A stretch of 64,000 bases of DNA from Botryllus schlosseri (Eukaryota), in NCBI GenBank assembly GCA_051294905.1, contig CM119372.1, positions 30,320,001 to 30,384,000 of the forward strand, written 5' to 3'. Shown in pieces: positions 1 to 64,000 of this stretch. The position numbers were made by a program, and so were the translations under genes. Position 1 is the stretch's first letter; every line of letters starts with the position of its first letter. The notes beneath the pieces were generated by a model that was not told where the DNA came from, searched no databases, and worked only from the letters and a program-made list of their open reading frames with translations.

Positions 1-933
1 ATGAACTAACTGGAGGCCAAATACCCACGTTGAACAGTCCACGTCCATTGCCGGTGAACACCGGACTAGTCTATGTACTCATGTCGGCTTACTATGCGCA
101 CCGAATCGTGATTAGTCATGTTATGAATAGGCACAGCTATTCGTTCTGCGGTTCTGTAGTCGCCGCATATTGGCCAATGACCACCACTGGACGAAAGAAT
201 CAATATTGGGGTTAGCTAGACATGGTACTTGCTGAAAAATTATCTACTCGTAAAGCTTGGTGTTTAGGGGAGAACGAATCCGTTTTCTAAGCGTCACGGC
301 CTTGGCAGTGGTGCGCCATTGCTCGTCAAGGCAATATGGCTATTCATATCAGCAATGTATTTCTCCGTGGAATGATATTACCATCGCCGAAGCCGTGTCA
401 GCTAGTAGGGATTAGTGATATTGGGCACAGGACAGTAGCTTACTTGGAACAACAACAACAATATGTTTGAACTGAAATCAATTTCAGCATTTCAAAATGC
501 TTTACTAAGCGTTCTTCCGAAATTTCAAATCAGGTCTCTGGCCGCAAAATGTGACCTCGCGGACCGCGTGTTCGTGACCCCTGATATAGATAATATATTT
601 CAGGAATTTAGAAATACAATAATCACACATATTTTTGCGTAATCTGAAACGAGGTCACGGGCCGCAAAAAAACACCCAACGGGCTGCGTGTTGGTGAGCA
701 CTGGATTAGAGTTTGTATTGTGACAGCCAATTGTGGGATTTAGCTGGTTCATTCCGGTTCTATGGAACCGTTTACGAAGTTTTCTGAGATCTTCGGTTAG
801 CATTACAATGGATTTTTTTATCTTGCCTGATACACAAATTTTTGAGATCCATGCAATGCAAGTTCACACGCCACAGTCATGCATTCTGTTAATTGTTATG
901 ATTGTAGCCATTTCCTTATGTGATGTTCTATAA

Positions 934-1345
934 CAGTGGTTCCCAACGTGTGCGATATCGCCCCCCCAGTGGGCGATATTGAGGAACAAGGGGCCGAAAA
1001 TACCAGAGGGGACGACTGGGGGGCGATGAGAGGCGAAAATGCTAGAGCCTCCAGTGAGATAAGTTTAATTGACGCGGTGAAAGAAATGCACATGAAGACA
1101 GCTTATTCTGCATATGACGCGAAAAAAAGGTTAACTCAGCGGAGAGTAGACGCGGAAAACGGTTTTCTGAGAATTTACCACCTCGAAAAATGACCTTTAT
1201 TTTAGTAAATTCACCAGCGATCAGAGTTAGGTGAATAAATGTCCCGATTCTATGTCCTCTTTTCCGGATCCGTGAATATAGGGGGCGGCAATTTGAATCG
1301 AGATTGATAAGGGGGCGATGAGTTGATAAAGGTTGGGAACTACTG
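934..1345. mobile_element. hAT-type MITE
   Basis: Termini CAGTGGTTCCCAAC...GTTGGGAACTACTG; 8-bp TSD ttctataa/gtctataa (7/8). Confidence 0.8.
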
Positions 1346-1590
1346 GTCTATAATATGAACATGAACATTATAAGGAATAATGACGTTACATATTTTTGTA
1401 CTTAATTTTATTTTGCGGCATACACACCGAGTCATGAGTCATGATATACATTCACACAATCTGTACATATGCATACCATGAGTGCACGATGTGAATGCGC
1501 ATACGCTGCTGGACAAGAAAATCGCATAAACAGCCTCATAAGGCTTTCTAGGTCTTGCCACACCCCTTCTAGGCTACCCATACCCTACTA

Positions 1591-3267
1591 CAGGGGTGGG
1601 CAACATACGGCCCGCGGGCCGGATCCGGCCCGCGAAGGGATTTTGTCCGGCCCGCGGACAGTTTTCTGTCTTATATGATAATGTGGCCCGCGGCCCCAGT
1701 ATTCAGAGATTCCCTGCTACTTGCGTAAACGTCAAATTTTAGTGACTGTATGTTATTATACACACGTATGCGCACTGCGCAGTGAGCGAGGGTGGTGATT
1801 ACTCGTAAGTTAGTCGAAGCGAGAAGACTTGCATTATCGGCATTTACGATGTACTCGACCCTAATGTCATTTGTGGTAATGATGGTATTTGTCGACTACA
1901 ATGGTCATTTACACTAGGCCGATATTTCATATTTTTGATTCCGTAACCGTCGACTTGTAGCACGACACACTTCTAGGCTTTTGTATGACATCGCTTATGC
2001 CAGGGGTCGATAACTCGAAACGGTTCGCGGGCCACTTTCAAAATTTGTAGAGGCCGCGGGCAGCATGAATTCAATATCGAGATAAAATAGGCCACACAGT
2101 TGAACAACCACGCTATATCTCGTCACCTACTAAACCAGGGTGGCCAACCTGCGGCCGTAGAAGGGAAATTTGTGGACAAGTAATTCAATTAGTACCGTAT
2201 GTGCGGGCGGCCGTCGACATGCAATTTGAATTTACAAATTGAGTCTCGATTTTTTGAGAGATCCTAATCAATCTTGAAATTTTCTTCGCGCTGCGCGCGA
2301 TTTAATGTGACTTCGTTTATCGATTTTAATATAGTGGCGCCCTTTGCAATCATAGCCCCACAGTACAGACGCGAACAGCAGAGGAAAATGATGCGCCTCA
2401 TATAGAAATACCAACTCGGAGTCTTGTACTCCTCACTATACGGACAATCTTGATGGTAGGTCAAGAAATAATAGCATGCAACCAAGTGACTAATTATAAT
2501 TGGCCCACCCGAAGATGCATCATCATTGATATCTTGTCCTAAATTTTCGAAAAACACACCCTCCATCAAATCTACAGTTGAATCTGATGACATCGGATGA
2601 GAAATAATATGAAAAATACTATTATTTGTGACGAAAGTCATAGGTGAATCGGAAAATATTTTCGCGCTTCGCGCGATTATGTACGGCCCATAACATAACC
2701 ATGACCAGTCACCAGCAGTCACCACTCGCGAAGTCGGTGCGTATAGTAAGCCTGTGTGATTAAATGAATAAGTCCGGAGTTCACCGGAAAAGGAAATGGA
2801 CACTATAACATGTGTATTTGGCGTCCAGATAGTTCATTACGACTATGCCCTGGAATGCGGCCGTAGGCTACATGAGTAGTCGAAATGCGGCCGTGAATGG
2901 CAAAAAGGTTGGTCATACCTGTACTAAACCCTAATGAAGAGATATCTTGGTGAATTTGTAGTACCGGGCTTATCGAACGCCTTGAAATCTTAATTAGGGA
3001 TTGCACCGTGGTGATCGATCAGAGAGAAGCAAACATAGTCGTGCCTGTATGACAATGCTGTTCTCAAATCCACATTGTCTTCGTCATTATTGGCGAGAAA
3101 TGGCTTTGAAGTTACATTGCTGTCGTTAAAATACATTCATTAAATACTATTTATTCCTTGTATATGTGGATAATTGGGCGAATAATGTATCGATTCAGGA
3201 ATCCGGCCCGCCAAGTATTTAATTTTCCTATATCCGGCCCGCCGACTGGAGAAGTTGCCCGCCCCTG
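1591..3267. mobile_element. hAT (Buster/Charlie-like) non-autonomous element carrying nested inserts
   Basis: Termini CAGGGGTGGGCAAC...GTTGCCCGCCCCTG; perfect TSD ccctacta (1583-1590, 3268-3275); GGCCCGC subterminal repeats; shorter sister copy at ~38840-39396. Confidence 0.9.
2136..2921. mobile_element. hAT MITE nested in the 1591-3267 element
   Basis: Termini CAGGGTGGCCAACC...GGTTGGTCATACCTG; perfect TSD tactaaac (2128-2135, 2922-2929). Confidence 0.85.
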
Positions 3268-3320
3268 CCCTACTATAATGATATGAATTGTGTTTTCAAC
3301 AGAGACTCAAGTACGCAGTC

Positions 3321-6300
3321 ATGATAACTTACATTCCTACAGTTATTATAACCCTGCTGGTCATCACCCAGTCCAGAGCACTTGATCAAAGTAATTGTAT
3401 GAAATTGGAGAGTGTATATAATGCAATATGTCCGAATACGCCAAAACATGCGATCCACCAAGGGCCACCAGGCAAAACCGGTCCAATCGGACAAAAAGGT
3501 GATAAGGGTGACACTGGTAGCCCTGGGCCAACTGGGCCGTCAAAACAGCCAAATTACCAGCGAGTTGAAGAAGTGATCTCAAGCAGAGTTCAAGAAGGTC
3601 GGTAAACGGTTTATGTTTAGGGATGTTATAAGTTTTATGCATATATAGACCTACATACGGTCGTACCACCAGGGCGTCCCTGCCATACTCCATACCCAAA
3701 TTATAGTCGCCCAAGCTCGAAGTGCACTCAAAATTAATTCCAAATCAATTTGACATCAGGAATTTTTATTTGTTTTAATTAGTCGATTTGGAAATTTTCT
3801 TTAGTGCGCTTCGCGCAGTCGATTTACAGTTTAGAGTTAGATTCCCTGTTATGTGAACAAAATACTATAGGAGTCGGTGTGTTTAACGTTACAGGAATCC
3901 GAAGCATAGTCTGAGTTGGTCTGGAGTCGGTGTCGACGTTAACGTATAGCTGGTAAAGTGAACAGACTCACGAGCCTTGGTTAAAATTGCGTAAATTCAT
4001 AAGCGAAATCCCTCAAGGGATGATTAGTGAGTTTCATTCACTGCATATTTACTAATGCTTTGCCACCTGTAATTAATTAGCATGGAATTTTTAGCGGCAA
4101 CAAATTCAATAACTTTGATGCATGTCGGGACTATAGTGGCGTAAAAGTACATTCCACGTGCTACTTTCTGCAGTATCCGTAGAAGTCAACGGGATTCTAC
4201 CACAATTCAAAGTCAGAGAGTGACGGTGGGAACTGCGGAGTGAAACAACAATAAAATCGCATAAATGCCGCCCAACATAGCGTCACCGTTGTACCGTCAA
4301 TGGGTAGCGGGTGCAAGGTCGATTCATCTAGGCCAGGCCTGGGCAAAGTGCGGCCCGCAGGCCAATTGTGGCCGCAAAAGGTTGCTTGCAATTCAAAACA
4401 TAAAACCTTCTTCGTAATGATGCTGTGTGGACCAAAACCATATGATATATATAAACTGAACCAGAAATTCGTCTAATATCATGCCGCGATTATGCAGCCT
4501 ATTATGTACCTCACGCGTGATCCACATTCAAAATAAAGTCAATGTAGCAAATTAATGCCGTGACAATTGAAGTCACAAGAAGTCACCAAACCTTCTCTGT
4601 TTCCATTTGTCACATTGCTCAAGACACGATCTATGTTCCAAATTTTATGTGATACGTTTCCAAACCCATAATTCGTAAAACAAGTCAATCAGTTATCGTG
4701 ATTTCTATGAGTCATCGTCACCCATAAACGATGGACGGGCATGTCAAAAAAAGGAAGCCGAAAGTTGTGATTCAAAGAAGCTTCAGAGGACTAAATATTT
4801 GTTTACAGAAGTCTGGGGGCAGCCCGCCTCTTTAGTAGTTAGTGCCGAGCAGGTCGCCGTGTTTGCGGAGTATAAATTAAGTAGGTTCCATGACAAAAAC
4901 ACGAAGAATTTTTGAAGAACTGCTAGTTCAACAACAAGGCCATTTCGCCAAGCTGCCCACTGCACGGAAGCCAACGAAAAAGACAGCAAACTTCATAGTT
5001 TCCCAAATACGTTTTATTGTATTGATAGAAAAAGGCGGATAGGGGTTCAAGGATAATTCGAAATGTTGAACATTGTTTCCAAATATGACGGCAAATAAAT
5101 ATTATTTTCTGGTAATAAACCGTCACTTCCTTATTCCCTAGTATCAACACATCCAATGAGCACCATTTTGTGTAATTCACTGCTTTTAATTTTAGAAATA
5201 GAATTGATACGCTGTAGAATACAGCCGAAATTTCGGACTCGGCCCGCCAACAAATTTTCAGCTACTCATTTGGCCCACGGAGAAATATTTCCCCACCCCT
5301 GATCTAGGCCCTCCGTGGTCGTCCTATACGAATAAACGTTGTCCTACAACATAATAGAATGAAACTTACCTATGCTCACGAAGAATCGATAATTATATCA
5401 TCGTGGTGCAAAACGATCAATGATTTATGGTTGTTGATACCCCACGAATAGGAACATCCACAGCAACACTAGTCTAAGAGAGCGTGAAAAATACCTACTT
5501 TTATTTTCAAAGGTTTGCAAAGTATGATGAGGACGTTTGAATGTGAGTCCGACCGATTCTTACACTGTGTTTAACGACGAGGTGACTATACATTATTGCA
5601 GTTTGCTATATGGGAATGAAGTCCGGATTACTTCCTGACTCTGCGATAATTTCATCGACATATTGGGGTGCTAGACACGAGCAGTACCGAGCACGTCTGG
5701 ATAATAGGGTGTCCGAAGGAAGCACGGGATCGTGGTCATCGAAGACGAGTGAGTAATGAATATATTCCGATGATAGTTTTATCAGTGTTGGAATGACTCG
5801 AGTCAGTCTCGAGTCACCTTTTTCGTAAGACTTGACTTGATTCGAGTCACTTTGCAAAAATGACTTGACTTGACTCGGCGCTTCAGAAATGTGGATTGAC
5901 TTGTGACTCGGAGCAAAATTGACGAGTCAATGTCGAGTCATTATAAGTAAGCGGTGTCGATTACATCATCCTATCTTATGTACGTTCGGGTTATTCTCGA
6001 TACGCCGGTGTCACTTGTGAGACCAATCAGTGATTCACTGATTACACGTTTCACTGATCCCCTTTGTCACATCGCAAATAAATTGACCGCCAAGGAAACG
6101 ATCACAGCTTACGTTGTCGTAGTCGTAGTAGCAGTTGATTAATCTAATAGCAACGTATCTTTGTTTCTTAGACGGACCAGTGCTTATTGCGCAGTGCTCA
6201 CCTTTACCAACATTCTTGTATGATTTAAATCGAACGAATATAGTTTATGCCTTTATATTCTCCCGGATGTGTATATCGGTAGTGTCTATTGTACCACATC

Positions 6301-9300
6301 AATTTGTTCAACGTCTCGAGGCTTCGTATTCGATCCTCTGCATTGGCTGATAAAATCAGACTAGCATAATAGCTATAGCTACTTATGTATTTTTTAGCAG
6401 TTCTACGTGTGCGCGAGCGATACAACACCTTTTTGCATGTATATTTAACTTTATATTCGTTATTTGATTCAAGATAAATGTCCAATTAATCCGCCCTTCA
6501 CCCAGTTAGCAAATTGTAATGACTTTGCATCATCACTCATACTTTGAAAATTAAATTTGACTTGAATCGTGACTTGACTCGTGACTTGACTCGACTTGAC
6601 TCGACTTGACTCGAGTCACCTCCAAAAAACGAGTGACTTGACTTGACTCGATTCACCTGTGAAAATCGATTGACTTGACTTGACTCGAGTCAAAATGTGC
6701 AATGACTCGAGATGACTCGTGACTCTAAGGTAGTGACTTGATCCCAACACTGACTTTTATGCGCATAGCCCATACTTGCGTTCGCGTCCATAGGCTTGAA
6801 ACTGCCGAATGTGCGATACCGAATGAAGAAGTAGTGTGAGACCCGACAAAGGTTCTATCAACACGGCCTGAAATCCGAGGCCGTATATATTGGTAAAATC
6901 ATAGCAAGCCACAGTTTTTTGTAATACCCCACCGATTTTGATTCCATGGTAACAATCTATTATATTTATATGATTGAATAAAATCGTCCGTGCGGTAACC
7001 AAAGCTCATATCGCACAGCAGTTTAGTAGGCCTATATGCTATGCAACAGAATCAGCTATAAGTATATGATTCTCAGCCAATTATGTAGTTCTCATCATTC
7101 AAATATCTATTTTTGTTTTGTAATCGACTTATCGGGCCATTTTCACAATGCATAATCGTAATGTAAATTGATCTTACAGTACAATGTAATCTTTTCGGTC
7201 GGCACTCATTCACACGCACCTGTCTGTCTTTCTCGCATCCTCGTCTGTGTTTGTCCTATTGACTCGAACTGCAGACAGTCCATATTAATATAATATATCT
7301 TGACGAACAGATACAATTGGCGAGTGGATAGGGGTAGACTTCGGAACGGTGAAAAATGTGGCTAGATTGATCACGCAAGGGCGACCGCAGGTTCTCAATC
7401 AGTGGGTCAGCAAATTCAAAGTAGCATGCGGAATTGATCGGAATGACTTTCAGTTTGTGATGAAAGGCGATTCTGAAATGGTAAGTGTCACGAAGTGCAA
7501 TGACACTATGCCAGTGGTTCTCAACCATTTTGGCTTCGCGGACCCCTATGGACCGTCACGGACCCTCGCGGACCCCCTCCAGGTTTAGTTCAAATTCAGC
7601 TCAAATATGGTGCAACCTTCATCTGTCTTGTGCAAATATGAACTGTCGGCATGTGAAAAACAGCAGCAAAATGACTTATCTTGAAACTAACACCATACTC
7701 TTACGCGTGTGTTCTAGCTGTTCGGCAACTAAGTGTTTTTAATGTGCAACTACGAACTAGAACAACTCACTACCAATCTGTTGGTCTAGTCTGCCCCCAA
7801 CTATTTTCATTCTAGCTACAACGCACGATGTCACGGTCTATAAGCGGATGGCTATATCGGCAGATTCAAATGTTGGGTAAAGAATTGCGAAATAACGATT
7901 GGTGCTCTTTTCAAGTAGCGACAAATGAAAATAACACACATCGACATAAAATTTGCCATGAGGATTAATGCTTCACGTAGGTCAACGTATGATTATTGCC
8001 TACAATTCATATATTGCGAACTTCCCGATCGTACAACGGCAAGATCAGCTTGAAAATGATTTATGTCAGCAGCCGTTGTTTCAATGCTCATGTTTTATTT
8101 GAAGAGTAGAAAATTTCAAATCTTTGTCCGGTGTAGGCTTCAATCTCCCCGTATAGCAACAACTGCGTAAACATAACGAAACATCAATATTTACATTACT
8201 ATTTGAATCTAGGCAGAGTATAGTGATTACAATCGTCCTCCTGCAATGTACTGCTGCCTGTGTGTATCGAAAGCCTGACATACGGCATCAAAGCGTTTTT
8301 TTCAATCGTACTACTACATCGAATAGATATTTATTACGTGTGGATAATTCGCTACGAAATGATGAGAAAATCTAATACTTATGAAGTAATAATTATCATT
8401 GAGCAGTGGAGTTGGGAAATCCAACATTTCTGCTATCAATAACCGGATAAAATATCTCACCATATTCCTTGTTCACGAATCTTCAGCTTATATCATAGTC
8501 TTTGTAAAATGTACGAGTAAAAATTAACCGTCTTTTACAAAAAGTCGATTCGATATGCGAAATAATTGATTACGAATATTTCAATTTTTTTCGAATGTAA
8601 TTGCGATTACGATTACTCCAGAATCCTGCAATCGTTGCAATCGATTACGATTACAAGTCACTATTACCTAGTGTTACCATATTTGGAGATCCGAAAAAGG
8701 GGTCACTTTTCAAAAATTCTGAAATATCTAGTATCGGAAAAGAAAACTGGTGATTTTGCAATATTTTCGACCGATAGTACTGTGTTGACTAAAAAAAGGT
8801 CATCACTCTGACTCACCTCCTGGATTACCCGCTTTTTTACAATACCGAGTTGTACGGTTGACTATGAAAAAAAGTTCATCACTCTGACACGACTCCCGAA
8901 TTACCCGTCGCGCCGTATTTTTCGTTGTCTGTCTTGGCAACTCTGACGTTCGCTGCGTCGGCGTCGAGATTTTGATCGTATTTCAATACTTCCTCTAGAA
9001 ACGAAGACAAATTCGCAAAAAAAAAGACATTTAGGCGTCCTCCTAGGACACTTTCAATGTATTCGAAAGACGACAAATGTGGTAACGTCCCCTCTTATTT
9101 TTGACGAGTCTGCGCACACTCACCAAGTTACTGCGCACACCCTTGGACAACAGTGCGTAACAATTAAAAAAAGGTCATCACTTCGGATTTTTTGTGCGCA
9201 ACTTCGATTTTCTGTGCGCAGAGACCGTGTCAGCACTGCGCATTTTCGCACGTGCCCAGCATGGAGGGAACATTGAGGGTAACCCTACTATTACTCCATG

Positions 9301-10588
9301 TCTGGTACCTTACTCCTAGGGATGGTGTGAACCCCTGAAAGGTTCAGGTTCATGTGAACGCGAACCTTTTTAAAAGGTTCTGTGTGAACGCGAACGGGAA
9401 CCGTGACGTGACATGACATCATATTGCTCATTTCAACCCTACATTTCAGTGAACTGATATATTATTGTGCACGATACCTAGCGACGACTCAGGTCACATT
9501 ATGCCGCAATGCTGAAGTAGCCTACATGCTGACTTCGCCAAATGTATCAACTGGAGCAATCAAATGCTATATTAATTACATAAAATCAATGTCTTCCGTC
9601 CCTTTGTCAACAATTACGACGAGGACTTGCAAGGGAATAAAATCTTACGCCGTAACGGTATAGAGCCAGACCTGACAATGTATTGGCCGTCTGACTATAC
9701 CTACATATATATTGAGCAGAGTGTAAAAATGGTTTCTATACTAGCTACCGATATTACCCCACAGACAGGTTATACAGTAGCTAACACCCCAATCACATGG
9801 ATTTGATGCAATCGGCATATTAAATCAAGACGGATCCCCTATGCCTTCTAAATTTTTTACATAGACGACGATGTGTTATTTATATCAATTTCATTGATTG
9901 GTTGAAGAAGCATATCATTCGTTGACTAGTTATACATGTAGTGTGTTTCGTTCTTTATGTTGTATGATTGTGGGTCAAGCTCACAGCAGAGAGTCACTAA
10001 ATATTCACAAAAGGAAAGCTGAATATTTCGAGTAAACTTTTGTAACAACGCATGTAAAAACTTTAGTGTTGATTTTTTAAATGCTGCCAGTGCCATGCAT
10101 AGTGTGGTCTGAAGTTGAAATGCAAAGAATTTCAGCCAAATATGATATAATGACGTGAAAATTGTAATACATGAAAAGGTTCACAGTGCATAACCTACCA
10201 AGGTTCGTTTGTGAACGTGAACCTCTAAATTTCAGAGGTTCACATATTGAACGCGAACGTTACCTCACGTTCACACCATCCTCACTTACTACCTTGCCGA
10301 TTTAGCACTTCGCCTTTGGCAGTATATATTTGGACCATTTCACTTCTACGTATAGCTGTAGCATGACGATAATATGGTGCTGCGACCTGAGCTACGCCTA
10401 CTACAGTGATGTCTTATTATTCGCAGATTTTCACTGGGAACTCGGACTTTGAAACCAAAGTCTACAATCGCTTCCCGGCTGTAGTTTCCTGTCGATACAT
10501 TCGGCTCTATCCGCAAGAATGGAACAATCATATCTCTATGAGATTTGAATTGGTGCACGGCCACTGCTTCGACATTAAGCCGCTTTAA
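3321..10588 (+). CDS. Secreted collagen-like + discoidin (F5/8 type C) domain protein, 261 aa; join(3321..3597,5513..5542,5602..5748,7311..7480,10427..10588)
   Basis: All four introns are GT..AG with compatible phases (1,1,1,0); 786 nt in frame to TAA. Hydrophobic leader MITYIPTVIITLLVITQSRA, two Cys, 9 Gly-X-Y triplets, neck, then F5/8C motifs CYMGMKSGLLPDSAI, ARL, SWSS, EWIGVDFG, ITQGR, QWVSKF, FTGNSD, RYIRLYP, SMRFEL..C. Confidence 0.9.
4334..5301. mobile_element. hAT MITE in intron 1
   Basis: Termini CAGGCCTGGGCAAA...TTTCCCCACCCCTG; perfect TSD atctaggc (4326-4333, 5302-5309). Confidence 0.85.
5783..6752. mobile_element. hAT MITE with GACTT/GACTCG subterminal arrays (intron 3)
   Basis: Termini CAGTGTTGG...CCAACACTG; TSD agttttat/acttttat. 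Confidence 0.85.
8669..9287. mobile_element. hAT MITE inserted into the end of an older GATTAC-repeat element (intron 4)
   Basis: Termini TAGTGTTACC...GGTAACCCTA; TSD ctattacc/ctattact; left end resembles the 42538 and 45884 family. Confidence 0.75.
9317..10284. mobile_element. hAT MITE with GTGAAC subterminal repeats (intron 4)
   Basis: Termini TAGGGATGGTGTGAAC...GTTCACACCATCCTCA; TSD cttactcc/cttactac. Confidence 0.85.
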
Positions 10589-11200
10589 ATATTCGTATCC
10601 AATATTTCATTCGTAGTAATCGTAAAATACTCGATTGTGAGGAAACTGGCTACGCTCCGTACCTTACTTGACCCTGGATGAGTTTGTCCGTAGCGAAGGG
10701 ATTGCATTTCTATCCAAGCTGTCGAATAGGATTTCTGACTCGAATGTTTGATACTTTCGTAGCAGCCGTGCTGATTATCAACTATATATATATATAGAGA
10801 GAGAGAGAGGTTTCATACACTTTCACGTCTACTTCTGCAGTTTTGTAGCCAAGCGTCGTCTAAAAAGAGAAGTTTACATAATTTCACCAGTATATTCGAC
10901 AAAGTACGAGACTACTAGCCTACCGTATATTGCGCATATGGCGATAACGCAATGTAAATTGGAAATAATACATTGTATTAAACCTGACAGGATGGTGATT
11001 TCTGTTTGCTTGTATCGGTAGTTAGGGAATCATTTTTTGGATATGGATCATGAATAAAGACCAGGGGCGGGCAAACTACGGCATGCACCGTCTTGTGCGG
11101 CCCTCGAAAGCCACAAGAAACTTTGTAAAAATATTGATACTTGAGTACTTGATCAAACTTTTTCTCGATATCTTTCAACATGATAATGATAAGTCGTATT

Positions 11201-13217
11201 TAGGGCAAGTCTTTGCAACTTTTGCAACTTTTTTTACAGCTTCCGACAGCTTCGTAGATACTCATAATCTATGTACTTACTATGATGTTTTAAGCTGTGG
11301 AGAAATTTTATAGTGCAACTTTCTGCAACTTTCCTCTATTTTTCATAGTCACCTTTTACTGCAACGTTTATCAAATATTGTGTAAAAATGTAAAGGAGTG
11401 ATTTAAAAACATGCTATAAACTATTTCTAGTATGGTTCTACTCTCTTCGATTTGAAGAGACTCTTTGGGGTACAGAACTTTAATATACATTTTAATAATA
11501 TATTCATAGTAAAATATATTAAAACCCGAAGCTTTTCGAGCTGACACTTTTCTAGGGCAATCGTCAGCAAATGGAGAATTTCAAAAACATGCATCTAGCT
11601 ACATTGCATACAACCAATTATGGCGTCATAGAAACAAACAACATGAAATACAGGCAAACCGCGAGCGCAGCTAGTGGCCAATTTTTAGATTCACTAAAAA
11701 TTCCTTCTGCTGACACAAGCGCGGTCGGTGGATTTTAATATAAGTCGATTACAGGGCAGACAGGTGGAAATGAGTGCGGCCTCTACCTAATATAGAAAAT
11801 CTTTCATCGCGATAGTTTTTAGCGCAAGTTGCATTCTCAGCCAAATGCTTGCCGATGGCAGAGTTCATAGCCATGGCCTGATTACGTTCTAGTAATCGCA
11901 GATCAGTTACGGCTGGGTCTTCGCGAGAGTCCAATGTGCGTGATCTAATAACGCTCGGAACATGTTGTTTGATGCTTTCCTGCAAGCGCTGAGTTGTTCT
12001 TCCCACGTACCGACAATCACAGTGGCACTTGAAATCATAGACTATATTGCTTTGTTGAGAAGCAGGAAGAACATCTTTGCGCGTTGCAGGAAGCAATTGC
12101 TTGGTGTTAACACAACAATAGTTTTTACGTTATCGTAACAGCGATTTACAGCAGAAATCAATTGCTTTTCAAACCGGGAAGAGATGGGGCCCAGCCACGG
12201 TAAATGTATGTATACATTTTCCTCAGACCGTGTGTTCGTTTTTTGTGATTTGTTGGGATTGAAATTACTGAGTTTTCTGTCCACAGAACTCTTGATGATG
12301 TGTTCGGGGTACCCGTTATCGATTAGAATTTTGCGGATATATTCTAGCTCCGCGTTTAATTTTACATCCGAACAAATCATCAAGGCCCTGTGCACCAACG
12401 TGGCAATCAAATTTAGTTTACGGCGATTCGGGCTAAAAGAATTCCAGCGTATATAATGCCCTGTAAACGTTGGCTTCCGGTAAACCGAAGTGACAAAGCT
12501 AATACCCCGTTTTTTCACTAGAACGTCTAAGAATGGTAACGAGTTAGCACGCTCTTTTTCAAATGTGAATTCGAATGTGATTTCGAATGTGAATTCGATT
12601 TGCATAACAAATAGCTATATGATGGGTTAGCTGCATCTCACTTTTAAATATGACACAATGGAGAGAAGTCCAACTCCCTCTACCAAGCACGATGGTACCC
12701 GAGTAATATTTATTGTAAATATGCCGCTTCATTAATTCTGTCGTTTAAATTTGAAAAGTTCCCCATTTCACCAACGCGCAGAAAATGACTATTTCACTGA
12801 GTCCTCTTTTTCAGGCTATTGATTTTGTTGAAAGTTGCCAAGAGTGAGTTTTCCTGTAATGCCTTGGGTCAAGTTTGCAGATCTAGGGGGTTTAGAGTGT
12901 GTTATTCTACTTGTTTATGGGGAGGTGGTTATCGCCATGCTGTTTGGCTTTTTTTGGGGGGGGGGATTATTCCTGCATTGCGTAATTTTCTTGCTGTGTG
13001 CCGGAAAAGATGTAACTTTTGTCGATTTCGTCAGACCCATGAATGGCGAAGTAACAAATTTGACATCTCTGCAGGAACTAGGTTATACAACGGAACCTTT
13101 CGAGGATCTCATACCCTAATAATTCAACAAAAATTACAAATGCAACTTTTTACTGAAACTTTTGTTAAAATGAAATGCAACTTTCTCACGATTTTACTGC
13201 AACAAAAACTTGTCCTA
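11201..13217. mobile_element. Nested hAT MITE with GCAACTTT subterminal repeats
   Basis: Termini TAGGGCAAGT...ACTTGTCCTA; TSD gtcgtatt/gtcatatt. Confidence 0.75.
11500..12605 (-). pseudogene. 5'-truncated Penelope-like retroelement (RT thumb + GIY-YIG endonuclease + pseudo-LTR)
   Basis: FTFEKE..SLPFLDVLV, VYRKPT.TG.Y..WNSFSP and GIY-YIG NIVYDFKC.C...YVGRT.QRL..IKQH; frameshift near 12090 and a stop at 11749-11751; ORF end ..PRLCQQKEFLVNLK. Confidence 0.9.
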
Positions 13218-13441
13218 GTCATATTCTTACCATAGAAACTTTTTATTTCATTGAAGGCGCGTTAGTCCGACCTCGAGGTCCATGCATTTTGAAAGATTTC
13301 AAATGTTAAACATCACAGAAAGTGAATCGTAAATGATTTTTCGATCGGCAGCACGAACAAATTTATCACTTTTAGTGCTGTGCTTGGAAAAACGGATTCG
13401 CGAGTGCGTTGGATAGATTTGTTCTTTGTATGTGTCGAAGT

Positions 13442-13848
13442 TATTATTATTATTATTATTATGGAAACAAGTGGCGCTTTCAACCGATGATTGTTATTTG
13501 CGCCACGCTCAGTATACGTTCAATGAGGCATTCGGAGAAAAGCAAAGAGATCAGAGAATTAATTCGCAGGAGAGAATAAATTCTATAACTGGTATAGTTA
13601 GGCAATGGAGGGTCAATATATTTTGTACAGAGAAAGCAACGTTTTCATTGGCACAATGAGCAATCAAAAAGCGGCGATGAAATTCAAATTTACGACATTC
13701 CATTAGCAAATGTGAAACAGTGTCCGGGACGCAGCATAAGGAACACAAGGGGGTGTCGGCACACCCAATCTTGAATAAATGGGAATTAAGACGGCAATGA
13801 CCTGACCGTAGACGAAATAATATTCGATCATAATGACGATTATTCGTG
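13442..13848 (-). mobile_element. 5'-truncated non-LTR retrotransposon (LINE) 3' end
   Basis: C-terminal CCHC knuckle CSLCCVPDTVSHLLMEC; (TAA)n tail at ~13441-13460; 12-bp TSD atgtgtcgaagt (13430-13441, 13849-13860). Confidence 0.85.
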
Positions 13849-14202
13849 ATGTGTCGAAGTATTTATATTCATAATATTTATACATTGTTGAATCGTATTT
13901 AAAGGTAACATGGTTATGATGCTGTCAGTACCATGTGTCCAAGAGACTCACAGACTCAAATTTACTTCCAGTTTGGATATAAAAATACATATATATTATT
14001 TTTATTTCGTTGGCCACTATATCGTCAAAAGATGATATTGAATTTCGGCTTAGTATCCCAATGTTATATAGTGTGGCCCGCAAATGGATTCAAATATTGA
14101 ATGCGGCCCGCGAGCTGAAAAGTTTGCCCACCCCTGATATAGACGGACACAATACTTCATCTTTATCAGACCGCATCGCAAACAGATCCAGTGCAGTGTA
14201 TA

Positions 14203-14610
14203 TAGGGTTGCATTTAAAACAAACGTTTTGAACAGTGTTTTTTAAAAAAGCCTTGAAAAAAACAAATTTTTTTAGGGTGTAAAATTATGCCATAATTGTG
14301 TCAATACTTTACAAAAAACATGTTGTATGAGCCTACTTACAATTACCACCCGAGATATCCAACGTATATCGATATGAGATGGCTGGAACCCTCAAAATAG
14401 TTGGTTAAACGGCAATAGTACATATATTTCGTCAAAGGAGCCTTTTTTACCCTATATTTTCAATTGTCAATGTCAATCCACTATGGCTTCACATTTGAAT
14501 ATTCATGTCGTCATGTCTTTAAAAAAAACGTAAAAAAAACATGTTTTAAATTAGGGCCTTGTTTTAAATATGTTTGTTTTAAATTGATTTTTGTTTTAAA
14601 TGCAACCCCA
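14203..14610. mobile_element. hAT MITE
   Basis: Termini TAGGGTTGCATTTAAAAC...GTTTTAAATGCAACCCCA; perfect TSD agtgtata. Confidence 0.85.
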
Positions 14611-15722
14611 AGTGTATACATAGGATCCTAATCAAGAAACGTTACGCAATGCTCAAACGAGTTTGAATTACACTGCAGTCGTGCTTCGCAATCTCTCGAG
14701 TTGTACTCAGCGGGCTATGGTATTCAATGACGGCATGAAATTGAGTCATTCGAGCTTGAAATGCAACGTCTGAGCAAGCGTTTACGAAGTGACGACGTGG
14801 GCAGGCTCGAGGCCGTGTTCATTCACTTTTTGACGGTTTGACCGTGTGTAAATTGTGTTGTAAGCATGCTTGGTAACTAAATTCACGATATCAGCTGTAA
14901 TGTTATAAAAAGGATATCATGTTCGAAGGCCGCAGGGCTTCAGCGTCGGCTGCGTAGGTTGTTTCCAAATACTACTGAAAATTTCCGCCAGAAAGGCTGT
15001 CAAGTGTCAATGGATGCGCAAAACCGGTAATTACTCACAATGTTCCATCTGTTTTATCACTTCAATATAAAACCTGGCACCAGAATATGTAGACACGATT
15101 GGAGGATGGATATTACTGAAAAACAACGCACAAGCCAATAGCAATCTTCCAATCTTGACATAAGCTATAACCACAAACGCGGCCGGGGACACGGGTAGAC
15201 AATATGGCACCTAATCAGACAAATGCGTGTTTTTGTCAGAGCCTGATGCAGTACACCAGGGGCCGGCTACCTTTTGTATGCAGCGTGCCAAAATGTCAAA
15301 AAATGTGAAATTATTACCAACAGGTGTGCCAAACATTTTTAATTTTGTCATACTTAGCGATTCAAGCAGGAATCCCACCAACCGGTTATCTGCACCTGGC
15401 AACGGCCTCGGCTACGACACTGATTCGTAAATTATTTGTAGCTACCGCAATAGGCATATCGCTGTACGTAGGCTACTATGTGCACCATTTATTTTTAGTC
15501 GCGCAATTATTCTGTGGTTGCTTTGGTCGTTTCCAAGCCAACTGCGTTCGCTACCCTATTCAATCAGTGACCGCGGCCAATCAAAGTTCTTAGGATGATA
15601 TGTCCTAATGATGAACAATGTGCCCTCCCCTGAATCAGTGTATCATACAAGTTGGTTTGATGTCACATGAAGGTTGGTATGGCACTAGATATGTCTGCTA
15701 ATCTCCAAAGGTCGCTGTAGAG

Positions 15723-15904
15723 CAGGGGTCGCCAACTCAAAATGGGTCGCGGGCCACTTTTCAAAATTCGTGAAGGCCGCGGGCCGCATGAATTCAATAT
15801 CGAGATAATAATAATAGGGAACACAGTTTAATCGCCATTGTCCATTGCCGATGAACTCCAGACCAATCTATTTACTTATATCGGCTTACTATGCGCACCG
15901 TAAT
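15723..15904 (+). mobile_element. Left part of a hAT MITE interrupted by the Gypsy LTR
   Basis: Starts CAGGGGTCGCCAACTC; similar to ~2001-2100 and to window positions ~40-105 (tcggcttactatgcgcaccg); stops at the LTR edge. Confidence 0.7.
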
Positions 15905-16138
15905 TGTTATGTTCTTGTTGCGACGAGGTTGCAATACAGAATCAGTATATTGTACAGCAGAATAACTATGAGACAGGCGACACGATCCAGAGTTCAGTTA
16001 AATGAAAGACCACGAGACAACAGAACACAGGGTATAAATACAAGCACGAAACACGAGGAAATAATGATTGGCGGTAATTACTAGTCCTATAGAAATTAGG
16101 AGTTGAACAACACTGAACGCAAATGCACGAACATAACA
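15905..16138 (-). repeat. 3' LTR (234 bp) of the Gypsy element
   Basis: Inverted termini TGTTATGTTC...GAACATAACA; purine tract AGGGGAGGAC directly upstream on the minus strand, 33 bp after the pol stop. Confidence 0.85.
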
Positions 16139-16171
16139 GTCCTCCCCTGTAAGATAAAGGGATGCCCACAT

Positions 16172-19100
16172 TTACGTAGGTCTATAGAAATCCGGGGGTT
16201 TCCTATTCCTAACAGGATAACGTCTACCCGACGTACGGGCAGGACTAGCTGCAGGAACTTGTGCCCTGTTCCTAACCAATGGTTGCTCAGCTTGTGACTG
16301 TTGAGGCTGAGCAACTTCCTGTGTGGCTGTATTATTGCCAGCTGAAATCAAGCGTGGTTGGAGTTGGTTTTTGTGCCTCCTCCAATACCCATGATCCGTT
16401 TTTATAATGTACACAACACGCCCCAGTATTTCCGTTACCACGCCAGCAACCCACTTTGGTCCGCTCCGGTAACTGCGAGCGTAGACCGAGGAACCAATCT
16501 CGAAATGAGTGACTGATTGTCTAGGCGTAACGGGCTTCGATTTGTCGAAGGGCGAGCACAAACTTAACAAATTGCGCGGCTGCCGACCATGTAAAATCTC
16601 GGCAGGCGTTTTCCAGTCTATGCCCGGGTGCGGTGCACATCGGTATGTAGCGAGAAGTGTTTGGAGAGCGAAGTTGAGATCTTTTCCCCCGTCGCAATTT
16701 TTTATTAATCCAGCTTTTAAAGTCTGGACGAATCGCTCCGCTTCCCCGTTTGAGGCAGGGTGAAAAGACGGTGATACGATATGGCAGATTGCCAAATTGG
16801 AGCAAAACGTATCGAATTCATTCGATGTGAATTGCGGCCCGCCATCCGTGACAATTGTTACGGGCAAGCCTTCAATAGAAAAGACTTCCCGCAATGCGTT
16901 GACTACACACAAGGTTGTGGTAGATCCGACATTCATTACTTTAACGAAAGGATATTTCGAATGCGCATCGACGATGACAAGAAACATTTTGTTGTTTATT
17001 GGACCTGCGAAATCCAAGTGAATTCGATCAAAGCTTTCGGAAGTTTTGGGCCATTCGCGATACTGACGATCAGGCGCTTTCATTACCTTACGGCAAGCGT
17101 CGCAACTCTTAGCGAGATTTTCAATGTCGCGATTAATGGAAGGCCATGCGATGTAACGTCGAGCCATCTGCTTCATTTTCGCGATACCCCAGTGTCCTTC
17201 GTGCAACAATGATAAGACTCGCGAGCGAAGTGACTGCGGAATTACTACGCGCTGAAAACCATCAATATTGAGCATAACTATGTCTTTGTGCAGAGAAAGC
17301 GAATGTTTGCGAGTCGAAAACCAAGAAAAATCATCGATGTGCGTCTTTGGATTCCAATTACCATGAGTGACAGATAATTTTACTAGTTTCATGGTTTTGT
17401 CCTTCAGCGTCGCGTCGCGAATTTCATTGCGAGTTAACGGTAAGCCATCGAATGCCATATTAATAGCGTGAACGACCTCCGCGTTTTCACGAATTTCCAG
17501 TTCGTCAAACTCAGGGTCTGGACCCTTTGGTAGGCGAGATAAACCGTCGGCGTTTCCGTGCTGATTAGTCGGTTTATAGCGAATATCGTATTGGTAAGCC
17601 ATGAGCGTTAGTGCCCATCGCTGCAAGCGTTGCGCTGTAATCACGGGAATTTTCTTGTCTGGCGAGAAAATAGCTAAAAGCGGTTTGTGGTCCGTTACGA
17701 GCGTAAATTTTCTACCATACAAGAATTGACGAAATTTAGTGACTCCGTAAATGATTGACAGAGCTTCCTTCTCGATTTGAGAGTAGGATTTTTGCGAATC
17801 GGAAAGCGTTTTCGATGCGTGCGCGATCGGTCTCTCTTCGCCATTGTGCTCGATTGAGAGGACAGCGCCGATTCCGAATTGAGAAGCATCAGTTGACAAA
17901 ATGAGCTGCTTGTTTACATCATAATGAGCTAACTGCGTAGCGTTGATTACGTCGTTTTTGAGAATGCGAAAAGCTGCGTCACAGTCCGTATTCCAAATGA
18001 ATTTCGCGTCTTTTTGAAGTAGACGGTACAAGGCAGCGGCTTTATTCGTGAAATTAGGAATAAACGCGCGATAATAATTGACTTTGCCCAGGAATGCCTG
18101 TAGTTGGCGAACATCCTGAGGTTTAGGCAACTGTTTGATTGCTTCAACGGATTTGTGAGACGGGCGTTTGCCGTCCTTGTCGATTATGTGACCAAGATAC
18201 TCGATACTACTTTTGAAAAATTCACATTTAGCGAAGTTGACGGTGAAACCGTATTCGGTGAGGCGCTCAAAGAGTAGCGATAAGTTGCGAAAATGATCGC
18301 GTTCATCAATGCCAGTAACGATTATGTCATCGATAAAACTAGCAACACCGGGTAAGCCGGTGATCATGGCATCAATACAGCGTTGAAAATTTGCGGGACT
18401 AGATGCGACTCCGAAACACATGCGTCGATAACGGAATAGACCGAATTGCGTGTTGATGACACACAAATTCTTCGCATCATCATCTAATTCTAGCTGAAAA
18501 TAAGCAACTTTCGTGAAAATACAACCACCCTGTAACTTGTGAAGAATTTCATCTAAGGAGGGCAGGGGATGTTGATCTATCTGAATCTGTTGATTCAATG
18601 CTTTGAAGTCACCACAAATGCGTACTGATCCATTTGATTTAGTGACGGCAACAATTGGTGCTGCCCAATCACTGTAATTGATTGGTTCGAGAATACCTTG
18701 ATTGACTAATCTATCCAATTCGGTTTGAACAGCGATTTGCCTTGCGAAAGGCAAAGGGCGTGGCTTGTTGAATACGGGCTTGGCATTAGGTTTCAAGTGA
18801 ATTGTCACCTTTGTCTTGGTGCATCGTCCTAATACATTAGAGAAAACGGAGGGAAATTTGGACTGAAAAGATACCAATTTGTCGTTCGAATCAGAAATGT
18901 CAATAGTATTACATGATTGCGATTTGACCATCTGCGAGGAAATTGCATCCAAAGCAGACGTTCCCTTAGCGGTCATGGAGAAAGCATCGCTCCAATCGAG
19001 ACCAAAAATGTTTTGCCCACGGTGTTCGTCGAGAACCACCAATTTTAAGCCAACTCGAACTTCAGAACCCACCTGCACGGTTACAGTGCAAATACCTTTC

Positions 19101-20311
19101 ACTTTCAGTGGCTTGTCGCCATACGCTACGAAAGAGCAATGGTATGCTGAGAGTTTCGGTGAGCCCAAAGTTTTGTACCCAGTCAATCCCACCATGGCGG
19201 AGGGTGCACCAGTGTCCCACTGTGTCGGCAAAGGAATGCCGTTGATGCTGGAGTTGATCCAGAGCTGGTTTCCTACGCGTCGATATAGTTGATCGATGTC
19301 GAAGGAGAGGAGTGGCACTGAGCAGAAATTGACGGATGTGACCTGTTGCGTGATACTAGGTTTGGTAGACATGCACACCGGTTTGATATGACCTTTACGA
19401 CCACATTTCTGACATACTGCATGTCGATATTGACAGTCTTTTCTCTGGTGATCGATGAAACAGCGGCTGCAGGATTTCAGTCTTTCCGGGAAGTTGCCTT
19501 GGATGTATTTGGAAGGTTTTTTTCCCTTCTGATAACTTCCAGTCATTTTGTTGACGACTGAAGTGTCTTTACCGCTACTCTCGTCTTGGATAACCCTATC
19601 AGTTTCCAGCGTTCTCACGTGTGTTGCGGCTACTTTGAGAACGTCGTCGAGGGATGGATTGGTTTGTGTTAGACAATGCCGTCTCACATCCGCGTGCGGC
19701 GTTTCTTTAATGATGAGATCGCGCATTAGCTCATCAACGTAGCTTTGATCACAGCCTTCTCTTGAGCATATGAAGTTGCAATCCTTGGAGATTCCGCGTA
19801 GGGTAGCGATCCAATCGGCGTACGATTGTCCCGGCTGCATTTTGCAATTGTAAAATTCGTACCTGGCAGCTTGCACATGAATTGAGTCCTTGAAGTGTGT
19901 AGACAACTTCTCAGTCAACGCGTCGAAAGTTTGCGCGCTGACATCAGCAGCACCAAACAAATTACGTAGGAGCGAGTACGTTTCAGGTCCAACCCATGAG
20001 AGTAGACACGCTCGTTTCTTCTCCATGTTGGAAATGCCGTAAATTGCTAGGTGATGGTTGAATCGCTGAAGATATTGGTCCCATTTCTCCTTTGATTTTA
20101 CGAAAGAATCAAACTTGGGAGCGGTAGCTTCAGATGTTGACGCACCGGGACTCAACCTCTGCGTTAACTGTGCCATTTCTTCTTTGTGTTGGTCTTTTTG
20201 CTGTTCCAACCCAGCCATGACTTTCGCCATTGCCTCGTCATGCTGTGCGCGTTGTTGCTCCATCATTTCCTGCTGCTTCTCGAGAAGCTTCAAAATACCC
20301 GATTCCATCAT
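16172..20311 (-). CDS. Ty3/Gypsy (Mag-like) single-ORF Gag-Pol polyprotein, 1379 aa
   Basis: Two CCHC knuckles, protease WDTGA, RT (RICGDFK, FGVASSP, FIDD), RNase H (TDAS, EKEAL, TDHKPL), integrase HHCC + D,D,E (HLDFAGP, TDGGPQF, NGEAER). Confidence 0.95.
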   Translation of the reverse strand: MMESGILKLLEKQQEMMEQQRAQHDEAMAKVMAGLEQQKDQHKEEMAQLTQRLSPGASTSEATAPKFDSFVKSKEKWDQYLQRFNHHLAIYGISNMEKKRACLLSWVGPETYSLLRNLFGAADVSAQTFDALTEKLSTHFKDSIHVQAARYEFYNCKMQPGQSYADWIATLRGISKDCNFICSREGCDQSYVDELMRDLIIKETPHADVRRHCLTQTNPSLDDVLKVAATHVRTLETDRVIQDESSGKDTSVVNKMTGSYQKGKKPSKYIQGNFPERLKSCSRCFIDHQRKDCQYRHAVCQKCGRKGHIKPVCMSTKPSITQQVTSVNFCSVPLLSFDIDQLYRRVGNQLWINSSINGIPLPTQWDTGAPSAMVGLTGYKTLGSPKLSAYHCSFVAYGDKPLKVKGICTVTVQVGSEVRVGLKLVVLDEHRGQNIFGLDWSDAFSMTAKGTSALDAISSQMVKSQSCNTIDISDSNDKLVSFQSKFPSVFSNVLGRCTKTKVTIHLKPNAKPVFNKPRPLPFARQIAVQTELDRLVNQGILEPINYSDWAAPIVAVTKSNGSVRICGDFKALNQQIQIDQHPLPSLDEILHKLQGGCIFTKVAYFQLELDDDAKNLCVINTQFGLFRYRRMCFGVASSPANFQRCIDAMITGLPGVASFIDDIIVTGIDERDHFRNLSLLFERLTEYGFTVNFAKCEFFKSSIEYLGHIIDKDGKRPSHKSVEAIKQLPKPQDVRQLQAFLGKVNYYRAFIPNFTNKAAALYRLLQKDAKFIWNTDCDAAFRILKNDVINATQLAHYDVNKQLILSTDASQFGIGAVLSIEHNGEERPIAHASKTLSDSQKSYSQIEKEALSIIYGVTKFRQFLYGRKFTLVTDHKPLLAIFSPDKKIPVITAQRLQRWALTLMAYQYDIRYKPTNQHGNADGLSRLPKGPDPEFDELEIRENAEVVHAINMAFDGLPLTRNEIRDATLKDKTMKLVKLSVTHGNWNPKTHIDDFSWFSTRKHSLSLHKDIVMLNIDGFQRVVIPQSLRSRVLSLLHEGHWGIAKMKQMARRYIAWPSINRDIENLAKSCDACRKVMKAPDRQYREWPKTSESFDRIHLDFAGPINNKMFLVIVDAHSKYPFVKVMNVGSTTTLCVVNALREVFSIEGLPVTIVTDGGPQFTSNEFDTFCSNLAICHIVSPSFHPASNGEAERFVQTLKAGLIKNCDGGKDLNFALQTLLATYRCAPHPGIDWKTPAEILHGRQPRNLLSLCSPFDKSKPVTPRQSVTHFEIGSSVYARSYRSGPKWVAGVVTEILGRVVYIIKTDHGYWRRHKNQLQPRLISAGNNTATQEVAQPQQSQAEQPLVRNRAQVPAASPARTSGRRYPVRNRKPPDFYRPT

Positions 20312-22295
20312 TCAGCTTTGAGTTCGTTATATTCATTGGCGACTGGTAGGCTTCTACCCTACATGCCATTTGTAATAATATAGCATCGAATAAGCTTATG
20401 CTTAGTTAGAGAGGGGTGGTAACAAATGCATGATTACTTTGATACAACAATGCAGCGGCGATACGACGGTTACGGATATTAAATATTGGTAGACCTATAT
20501 CGGGATATCCCTGGTTGCCGTACATTATTCACCGTAATTACTACCAGGAATTTTTTTATAGCGTGCTGTAGTACGGTATTATAGAATATCGTGCCGTCAT
20601 TCCTTATCTTTGTAGTACCATGTAATACGCATTTGATGACCGAGCATAGCTTAGTAGGGCGACATAAAATTCCGAATGTATTTATACGTGCCAAATGCCC
20701 CAAACAAAAACCTTGGCCTAATTACGTTTTATGGTGTGGTAGTATACTACAGACATTTCTTGGTTAAATATGCTTATATCTACATGCAGTGATGTAGCAA
20801 GAATGGATAGGCGCGAGTTCCCATTAAATATTCCCGACTTGTAGATTATGACGTCATTCGTTTTATTGACATCGCAGTAGATATTCGTGGGGTCACGTCA
20901 TTGATTAAAATAATACCTAATTAGAAGCGCAATTGGAAGTAGTCTAAAATATATGCGCATGTGTAAGAAGTAAGTGAAAGTCGACAAAACTACTCGAGTA
21001 CTCCCGCATAATAGCGACACGTTTTTACTCGTCATCTCTGCAATCAGTTTTCCATTGTTGCTCGTGGTCGTTCTCTTTTTCATTTAAAAGTCCTCGAATC
21101 TACCATTATAAAGCTGCAAAAGGCGATCCTCTGCCGCCGGGAGAAGAAGCTGTATATCCTGGGAATATTTCATTAGTGCTGTGTTGCCATTCGGCTATTA
21201 TACAGCCGAATTCGGGTCTGTTATACCGTACCGTGCCGGTGCGTTGTTATGTGCCGCTCGTGACTCTGTATACTTGTGATTATTACGTCACAGGGACAAA
21301 ATTCTTTCTATGGTTCGAATTTGATTGATTGCATTCACTGACGTTGGCTCCTGATGATAGTCTGTCGAAAAGCTAGGAGTGGAATAAATTTGGCAATAAG
21401 AACGTATGGTTTGCTGCAATATCGAAGTTCTGTACTTCCAAAAGCCTATTTAATCTTAGTATATGCAGTATGCACTAATTCAGTAACTCCCTCAGTCACA
21501 CTCAAAACCGTTCAATTGATTTTACGCGAGTTGACATACAGCTGTGCGGGTCATTTATCAATTCAATTCCCCTTTGACGCCCCTTTCAATTTTGATGTAT
21601 GTAGTTTGAATATGTATTAGTAATTCATTTATTAACATTTTAAAACTCAAAACACACTGTAAATCCGCAAGGTCGTATTGAACACTTCATAACACTTTTT
21701 TCTGCGTACAGACACACTTTTTGGGCACATAAACGCATTGGGCCATTATCGTCGCAACGCTTCTGCGTATTTCTCCGTTTACATGTAACACTTCGCCAAT
21801 GCGGCTTATTTTCAAGAAAATTTATACTTGGTAGTTTATCATCAGTTTTGCATCCATAAACCATCGGTACGTTTGGAGATCACATTAAATCATGGTATGT
21901 GTAAAATAATATTACTCACTTGACCCAACACTAAGTTTAAGGGTAATATTTCAATGAAATATACATATTTCCCTGTGACGCAGAGGGGTCACCACCTTCG
22001 TTACGGTAGAGCGCGCTCGATTTCAGTTTGGATTTGAATCAAGCCCCGAACTACTGCTATCTCCGGCTAAGCAAATTTGCGTGATCCCCGTGCGCAGATG
22101 CATTGTGGGTACACGGTAAATTGATTTAGTACAGGGGCTTATGGAAAAGCGGTCAATGTTTCAATATATTTGATTCGTGTTGGGTCTTTAGTACTGTATG
22201 CGTATAGAGCTTTGAATGACTAATTATTCTAACATTCAGGATTTGTTTCAGCCCAATATCTCGTGCCAGTATATTGATATTCCGTGTAATTCGAC

Positions 22296-25200
22296 ATGTC
22301 GAAGATAGTACGTTCATCAGGTGGTAGTGGTAGTCTTTGCTGTGCCTATGGGTGCAGTAGAAGGCGGAAGAAGATATCCAGTGAGTCGTATGCAAGAAGT
22401 AATAGTGACGGCAGTAGTGATGAAGAGTCGATAGTAAAGCGGCGATACCCCAGAACTTTTCACCGGTAAGTGAATAACAGAATAAGCATAGCAGCCAGAC
22501 ATGGCCAGATCAGTCACAGTTGTAATAAACAGGCCATGGTAAAGTGATAGCAGAACATTTCGTTGCAGTTATATGAATGAAATGACCAGACCAGTCTACC
22601 AGCAGAAATCCGTGCCACCATATCAGCTATGTAATGTTCATCATCAATATCTGTAATAATCTGTAATAATGTCCATCTCACCCTTTGTATTTTCTCCATG
22701 ATCGAGTACAAGCAGTTCGGCCAATAATCAGTGTGGTATTAAATTCTTGGTTATGCTATGTAGGCAAGAGTAGGAATACAAGGAAAGATTCAATTAATGG
22801 CCTATGGGTTTTTGTCAGCATATAGGTAAAACAGGATATCTTGTTCAGATTCTAAACAAATACTGTGGAATTTGCAAATTCCATAGTCAAGTTCATCTAT
22901 AGTCCTTATAGCTTTGTGCGAAACTGTCAATTTATTTATTCAAAAATATTTTTCAAGGTTTACCTTTGAACTGCTTTAGCTTTAGAAAGCTACCTCAATC
23001 TTGAATACAATAAGCCTATGGAGTGGAAAGTGACAGATGTATAATTTTATCAGACAAGATATTTTATGTACCTTCTGCTTTTATCATAGCCCATAACAAA
23101 GAATTGTCTATTTAGTGTGCTTTGCTTCATACAATGCTCCGTATAATGCAGCTTTCCTACTAATGAATCGCTGAAAGGAAGATGGGTAGAAAGCATAAAA
23201 AGAAAAAACTGGGTTCCATCAAGATCGTCAGTTATCTGCTCCGATCATTTTCCGGAAAGTGCCATTTACCGTGTGGGCCAGTTGATACGTTTGAGGGAGA
23301 ATGCGGTGCCAACAAGATTTCTGAACTTTCCGAAATATATGAGGACAAAGGTACAGTTGGAATTTATAAATTTACTTCTAAAGTCAAGTTTATATTAGCA
23401 TACCCTTACCCTAGCCACTGTTGATATGAAATTCGTTGATTTCAGGCTTCCAACAAACGGCAAGCGAGACCAGCAACACTTCAAGATAAGAAACGTTATT
23501 GTAAAGTACAGACTGGTGAAGCAGTTCTCCACGACCACAATTACTGTGCACGTACCTCTCCTCAAAAGCTCATTCAACAGCAACGCCGTAGAGTGCTAGA
23601 AATTAAAAAGAGATTGCATGCTGCCAGAATGAGGACATGCCGCCTGAGAAAAAAAGTGAAAACTCTGGATGAGGTCATTGCATCTCTGAAAAAAAATAAT
23701 TTGATCAGCGATTTGTGTGGAGAAGTAATGTCACAAAAATTCAGTCGTATACCCAGTGAGCTGTTGCAGCGCATGAAGCTGCAAGCTGGTGGAAGAGGAG
23801 TCAAATACTCTAAAGAACTGCAATCATTTGCAATGACGCTGCAGTATTATTCTGCTAAGGCATACAATTTTGTGCGTCAAAATTTTCAACTCGCTCTTCC
23901 CCATCCGAGTGTGATAAGACGCTGGTATGGAAAACTTCCCGCTGAGCCTGGCTTTACTGGTATTGCGTTTTCTGCTATCAGAGGAAAAGTAGAGGCATCA
24001 ACAACTCCTGTAATATGTTCCATAATGATGGATGAAATGTCGATCCGCAAGCAGGTTTTTTGGGATGGAAAAAGATATCGAGGATATGTAGACATGGGTA
24101 CTGACTGCGAGGACGATGATTCTTTGCCACTTGCAAAAGATGTATTAGTTTTTATGGCTGTTTGCGTCAATTCATCCTGGAAGATTCCGCTTGGATACTT
24201 TTTCATTAATGGTTTGACAGGATCGGAACGAGCAAATTTGGTTAGAATTTGCATGAACAAGCTTAACGAAACAGGTGCAACTATTGCTTCATTGACATGT
24301 GACGGGCCTTCCTGCCACTTCGCTATGCTTTCCTCATTGGGGGCAAATATATCCTCCAGGAACATTGTGTCTAGTTTTCCCAATCCATATTTACCCAATC
24401 ATCAAATCCAAGTCATTTTAGATCCTTGTCACATGCTCAAACTCATCAGAAACTGCCTAGCAGAATGGGGTACTTTGCTAGATGGGAGTGGTCAGCAAAT
24501 TTCTTGGAATTTCATCATTTTACTGCAAAAGCTACAGGCTTCAGAAGGTCTGAGACTTGCCAATAAGTTGAAGAAGTCTCATGTTGAATGGCAGCAACAA
24601 AAGATGAAAGTAAATTTGGCTGCTCAAACAATCAGCAGCAGTGTTGCAGATGCAATAGAATACTGTGACAAGAACCTTAGAATGAGATGCTTTCGGGGTA
24701 GTGCTGCTACTGTCAAGTTTTTGCGGGGTTTTGATCGCCTTTTTGATATCCTTAATTCGAGAAACCCGTTTGCAAAAGGATATAAATCGCCTTTAAAGGA
24801 GTCAAACCAGCATTTGTGGCGTCCATTTATGGCTGAAATGATGGATTATATTGTCAAATTGCAGGACCCCTCAGGAAAGCCTATTGTTGAATCTCGCAGG
24901 AAAACTGGGTTCCTCGGGTTCCTTGTTTGCATAAAGAGCACCCAATGCCTTTTTGACGACCTAGTGGTTACGAAAATGGTGAAGTACTTGCTGATGTACA
25001 AATTCAGTCAAGATCATCTGGAGTTATTTTTTTGTGCTGTCCGTAAAGCAGGAGGCTTCAACAATAATCCTACTTGTCTGCAGTTTACTGCTGCGTATAA
25101 AAGGTTATTGATGAAGTTGGGAATCCGTGCGTCATCAGGAAATTGTGAAGAAAGAGATTCAACTGCCATGTTGGAACTCTTGGATAATTTCCGAATTCAA

Positions 25201-25818
25201 GAAAGTGGACTGTCTCTTTCTTCTGCAACCCTGATCAGGAAGTATGACCTGGAAGAGAAACGGCCCATGCAAGACGAGCATGACTACTCCGATGTTCCTG
25301 AAATTACAACTTTGTCAGAGTACAAAAATCAAGCTATATCATACATTGCTGGCTATGTTGCCAAGTCCGTGGCTGAGCGATGTGTATGCTCTACGTGTAA
25401 AGGGTCACTCCTGGTAGATTCAGCAAGCAGTGGCAGTTTCCTGCAATTCAAGAACAGGGGTGGCCTAACCAAACCAGCTAATGGCGTTATTGCAATATGT
25501 GAGGAGGCTGAAAAATGCTTCCAGCGAATGATTCGCGTTACTTCTGAGAAGTTACCTCACTGCAAGGGCTTGATCAACGCGTTTGCAACTGCTATTCTGT
25601 CAAACATGTCTTCTAAATCACCTGCTTTCCCAGAGCTTGAACACCATATTTATGACACCTCGGTGGGTGATGATCACGTGATTACTCTGACAAAAGACAT
25701 AGCTAAGACCTATTGCAAGATTAAATTCAAACATCTAGGAGTGGAATACAATCAAAGGACATCAGACAAGAACGTCCGCAGAGTGTTAACAAAGCTGATT
25801 CTTTTCAAAAATCAGTAA
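22296..25818 (+). CDS. P-element/THAP9-type transposase, 913 aa; join(22296..22465,23152..23350,23446..25818)
   Basis: GT..AG introns join the THAP zinc finger (CCAYGC...TFH|RFP...W...ICSDHF...AVPT) in frame; DHNY motif; catalytic MMDEM, TCDG, QDHLELFF; D.CHMLKLIRN; KMKVNLAAQ; C-terminal YIAGY and CxxC. Confidence 0.9.
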
Positions 25819-25971
25819 CTGCCACAGATGGTCAGTTATAAAATACATCTACTCGAGTTGAGTTAACGTCCTTCCTCAAGTTGATTGAATTGTCGAGATG
25901 TTGGCAGAGCATATTTCAAGCCCATCTGAGAAAGATGTGATTCGCCGACTCTCCAAGAGAGGTGTCTCAGG

Positions 25972-26400
25972 TTGCTCGTTTACAACTTGGTGAAGATCCT
26001 CGCCAGCTCGAGGGGCAACAACGCGCTCGGAGTTCCCCTACTGGATTCCCGCAGAATTTGGGAGAACGAACAAAAACATCTGGACTGCATTAAATATCCA
26101 GAAAGTGTGTCGTTATATACCCAGACTGGCACCCTCGTGAATGTGGGCGTCGCATTGCCAGTCTACCGCTGCGCTAGAGGATCCACTTCTCTGGACTCTT
26201 TCCATTTGCACCTGAACAGGTTTATTCCTGGACAGTGTGCTAGTGCTGCTCATTTTCAAGCGTATCTTTTGGAAGAACTCTGCCGTTGGAGCAAGGACCA
26301 GGCTGCCAATGCGATAGCAGCCGACTCCACGAGTCGGCTGCGGAGTTATAGTGGCTTTTTGTCAAAGGAACGATCCTTTCATCTTCATACGGCTCTGTAA
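25972..26400 (+). pseudogene. Fragment of an uncharacterised, probably transposon-encoded protein
   Basis: Motif LYTQTG..LPVYRCARGSTSLDSFHLHLNRFIPG...HFQAYLLE.L.RW, recalled from multi-copy uncharacterised proteins of fish and marine invertebrates; no ATG and truncated. Confidence 0.6.
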
Positions 26401-27469
26401 GTTATTGTTGTGCAGTAACTCTCAACTTTTCATTTGATATTTTTGTAATTCAAAGAGTCGCAATTCGGACGTGCTACACAATCAATGGTCGGATCGACGT
26501 ACCGCAACCTGGATGGGAGGATTCCTAAAGCCGGTGAGTTCGCTCCATGGTCATGACCACAGGTGGTCAGTGAATTCATTGTTGCTACTCAAATAGAAGT
26601 AGTTTTAAAACTTGAAGTAGCGCAAGCGAGCAAAACCTACTTGAAGTAGAAGTACTTCATTACTGACCAACTTTCGTCATTACTAGGGCTTACAGTCGTG
26701 TCTCTATAGAGTCGTGGCGTCATGATAATATAAATTATGTGAAAAGCTCAAATTTGTACACCTGAAACAACTAAGAGTTCTATCTATATAACATATTTTG
26801 GTGTTTATTTGATCATACGTATTATATAGGCTTCCAATAAAATATATTCTCTACTAGTACGGATTGGGCGTTAATGTTGATTAATTAATAAGGATACTTT
26901 CGTTAGGGCGATGACACCTCTCTCTGTCACATGTTCAATAATGAGGTGCAAGGTGATTCATTTGTTGAATGACCTTAACCCTTCCATTGAGAAAGAAAAT
27001 GACAATCCGTTACTGTCTTCCGATGTTGTCATTGAGAAGATGGATAACAATTTTGTTACATCTGTCATCCTTCTATCATAAGGCAGCATTCAGTGGCCAA
27101 TACCATCAGCCAATACCATCAACTGTGAATATGTAATTTATATGATATGAGCTCTTGTACACACATAGTAACTGTCACTATATTCCATACTTGCCCGTGG
27201 CTGTTCTCTTCTTTTTCATTCAAAGGTTTTGGAATCAACCATGGTTAAGCTGTAAAGCCGACCCTTCGTCGCCAGAAAGAATATCTACATACCCAACTCG
27301 TACTTCAAACCCACGGAAGACACCGGCTAACCTACTGATTCTTTCTTTACTGTTTTATACGCCTTTAGCTATCCTTTACGCTACTTTCTTCGCATGCCGT
27401 AGAATTTTCATTATTTTAATTCTGTACTAACCGTTTTTCGTATCTTTACAGATAACATAATCAACAATT

Positions 27470-28069
27470 ATGAATAAGCAGATATCCTTCATTTTTGAAG
27501 AAGGAAATACAAATTTGGCTGTGGAAGAAGACGTAACGGTCGATCAAGAACAACGACCTCCGAAAGACGTAACGGTCGATCAAGAACCACCTCCAAAAGA
27601 GGTAACGGTCAAAAGGTAACCCAATGAATATGGCGCCAATGTCATTTTCATTATACAAACAATCATCTATATTGTTCAGGACTCCGATCATCTGGGACCT
27701 CCCTCCCCTACCAAAAGAAACCAAAGAAGGGAGGAAGGTCGACGCAGCTCCAAGGTGTGTCGATCAATGTGTTTAGTCAAAAATTTCTCGAATTTTAGTT
27801 CATACCTCTTGAACAGTGTTGATCCCCCTAACCCCCGTCCCCTACGCACACGTCGTCGACGTCGCCGCCGCCGCTTTAGGACGGGGGTCACGGTGACCGT
27901 GCCCTATCTTCGGAAGAAGAAAAAATCAATTACACTTGAGCTGCAGTCTGAATCGGTACGTTTAATATGCCTTGTCCGCAGATATTAAGCACTAACTTAT
28001 CCCTCATTTTACTTTCAGATCACCCTCAATTACGTCCAGGGCGACGTAAAGTCAATAACGATTAATTAA
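27470..28069 (+). CDS. Compact orphan gene, 136 aa, acidic repeats + Arg8/Lys4; join(27470..27615,27680..27754,27817..27955,28019..28069)
   Basis: Three GT..AG introns of 64, 62 and 63 nt with phases 2,2,0 give one 411-nt frame ATG..TAA; branch-like CTAAC before the 27451 and 28018 acceptors. Confidence 0.65.
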
Positions 28070-29462
28070 TTTATTTCTGTTTTTATTTTTTCATGTTATT
28101 TTAATAGAAAAATCATTCAAAACCTTCGTTTCTCATAACTGAAGCTGGTGTTTCTGAAAACGAAGTTCAGCATTTTGGTAGACACAGTACACAGCGCGTG
28201 TGATACCAGAAATGGTATATCTAAAGCCAGGTTTTCGTTCAGTTACCTTGCTATCTGATCAAATCAGTAACGTTAATTAACTCTTAAAGCGCAGATTGCT
28301 GTAACCAACATATAGCGTCAATTTCAGTGACCGCTAGGCAATTGTACCCAGATAGAAATAAGGACTCGTTCATTCATCTTGTATCTCTCATTCAATGATA
28401 TAAATATATTATTGCTCTCATTTGATCACCTCTGCAGAAATCACTAACCCATATTGCTACACATAACTCACATATTCTGACTTTCTAGGATTTATTCCGA
28501 CTACTTTGACACAATTAATAAGTAAGAATAAAAATTAGATGGTATAACTTTGATTGTAGCTGTGCCTTTCCATGTCACATGATGCTGAATTTTTCTCCGT
28601 CAGTGGTATTTATAGTCACCACGTAGCTGGAAGCATTAGCATTGACATCAGCGCCATTGTTGTGAGAAGATTTCGAATCGAGGCCAGGGTAATTCTGAGG
28701 CAGTCTCCGTTAATAACTTGAAGCTGGTGGTCATAGGCGTAGGTGCTTTTACTACCTATAGATACAGTACCTGGAACATAACAACAAAACTGGCATTATC
28801 CATTGCAATCATTTGATAGCTTGGTTATTTGTCTACACTAAATGTGCCTGTTTGTTGGTTTTCAAGATTTGTAATAATAGTTAATGACAGTGTGCGGTTG
28901 TATCAACAATTCGAGAACGCAGTACATGAAACTGAAGCTATAATGAGTAAAAAGACAACATCAGCAAGCTCCCTCAGGACGAATGGCGTCATATCCAAAT
29001 CAAATTTCCATATACAGTAGGCCTACCTGAAACTGAAGGGATAAAGAAGACAACATCACCAACCTCCCTTAGGATTAACGGTATCATATCCAAATCGAAT
29101 TATCAATGCCATGACAATTGCCTTAACCCAGTAATTGTGAAAACAGCACTCAAAGCCAGGAATTTTTGAGCAGAAGCATACGTTTATTTACCTGGATACA
29201 ACGAGGTAAGCAATCTATATCAGGAAGATATTTTCAAATGAATACATACTGTGACACATATATAACCTTATATTGTCCGAACCATCGAAATCGATACCTC
29301 CAGGCCAAAGAGTAATCAAAACAGTCACATCACCCAACCACTTCTGCCTTGACCACCATCTTACAGTGCAACTACCAACTTAACCCAAAGATGGCGGCCA
29401 ATTGATCACGCAAATATCGCGAGTAGCGCACTCCAGTGTTTATATAGCTCAGTGATTTGAAT

Positions 29463-32400
29463 AGACACTTACGTGACCTTTGACACGAACCAATCAGGTT
29501 GCTGCAGGATGTAAACAAAGAACAAGGCCGGGCAAGCTTACTATGAGCGCTTATGGAAAAGGGTTGAAAAATGAAGGTTTTTAGCAAAATTACATTGAAT
29601 TGGCAATAGCTGGCTTTGGTGAATGGTAATAACTTAGAGCTATTATGTATTTGCAGTGTTCTAACCGACAATAAACATGAATAGTGGCAAGCACTCATCG
29701 GCATGGTATGTCCAAATGAATGGATTTCTGACAACTTTTCGAATGAAGCAACTATTGCTGTATTATCCTTAGTCCTTAGTCGTATACTATAGGATTGTCG
29801 TACCGAATTGCATGTATTAGATTAATCTTGAGTCAGGATATGTGGGGTATTCATTATGTGGGCTTGGCGTTATATGCGTTTTATTTATGGAATCGTATAT
29901 AGTATACAGTCTACATTCTGCATCATTATCTAGCAAATTACTGTTACACTGGACACTTGTCTGCATATTCAATGATCATATTAATATGATATATGTTAGG
30001 CAATTTGATCTGTTCCCAGCTGAAATCGTCAATTTTTGTTCTAGCTCATGTATATTGAATCAATCGGGACAAATGCCGGATAAACACTGTGCTAATAGCC
30101 TGTGTAACTTGGAGATGGCTACCTAGACCGTTCCTGGTGTGCGCCTGTACCTTTCCCAGCGCCAATAACATGCATGGAAGAATGTAAAATCTGGATAAAG
30201 GCATGTGGACTTCCTTGTAGTCATCTGAATTCTCATTTTATTAATAAAATGCCATATCTATTATCGTACCAAAAATATTGAATCGTGACATAATTTAGAT
30301 GAAACAATTCTGTTTTTCAAAATGAGTCCAATCTGAAATGCAGTAACACTTGATGCCACAATCGACTTGGTGTGTGTCTCGTTTTATTCCACGCCAGTTT
30401 TGCTGCTTGATGGTGTGTAATGGATTGAAATTGTTGAGAGCAATATATTCAATAATAGCGGTGATACGCATGAGTCGGACGAGTACGCCTTGATAGGTGC
30501 CTGCACAGCAGTGTTGCTCTGTAAAATAAAAATAGTATATATTTTGTGCAGGCTTGATGGATATCTTTAATTAAGCTGCAGAAAGAGGAAGTCGATGGAT
30601 AAAACGCAAGAAAATCAAATTTCTGGAAGAAGTAGAAGCACAAAACAGGAAACTCGTCCAGGAAAATTTCAAATTTACGGACAATTATTGCTAGTGACGT
30701 CTGACGTTCAGTTCTCAGAGAAGCATCATAATGTCAGAAGATGCGGAGAAGCTGAAATTTTATGCTAGACTACAATAAATTCTGTCCGAATTGCCCTACT
30801 TATCCTGCTGACGTCAAATTTATAGTATTGCTGTAAGCATAGTATTAAACCTTTGGGTCAACTGTATGTAACTGCTTCATGAAATTCGATTTGGCCATGT
30901 AGATATGTGGTTCTTAAAAATGCACCATTTGCATTCGTTCATGATTTCTCAAAACTAGAATGATTACTGACTGTCAATAAATCACATACAACTTTGAAAG
31001 GATTGATGGATTGTGGTGCACTTACTTTTGTGCAGGAACTGTTCACAAGGAAGGGACCTTTCAGATCGGAATATTAGTGAAATATGTGGATTCGACAAGA
31101 AATGTGAGAAAATGATGGAGTTCAGCTATGGTGAACCAGGAAATGCTATCATGGCAGAAAAGGGATTCACCATTGAGTCTGAAATCAAGAAATTGAATCT
31201 AGATTTAAATATTCCTGGACATGATTTGGCACACCGTCAAATGCCTGAGCCAGACTGTTCCACAACAAGACAGATAGCGAGACAACGTATTCATATTGAA
31301 CAACTGATCGGAAGAATCAAGGAGTATAAAATTTTGTCTGGTGTCATACTATGCAGCATTGTGTATCAACTAACCAAATATGGACTAATTGCTTACTCTA
31401 ATTCAAGATTGAAAATTAAAAATGAATGATGTAACATATTCAGCAATTGTGAAAATTCAGTTCCATTCTGAATATCGTAATGCCTAATAGCATGCAACGG
31501 ATCGTAATTGCGCGGTGCCATGGTCAATGTGTACCAACAGTGCATGTCTATTCATACTATATTCCAGTGGTGTGCATTGAAGCTCATTTAGATGCCCAAT
31601 TTGTTGAATGAACAATTCTCCAGGTGAAAATGTTCTAGGATTATTTGTGCTTGGTGAAATGTTATAAAACTAAAGACACCAGATACACCAAAATCTACCT
31701 TGAGGCAGCAGGAGTTGATCGGTTGCGAGTACGGTCGAGAGATTGCTTGTCAATCACGATCGAGCTCACTGATGCTGATGCAAATCACAATGTAGTCCTT
31801 GTAGCTTCAGGTGCTGGATTGTCTTAATCAATGCATATACATGAGAGTATATATCAGATCCTAATGTGAAAATAAATCATGGTTACAATATCTATTGCAG
31901 GAGTCTCTGACAAAATGTTTTTTCCTTACTTACCCTGTCTTACAAGTGCAAGACGAATCAATAATGGATTTTCTGAGAATGTGTATTTCCATTGAGTGTG
32001 ATATCTCACTTTTCCGCAAGTTGCCATAACATTGGCTGTTCACTATAGGATATTGCTTCCACAAAGAGTGGATTGTCTCCTCAATCTTTGTCCCTAAGTC
32101 ATGTACGTAGCGCTCCATGAAATACTTCGTAGCTTTCTCCGCGGTGTTAGAAGAAGATGCTGTTCCACTCAAATACAGAAATTCGATAGAATCTCCATAG
32201 CTTTCAAGTTTCATAATCAATACACCAAAATTGTGATGTGTGGCAGCAGCAGTATTTTATAGCATATCTTTCTGAACATGAGATATGCTTGAAAATTTCG
32301 CTCGAGACCTGGAGCCTATGAAATCGTCAAAATATGCATTACCACAATCCTAGTATATCCGAAAAATTGTCAAAAATCCATGCATTTAGACACAGCACGC

Positions 32401-32637
32401 TGATGCGTACTTGCCACCATTCATGTTCATCCTAGACTAAAAGCTGCAACTACATACTAACTCTACGCTATTACTATTCATTAAGGCCAGTCATCCCCAA
32501 TTCAACGTAATTTTGCTTAAAACCTTCATTTTTCAACCTTTTTCCATAAGAGCTCATAGTAAGCTTGCCCGGCCTTGTTCTTTGTTTACATCCTGCTGCA
32601 ACCTGATTGGTTCGTGTCAAAGGTCACGTAAGTGTCT
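29463..32637 (+). mobile_element. Degenerate ISL2EU/PIF-Harbinger-type DNA transposon
   Basis: ~140-bp near-perfect TIRs (AGACACTTACGTGACC...), flanked by AT on both sides; THAP relic near 30073 (MPDKHCANSLC...FP...WIKACG); DDE relic at 31013-31429. Confidence 0.85.
31013..31429 (+). pseudogene. Harbinger/ISL2EU DDE transposase C-terminal remnant
   Basis: IMAEKGFTI (normally MADxGF), LNIP, TRQIARQRIHIEQLIGRIKEYKIL. Confidence 0.8.
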
Positions 32638-34159
32638 ATTGGTGGTTCGTCAGGCTTCAGGCAGAGAGTAGGGTACACGAAAAAACTTGGCGAAATGGAT
32701 ATATTGATGCGGTTTCTGCTACCTGATGGCGTAAAGGATCATAACATCCATGTACTGTAGTGTAAGGTATGGAAATGCGGTAAATGTTATTGAATGTATG
32801 TAATGTGAGAATAGTCATAAAATGAACTCGTTTTGACATTGCAGTAACGTCGTTTGTTTTAGATGTTTTAGTAGGCTACTGATATCCCTTATTCACATGA
32901 ATGTTATTTAGATGTTTTGTAGCATATGATTCGTCTGATATTATTGCTGGATGATCGAGCTTCGAATCTGATAATATACCAGGCTGCGACCAGGTCCAGT
33001 ACTACGGTACTGATGGGATGCTGCTATAAAAGTAACTTTTTGACATATGGATAAAGGGATGTTCTCTCTATCCACACTGAAATATCGCTATGTAGACGAT
33101 ATTGTGGTCCATTGTGGACAAGTACTGCAATGTCAGCAATTTAATGCCGGTATGACAGTCATGCAACGGTTTTGATTGTTTTTCAACTGCAACACATTTT
33201 ACACTGTACTGTTTATTCCAAGTGGTAAGGTGTTAGGTCAAAAATTGCCAAAATTCTTTACAAAATCAAAATTTTGTTGGCAACTTGCATTTCGTTTGCA
33301 TCATAGATGATTGCACTGTCGGTGAACTTATCATTTTACAATTTACATCTTGTAGCCTACTTTATAGTCCTACCGTTGTAGACGGACCATCGTCTGCTCA
33401 TTGTGAATCATAAACTGTCAAATGAAACAAATACTCAACGTAGCCTATTGCATTATCCTAACTGAAGCAAGACTGCGTGGGCATTGGTTCTTCTATTAGA
33501 AACCGTATGATGAAAAATTGCGATGTAGACAACTTTGTCATAATGAGAGAGAGAGTGCAGTGTACGCACAACTTCAGTGTTGCCGGCCAACAACTGCAGC
33601 TGGTGAACGTTCTTTCTTCATTCTTGCCAAGCTACTTAGTTAGGACAGACACTTTCTACCCGAAAATGTAGCAAAGTATCTTTCGTTGTACTACAACAAA
33701 TTTTTAATTATTTCTACCATAATACGAGATGTAACTAATACTAGTATTATTCATGGGTCCAGATTTCGATAAAATAAGTTCTTTTTCATGTAAAAATTTG
33801 TCAATTTTCATGCTAAAAGATTTTTTCAGGTCAAATTACTTCGGAAGAACAGACAGCTCCAGCCAGAAATAAAGATAAGTTCCGGTAATACAATTCCAGC
33901 ACTATGTGATAAACACCTAACTTAAGTACATGGGGTCAAAATTAAGTTTTTCATCATCAAAATATGTGTGAATTTGAATTTTTTAGTCAAAATCTTACCT
34001 TCTTAGGCCCAAAAAATCGCCCCAATAATAGCACAGCCAAACAAACAATCTTTTCAACAAACCATGGATCACAAGGGGTAGTATTTGTTTTGCCCAATCC
34101 CCAAATTTGACTTTTCTGAGTTTATTGTGATACGGTAACTGAACTAAACTCTATTTTGC

Positions 34160-37125
34160 AGATAGTATGTACTGAACTTGGCACCTTTTTGAAATGCATT
34201 TGCTGTATGGAAGACTGGTAAGCATCACGGTGTTTTGTAAGTGAACTGGTACATCCTTAGAGAATGAATTTGATTCTGTTTCAATCGGTTATCTTTGTGA
34301 TATAGATTTTTATGAATGTTTGCTGATAAAATTTCACAAAAATTTTTAACAATCCAGGAAGTATACTAACTGTGCCAGGGTAAAATTGGTGGTAACGTCA
34401 TGTGCAACTTTCCATTTCATTACTTAATTATTCTATGAAAGACATCCTTCTGTCACGCACAACTTATTGCAGAAAAAAAAAACTGTATCCTTATGATATC
34501 TGCGTGATTACTGAGCAGTTCATTTGTATTGCTAATTTTGGCAACAAATATTTCTTTTCAATAGTCTTGGATTGATCCTCAAATTCGTTCAACTGATGTC
34601 CACTCTTTGAAAAGAGCCCCCTGGGTCTACCGTGCCTGCGCTATCAGACAATGTTGACAGTGACGTGAGGAGTCGTTCGTAACGGGTTTTGTGCCGGCAC
34701 ATTCATCTTATGTGATACAGACCTTTGTCTCAAGAGCCCATGGATACATGTGATTATGTAAGCCCATTTATTCATTTTATATATCACCATTGATTATGTA
34801 ATTTGCTGGTTTTTGCAGTCCTACTTTTCTCACGAACTATCTCGCAGAGTAGCTTACGGGCTATTCGATATGAGCTGAAAAAGGCTTCATCTGTGTACAC
34901 TGTACAGTGTACCCTGAACTGCGTACACTGAACACTGTACAGAGATGTAGTTGAACGTAATGAGCTCGTGTAACTTGTACTTTAACTATTGCTTACTTAA
35001 CTATAATGGGCTAGGTGAGTGGCTCTCAACCCGGGGGGCTGAGCACCTCTCCTGCGCTTCTGTAACCTACCTGTGTGAAATATTTATATTTACTTCTGCA
35101 TCAAATTTACGATTTTCCTTTGTAATGTTTCGTATTTTCTAGGAGCAGCATTTGGATTTGACCAGTAAAAAAAAGATCCGCCATGGCACGCCACGAATCA
35201 GGGAGTCATCAAGCCTGGGTTGCGGCTGATGGAAAAAATATGAAAAATTCCCTAATGTGCAGGTAGTATGTATTGCAATTGGCACCTTCTTGAAATGCAT
35301 TTGTCGTTTAAAATACTGGTAAGCATCGCGGTGTTTCGTAAGTAAACTGGTATATCCTTAGATAATGAATTTGATTCTGCTGCATTCGGTTATTTTTATG
35401 AATGTTTGCTGGTAAAATTCCACTAAAATGATTAACAATCCATGAAAGTATGCTACTCGTGCTGGAGTAAAATTGGTGGTACGGTCACTTGCAACTTTCC
35501 ATTACAATAATTATTTGTTCTATGAAAGACAACCCTTTTGTCACATACAAATGTATCCAGTCTGATATCTGCGTAATACTGAATGCTGGTGACGTCATAT
35601 TTTGTGATACGATTTTTGATGTACGACGTTCTTTCGAGTTCTCTACTAGTTGCTGACGAGTCTCAGCCGAAAATATTCGGGCTCTTTTCAATAGGCTATG
35701 CATATACTATTCAATTTTATATTGAAGTTTTGCACCTCGAAGAAGCTGTTCGAATATTGAATAGTTCCCTTGTATTGCAAATTTTTTAAACAAGTATTTT
35801 CTTTTCAACAGTCTTGGATTGATCTTCAAATTCATCCAACTGGTGTCGACTCTTCGAAAAGACCCCCTGGTTCTACCGTGCCTGTGCTAACAGACAGTGT
35901 TGATAGTGACGTGAGGAGTCATCTGAACGGATTTTGTGCCGGTGCAGTCGTCTTTTGCGATAATACCTTTGCCTCAAAAACCCATGGAAACATGTGATTA
36001 TGTAAGTCTATTTATTCATTTCATATATCACCATTGATTATGTAATGTGCTGGTTTTTGCAATCCTAATTTTCTCAATAACTATCTATATATGCGGTATG
36101 AGCTGAAGAGAGGCTTGATCTGTATACATTGAACAGAGGTGTTCTTGAATGTAAAGAGCTGGGGTAACTTGTATTTAAACTACTGCTTACTGAACTATAC
36201 TTGGAACATCAAATTGAGATCATTTCCCATGTCGTGCTAATTCCAAATAATTTCGGAAATTAAATTTAATCAGGAAGGAAGGATTTTGAAAGATTGAGAA
36301 CAATTACAATTACTGCAATGAAGGAAAAGTATTCAACACCTTCGATAAGATGTCACAAAGTTTTTTGTACTAAAGACAATCAATGTGTCCTTTGTCTGGT
36401 ATATTTTCTTGTCTCAATTCAAAGCAGCTATAAAATCTTAGAATCGAAGTTATATGTAAAGCCTACCGTATGTCAATTATTGTAATGGAAATCCAAACCC
36501 ATAGGAATAACGATTCTACTATATTTATTTTCGGATCTTGTTTGCAATCAATTACATTTTCAGCAAAACGAAGTTGATGAAGTCAACTGTCTTCTTCTTC
36601 AAGCCAAATTGAGAGACAAGCTAATACAATCCAAGACCCAAGCGCATGTCTTATTGAAACAGGTATCGTAATCTTTCTGTTTGTGGACCATACAAATTTA
36701 CATAGACGTTCTGCTATAAATTTCATTCTGATTTACAGTTCTGCATTCTCACTGTGGCCTGTGAGTCTGAATGTCAATGTAAATGTCAAAATGGCCGAAT
36801 TGAAAAAAACGCAGACCTAATTCAAGATATTTTTATTAGTCGTTATGCGAATTTTAGTCCTTCTCAGTGATAGGATTTCACATGTACCCGAGCGCCTTTC
36901 CTGCGCTTGTGTAACCTGCATGTGTGAAATATTTATATTTATTTCTGCATAGAATTTAGAATTTTCATTGACATATTCAAAACTTTGGAATTTAATCACA
37001 TTTTCAAGGAGCGCAACTTGGAGTCGACCAGTAGAAAAGAAGCAAACACCATGGCACGCCACGAATCAGAGATTGACCGATCCTGGATCGCAACTGATGC
37101 CAAGAATATAAAACTGCTTCAGTGA
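34160..37125 (+). repeat. Diverged tandem duplication with exon-like segments (probable pseudogene)
   Basis: ~34160-35260 is similar to ~35260-36200 plus ~36880-37110; repeated AG-flanked segments SWID.QI.. and E..L..TS.K; the upstream ~33280-33995 recurs at ~55270-55670. Confidence 0.55.
35652..35681 (+). ncRNA. Minimal type I hammerhead-like motif in a solo Penelope pseudo-LTR
   Basis: CTGACGA-G..C-GAAA-ATAT-TC-GGG; related copies at 11525-11568 (-), 52068-52110 (+) and 60398-60436 (-). Confidence 0.5.
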
Positions 37126-38463
37126 AAATGGAGTATTCAGAAACATTGTTGACGTTTTGAGCTACTATGCATTGGATTGTCATACCCTGAAGGAGTGGTT
37201 CTCAAACAGGAGGAAGCATTTGAAGGGGCGTGAAGCCGCTGTCAACTAAAATCTTTTTCGCACATGGCAGCTTCCACTTATGTGTATGGTCAGAATTTAA
37301 TATTTGAATATTCTCTCATCAACAACTATTACCGTCACTGCCATCCAACTATCAGTTGGGATTTCTAGCGTTCTGGTTGCTTTTTTTAATTTCATGATAC
37401 GACGATAAGGGGTGTGTGAAATTTTTTTTCTATCATAACGGGGCGTGTCCAAAAATGCGCCCTAATGACTTCCAGATTTCATATTTTGCTGCAGACTGGT
37501 AAATAACAACAAAATCTTTTCTGTAAATCTGCAAAATTTGTATTGACTCCAAGAAACGATTTCTTTCTTATTTAAACAAAAGTGATTGGCATTAACCTGA
37601 TATAAATACTTGTAATGCAAGCCCAAGAATATTTTTGATGCCTGGTTAGCAGGCCCAATTTCATTAAGAGTAAAAAAATACTTTGTTACTTGTTTATCGT
37701 GGTAGTGGTAGTGAAACTGATACATTCATTGTTTGTTTATTTACAATAAAATTAGAAATTTACAAGCCATAATTTGATCAATTTTAAATAAGTTTTATTG
37801 ATTTGTGTTGATCATGTTTTCCGTTAACGGACGTAACCAATGAATTTGACTCAATGCCATTGTCACGAAAGTTAAAGATACTAAATGATATTTTGTTATC
37901 ACTATCCCTAATTCCCTATGCATTCATTTTCATGATTGAACGAGTTGCATGATATTTGTAGTGAGTTGGCTCTTGATCATTTGTGATGTTCGTGATTTCA
38001 TGGACTATTCCGGAAACGGTTTCAACTGCTGATCTGAATTTATGAAACCCTGTCACAGCAGCTATTGGAAATTTCAATGTTTGCACGTATTTAATCACCC
38101 AGGTTGGGTATTATAAGCGTCATCTATTCATGAATCAATAAAATCTGATTTTATTTTGAGCCCTGCGTTCCGGTGACTAGTCAACCAGCCACTTTGAGGC
38201 TGAACACTTTTTAAGTAAACACTTTTAATTTAAACACTTCGCAACACTTCTAGGCGTTCAATTTTTGGATCACGTTTCGTGTTCAATTTTCCGGGTTGAG
38301 CAACACTTCAGAATTTACAGTGCACACCGCGAGCTTGTGGTACAATGAATAGATCACTATAAAATGAAGCGATTACAAAACCGTTATTACGAAACTATCG
38401 GTGCAACCAATTGCTGAACATATTTTTTTCAATGATAAATATAGGCCAACATGGCCAGGTAAG

Positions 38464-40141
38464 CAGGGCATGGTATGGTATGGTATGGAACGAGAATTTT
38501 CCATACTCCATACTTGCCTTACTCTCTCCATACCATACTTGCAATTTTCCATACCATACCAACATTGTTCCATACCATACTTTCCATACATTCCATACTT
38601 TCAAATACTTCAATATCATAAGTATAGTACCTTTTATAGCACCTATATTATTGATATTTCAGATGTCATTATTGCTTAAACTAGCGAATCTAATGCGAAT
38701 CTAAGTACTGGTAATAGTTTTACAGAGTCTGTTTTGGTGAGGTTTAGTTCACGGTGGTGAGGTGCCGTGTACGTCTACTCTACAGCTTCCGCGAGCAAAA
38801 TGAGATAGTGAGCAGATTGTTATCTAGTACTGTCCATAAAAGGGACTGGCAACCTACGGCCGGCGGGCCGGATGCGGCCTGAAACAAGATTTTTTCCGGC
38901 CCGCGGACAGTTTCCCGTCTTACATAATCACTTGCCTAAACGTCAAATTTTAGTGACTGTATGTTATTATATAGGTGTGCGCACTGTGCAGCGTGCGATA
39001 GTGGAGGTTAGGCGTAAGTTCGTCGAAGCGAGAAGACTTGCATTATCGGCATTTACGATGTGCTGAACCATAATGAATTTATTCTTGGTAAATTTTTGGT
39101 ACCGGGCTTATCAAACGCTTTGAAATCTTAATTAAGGATTGCACCGTGAGTTATTTGATCAAAAAGAAGCAGACACAGCGGTGCCTGTATGACAATGCTA
39201 TTCTCAAATCAACCTTGTAGTCATTATCGGCGAGAAATGACTTTGAAGTGACATTGCTGTCGATAAAATACATTGATTAAATACGATTTATTCCTTGTAT
39301 ACATGGGCGAATAATTTATCCATTCAGCATTCCGGCCCGCCAAGTACCTAATTTTCCTATTTCCGGCCCGCCGACTGGAGAAGTTGCCAGCCCCTGCTCC
39401 ATGCATATCATCTCATTTCCGGTACATTGGCATGAGGCACATGCAAGTTTGAAGTAAATACTCGCAAAATAATTTATAGTATAGGCGCACCCATAAAATA
39501 TCTCAGCTGCAGGCAATCTGCAGCGATCTGCATGATTGTTAGTACAGTAACTGGTCGGGGTTAGCGTGGCGAGAATTCCAAACTTACATCTACCCCACTC
39601 CCTGATCTATAATCCTAATGCGAGATCGAGCATTTAGTTCGTTGCATCATGATTGCTTGTAAGCTGTCGTCACTCAAGGAATGAGGTAGTTGGAGTAGCC
39701 TACATTACCAATTATTGCGTCACATGACAGACTCTACTCGGAGACGTCGTGTCTCTCTCAACTCGAGAGAATATCGGATCAACTTTACTGCTGTCATTAT
39801 TACAGCACAAAACCATGTCATTCCAAGTGCTCCTAAAACCGTTGCACAAGCGTGTATTTGTTCCTTTCCTACACAGCTTTCAATAGTTCACGTTCACACA
39901 TAACAAAAGCGATCGACGATCGTATTCCGTGAACAACGAACAAAGTACGCTTCATGAAGCTTGCACAGGTCACGATAAAATGTATGAAGCACCAATGTAT
40001 GGAAGTATGGAAATGTCGTTCCATACCATAGATTAAAATCTTCCATTCCATACCATACTTGCATTGTTCCATATTCCATACCAAAATATCGATCCATACC
40101 ATACCATACTTCCATACCATACCATACCATACCATGCCCTG
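38464..40141. mobile_element. hAT MITE with (CCATA)n subterminal arrays, containing a nested hAT copy at ~38840-39396
   Basis: Termini CAGGGCATGGTATGG...CCATACCATGCCCTG; perfect TSD caggtaag (38456-38463, 40142-40149). Confidence 0.9.
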
Positions 40142-40783
40142 CAGGTAAGTGCAGTAGCGCTTATTTATATTTTCATTTTCACTCGATTGCTGGTATCCAA
40201 TATTTCTCTCGAGGATGGTTAACACATAGTTACTATCAAAGTAGTAAAGCCATATAAATATTGTAAATGCATGCGCTAGAGTAGAAAATTCAGAAAGGTA
40301 GCAGCGGGAAAGTTTAAACTCTAATACGAGCACGAAAGTAGCTGTGTTTTTTCAGTCCATAGCATGGTTTGGGCCCACCAACAGGACTATTATTGTCTGG
40401 TGCAGTGGTGTAATAGAGTTTTGTGATCAAGACATATGGGGCGTATTACTACAGCTCCATTTCGATACGAGAAGAAGCTACTATAGTAGGTCGCGAATCA
40501 AATAAAACGTCAGTGCTACATAGCGTAAAACAGCTTATATCCTCCGAAAATTGCGGCGCCATATTGCTTGTTTTCGTCCCAGTCATAGTACATCAATAAA
40601 AGCAGTACTACACTGCAACAGTGGCCCACAACTTTTATACTAGTTTGACAGAATTTTTGATAATTCAATCTAACCCGACCGAAGCAGTTACGATACATAC
40701 CGCAAATATCGCTATCTATAATGTTATACATGCATAACTAAAAGAGAACGCGTGATGCAATATCTGCCCATCGGAACATCCCT

Positions 40784-41923
40784 CTACTTAGGTGGCTTTT
40801 GGCCCATGCTACTCCATGTTTTACTTGTGAATAGATTTTGCGATTTCAATTGTTTTGTTAATGTCTGTCCGAGATTCATGAAGGGCAATTGACCGACTCC
40901 GCCGTTCCGTCCTACAGGAATAAGCATGAGGGTGCTGGTCGCAGGCTTGTAAGCGTGCAATTTGCCCCCTTTCATGGAGGCTGCGATGTTCTTAGCCACG
41001 ATGTCCCTATGTCCCTCCGCAGCTAACACCATTTTCTCTTCATCTATGTCTACTATGTCACCGATAGCGAAGATATTCTCGGCACCTTCCACTCGCATGA
41101 AATTGTCGACTGTTATCAAGCCATTGTCTTTCACCGCACTTCCGAGAGCGTTCTTGAAGGCAGCTGTATTTGGCCTACCACCGGTGCAGCGAATCACCAT
41201 GTCGCATTTGATTTCCTTGCCACTCGTTGTTTTCACTACTTGGTCTTTGACGCATTTGTTCAACTCAAGATCTTGGAGGTTACTTACTCTTTCGTTAAGC
41301 ATCAGCTCGATGCCCTTGCTCAACATTAACTTTTTGAGTGACTTCTGCACTTTCGAATTCACCCTGGCGGAGGCCAAGGTATCATTCGCGTGGATGAGAA
41401 TTATTTTCTTGTCCGGGTAATCAGTCTTCAATTCGCCAGCCATTTCCACTCCGACCGGTCCGCCTCCCACACAAACGATAGTTTGGGATTCTTGAATGGT
41501 ACTGTTGAGGTTCTTGTAATGTTTCTTGGTCTCTTCCTGAGTAGATTGTGGGTATTCTGGTGACAGTTGAGCTGGAAACGAACCGCTTACGCCAGTGGCA
41601 AGTACCAAATGATAATACGTAATTTCTTGGCCATTGTCCAGCGTCACCGAGTTTCTCTCTCTGTTAATTTGCGTCACTCTGCCTTGGATAAAGTTCTCCC
41701 CGAATGTATGTCTCAGTGGGATCATGAGACTCGGGACGAAGTCCGGCTCCACCGCTGCCCTTAGCGCCCCCACCGCATGGAACATGAAGTCGTAGGGGTT
41801 GATAATTTTCACGTTTTCGGTGCTAAGAAGCTTCCGGCCGAGTGTGGCACCACCGTATCCCGCACCCACAATGACAATGCTGGCATTTTCTGAACGGTGA
41901 ATATTTGATGCTCCGTTACCCAT
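40784..41923 (-). CDS. AIFM2: Ferroptosis suppressor protein 1 / AIF family member 2 (FAD-dependent NAD(P)H oxidoreductase), 379 aa, single coding exon
   Basis: MGNGAS myristoylation-type start; IVIVGAGYGG; H.VGALRAAV; LVLATG; VGGGPVGVEMAGELKTDYPDK; FAIGD; GRNGGVGQ; C-terminus LFTSKTWSSMGQKPPK. Confidence 0.93.
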   Translation of the reverse strand: MGNGASNIHRSENASIVIVGAGYGGATLGRKLLSTENVKIINPYDFMFHAVGALRAAVEPDFVPSLMIPLRHTFGENFIQGRVTQINRERNSVTLDNGQEITYYHLVLATGVSGSFPAQLSPEYPQSTQEETKKHYKNLNSTIQESQTIVCVGGGPVGVEMAGELKTDYPDKKIILIHANDTLASARVNSKVQKSLKKLMLSKGIELMLNERVSNLQDLELNKCVKDQVVKTTSGKEIKCDMVIRCTGGRPNTAAFKNALGSAVKDNGLITVDNFMRVEGAENIFAIGDIVDIDEEKMVLAAEGHRDIVAKNIAASMKGGKLHAYKPATSTLMLIPVGRNGGVGQLPFMNLGQTLTKQLKSQNLFTSKTWSSMGQKPPK

Positions 41924-42537
41924 GTCTTGTTAATTAAAAAATAGTTCCTCTAATGCTAGAATCTATAATTCACGACCAGATTAATGTATGTTACATATTA
42001 CTACAACCGACATTACAGTGATATTTCTTTGCAATTTACAAACTACTCAATGCTCATACGATCATACCAACACTGGAAATAAAATCGATACTCATTAAAA
42101 TGTTTCAAAACCACGTTATCACACTAGCTATACATTGAAGCGATATGTGGCAGGGTCTCAAACATATTCATAAAACGAACTGGACAGCACAAAGACCCTA
42201 AAATAAACGATGACTATAAAATAATATCGTTGCTCCAAACATTTCAGACCATCGAAGCAACGATGGTGTTGTACCATTTTAATACTGCGTATCAGCACTA
42301 AAATCTAATCCGGTCGATTGCATAAGAAATTTGGCAATCCCACTTCTATTGATCCATTCCAGCGTTAGTTTCCGAAGCACTTGACATATGAGATCAATAT
42401 AGACCAGGAACGGTGAACTAACCCCGTCACTGGTTGTCTAACTGCTATTACATTTAAAACTATAACTCCTCAGTACCTGAAAGCATATCAGCATTCGAGT
42501 CTCCGTAATTATAGTCTATTGACTATATATATATAGC

Positions 42538-43002
42538 TAGGCTTACCATACGTCCTCTTTTAAGAGGATTTGTCCTCTTTTTTGACTTTTTTGAAAGTGT
42601 CCTCGGAGGACGCCCTTTTGTCCTCTTTTTTGAGATTTTGTCCTCTTTTTTGAAATTTTAGGTAAGATTTAGAGGAAATTGTGAGATATATACCGCAAAT
42701 TAGCGCAGAATTGAAGCTCCGGCGGGTATTTCGGAGGGAAAAGTGGTGATTCCAGCTCTGAGCGAAAAGAAGCCCTTTTTTTTTTTTTTTAGTCAACCAC
42801 CTAGCAATGTGGAGTGAAAAACGTGTTTCTGAGCTCTGAGCGGAAGTGATGACCTTTTTTTTTTTTTTTTTTTTTTTTTTTAGTCAACCGACCGCAAACT
42901 GGGATAAATTCACCGGATTTTGAGAATTCTACTCCGGTTTTGTATCTTGCAAATTTCTGAAAAAGTGTCCTCTTTTTTCATTTCCGAAATATGGTAAGCC
43001 TA
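42538..43002. mobile_element. hAT-type MITE (GTCCTCTTTT repeats)
   Basis: Termini TAGGCTTACCATA...TATGGTAAGCCTA; inverted sister copy at 45884-46266; TSD not preserved here. Confidence 0.8.
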
Positions 43003-44725
43003 CCATAACGGAACCCCCCACCCTTTCAAGAAAACCATGGATGGCATGCCGTCATATCGCCTGTATGGGCAGTACGCCGTTGGCCTATTATATGTCTTAG
43101 ATATCTCGTTATTCTACTACATGTTGGCATATTACTAATTGTAATTGGGTATATTTGCTGTAACGATAGCGTACCATCATTGTTTAGAAGTACCAAGCCA
43201 TGCGTGTGATCCTGATGTAAGCCGTGCTCTTGGTCTGCTGTTGTTCATATTTAATTGTCATATTTAGTAATTGTTTACCTTTCTACAGGCATAATTAGTA
43301 ATTAAGATCAATGATGTTAGTCTAGGATTGTTGCCGGAATAAATTGGTAAGATTTGCATTGTTAGATAGGACGCAGTAGGCTAGTATTGATTCTGTTTTG
43401 TGTAACTTTTAGTTCACCGTATCACTTCCGTATTTCCACTGCAAAAAGAATATTCATGCGCCTTGGCTTTAGTCAACGAATATATTGGAGGATATACAAG
43501 TGTGGATTTGGTTGTGGTACGCGTTGACTACCGGGAGCCTTGCTACGTATTTCGAGTTGATCTTGAAGACCCGTGATATTTGCTATCATCATTTTAAGTG
43601 GTTTATAATACATATGTATTGTCATTTCTAAGTCATATGTTATAGTGTGATTTAAACAACAATAGCTAAATCACTCAATTTATATATTTAAAAGCTCACT
43701 GGTGATAATCTGACGAATATTGGCAAATGCTGCTATTCGATCTATTTTTAGAACAGGCTCGCGGGCCACTCATCTGGTCCTCGCGGGCTACCTGGGGCCC
43801 GCGGGCATCAGGTTGGTGACTCCTGACGTAGAGTAAACACATAATGACAGATGAACTAACGCTGGCCGGGTTTATTTTGTTTTTGTTTTTAGGGGTATGA
43901 TTGGGGTAAATTTGTGGATAACGTATCAAATTTTTCACGTAGGCTAATTACTGTAGAGAAATGTGAATGAAAGGGAGGCTGCGTCGATAAAGTTCAACAG
44001 TGAACGATTCCGTGCCATAAATTCCGCAAATAGTTAAGAAGCTATTACGAGTGACCTCGACACCAAAGAACGGTAGGCTATAGCTGCAGCTAAAATGCAA
44101 CGTGACATTTTGTAAAACGCTTTGCGCTGCAGTCCGAACGGACGGTGGCTTTCTGAAGATGAGGGACTTATTCGCGCTCTCAGTGCGACCACGGAGCGCA
44201 GTGCCTTGCAAACGAAACCGAATCTATTCCATGACACATTTGGTCGGTTATTAGATGCAACGCATTCGATAGTTTGGCGTTTATTACTCAAACTTGGGTA
44301 ACGCAGTGATTTGCTATCCAAGTTCAAAGAATTATACTCTGAACTCGTTTCTAATACTCCGACGATCTCAGATAAATTGTCATTATGACACATTTCAAAT
44401 ATTTAATATTCCTAATTTTGTAAATCCGGACATCACGCAGGTAGACATGGGGTAATCGCGATTAGTAATCGTAATCGATTACGACGATTACAGCATTTTC
44501 AAGTAATCGTAATCGCAATCGATTACATTCGAAAAAAATCCGAAGTAATCGTAATCGTAATTGACTACTTCACATATCTAATCGATTTTTTTGTGAATGA
44601 ACGATTACTTTTTATTTGTATAAGGACAATGACATAAACTGAACATTCATGAGCAAGGACGAGATATTATACCAGGTTAGTGATAGCACATAGTCTGATT
44701 TTCAAACGCCACTGCTTCATATTAC

Positions 44726-44815
44726 GTCCGACAAGATAGCGTAATGGTGAAGCGCCCGGCTTCTCGATCGGTGGGTCGCGGATTCGATCCCCGGTCGGGT
44801 CAGACCAAAGACCTG
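44726..44815 (+). mobile_element. tRNA-derived SINE head
   Basis: A-box TAGCGTAATGG, B-box GGATTCGATCC, followed by GGTCGGGTCAGACCAAAGAC; no canonical anticodon arm. Confidence 0.65.
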
Positions 44816-45344
44816 ATTAGTAATATGACCTCGACGTCTTAAGCTAGCTTAGCCGGTCTAATGTCAAATGTTTTATTACCCAATATTAAGAAAACAAATT
44901 GTATATCCGTCTTGACCTTAATTGTACGTTATCGCTGGTAGACTGGAGATTGTCCGCGACTGTTAGCTTTGTCAGTGGCCCGTGAGTTTGCATTCTTCAA
45001 CAACGTATTGGACCGGCTAATCTTTTTTTGTTGATATGTGGCAACAATCCATCTTGGTACCGTAAAAAAAAATCCCTTTTCGTGTGTTTGCGTCGTTGTT
45101 TGGTTTGGTTTATTGAACACATACAACAGTGGTGTTTATCGCCTATTAAGGTCATGTACACCACGACAATGATATCAGTAATGTTCAGGGTCTTTGCTTT
45201 CGTATTCTTTCCGGATGACTTCCACACTCGCGCGCTCCCAACTTCAGTCTCTCTCTCTTTCATGCATCCGGAGTCGTTCTTTACTGCCGTCTTGTTACTG
45301 GCGCGGCTCACCATCATACTGGGCTTTTAGAGACACTGCTATAG

Positions 45345-45463
45345 CAGTGAGGTTAGCGATGAGGAGCCCAGATAAACCTCCGACACATGTTGGCCCGAAC
45401 CGAGATTCGAACCACTGCCATTGGTGTCGTGACGCTGGCGCTTAACCAACTGCGCCACTCGCG
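45345..45463 (-). mobile_element. tRNA-derived SINE fragment
   Basis: A-box TGGCGCAGTTGG, B-box GGTTCGAATC; body shared with 48585-48707. Confidence 0.7.
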
Positions 45464-45883
45464 TTGTAGTACAGACGCTAACCTTTATTTGTCAAATTGC
45501 AATCGAAAAATCATATCCATTTCAAATGTACTCTCTGAGATGAAATGATGGAGTTGAAGTCCGCAGTTGTGTGACTAGGTTAAGATAAAATCTTACGGTG
45601 CTTGAAAGGCCATAAATGTTTGCCAATTGATTCAGTTACAAATCGTTATCTAGTATCCAATGTACACCATCTGGAATAATCCCCCCCCCCCGAATTCTTC
45701 CCTATAGTTGTCTTTGTGTAGCGGTTTACTGTGCGTGCCAACTAATTATGCGTAGACCAAGGTGAATATTAACTATGTCATTTGTCGAAGCATCGCAGTG
45801 TGTGGATTCGAAATCTTTGATCCAGTGGGGTTTGTCTGTTCGTCGTACTGTGCAACACCATTTACTTATTTACGTATCTATAA

Positions 45884-46266
45884 TAGGCTTACCATATTTT
45901 GGAAATCTAAAAAGAGGACACTTTTTCAGAAATTTGAGACTTGCAAAACCGGAGTAGAATTCTCAAAAATCGGTGAATTTTTCCCACTTTGTGATCGGTT
46001 GACTAAAAAAAATAAAAAAATAAAAAAAGGTCAACTTTTCGCTCAGAGCTCAAATCACCGTTTGTCACTCTGAAATACCCGCCGGAGCGTCACTTCTGTG
46101 CTAATTTGCGGCATATCACTCGCATTTTGCTCTAAATGTAACCTCAATTTTCAAAAAAGAGGACAAAATCTCAAAAAAGAGGACAAAAGGACGTCCTCCG
46201 AGGACATTTTCAAAAAAGTCAAAAAAGAGGACAAATCCTCTTAAAAGAGGACGTATGGTAACCCTA
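45884..46266. mobile_element. hAT MITE
   Basis: Termini TAGGCTTACCATA...TATGGTAACCCTA; perfect TSD atctataa. Confidence 0.9.
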
Positions 46267-46867
46267 ATCTATAACCAATTGCAATAATGACGAAGACATC
46301 CCTCGTCACAGATGCTTGAAATTACGGGAATGAATTTCTCAAGCCCTGTGTCGACCATAGACATATATATACTTCCTTGTGTCTTGGATCAAAAGATATG
46401 TTTATTTGTCCAGGATTTGTGGCCGCAGAATCAAGGAAGGCGCTTTTCTGATGGTAACATTTGGCTTTTCATATTGTGACGTCATATGGTAGCTTGCTAC
46501 TACGCCACGTTGTTAAGAATTTATTCGCGGCAAATTGGTATTCTGGCTACACCCTACACCAGGAATGCGAACCGAACATTCTGACCTTGTACAGTGTACT
46601 GTACGTACACGAGTTGTTCTGTGCATGGTTCCATGATCGATCCTCGTCGATTCTTTCTTGCTGCGAATGGTTTTTCTCTTTCAGTGTCGGATGTCAAGTG
46701 CGCCGTTGTGAGTGAGTGAGCGAGTGTTTGTCAGTATTACGTTGCACCATTTAAAAATATATATTGCAATGAACACTTGTGGGACGTGTTATGTACGACG
46801 TACGTGTATGATTCTATGTAGATAATGAAATAAGCGGGTTCAAAGATGTGTTTCAATCACCCATCAA

Positions 46868-48193
46868 CAGGCCGTGTTATTTTTGGCATATGCCAAAACT
46901 GCCAAAAATAGCTTATTTTTGGCATTTTTCGATTTTTAGTTTTGGCAGTTTTGGCATCGACCTCTAAATAGATAGTTTCAGCCTCGAATTAGTCACAAAA
47001 AGGCTTTATTTGGGCTAGTTTGTCAAAAGACACCACAACATGACAGCATCCACGTATAATCATTGTCAAGAAACAATAAGAAGAAAAAACCTAACGATTT
47101 CATAGATTAATAATATCAAACGAAACCACAAAATGTGCAGTATCCATCGGAATCGGTGCCAATAAGCAAAAAAAAGGAAAGAAAAGCCAAACAAACACGC
47201 TCAACAGCTGATTTAACCTGTTGAATAGACTTAAATCGTTTGCACTGTAACAGTGCTTCGAGACTCAGGTAAGCTAAGTTTCTCCTAAATTCATTTCTCT
47301 CCCAGCGAATCTGGCTAATATAGACTTTAACAGTAGTCGTTGAGGGAAAGAATGTTGCCAGTCATTCAAAAAAAAGGTTTTCATAGCTTCAAAATCTTTG
47401 GAGGGCCGAACCGGCTTCCATGCATCATGAAAAAAGATCACTTCGCCAGTGCCATCGATCTCATCGCGGAAAGAATTTTCCAGGAGTTTACTGCGTTGTC
47501 TCTCTCTCTTATTTAGTAGTCCGACTATCATTTCTCCTTCAGTCTCTACCGATATATTTTGAGAGGACTTTTATCACTTCAGGTGGCTCGCCAACCAACC
47601 AACTCGCATGGAAGAGTCCTGGGAAGGTTAGCTTGTTTAAAGAACATTGACGCAACAAGACTGTCATGTCAGGCAAAACGAGACTATGCAGCTCATAAAT
47701 AGCCAGACAGTTTGTTGCGTCACAATGCAAAAATCGTGGTTGATTTTGGGGGTTCCAGTTCCATGAGCAGAATATAATTAATATTTTAATAATCGGCACT
47801 GCGGCAGCTTCTCATTGATACCCGTTTTATCAAATTTAGCGCTCGACAAGCCGGTAAAAACTGGTCGTCAATTTGCCTTTGGACAAATGGAAAGTATGAC
47901 GTGATGAAAATGCAGTCAGCCGTCCAATCTCGCTGTGCCCACACCATTTAGGACACTATACATTCACCCCTAATGGGTGGGCTGGACCCAGATTAAGAAA
48001 CCTGCCTGTCACAAACGTTCTTCTCGCTTTTAACGCGGTCCTGTTAACACAACACCATGAACGAAATACACTATTTGGTAGGCCGTGTTATTTTTGGCAT
48101 ATGCCAAAAATTGCTTATTTTTGGCATTTTAAAATTTTTATTTTTGGCAGTTTTGGCATATAGCTCCTGAAATGCCAAAAATAACACGGCCTG
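46868..48193 (-). mobile_element. Internally deleted hAT element with transposase C-terminal relic
   Basis: Termini CAGGCCGTGTTATTTTTGGCA...TGCCAAAAATAACACGGCCTG; perfect TSD cccatcaa; minus-strand relic ~47230-47360 LATFFPST..V...SQIRWERNEFRRNLAYLSLEALLQCK. Confidence 0.85.
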
Positions 48194-48584
48194 CCCATCA
48201 ATCATCCACCACGAGACTGCGATACAATGAAAGATGAGAAGGCGTCGAAACGATTTGGAGCAGTGTTCGAAATCAGACATCAACATGGCCTAGATCAGTG
48301 GTCGGGAACCTTTTTCGTCCGAAGAGCCATATTGACCTTATATTTTCCATTTGAACTCCAAAAGAGCCAGACATATCTATTACGTCACACTTGAAAAATC
48401 GTGACGTCGTGGTAGCGCACTCCTACTAATCATGCTGGATGCCTTTATTTGAGTTTGTTTGTGGTATTCATGGTGTTTGTCGACTACTATGGTCATTTAC
48501 ACCATGCCGATATTGTTCATTATTTTCCGTAACTGCTGACTTAGCACGGCCCACCTCTAGGCTTTTGTAAGACACCGCTTACGC

Positions 48585-48707
48585 GGACGAGGTGGCGAGG
48601 AGGAGCCTAGGTAAACCCCCGACACTTCAATATCGGAATTCTGAAGTCGACTTCGGTTGGACTCGAACCCGCACCTATTGGTGTTGCACCCACTGCGCTA
48701 TCTCGAC
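48585..48707 (-). mobile_element. tRNA-derived SINE fragment
   Basis: A-box TAGCGCAGTGG, B-box GGTTCGAGTC; tail tgtcgg.ggttta.ct.ggctcctc.tcgc shared with the 45345 copy. Confidence 0.65.
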
Positions 48708-50952
48708 ACACCTTTATTTGAGTAATGAGTATGCAAACTTGAGTTATATCGATCTTTTGCAAGTCATATATTTTTAATTTTATTGCACTGAGAGGCATAT
48801 GATATTTTTCGAAGCATAAGACCATTACCATTTAGATTTCCAACAGACGTGGACAACAGTAAAAGTATGAAACTCTTTTTGCACGGTTTTATAGTTAATG
48901 CGTCTTTTGGTGTTGCATGGAATTCCTGATGACTATGAGTCCGGTCGATAATTATTATTGAGGTTAAGCTTCATACGAAATTTGAGACTTTCTTCAGTCA
49001 TTAGATCGTAGGTTCGTCTTGATGATGCTAATCTTAAATGCGAGGACCCATATGATTCGCAGGTGGAGCCAAACATGGCCACAATGCAGAAGTGTGCATG
49101 CCTCCTCTTTACATCGGGTGTCTGATTCCATAGACTACTCCAAGTTGCTTCGACATCTTCCCGTCTTTTCATTGTACCGGTATCGCATTTTTGTGGTGCA
49201 TTGAACTGGTAAAAATTGCTAATAAACCAATGATGATGACACACCCACCGTGGGGGAAATTAGGGTTATGGGAGGGGGGATACTAGGGTTGGGGATATTA
49301 AATAGAGTCTATCATTTGCTAATTTATCAGTTTAATATTGCAATTTTTACACAGCCTGGTTAAAATCCAGCCCAAAGGACGCTCATCACTGCAGATAACA
49401 CATGAAACCAACCCAAAATACCAACGAGCGCCGTTGGCCAAGGCTTTTTTCGTCATATTTTATTATATAATATCAATGCAGTAGCAGATCGGATGAATAC
49501 CACACGAAACAAGAAGGTTATATTACAAACGTCATTTGCCAATTGCAGAATTAGATCAACAAATGAGCAAAAATCGGCCCCGGGAAAGCAAAGTCGCAAG
49601 GAATCGTACATGTGTAACGTGAATATGGTCAGACAAGTTTTCTACACTTTGTTTCACAATGCAAAATTTTACCAAGGCTCTTACGATCAAAATATTCACT
49701 TGCACAAAGAGCAAATATTGACACAAGCGGCCCTAAGACAAGAATTTGAGATCTAATTGCCAGCCGGATCAAATCCCGTTGAAAGAGGACAGGAAAAAGG
49801 TCACAAGAATCCTAGAGCAATACATTCAGAGAGCAATACGCCCTAAATTAACAAGATCCAGGAAGTAAACACTTTACATCAGAAGACGATGATCGAAGTA
49901 TGTTTGCAAAACAGTAAAAAGTTGGCGTAATATAATTCCGGCACGCCGCAAGAACAATAATACACTATGCAATTGCCTACGTCAAAGATTCTTCCCGATA
50001 GTTTACGCGTACCATTATCATTACCAGAGATATTCCAAAATGAAATGTCATCACTATACGGGAACCAATAACGGTGCGAGACCAGAATACCTTGCGAGAA
50101 GGCAGGAATTTTCCACAATCAAACTGCGCGGCTCTAACTCGTAATGCAGCCAGCAGAATCAAACGCAAAAATCACCGATTCGCTAGCTTCGCATAATAAC
50201 ATTAGCCAAATCCAAAATTTGCAGACAAAACTAGGCGGCATAAATTCAAAATTATCCAAAGAAAGCGATTGTCACACGACGGCGCGTTACGGGCCGGTAA
50301 TGACAGTCGGAGATTGCAGACAAGTCTATGCAACGGAAAGAGTAACTTCGACTCCAAACAAAGAGCACCATCAATAGAGAGAGAAAAATTTGCCTTGTTC
50401 GCTCGGCGGAAATTGCGAGGATATATCCCGAAAAGGCGTGTCGCAATCATTTTCTATTAGGTCTCGGAACGTAGGTAATGCAATCACGATGCTTCGGTCG
50501 ATTTACTAGGAGAACTTTTCGAATTCGCTTGGGGTCGAGCCTGATCGACTGACCTCTCCGGCGTGCCTGCGGAATAAGATAGGTGATGAATTGGCCGTGG
50601 ATAGATTTGCTGCCGAAAGTTATGCAGAAGGAATGAATGGTACAGATTAATCTGGTGGGATCAGCGAACAATCGTTTGAGAAAAATGGCAATGGTATTCA
50701 TTTCAGTGACAAACAGTAGAGTGTCAAATAATTCAGGTTAAGGCAGAGTCGGTTTTATTTGAACAGTGACATTCCATTCGAGCGACAATGTATATGATGT
50801 CCATACGAGTGACAAGTAATTCCAAGTCCAGATTGGATCAGATTAATTTCAGCGACAGTTCATTTGAGTGAACAAGTGTCAAGGAAGGTCAGTCCAGGTG
50901 GGATCAGATTAATTTTAGCGACAGTTTATTCGGGTGACAAATAATTCAAGTT

Positions 50953-51498
50953 AGGTTAATGCTAGGGCCAGATCAGGTTAGGGTTACTGTTCGTGGTTAG
51001 ACTCTTCGATTCAAATACAAATTGCCAACGTCTCACTCTCACTCAAAACGAATACATTTCCTTCACTCAATAAACACACGGTCAAACTCGACATACCTTT
51101 CTGCGGCGTCATCTTTCTATTAAGGAGAGAATTGAAAAAGTTGGCCAGCACCCTCTCGCTTTCCTCCGGCTCCGGCTTTTCTGTCTTCATCTTGCCCACG
51201 GGCGTCGATGTCGCCAGCCCGCCGAAGGTTAATGCTAGGGCCAGATCAGGTTAGGGTTACTGTTCGTGGTTAGACTCTTCGATTCAAATACAAATTGCCA
51301 ACGTCTCACTCTCACTCAAAACGAATACATTTCCTTCACTCAATAAACACACGGTCAAACTCGACATACCTTTCTGCGGCGTCATCTTTCTATTAAGGAG
51401 AGAATTGAAAAAGTTGGCCAGCACCCTCTCGCTTTCCTCCGGCTCCGGCTTTTCTGTCTTCATCTTGCCCACGGGCGTCGATGTCGCCAGCCCGCCGA
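50953..51498. repeat. Tandem duplication, 2 x 273 bp (50953-51225, 51226-51498)
   Basis: Both copies begin aggttaatgctagggcc and end gccagcccgccga; no differences seen by eye. Confidence 0.9.
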
Positions 51499-51610
51499 TC
51501 GTAGCCCGCCCGACTGGGGCGCCCTTACCTCTGCCCATGTCCAGCGCAGGCCTGTTGGGCACCGACATTCTCGGAGAGCTCGAGGCTAACGGCAAGCTGC
51601 CCATCGATGA
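51370..51610 (-). pseudogene. Isolated exon of a cytoplasmic dynein 1 light intermediate chain (C-terminal adaptor-binding helix)
   Basis: SERVLANFFNSLLNRK matches the DYNC1LI helix SEGVLANFFNSLLSKK; (CT)n..CAG acceptor and G|GTATGT donor; no other LIC exons seen in the window. Confidence 0.75.
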
Positions 51611-52381
51611 CTGGGACAGAGAGAGAGAGAGAGAAAATAGGAGAGTGCGACGACGCAACACCGCGACTCAATATAAACTCACCAGAGCTCTTGCCAGGAA
51701 AGCTTGCTCGTCTTCCGCAGCTTGTAACGTCTGGAACGGGAAATGCGGAAGGTGTCAAAGTAAATGTCGTCGTTAGTTATTTTGGAGATAAGCAAAATCT
51801 ACTTCAGGTAGACGAAGAAACGACTAATCAGAAGTACTCGAGAGAGTAGATTGGAGAAGTAGATTGCAACAAAGCAAAGCGGGAGAGACAACGAGTTCGT
51901 ACCCTAGTTTGTGCAGAGAGAAGGAGTTTGTGTACCATCTAAAATTGTAGCCTACATTGAGCTTAAGCAATCTCTTCGCCCCTATTGCTCCAACTTTCAT
52001 GCCGGTGACGTCAAATTTTGTGATACGATTGTTGATATACAATGTTCTTTTCAATTCTCAACTAGTTGCTGACGATTACCCCTGACGAGTGTCAGCTGAA
52101 TATATTTGGGTTCATTTCAATATCACTATACTTTTCAATTGTATGCTGAAGTTCTGTACCTCCAAGAAGCTCTTCAAATACCCGAGCGACTCGATGGATC
52201 GGGCTTCGAGTATCGTTCACCATAAAGTCACAAGAGTATGCATGATGAGGAAACCTCCAATAATACCTTTTACGCGACTACAAAGCAAATATTTCTACAG
52301 CAAATATAGATAATTTGGTATTATTTCAACAATAATTATTTCGTGGCACTTTGTGAAAACGCGTTGGGTTGTTATCTAGAC

Positions 52382-54279
52382 CAGTGGTTCTCAACATTTT
52401 TCACCTCACGGACCGGTAAAATTTTTTAAAATGTCTGGCGGATCGGTGCACTTCGAAAATTTAAATGAAGCCAAAACGTAAAGTATGCAACCGTTTTTTG
52501 CAATTATATGGTGCTAGAGAGTAACATAATATGGTTTTGATCGTAATTAATTATCTTCATGATGGCATCCATGTGATTTTATGGTAGTCAGTCTGCTGAC
52601 TCGAGATAAAATTGCCTTATCCAGATAAACGTGCTACCGCCGAGAGTCATTTACAGTCTTTCGAGCCGAAGGCCGTGGGTTTAACTGACCACGCCAACTC
52701 GAACCATGTCGAACCAAGCACCAAGACGAACCAAGCACCTTGCCGTGCTACCTTGCTCATAGCCCACCTTCCATCAGACGCATACGCTACTCAGGCAACT
52801 ACGAATACAACGTGTGCCGCAGGAAAACACCTTGCAGCAACTATACCGGCCATCCGGAAAGCCAGGCCGCAAAAGTACGTCGTTAGCCCACCCCAAAAAT
52901 GTTGGTCTTGGTCCCCCACAGGGCCACAGGGAGATAAGCCAAATTCCGGGGGATTCACCCCCAGACCGTACAGTTCGGTGGATGTTTTCACCCGTACTTG
53001 TGAGCACATTCATTCTAGTCGGTGCAAGCAGAGATTTTATGGAGCTTAATCGCGGCAATACCGAATATTATCGATCATTCATGACTGAATCGATTTTCTC
53101 GCTGCCGAATTTTTGGCACACCCTTCGGAGTTCCATGGTAGCCTATACTTCATTAGGGGTTGGTACGCCGTGGCGCGCCTGGCGCGGTAATGGCTATTTC
53201 TATAAATCATGCGTATATCTCGGAGAATGGCACCTAACAAGCAAGACATTTAGTGGCACTAAATCGCGCAAAGCGCGAAAACAACTTGAAAAATGTTGGA
53301 AAAAGTTTCAGCTCGACCCCTCTCCAATTGGGCGGTTTTGGGTGCCCAGTTACGGTCCTACACAAAATGATCGCGCAAACTGCGCTGTTTAGCGATGAGT
53401 CAGTTCGTACCTGTTCTGTACTTGTCGCTCGTCAAATAGCACGTCTTGAACTTTAAGTCAAATCGAACATGTTTCAAACCCTAATGATACCTCACGAACT
53501 TCTGAATTATTTTAAAATTTGATGTTTTATTTATTCTATCAATGGACAATAGGGCGGTTCAAAAATAACCTTTTTTCCTTAATCTTGCGGGTTACGTGAT
53601 TAAATCGTTAGGTTGCCTTAAAAAACGACGCACACCAAATTTGAATTCATTCCAACCAATATTCGCGATTTTCGTAGAGTTTGAAAATTTTGAATTTGCC
53701 CAGAAACGCAAAAAAAAAATTTTTTCAAATTTTTCTGCCAACCCCATGAAATTGTTGGGCTGTCTTCAAACACTATGCAAAACAAATTTGACTCAATTCC
53801 AAGCCGTAGAAGTGGAGTTATTTCAGTTTTTATTTGATAATTCTGGGATTATCCTTGATCGGTGGATAATCCAAAAATTTACATCGAAAAACGGGAATAA
53901 CTCCGCTTCTACGGCTTGGAATTGAGTCAAATTTGTTTTGCATAGTGTTTGAAGACAGCCCAACAATTTCATGGGGTTGGCAGAAAAATTTGAAAAAATT
54001 TTTTTTTTGCGTTTCTGGGCAAATTCAAAATTTTCAAACTCTACGAAAATCGCGAATATTGGTTGGAATGAATTCAAATTTGGTGTGCGTCGTTTTTTAA
54101 GGCAACCTAACGATGTAATCAAGTAACCCGTAAGATTAAGGAAAAAAGGTTATTTTTGAACCGCCCTAATGGACAAGCCTTCAACATTACATCTTGAAAT
54201 TGAAGTATAAAATTGTAATATAGGCCTACCTCGCGGACCGGCCGGAATGTCGTCGCAGACCGGCGGTTGAGAACCACTG
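52382..54279. mobile_element. hAT non-autonomous element with nested inserts
   Basis: Termini CAGTGGTTCTCAAC...GTTGAGAACCACTG; perfect TSD atctagac. Confidence 0.9.
53550..54168. mobile_element. Foldback (palindromic) MITE
   Basis: Termini TAGGGCGGTTC...GAACCGCCCTA; ~270-bp near-identical arms; perfect 8-bp TSD atggacaa. Confidence 0.92.
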
Positions 54280-56441
54280 ATCTAGACCTACTAAAATTTC
54301 TTACGTTGTGATACGACCAACCCAGGCTTCAAGTTATCCTCGGTGAGAAAAGAGCATCAAAACTATTGTGCTCGTTGTTAAATCACCTTAGTGGAAAGGA
54401 TCGTCTCATTGTCAATGCTTTGGCCACCTCTTGCCAGGTTCCCATGCAAGCACTATTTTATATTCGGCAAAGCCGTAAAAAGCAGGTCACGAGTTTGTCT
54501 GCACAAACCAATGAAGTAGTGATAAACACCACTATCTTAGTATGTAGACAAAAGCAAACAATATGTATTTGAATAGGCTACTCCAAAAGTACAAGTACTT
54601 GATGCGGTTTGACTTACTTTTCTGGAAGGTGGTCGAACGATAACGCTGTCGTAGGCTTGCGCGGCCGATAGCTTCACAAAATTGTCGCTTATGATGCCTA
54701 TCTTCTTTTCAGAGTCCCAACCGCTTGGCCTGCGAATGCATATTCAAGAGGGTCAAGAACAGTAGTGGCGTTGGTTAGCCTATCAATAGGCCTTCGTTAA
54801 TGCATGCAAATTTAAATTGCTTGATCCACTGGAAAAATTCAATAATATTGTGACTACCTCATCAAAATTTTTTAGCAATCAAATTACAAACATTTGCAGC
54901 AGTGGCTATCATCGTTATTTTAAAATTCAAATCCTGCTACACACTGGGGGTTGAAATCCGAGTCTCAGTCCATATCCAGCTAGGTGACAGCTACTGATTA
55001 AATCCGCTGTCCAAATTCTACATTACTTATATCCCATGTTCAGTCAATTAAAATAAGGCCAAATCTTCAAATCCAGTCCAATTCCGTATGTCTGATACAT
55101 AATGCTAGGCAGAGTCAAGTAGGCTACCATAGTGATAAGATTAGACATTGCGTAGGGCTGTAGACTGTTTGGTTCTAGCGATTTTTTTTGACATGTCAGA
55201 ATAAGTCCAAATTTTGTCAAAATTGTAGCGTTAGGACAAAAATTGTCAAAATTGTTTACCGAGTCAAAATTTTTTTGATCCCTACATTTTCTGCTTATCG
55301 TAGATTTTGCATTGTCGGTGAACTTATCATTTGACATTTTACAGCTTGTAGCCTACTTCATGGCCTACCGATACCCGAGAATGTGGGAAAGTATTTTTCG
55401 TTGTACTACAACAAATTTTAATTATTTGTACCGCAATACGTGATGCAACTACTGGAATTCTTCATAGAGGCAGATTTCGTTAAAATAAAATTTGTCTGCT
55501 TTTAAGTAAAAATGCCAAACTATTCCTTAAGAACAGACAGTTTCAGCCAGAAATGAAGATAAGTAGTACAATTTTAACATTATTTGTGTTTATCCGTACA
55601 CGCGAGGTCAAAACTAAGTTTTTTAGGTAAAAAAATAACAGAATTTTGATTTTTTAAGTCAAAATCTTACGTGTAAGGATGTTGCAAATAGGAAACATCA
55701 GACAGAAATATAAGCCTATCCTATTCGAAATTGGATGAATACGCTATTAGAACCAATTAAAATATCAACTTCCCCTCCTGGATGGTAATAAATTTCAGCG
55801 TAAATCGTGGTGAAATTGTGAAAAAAAGCACAGTACCCGAATGATAACTTCAACGTAAATCACCAAATATTAGAAACTGCCGAAAAGAACTTGCCAACCC
55901 CTAATTCAGGTCTAAGCTAACACATGAAAAATGGGAAATGTACATACACAAACACCGTGTCCTTATCTACGACGGATGCCGGCGTGGTAAAAGGGAATCC
56001 GTATAACTTGTGCAGCAGGTAGCTATGTAAAATTTCCGTGTTCTTATTGTCCTTGATCGAAGTATAAATAAGGGCGGCACCGTCTGTAACAGTAAACAGC
56101 AGTTTTACGACAAAAATTCAGGAAATTGTAATTAGCCTGATAGGTCGACGACGGCGTAGTGCAAGCGATCAAAACTAGAGTAGCCCACTCAATATCAGAA
56201 TGTTGAGCCGATAGATAATACAAATTTTTTTCCATGAAGCTGACATTTTGTGCCGATATCAAACGTGACTTGTTTCAACTAGACCACTGGCGGTAATATG
56301 ACAATTAGTCCCATATAGACTTCATATATTTAGAATCAAACTACAGCAGCTGAGTAAGAAACTAGTGCCTCCAGCCAAAAAAGATATGTCATTTGCAGCT
56401 CAAGAAATACAACTTTTCAACATTTACACCACAAACAGAAA

Positions 56442-57602
56442 CAAGTGAGGCAGCACCTGACCTGTCGTCAGGGAGAGTGAATGAAAATTTTGAAACCTTC
56501 AATTGCAATAAGTATTTTCTAATGATGTTCATGAATGACAAGAATTTGAACATTTTGCTCCCAGAATCACACAATTTGTATATTTATTGTTCGAAAATAT
56601 TGCGTGAAACGAGAGGTAAAGTACAGACGGGACAAGCCTCGCCATTGATAACGTAATTCATCGTAAATAGCTTAGTATTTATTATAACTAATAATAATCG
56701 AAACTAAATCTCGCACTGATACCGAAAATCTAAATACTGATCTAATTCTCGATGGCTCGCGTGTCGCATATGGCTCTTTTGGTATAAGATATGGCTTTTT
56801 GCCAAATATATATTTTTGTACTGAATTGATCGATAGTGCAGCAACTTGTTAGTAAATTTTCATCACGGCCAGAATACTTATTATCGTGGCATGTATAAAC
56901 ATGTGTTTGAGAGGTAAAGACAATGCCGTCTTCAGCTTCAGGGGCTCGGACCCCCTCTTTTCCAAATCCTCAAATTTAAGTTAATGTCGCGCCGGCGACC
57001 AATATCACTCGCGAATTCGATGTACCCGACTCGAAATCTTGGATTGAACGATAAGTTGATTGATCAAAGAGAATGGCAGACATGGCGACACCCATATGAC
57101 TACGCAGTTTTCAAATACACATTATCTTCCTGATCTACCACGCGAAATGAAATGCTGACCAACTCGAATTACAAACACTGTCATAGCTATCCAGTATTCA
57201 CGTCTTTGGTTGGTAAGTAGCTCTGTAGTACCGGCGGTAAAACATATTAGTGCAGCGCAACGTTATGTGCTACCGCCGAATACTTTGAGGATCGAGAATT
57301 AGATCAGTATTTAGATTTTCGGTATCAGTGCGAGATTTAGTTTCGATTATTATTAGTTATAATAAATACTAAGCTATTTACGATGAATTACGTTATCAAT
57401 GGCGAGGCTTGTCCCGTCTGTACTTTACCTCTCGTTTCACGCAATATTTTCGAAGAATAAATATACAAATTGTGTGATTCTGGGAGCAAAATGTTCAAAT
57501 TCTTGTCATTCATGAACATCATTAGAAAATACTTATTGCAATTGAAGGTTTCAAAATTTTCATTCACTCTCCCTGACGACAGGTCAGGTGCTGCCTCACT
57601 TG
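56442..57602. repeat. Long inverted repeat: 312-bp arms (56442-56753, 57291-57602) with a 537-bp spacer
   Basis: Arms are reverse complements with one mismatch seen; no TSD. Confidence 0.9.
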
Positions 57603-57805
57603 CCTCCCCTGATTCGACGTCACCGATGTGTCATAGCTTAGAGCGGATAGGCAAGGCATGTTTACTGCTGCAGTGAACATGTCTGGCTTCACCTGGCATC
57701 ATACGGTCTCGTAACCCACGTTTTTCGTGCTTAAATAAGGCAACCAGCATGATTAGTACGAGACTTTACAGATAAAATGTTACGCACACGACGAATCCTA
57801 TGAAG

Positions 57806-59041
57806 CAGTGTTGCCAACTCCGGATGGAAGAAAATCGCTAAAACTGGTGTCAAAAATCGCTAGATGGCGCTAAATATTGAGAAAAAAGCGCTAAAAAATA
57901 GCGCTAAATATGCAAAAGGTGCTAAAGGTGTTAAATTGAACCATTATATCGTAATATTCTTCTCAGCTATATTTTACTCGTCTGGGGCCAAAGTCACTTA
58001 TCATATTTCTAGTTCATAATACGTAATAGTCATATCTAAGCGGGACAAAACGGCAGTGCATTTCGATAAAGCAGATCGCTTTGCGCAACGATCGCTATAC
58101 GTGAACTGAACACTGACCAGGTTTGCAGGCATAACCGCTCAGTATATCAGCGTGCCTTACTCGATGCGTCCGTGAATACGTGATGCGGTGTACCGTGGTT
58201 ATGCGCTTGACTTCTTCTCTAAACTGTGTTGGAGTTGGCCTACTTGAACACGACATGCGACTTGACACACGTGTACACGACATGCGACTTGACCCGACAC
58301 AACACGACATTGAAACGGGTTTGTTTGCCACTATAAGTAGAGACCTTAAGAAAATAATCCGATGACCAACCCGGTGTATGAAATGTAATTAATCTGGTCT
58401 TAAACGAATGACCAGACATTGGAGCGACCTCAAAACAGCCCCCAAAGTCTGGAAATCGGCATTGATAAGAACAATCGCTGGACGAAATTGGTCATTGTTA
58501 TGTTCATTGTGTTGCGGCGGTGCCATTGTTGGAGCAATAATGCCGGTTTTCAGACTTTGAGGGCTGTTTCGGGGTGCATGGTTCCATTGTCCGGACGAGA
58601 TTTTATGTTGTATTTTCGATATCACTGCGACACTATCTTTCGATCATGGCCATTTTGGCCAATTATATTAAATTTTAGCGTTCAGGTCGCCAGATGTAGC
58701 AGTGCCAACTATGCTACTTTTAGATTACTCAGCAAGAAGAGACACTGTTTGCCCATGCGTAACCGCCAGGAGTTGCGTATCTACTACTATCTTTCGGTAT
58801 GTAGTAATCTAAAATTATATATCATCGGAGTCCGCACTCTGGTGACCGGTATAGCCAATGCAGTCGACAGCCAGAACTGATCTTTAGTGGTTATTTTCGG
58901 TAAAAAAGCGCTAAATAATCGCTAAATAATGTTTCAAAAATCGCTAGATTTATCGCTAGGCGCTAGATCCATATTTTTTGGCGCTAAACCGGATGAAAAA
59001 TCGCTAGATCTAGCGCGAAAACCGCTAAATTGGCAACACTG
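57806..59041. mobile_element. hAT MITE with CGCTA subterminal arrays
   Basis: Termini CAGTGTTGCCAA...TTGGCAACACTG; perfect TSD ctatgaag. Confidence 0.9.
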
Positions 59042-60329
59042 CTATGAAGTGAGTACGGATTGGTGCTACCATGACGTCACGAAATTTCAATTGTGACGTA
59101 ACAGTTGATTGACATGTATGGCTATTTGAGAGTTGAAATGGAAAAAATAGGGTCAATATGGCTCCTCGGACAAAAAAGGTTCCCGACACATGCCCTACGC
59201 AAATACTCATACAAGAAGTGTCGCTTGTTCTACCTGCCGCTGCCCGAGAGTGACGATAATTTTCAAATCAGTCACGACTCGATGATCATTGATGACGTTT
59301 GCAGAGTGAGCCTTTCTAAATATATTATTATTTACATGACATTCACTAGTTAATTTCGAAATAAAAGTAGGGCCCATCCACAGTGTACATATAAAACGAC
59401 GAATATACTTATAATAGCTCTAGTTATGAAAATTTGAATAATTCTAGTTTTAGTTATAGTTGCGCTTTCTGAAAATCCAATAGTTTGACAAGTCAGTCCG
59501 CATCTTGCAAAATAAAACAACTTGCATCGTTTTTTGAATCGTAGGAATGAATTGCTCCCAACACTGGAATGAAGTGATAACGCCCTATGGTACATGGAGA
59601 AATTATACGGTTTATTAAAGTTGTTCCGGTTTGCTGACAATTCAAACATATCTATACCAATCCAATGCATTTACGAATCTAATTAGATTACTACATTTGC
59701 GAGACATTTTATAACAATAACGTTTAGGTTTGGACAGGGAGGAATATACGCAAAAAATGAGACATCTGAGTACTGTATGTAACGTAGAATTTTCCATCTT
59801 CAACTGGTTTCCCGTTGGTGCTATCGACTCCTCCGGTGTCCTTATCTTATGCTGAAACGCAATAGTGATGATAGATTAATCGGCAATATTGGCACATACT
59901 TCGATTTATATTTACATTGCGGATATGTGCTGATGAATGTCGAATAAAGCAAAACAATTGTTGAACTGCTACCAAATCTGTTCGATTCGGAATAGACTTA
60001 CGCCCATTGGCATATATTATACATCCATGGTTCTTAACCGGTGTTTCCGGGAACCCAAGGAGTTCCCTGAGCTAGCCTCAAAGGTTCCGTAGAGATCAAA
60101 GCGCATACTCAATTTCTACACAAAGTATTGGTCGTCATTGGTTGCAAGCGATGAGTCAAGGCTGAGCTATTCTCCAATTGAGCGATGGAAATTGAGCAAT
60201 AGAAAGTTTTACTTCGGCGATAACGTAATCTACCTTTGCCTTGTGTATGACGCTGGCGATTTAGTGTAGCTTGCGAATCTCTCAAATGTGACATGACACG
60301 GTACTTTATCGGTATACGAGTTCGCCTTT

Positions 60330-60470
60330 ATTGAATCGCTTCTTGGAGGTACATAACTTCAATATACAATTAAATAGTATATTCATATTGAAATGAACCC
60401 GAATATTTTGACACCGCGTCAGGGGTAATCGTCAGCAACTAGTAGAGAATTGGAAAGAGCATTAGTATAC
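60330..60470 (-). mobile_element. Penelope-like pseudo-LTR fragment
   Basis: Reverse-complement similarity to ~52040-52170 and ~35630-35740, including tagttgctgacgattacccctgacg. Confidence 0.65.
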
Positions 60471-63400
60471 TCTGTATGCTCGTCGGTTATTTGCTGCATC
60501 ACGTTCGAATTAGGACAAAGGTCGCCGAAATATGTCTAGTCACGATCCCGTAGGAATGCGTCACGCTCAACATGTATTAGCTGGTTGCTTCCAACATCTC
60601 CCGGCGATTTGGTATCATTGCCACCTTTTCCATGTGATTTTATCCAACGAGAATATGCAATTGCTAAGTCACTATGGATTACTGACGTACGAAGATCCGC
60701 ATATATTCATTGACAACGTTTGAGCGCACACGGTATATATTTCTAACAGCGTATTTTCCATTGGCTCCGAGTTCAATTCAGTCCGAATACAGTTTCGTAA
60801 ACATCGTATATCCGAGCCCGATCTAAATCCAGCGCTAAAATCGTCAAATCCTGTTTTATTTTCTAATGCGAACCCCAATTTATGTTGGTATCTGCGAACT
60901 CTTCGCCAAGCCTTCAGAATCCTACCAAATATCAGTTTAACTTGATCAACGTGATCGGCGTGTAACCGTGGTAGATATTCCTCAGATTGAAAACATGGTA
61001 CCGCGTACCGGTGGCATTGCCTCCACCTAAATATTAGGACTATTGTGTGGGTGACTCGTCATAATACAACGTCTACGCGACTATTAATGGAATGTGGGAA
61101 GGAATCGTACAAATTATATGTGCTTGAATGTCCAGCAACCAGCAAGCTATTTTTGATGAAGGTATCATTTTCAAAAGATGTTATCACTCAACCAATCAAT
61201 TTCACTGCACTGAGTAGTAATTCACGGCATTGCTTTTACTTTAGTGGCAACGAGGACTAGAAGAGGCTAGTAGAAAATGTATCGCAATGCCCCGTTCCCA
61301 CGAATGTCCGAATGTTATACACCAAATTCCAGAATGTTCATTCAATGAGAAGGACAAGTGGACGAAATAGTTTTAGAGACAGCCGTGAGGCAATACATAT
61401 ACAATATACATCACGAGCAGGCACCACACACCAAACAGATACATACAACGTCACAATTACTATGCGCCCAAAGGCATACCTCTTTTCGATTACCTGTAAT
61501 AGGCGACCATACAAATCTGCCGGTCACTTGCTGGATCATACTCTAATTGGGACAAAGGTCATCAAAATATGGCGAGTCATGGAGAATTCGTCGTCATGCA
61601 AAATTAGTGGACTGTTCCCGACAACTTCGTGCGATTTGGCGTTGTCATAATACGCTTTCAGTCGGCAGTCGATTTGTGACTGTTGTAATGATACATCGTG
61701 TGCAATGGTGTGTGCGCATCGCGAAATCGGAACCACTTCATTCTGAAATGACTGTCTCAAATGTATATAAGCTCAAATGTAATTAACCAATTGATATCAC
61801 GCTGTTGCGTTTCGGCCGAACAATACGATAACACATTCCAAGGTGCAGCCTCGTATTTCTTGAGTGGAATCTGAAAGGGAACAGCAGAAGCCACACTGAT
61901 TTGCAATAAATATTCATTATAATGTTTTCGTTTTGTGTGACTTTTTAGTGGTTTTGTGCTTTTATTACTGTGTCGATGCGCGGTTCATTTTCTGCACCAG
62001 TAATCCATAGTAAAATATTAGATGTGTAGTTAGATATTGTGATAATTTCTGTTTTTGTGACTCGCGAAAATTTGTGGATTGTAGGCTTGTAGGTTAGCGT
62101 AAGTGTTCCGTAGCCCGTAGGTAACCATAAAGGTTATAACAGGGGTTCTCAAAGGGTGGGCCACAGGAGCATTTGAGGTGGGCCACAAAGCTATTTAGAA
62201 TTTTTTTAAATAAATGCAAGTTTAGTTATATTTGCTATATTAATCCCTAAAAATATATTCATATTATCTAATTATACGTAGGCTACGTAAAGCTTTTCAT
62301 CCGACTCTAATGAGACGTAGTGGCACGTATGGAGTCGACATGTTCAAGTCGAAAACGCCCGGGAGGGAGAAACGGCAGCTTTTTCCATCGGCTATGACAA
62401 CCTACGGCTAAAAGAAACTAAAATAATTTCGAGTATATAATAACTGGAAGGTAATGCTGAAGTAACCAAGTATTCCGTATGCCGTTAAAAGGGGTGTCCA
62501 ATAAACTCGGAATGAAGTGTAACTGAGGTATAGACAGGACCGTAACAGCACTTCGTCAGGCCACCCCCAAAACGTTGGTCTTGGGCCCCCCATATGATGA
62601 TAAACTGGACTTCTGGGGGGCTTCGCCCCCAGACCCCCCTCAGGCTGTACGATGTACGCCGTTTTCCGCTACTTATCATCTAACATGGGCCTCCGTTGAC
62701 ATGATTGAATCGGTAAATATGATCGGAACTTGCATACATATTGCTATGAATTTTTACCCTCTCTCTGCCCACCTAATCAGATTTACAGGTAGAGCTGAGT
62801 GAGGCGTGTTTGAAAAGGTAAGACCCCTCAATAATAATTAAACATCTTCCGGCGTATAGCCATTGACAGGAACGAAACAGCACTTCGTCAGGCCCCTAAA
62901 AAATACTTGGGTCTTGAGATCCCATAGCTGGGTGATAAACCTACCCCCAATCATGTTCGCTTTGCCACGAAATTAGTCGTACTGTTAAGTGAGCCAGCGC
63001 CAAGCTCGAAAATTGTCGATAATTCATCATAAAATCGGTCAATAAGATCGGGAATTGCATATATATTGCTATCAATTTCTTGTCCTCTGCCCACGTAATC
63101 AGATTTACCGGTAGAGCTGAGTGACGTGTCTTGGAAACTGTAGGGCCCGTTGGTATGACTCCGTAACATGATGTTATTTCGTGACCTCCTGTCTGCTATA
63201 TCAAAAAATATATAATCGCCCAAACGTAGGCTACTAAACTAAACGACACACACGATTTCAAATTGGTATTTCTTCACTGGTATATAATTTTCCCCTGCGG
63301 GATGGTATTTGTCTTGTGAGGTTCAGATTGCCAAGGCTATGTATCCTGTATGTATTCCCCATTGTGCTCGAGCCCCCCAATTGGGGGGTTTGGGTGGCGG

Positions 63401-64000
63401 CAGTTACGGTCCTGGGTATAGATATACTGTACTTAGGCAAGTCGTATTATTGTAAGATAAAAATATAGTCATATTTGGAAATTATTAGCAACTTCTGGTG
63501 GAGGTATTTGTACCACCGCAACGAATCGCAATGGATTGAGGATTTAGCGGAGAGCATTAATCCGGTTTAAAATATTCGCCCTGGAAATCATTGTACATAA
63601 TGTAAGAGTCACATGAATTGATTGTATCATTGGATTGAATATTCTGACATCGCAACTTCATTTGGTTTGTTACAAGGCATACAATGTGCATTGTGCATTG
63701 TACATCATGCATAAAATATTTCTCCACTTCTCTGTAGTACCCCATTCACCAATGAATTGTTTGAAGCTGACCCAGTGTGATTATATTATTTCCCACAATA
63801 GTGGAACTAAAATCCCAATCACACAGCGGATGCATGGATTTGATGACTGTGTTTCTCGGCGTGACGATCATAATATACATACACAGAGTTTTAGCCTGTG
63901 ATCTACCAGGGCCGTAACTGCTGCATCAAACCCCCCAATTGCGGGAGCTCGAAGGGGCCCAAGATTATTTCGTTGATCGTTTGCTGGAGGATATTTATTA

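Follow-up and report, generated by a model that had tools for sequence, protein, structure and literature searches.

The window, the whole 64-kb stretch of Botryllus DNA analysed here, contains a gene whose five exons splice into 786 nt encoding 261 amino acids and a stop, with no internal stop codons (Table 1). All four introns are bounded by GT..AG, in phases 1, 1, 1 and 0. No second family member was found in the 64-kb window, where the family profile matched only the gene's four larger exons, and no run of five or more Gly-X-Y triplets was found outside exon 1.

Table 1. Features of the gene, in window positions
Feature	Position	Strand	Basis
Exons 1-5	3321-3597, 5513-5542, 5602-5748, 7311-7480, 10427-10588	+	Splicing
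Exon 1, coding part: leader, two-Cys segment, entire collagen stalk, first half of neck; phase-1 end	3321..3597	+	Splicing, Pfam; RNA contigs 3363-3594 and 3372-3594
Predicted signal peptide, aa 1-20	3321..3380	+	Hydropathy, similar leaders in relatives; inferred cleavage site
N-terminal segment containing Cys26 and Cys37, a likely hub of inter-chain disulfides	3381..3461	+	Both Cys in inter-chain contacts of trimer model
Collagen stalk, 9 Gly-X-Y, aa 48-74	3462..3542	+	Sequence, Pfam; relatives have 7-9 triplets
MASP-site-like motif PGKTGP, Lys52 at 3474-3476	3468..3485	+	Sequence; motif defined in PMC2856262, PMC3179595
Linker and first part of alpha-helical neck	3543..3597	+	Trimer model, helical moment
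Exon 2: 30-nt phase 1-1 microexon, second part of neck	5513..5542	+	Splicing; present in RNA contigs X1 record 2 and X2 record 9
Exon 3: start of F5/8 type C head, Cys104, spikes 1 and 2	5602..5748	+	Splicing, RNA, family profile
Exon 4: head core, spike 3, extra Cys191	7311..7480	+	Splicing, Pfam, RNA
Exon 5, coding part: end of head, Cys230, Cys255, stop	10427..10588	+	Splicing, Pfam; RNA contig from 10426
Probable 3' UTR, AATAAA at 11053	10589..11071	+	RNA contigs 10426-10774 and 10686-11071

Transcript evidence for the gene model

Four sequencing runs among the 24 listed were compared with the locus, and 15 of 81 joints were shown; X1 and X2 are presumed to be RNA, none of the matching runs being recorded as such. 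Contigs from both runs (X1 record 2, X2 record 9) include the microexon: they pass from exon 1 to exon 3, and exactly 33 letters separate the aligned segments, the spacing that the five-exon model requires. Intron 1 has joints in X1, X2 and three reads of X5, intron 2 in X1 and X2, and intron 3 in X1, X2 and ten reads of X5. The check for junctions at all four introns therefore succeeded for the first three, whereas no joint of intron 4 was among the 15 of 81 shown. Near that intron, the match of an X2 contig starts at 10426, preceded by 32 letters that do not fit, and that of an X1 contig stops at 7480, so that RNA supports it only indirectly. None of the gene's joints was shown for run X9.

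The gene is real and expressed. The five-exon, 261-residue model came from an earlier sequence-only reading, which would have fallen had the collagen exon not been joined to the discoidin exons; RNA contigs span exons 1 to 4, and since exons 1-2-3-4 are joined in RNA, collagen and head lie on one transcript. The exon model and the RNA joints also rule out that the splicing was an artefact of that reading. The X1 and X2 contigs diverge from the window by about 4%, marking an allele or a very close paralogue, and six of the seven coding differences listed in exons 1 and 3 are synonymous.

Domains, trimer model and relatives in Styela clava

Leader, two-Cys segment, nine triplets, amphipathic neck and F5/8C head had all been proposed, and each was recovered by sequence, hydropathy or Pfam and family-profile searches. 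The leader is hydrophobic, with a maximum of 3.1 in the 9-residue Kyte-Doolittle mean, and neck residues 79-102 are amphipathic, with a helical moment reached by 149 of 10,000 shuffles. In per-exon searches, Pfam F5_F8_type_C scored above its cut-off in exon 4 (E 9e-9) and exon 5 (E 4.5e-7), whereas Collagen (E 1.2e-4) fell under its curated cut-off, and because of this score annotation misses the stalk. Exon 3 alone had no Pfam match and matched the family profile at E 8e-14. The protein, with cysteines at residues 26, 37, 104, 191, 230 and 255, terminates six residues beyond the F5/8C domain.

A homotrimer model of the exon-1 part (aa 21-92) scored 0.50 against 0.01 for the best control. The pass mark was attained by 17 of 29 eukaryotic proteins that had been solved as pairs and by none of 30 single chains, and a collagen may pass it through memorisation by the predictor. 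The runs of the trimer model agreed in at least 90% of contacts at a pLDDT of 70-72, and contacts along the neck were periodic. The model of a Styela clava relative, P0122 (XP_039261982.2), has a helix at 78-102. Three chains are thus modelled as joining via collagen and neck. Together with a geometry conserved in 17 Styela clusters, this model supports the proposed layout, secretion and trimer.

By sequence, the collagen-discoidin architecture itself is not unique to the window. It is common to 17 S. clava protein clusters (other examples being P0085, XP_039254417.1, and P0176, XP_077966304.1), labelled in RefSeq as 'lactadherin-like', 'retinoschisin-like' or 'inactive carboxypeptidase-like protein X2'. 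These relatives share 34-41% identity with the window protein and have the same domain order and lengths, with 7-9 triplets and a neck of 26-34 residues, the window protein and 10 of the 17 having 29. In a head tree of 54 rows, the window and 18 Styela heads form one clade (support 100/99). With a head in this clade and Cys, collagen and neck in front of it, the window protein falls within the unnamed Styela collagen-F5/8C family. An extra Cys pair in the head is common to the window and most relatives, whereas the mature N-terminal segment has three Cys in most relatives and two in the window protein, whose 10-residue spacer before the collagen is also unlike theirs.

No named family with this architecture had been known to the sequence-only reading, and we found none; yet the architecture already stands many times in RefSeq under wrong names. 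Those members are uncharacterised predictions whose names ignore the collagen. The family has been overlooked because nine triplets fall under the Pfam cut-off and the genes take their names from lactadherin. We found no description of the architecture in the literature covered, which lay largely outside subscription journals. Word-index homologue searches with exons 4 and 5 returned nothing, which is weak evidence, HMMER having then found the relatives. The ESM Atlas returned only generic collagens for exon 1, at low recognition; it holds a 'lactadherin-like' cluster of 257 aa with 59 members, Chordata being the commonest phylum. We set aside P0102, a collagen-bearing protein of 1109 aa with five F5/8C stretches from metagenome-type sources. 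In the rows seen, Styela genes labelled 'Mfgm', whose ids are not tied to the collagen-discoidin family, were markers of endothelial, thyroid-like, connective and neuro-immune clusters and not of the complement cluster, which counts against a defence role.

Members of the head clade also follow a coiled coil without collagen in P0120 and a segment resembling a membrane anchor in P0181/P0214. Because the clade sits behind other N-terminal modules and the F5/8C domain starts at a phase-1 intron, module swapping in this family is plausible. An old model, P0210, fuses three copies of a tandem array, and head loops vary across the family. Expansion, tandem array and variable loops look as they do in recognition families; loop variability occurs in any family.

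The stalk lysine and possible functions

Collagen triplets 1-3 carry Pro-Gly-Lys-X-Gly in the window and its relatives, the MASP-docking motif of MBL and ficolins (PMC2856262, PMC3179595). At the X position of triplet 2, lysine is found in 16 of 18 sequences, against 0 of 140 other X positions, the 18 sequences being related by descent and not independent; left out of the count are P0151 (in P0122's cluster), P0196 (an 87-aa fragment), and P0120 and P0181 (no collagen). The preceding proline is invariant (18/18), the final proline of the motif is present in 8/18, and most other X and Y positions of the stalk vary. The motif is kept on three deep branches of the head tree (window, P0085 and the main clade). 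The residue following the motif lysine is Arg in 15/18, a neighbour outside the cases treated in the motif papers, and 2/18 lack the Lys; both points weaken the docking reading. We considered Gly-Lys-Arg as a dibasic cleavage or amidation site and rejected it: Lys-Arg occurs in 14/18, but the window and P0122 read Lys-Thr, and for that reason Lys, not Lys-Arg, is the conserved feature.

In mammals, MASP binding is driven by the single motif lysine, and a small polar neighbour is tolerated (PMC2856262). Ascidians are reported to have MASPs, C3, ficolins and MBLs (PMC5465252). In engineered SP-A the motif was set five triplets past the kink, giving MASP room, whereas in the window family it lies in triplet 2, adjoining the N-terminal hub. 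The 36 PDB matches listed for the stalk were all generic collagens, with no MBL, ficolin or C1q among them, and PGKxG is also present in a fibrillar collagen; the motif block may be conserved for helix folding instead. The lysine pattern in the Styela/Botryllus family appears to be new here, and lends the defence-collagen idea an argument beyond those of the sequence-only reading.

We consider the protein, at a probability of about 0.55, a secreted ascidian 'defence collagen' with a discoidin head, that is, a trimeric, disulfide-linked recognition or agglutinating protein. The N-terminal Cys would link chains and probably trimers too, and the clustered heads would bind a repetitive surface with avidity, leading to agglutination or opsonisation of the target. 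That surface, a microbial glycan or membrane, is probably anionic because most heads are basic (pI 8.9 in the window, 7.1-10.0 in the family). Paralogues with varied head loops would widen the ligand range. More tentatively, and by analogy, the recognition protein might recruit an ascidian MASP via the motif lysine and so link its head to the activation of C3 in the manner of MBL and ficolins.

An unlikely but serious alternative is a mucus, tunic or matrix adhesin, whose trimeric head would cross-link glycans or matrix of the host in the endostyle feeding net, the tunic or the vessel lining and play no part in complement, the lysine serving folding or another partner. Styela genes labelled 'Mfgm' are markers of endostyle epithelial as well as endothelial clusters, and one bulk library contains a related transcript at very high abundance, consistent with such a role; the collagen, however, is too short for a fibril, and the order of Cys, collagen, neck and head and the lone X-position lysine match MBL and ficolins. 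Sea-urchin nectin (P0008), an adhesive protein, is among the F5/8C proteins near the clade in the tree, but the branch joining them is unsupported (82/51).

We regard as improbable a lactadherin-like opsonin for dying self cells, with heads binding exposed phosphatidylserine and the stalk engaging a phagocyte receptor. One Styela member finds its best fold matches in lactadherin C2 and factor VIII C2 (E 2e-16 to 1e-15), the basic pI would suit this role, and the ascidian phosphatidylserine receptor is listed as unknown. The long hydrophobic spike 1 of lactadherin serves phosphatidylserine membranes. In all nine family heads aligned, however, this spike falls six residues short of its length in lactadherin C2, and no hydrophobic tip is conserved, Tyr-Trp being kept there in the window and not in most relatives. 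RGD occurs in 1 of 17 relatives and is absent from the window protein, as is an EGF domain, and highly varied loops are a poor fit to a single fixed lipid ligand. Least probable is a secreted trimer that acts as a ligand or self-recognition factor, in signalling or in the recognition of gametes or colonies, and binds a protein via its discoidin pocket in the way of neuropilin b1 and DDR: structures show neuropilin F5/8C domains with bound peptides, P0181/P0214 look membrane-anchored and RNA shows the allelic divergence described above, but its mostly synonymous differences do not suggest diversifying alleles, and the conserved lysine is left unexplained.

Comparison with known families

The head shares the fold of lactadherin and of the factor V/VIII C domains (TM-score 0.83 to lactadherin C2 by target length), but lactadherin, MFG-E8 and EDIL3 combine EGF with RGD and two F5/8C domains, whereas the window protein has one F5/8C and no EGF. 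Retinoschisin shares secretion, an N-terminal Cys segment and a single F5/8C (PDB match), and is a disulfide-linked oligomer without collagen or neck. The F-type lectin fucose motif, His...Arg-x-Asp...Arg/Lys, was found in none of the 18 sequences. A S. clava 'lactadherin' was reportedly described as an agglutinating glycoprotein (Guo, Dou and Dong 2019, PMID 31140104, by title), and collagenous lectins are said to occur in S. plicata (Nair 2000, Green 2006, by title); either may belong to the collagen-discoidin family. Discoidins I and II carry a C-terminal H-type lectin domain (PMC5712786), and the window protein has none.

Collectins (MBL, CL-K1/CL-L1, SP-A/SP-D) share with the window protein the N-terminal Cys segment, Gly-X-Y collagen and alpha-helical neck, but have a C-type CRD as head where the window protein has F5/8C by Pfam and fold. 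Lamprey MBL has 15 triplets against nine, and the motif lies at the N-terminal end of the stalk, unlike in collectins. Ficolins and C1q resemble the window protein's layout in their collagen stalk with a protease-docking lysine and C-terminal recognition head, whereas the window protein has a helical neck and no fibrinogen or gC1q domain. The window protein is not a collectin, ficolin or lactadherin. A survey of collagen-stalked complement initiators covers only three kinds of head, namely C1q, fibrinogen and C-type lectin (PMC11312191). It is possible, though doubtful and argued by analogy, that in ascidians of this lineage the expanded collagen-discoidin family is a fourth, its variable F5/8C loops sensing microbes or dying cells and its conserved lysine recruiting MASP. 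If so, a discoidin domain would gain a direct role in starting complement, and the stalk with its protease-docking lysine would be a portable module, fitted to a fourth head in the vertebrates' sister group.

Gene model and transcripts

The five exons proposed in the sequence-only reading splice into 786 nt of open frame encoding the claimed 261 aa, and the introns (1915, 59, 1562 and 2946 nt; phases 1, 1, 1 and 0) are GT..AG in 4/4. The protein opens with a hydrophobic leader (hydropathy), followed by Cys26 and Cys37, nine Gly-X-Y triplets (aa 48-74) and 29 residues of linker and neck; the F5/8 type C domain behind them spans Cys104 to Cys255 and includes two more Cys (191 and 230). The discoidin head was borne out by Pfam F5_F8_type_C above cut-off for exon 4 and exon 5; exon 1 matches Pfam Collagen with a score below cut-off. 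As for the amphipathic neck, only 149 of 10000 shuffles reached its helix amphipathicity.

Features of the gene and of the surrounding window
Feature	Position	Strand	Remark
Acceptor-like AG	3291-3304		pyrimidine-rich; 18 nt 5' of start codon
Exon 1	3321-3597	+	splice model
Exon 2	5513-5542	+	splice model; microexon
Exon 3	5602-5748	+	splice model
High-copy repeats, intron 3	5780-6750		very deep coverage in 4/4 runs
Inverted arms	around 5800-5940 and 6570-6750		GACTT-rich; within intron 3 repeats
Exon 4	7311-7480	+	splice model
High-copy repeats, intron 4	8850-10290		very deep coverage in 4/4 runs
Exon 5	10427-10588	+	splice model
ORF remnant	12042-12614	-	no Pfam match; presumably retroelement-like
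Gypsy-type ORF	16172-20311	-	unbroken, 1379 aa; reverse transcriptase, RNase H, integrase domains
P-element-like transposase ORF	23440-25818	+	792 aa
DDE_Tnp_4 transposase fragment	31007-31429	+	
Pyridine nucleotide-disulphide oxidoreductase ORF	40784-41929	-	intronless, 381 aa, Met-Gly start; we take it to resemble AIFM2/FSP1
Tandem duplication	50953-51498		perfect, 273 nt; may be assembly artefact; overlaps end of next feature
Dynein light intermediate chain exon	51284-51667	-	
Near-palindrome	53547-54171		625 nt, 95%
Inverted repeat pair	56442-57602		312 nt, 99.7%

Four of the 24 listed sequencing runs were compared with window positions 3100-11300: X1 and X2, RNA by our guess; X5, RNA-seq on record, with about 6% of its reads used; and X9. 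Transcripts place the collagen and head exons on one molecule, as the sequence-only reading had joined them. X1 and X2 each yield a contig that passes from exon 1 to exon 3 and leaves a gap of 33 letters in the alignment, which the last letters of exon 1 and the 30-nt microexon together fill, and the X1 contig goes on to reach exon 4; in X5, 3 reads cross intron 1 and 10 cross intron 3. The intron 4 junction was not among the 15 junctions listed out of 81, and contig ends at 7480 and 10426 are consistent with its borders; no junction of this gene appeared among the X9 rows listed. A probable 3' UTR reaches 11071 in contigs, beyond an AATAAA at 11053. Contigs and window differ at 14 of about 370 letters, six of the seven differences that are listed for exons 1 and 3 being synonymous. 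Near 3300, by the acceptor-like AG, an X2 contig stops; the transcript may begin in a non-coding exon farther upstream or carry a spliced leader.

About 830 X5 reads lie on 7337-7383 (47 nt) only, where depth at nearby exon positions is 12-28, and their loose ends on both sides read on, by eye, as F5/8C-like sequence. This pile-up points to a much more abundant F5/8C relative transcribed under the same species label, known from its F5/8C part alone.

An ascidian family and its predicted assembly

A HMMER search with exon 4 matched 195 proteins; among the 150 of these listed, three carry at least five Gly-X-Y triplets. Two of these three, P0122 (41%) and P0085 (36%), are Styela clava RefSeq proteins labelled lactadherin-like or retinoschisin-like and align with most of the model. 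A profile search picked out 35 of 1439 candidate proteins, and the leader-Cys-collagen-neck-head order is common to 17 S. clava clusters, 12 on four chromosome-size contigs and five from an older annotation that may duplicate genes. P0210, an old fused gene model, holds three tandem copies. Pfam Collagen is absent from the precomputed domains in all 17 clusters; on rescanning, four of five single-copy members tested match, every one below cut-off. A tree built on 54 F5/8C domains unites the window head with all 18 Styela heads in one group (100/99). The window gene is genuine and expressed, and it belongs to an unnamed ascidian family of defence-collagen design that databases mis-annotate. The range of Styela and B. 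schlosseri for this family comes from searches that were limited to words or started from a single 56-aa exon.

The head starts two bases 3' of phase-1 intron 2 and its clade has three different N-termini, a pattern that fits module exchange (exon shuffling). In the same clade, S. clava P0120 is predicted to be a secreted form with a leader, Cys and a coiled-coil-like segment but without collagen, and P0181/P0214 to carry the head after a long N-terminal region and an internal hydrophobic segment, possibly a type II membrane form. The extra Cys pair of the family head also occurs in sea-urchin F5/8C domains P0010, P0058, P0063 and P0004; both Cys patterns were found in 4 of 30 other F5/8C domains tested.

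AlphaFold2 of P0122 (16 sequences) gave pLDDT mostly >90 in the head and predicted a helix for the neck (78-102), with low confidence in the stalk; the best fold matches were lactadherin C2 and factor VIII C2. In agreement with the trimer previously proposed, three copies of the exon-1 part of the window protein (aa 21-92) scored 0.50 against 0.01 for the best control. The scale was calibrated on pairs (17/29 eukaryotic pairs and 0/30 single chains pass), and a collagen helix may pass through memorisation by the predictor. In the modelled trimer the chains touch along the collagen, at the two Cys and at regularly spaced positions of the neck (at least 90% contact agreement between runs; pLDDT 70-72).

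Proposed function and its rivals

We propose that the protein would form disulfide-linked oligomers whose clustered heads bind repetitive surfaces by avidity and then agglutinate or opsonise, a reading to which we give a probability of roughly 55%. MASP recruitment as a further step is doubtful. Triplet 1 Y is Pro in 18/18 sequences (window and 17 Styela clusters) and triplet 2 X is Lys in 16/18, with Lys at 0/140 remaining X positions. The resulting Pro-Gly-Lys-Xaa-Gly motif, PGKTGP in the window, is the type by which MBL and ficolins dock MASP. Excerpts of PMC2856262 and PMC3179595 describe the motif Lys alone as essential for MASP docking, Xaa as mostly aliphatic (Ser tolerated, Glu not) and the last Pro as dispensable; those of PMC2856262 add that MASP requires room between stalks. 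Several points caution against reading docking into the motif here: Xaa is Arg in 15/18, the motif adjoins the N-terminal hub, a fibrillar collagen has the same hexamer type, and the 18 sequences are kin, although the motif is present on three deep tree branches. The ascidian repertoire includes MASPs, C3, ficolins and MBLs (PMC5465252, in excerpt).

A mucus or matrix adhesin is an unlikely rival. The cluster markers in excerpts of an endostyle atlas for S. clava include four gene models that bear the label 'Mfgm' (endothelial, thyroid-like/connective, neuro-immune and one numbered cluster), a match of label only, with ids not tied to the collagen-F5/8C family (PMC10980280).

Head pI is 7.1-10.0 across the family and 8.9 for the window, and the F-type fucose motif was found in 0/18 sequences. 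Within the family, the head varies most in the loops at aa 122-133, 138-153, 177-182 and 241-243, presumably the spikes with which F5/8C domains face their ligand. Compared with lactadherin C2, spike 1 is shorter by six residues. RGD is present in 1/17 relatives and is not conserved. A phosphatidylserine opsonin seems improbable, and a protein-binding ligand more improbable still.

Comparison with known systems

We found no description of the collagen-F5/8C family in the literature, most matches being judged from listings. An agglutinating S. clava 'lactadherin' and S. plicata collagenous lectins, reportedly the subjects, by their titles, of one paper (PMID 31140104) and two papers (PMID 10817915, 16716625), could overlap with it. 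The family is not described in the excerpts of PMC12549020, PMC5712786, PMC6015906 and PMC5794833, and in a complement-initiator survey, in excerpt, C1q, fibrinogen and CRD are the sole heads listed (PMC11312191). The window protein does not follow the EGF-RGD-two-domain plan of lactadherin; it is built like collectins, ficolins and C1q but lacks the head that defines each of them.
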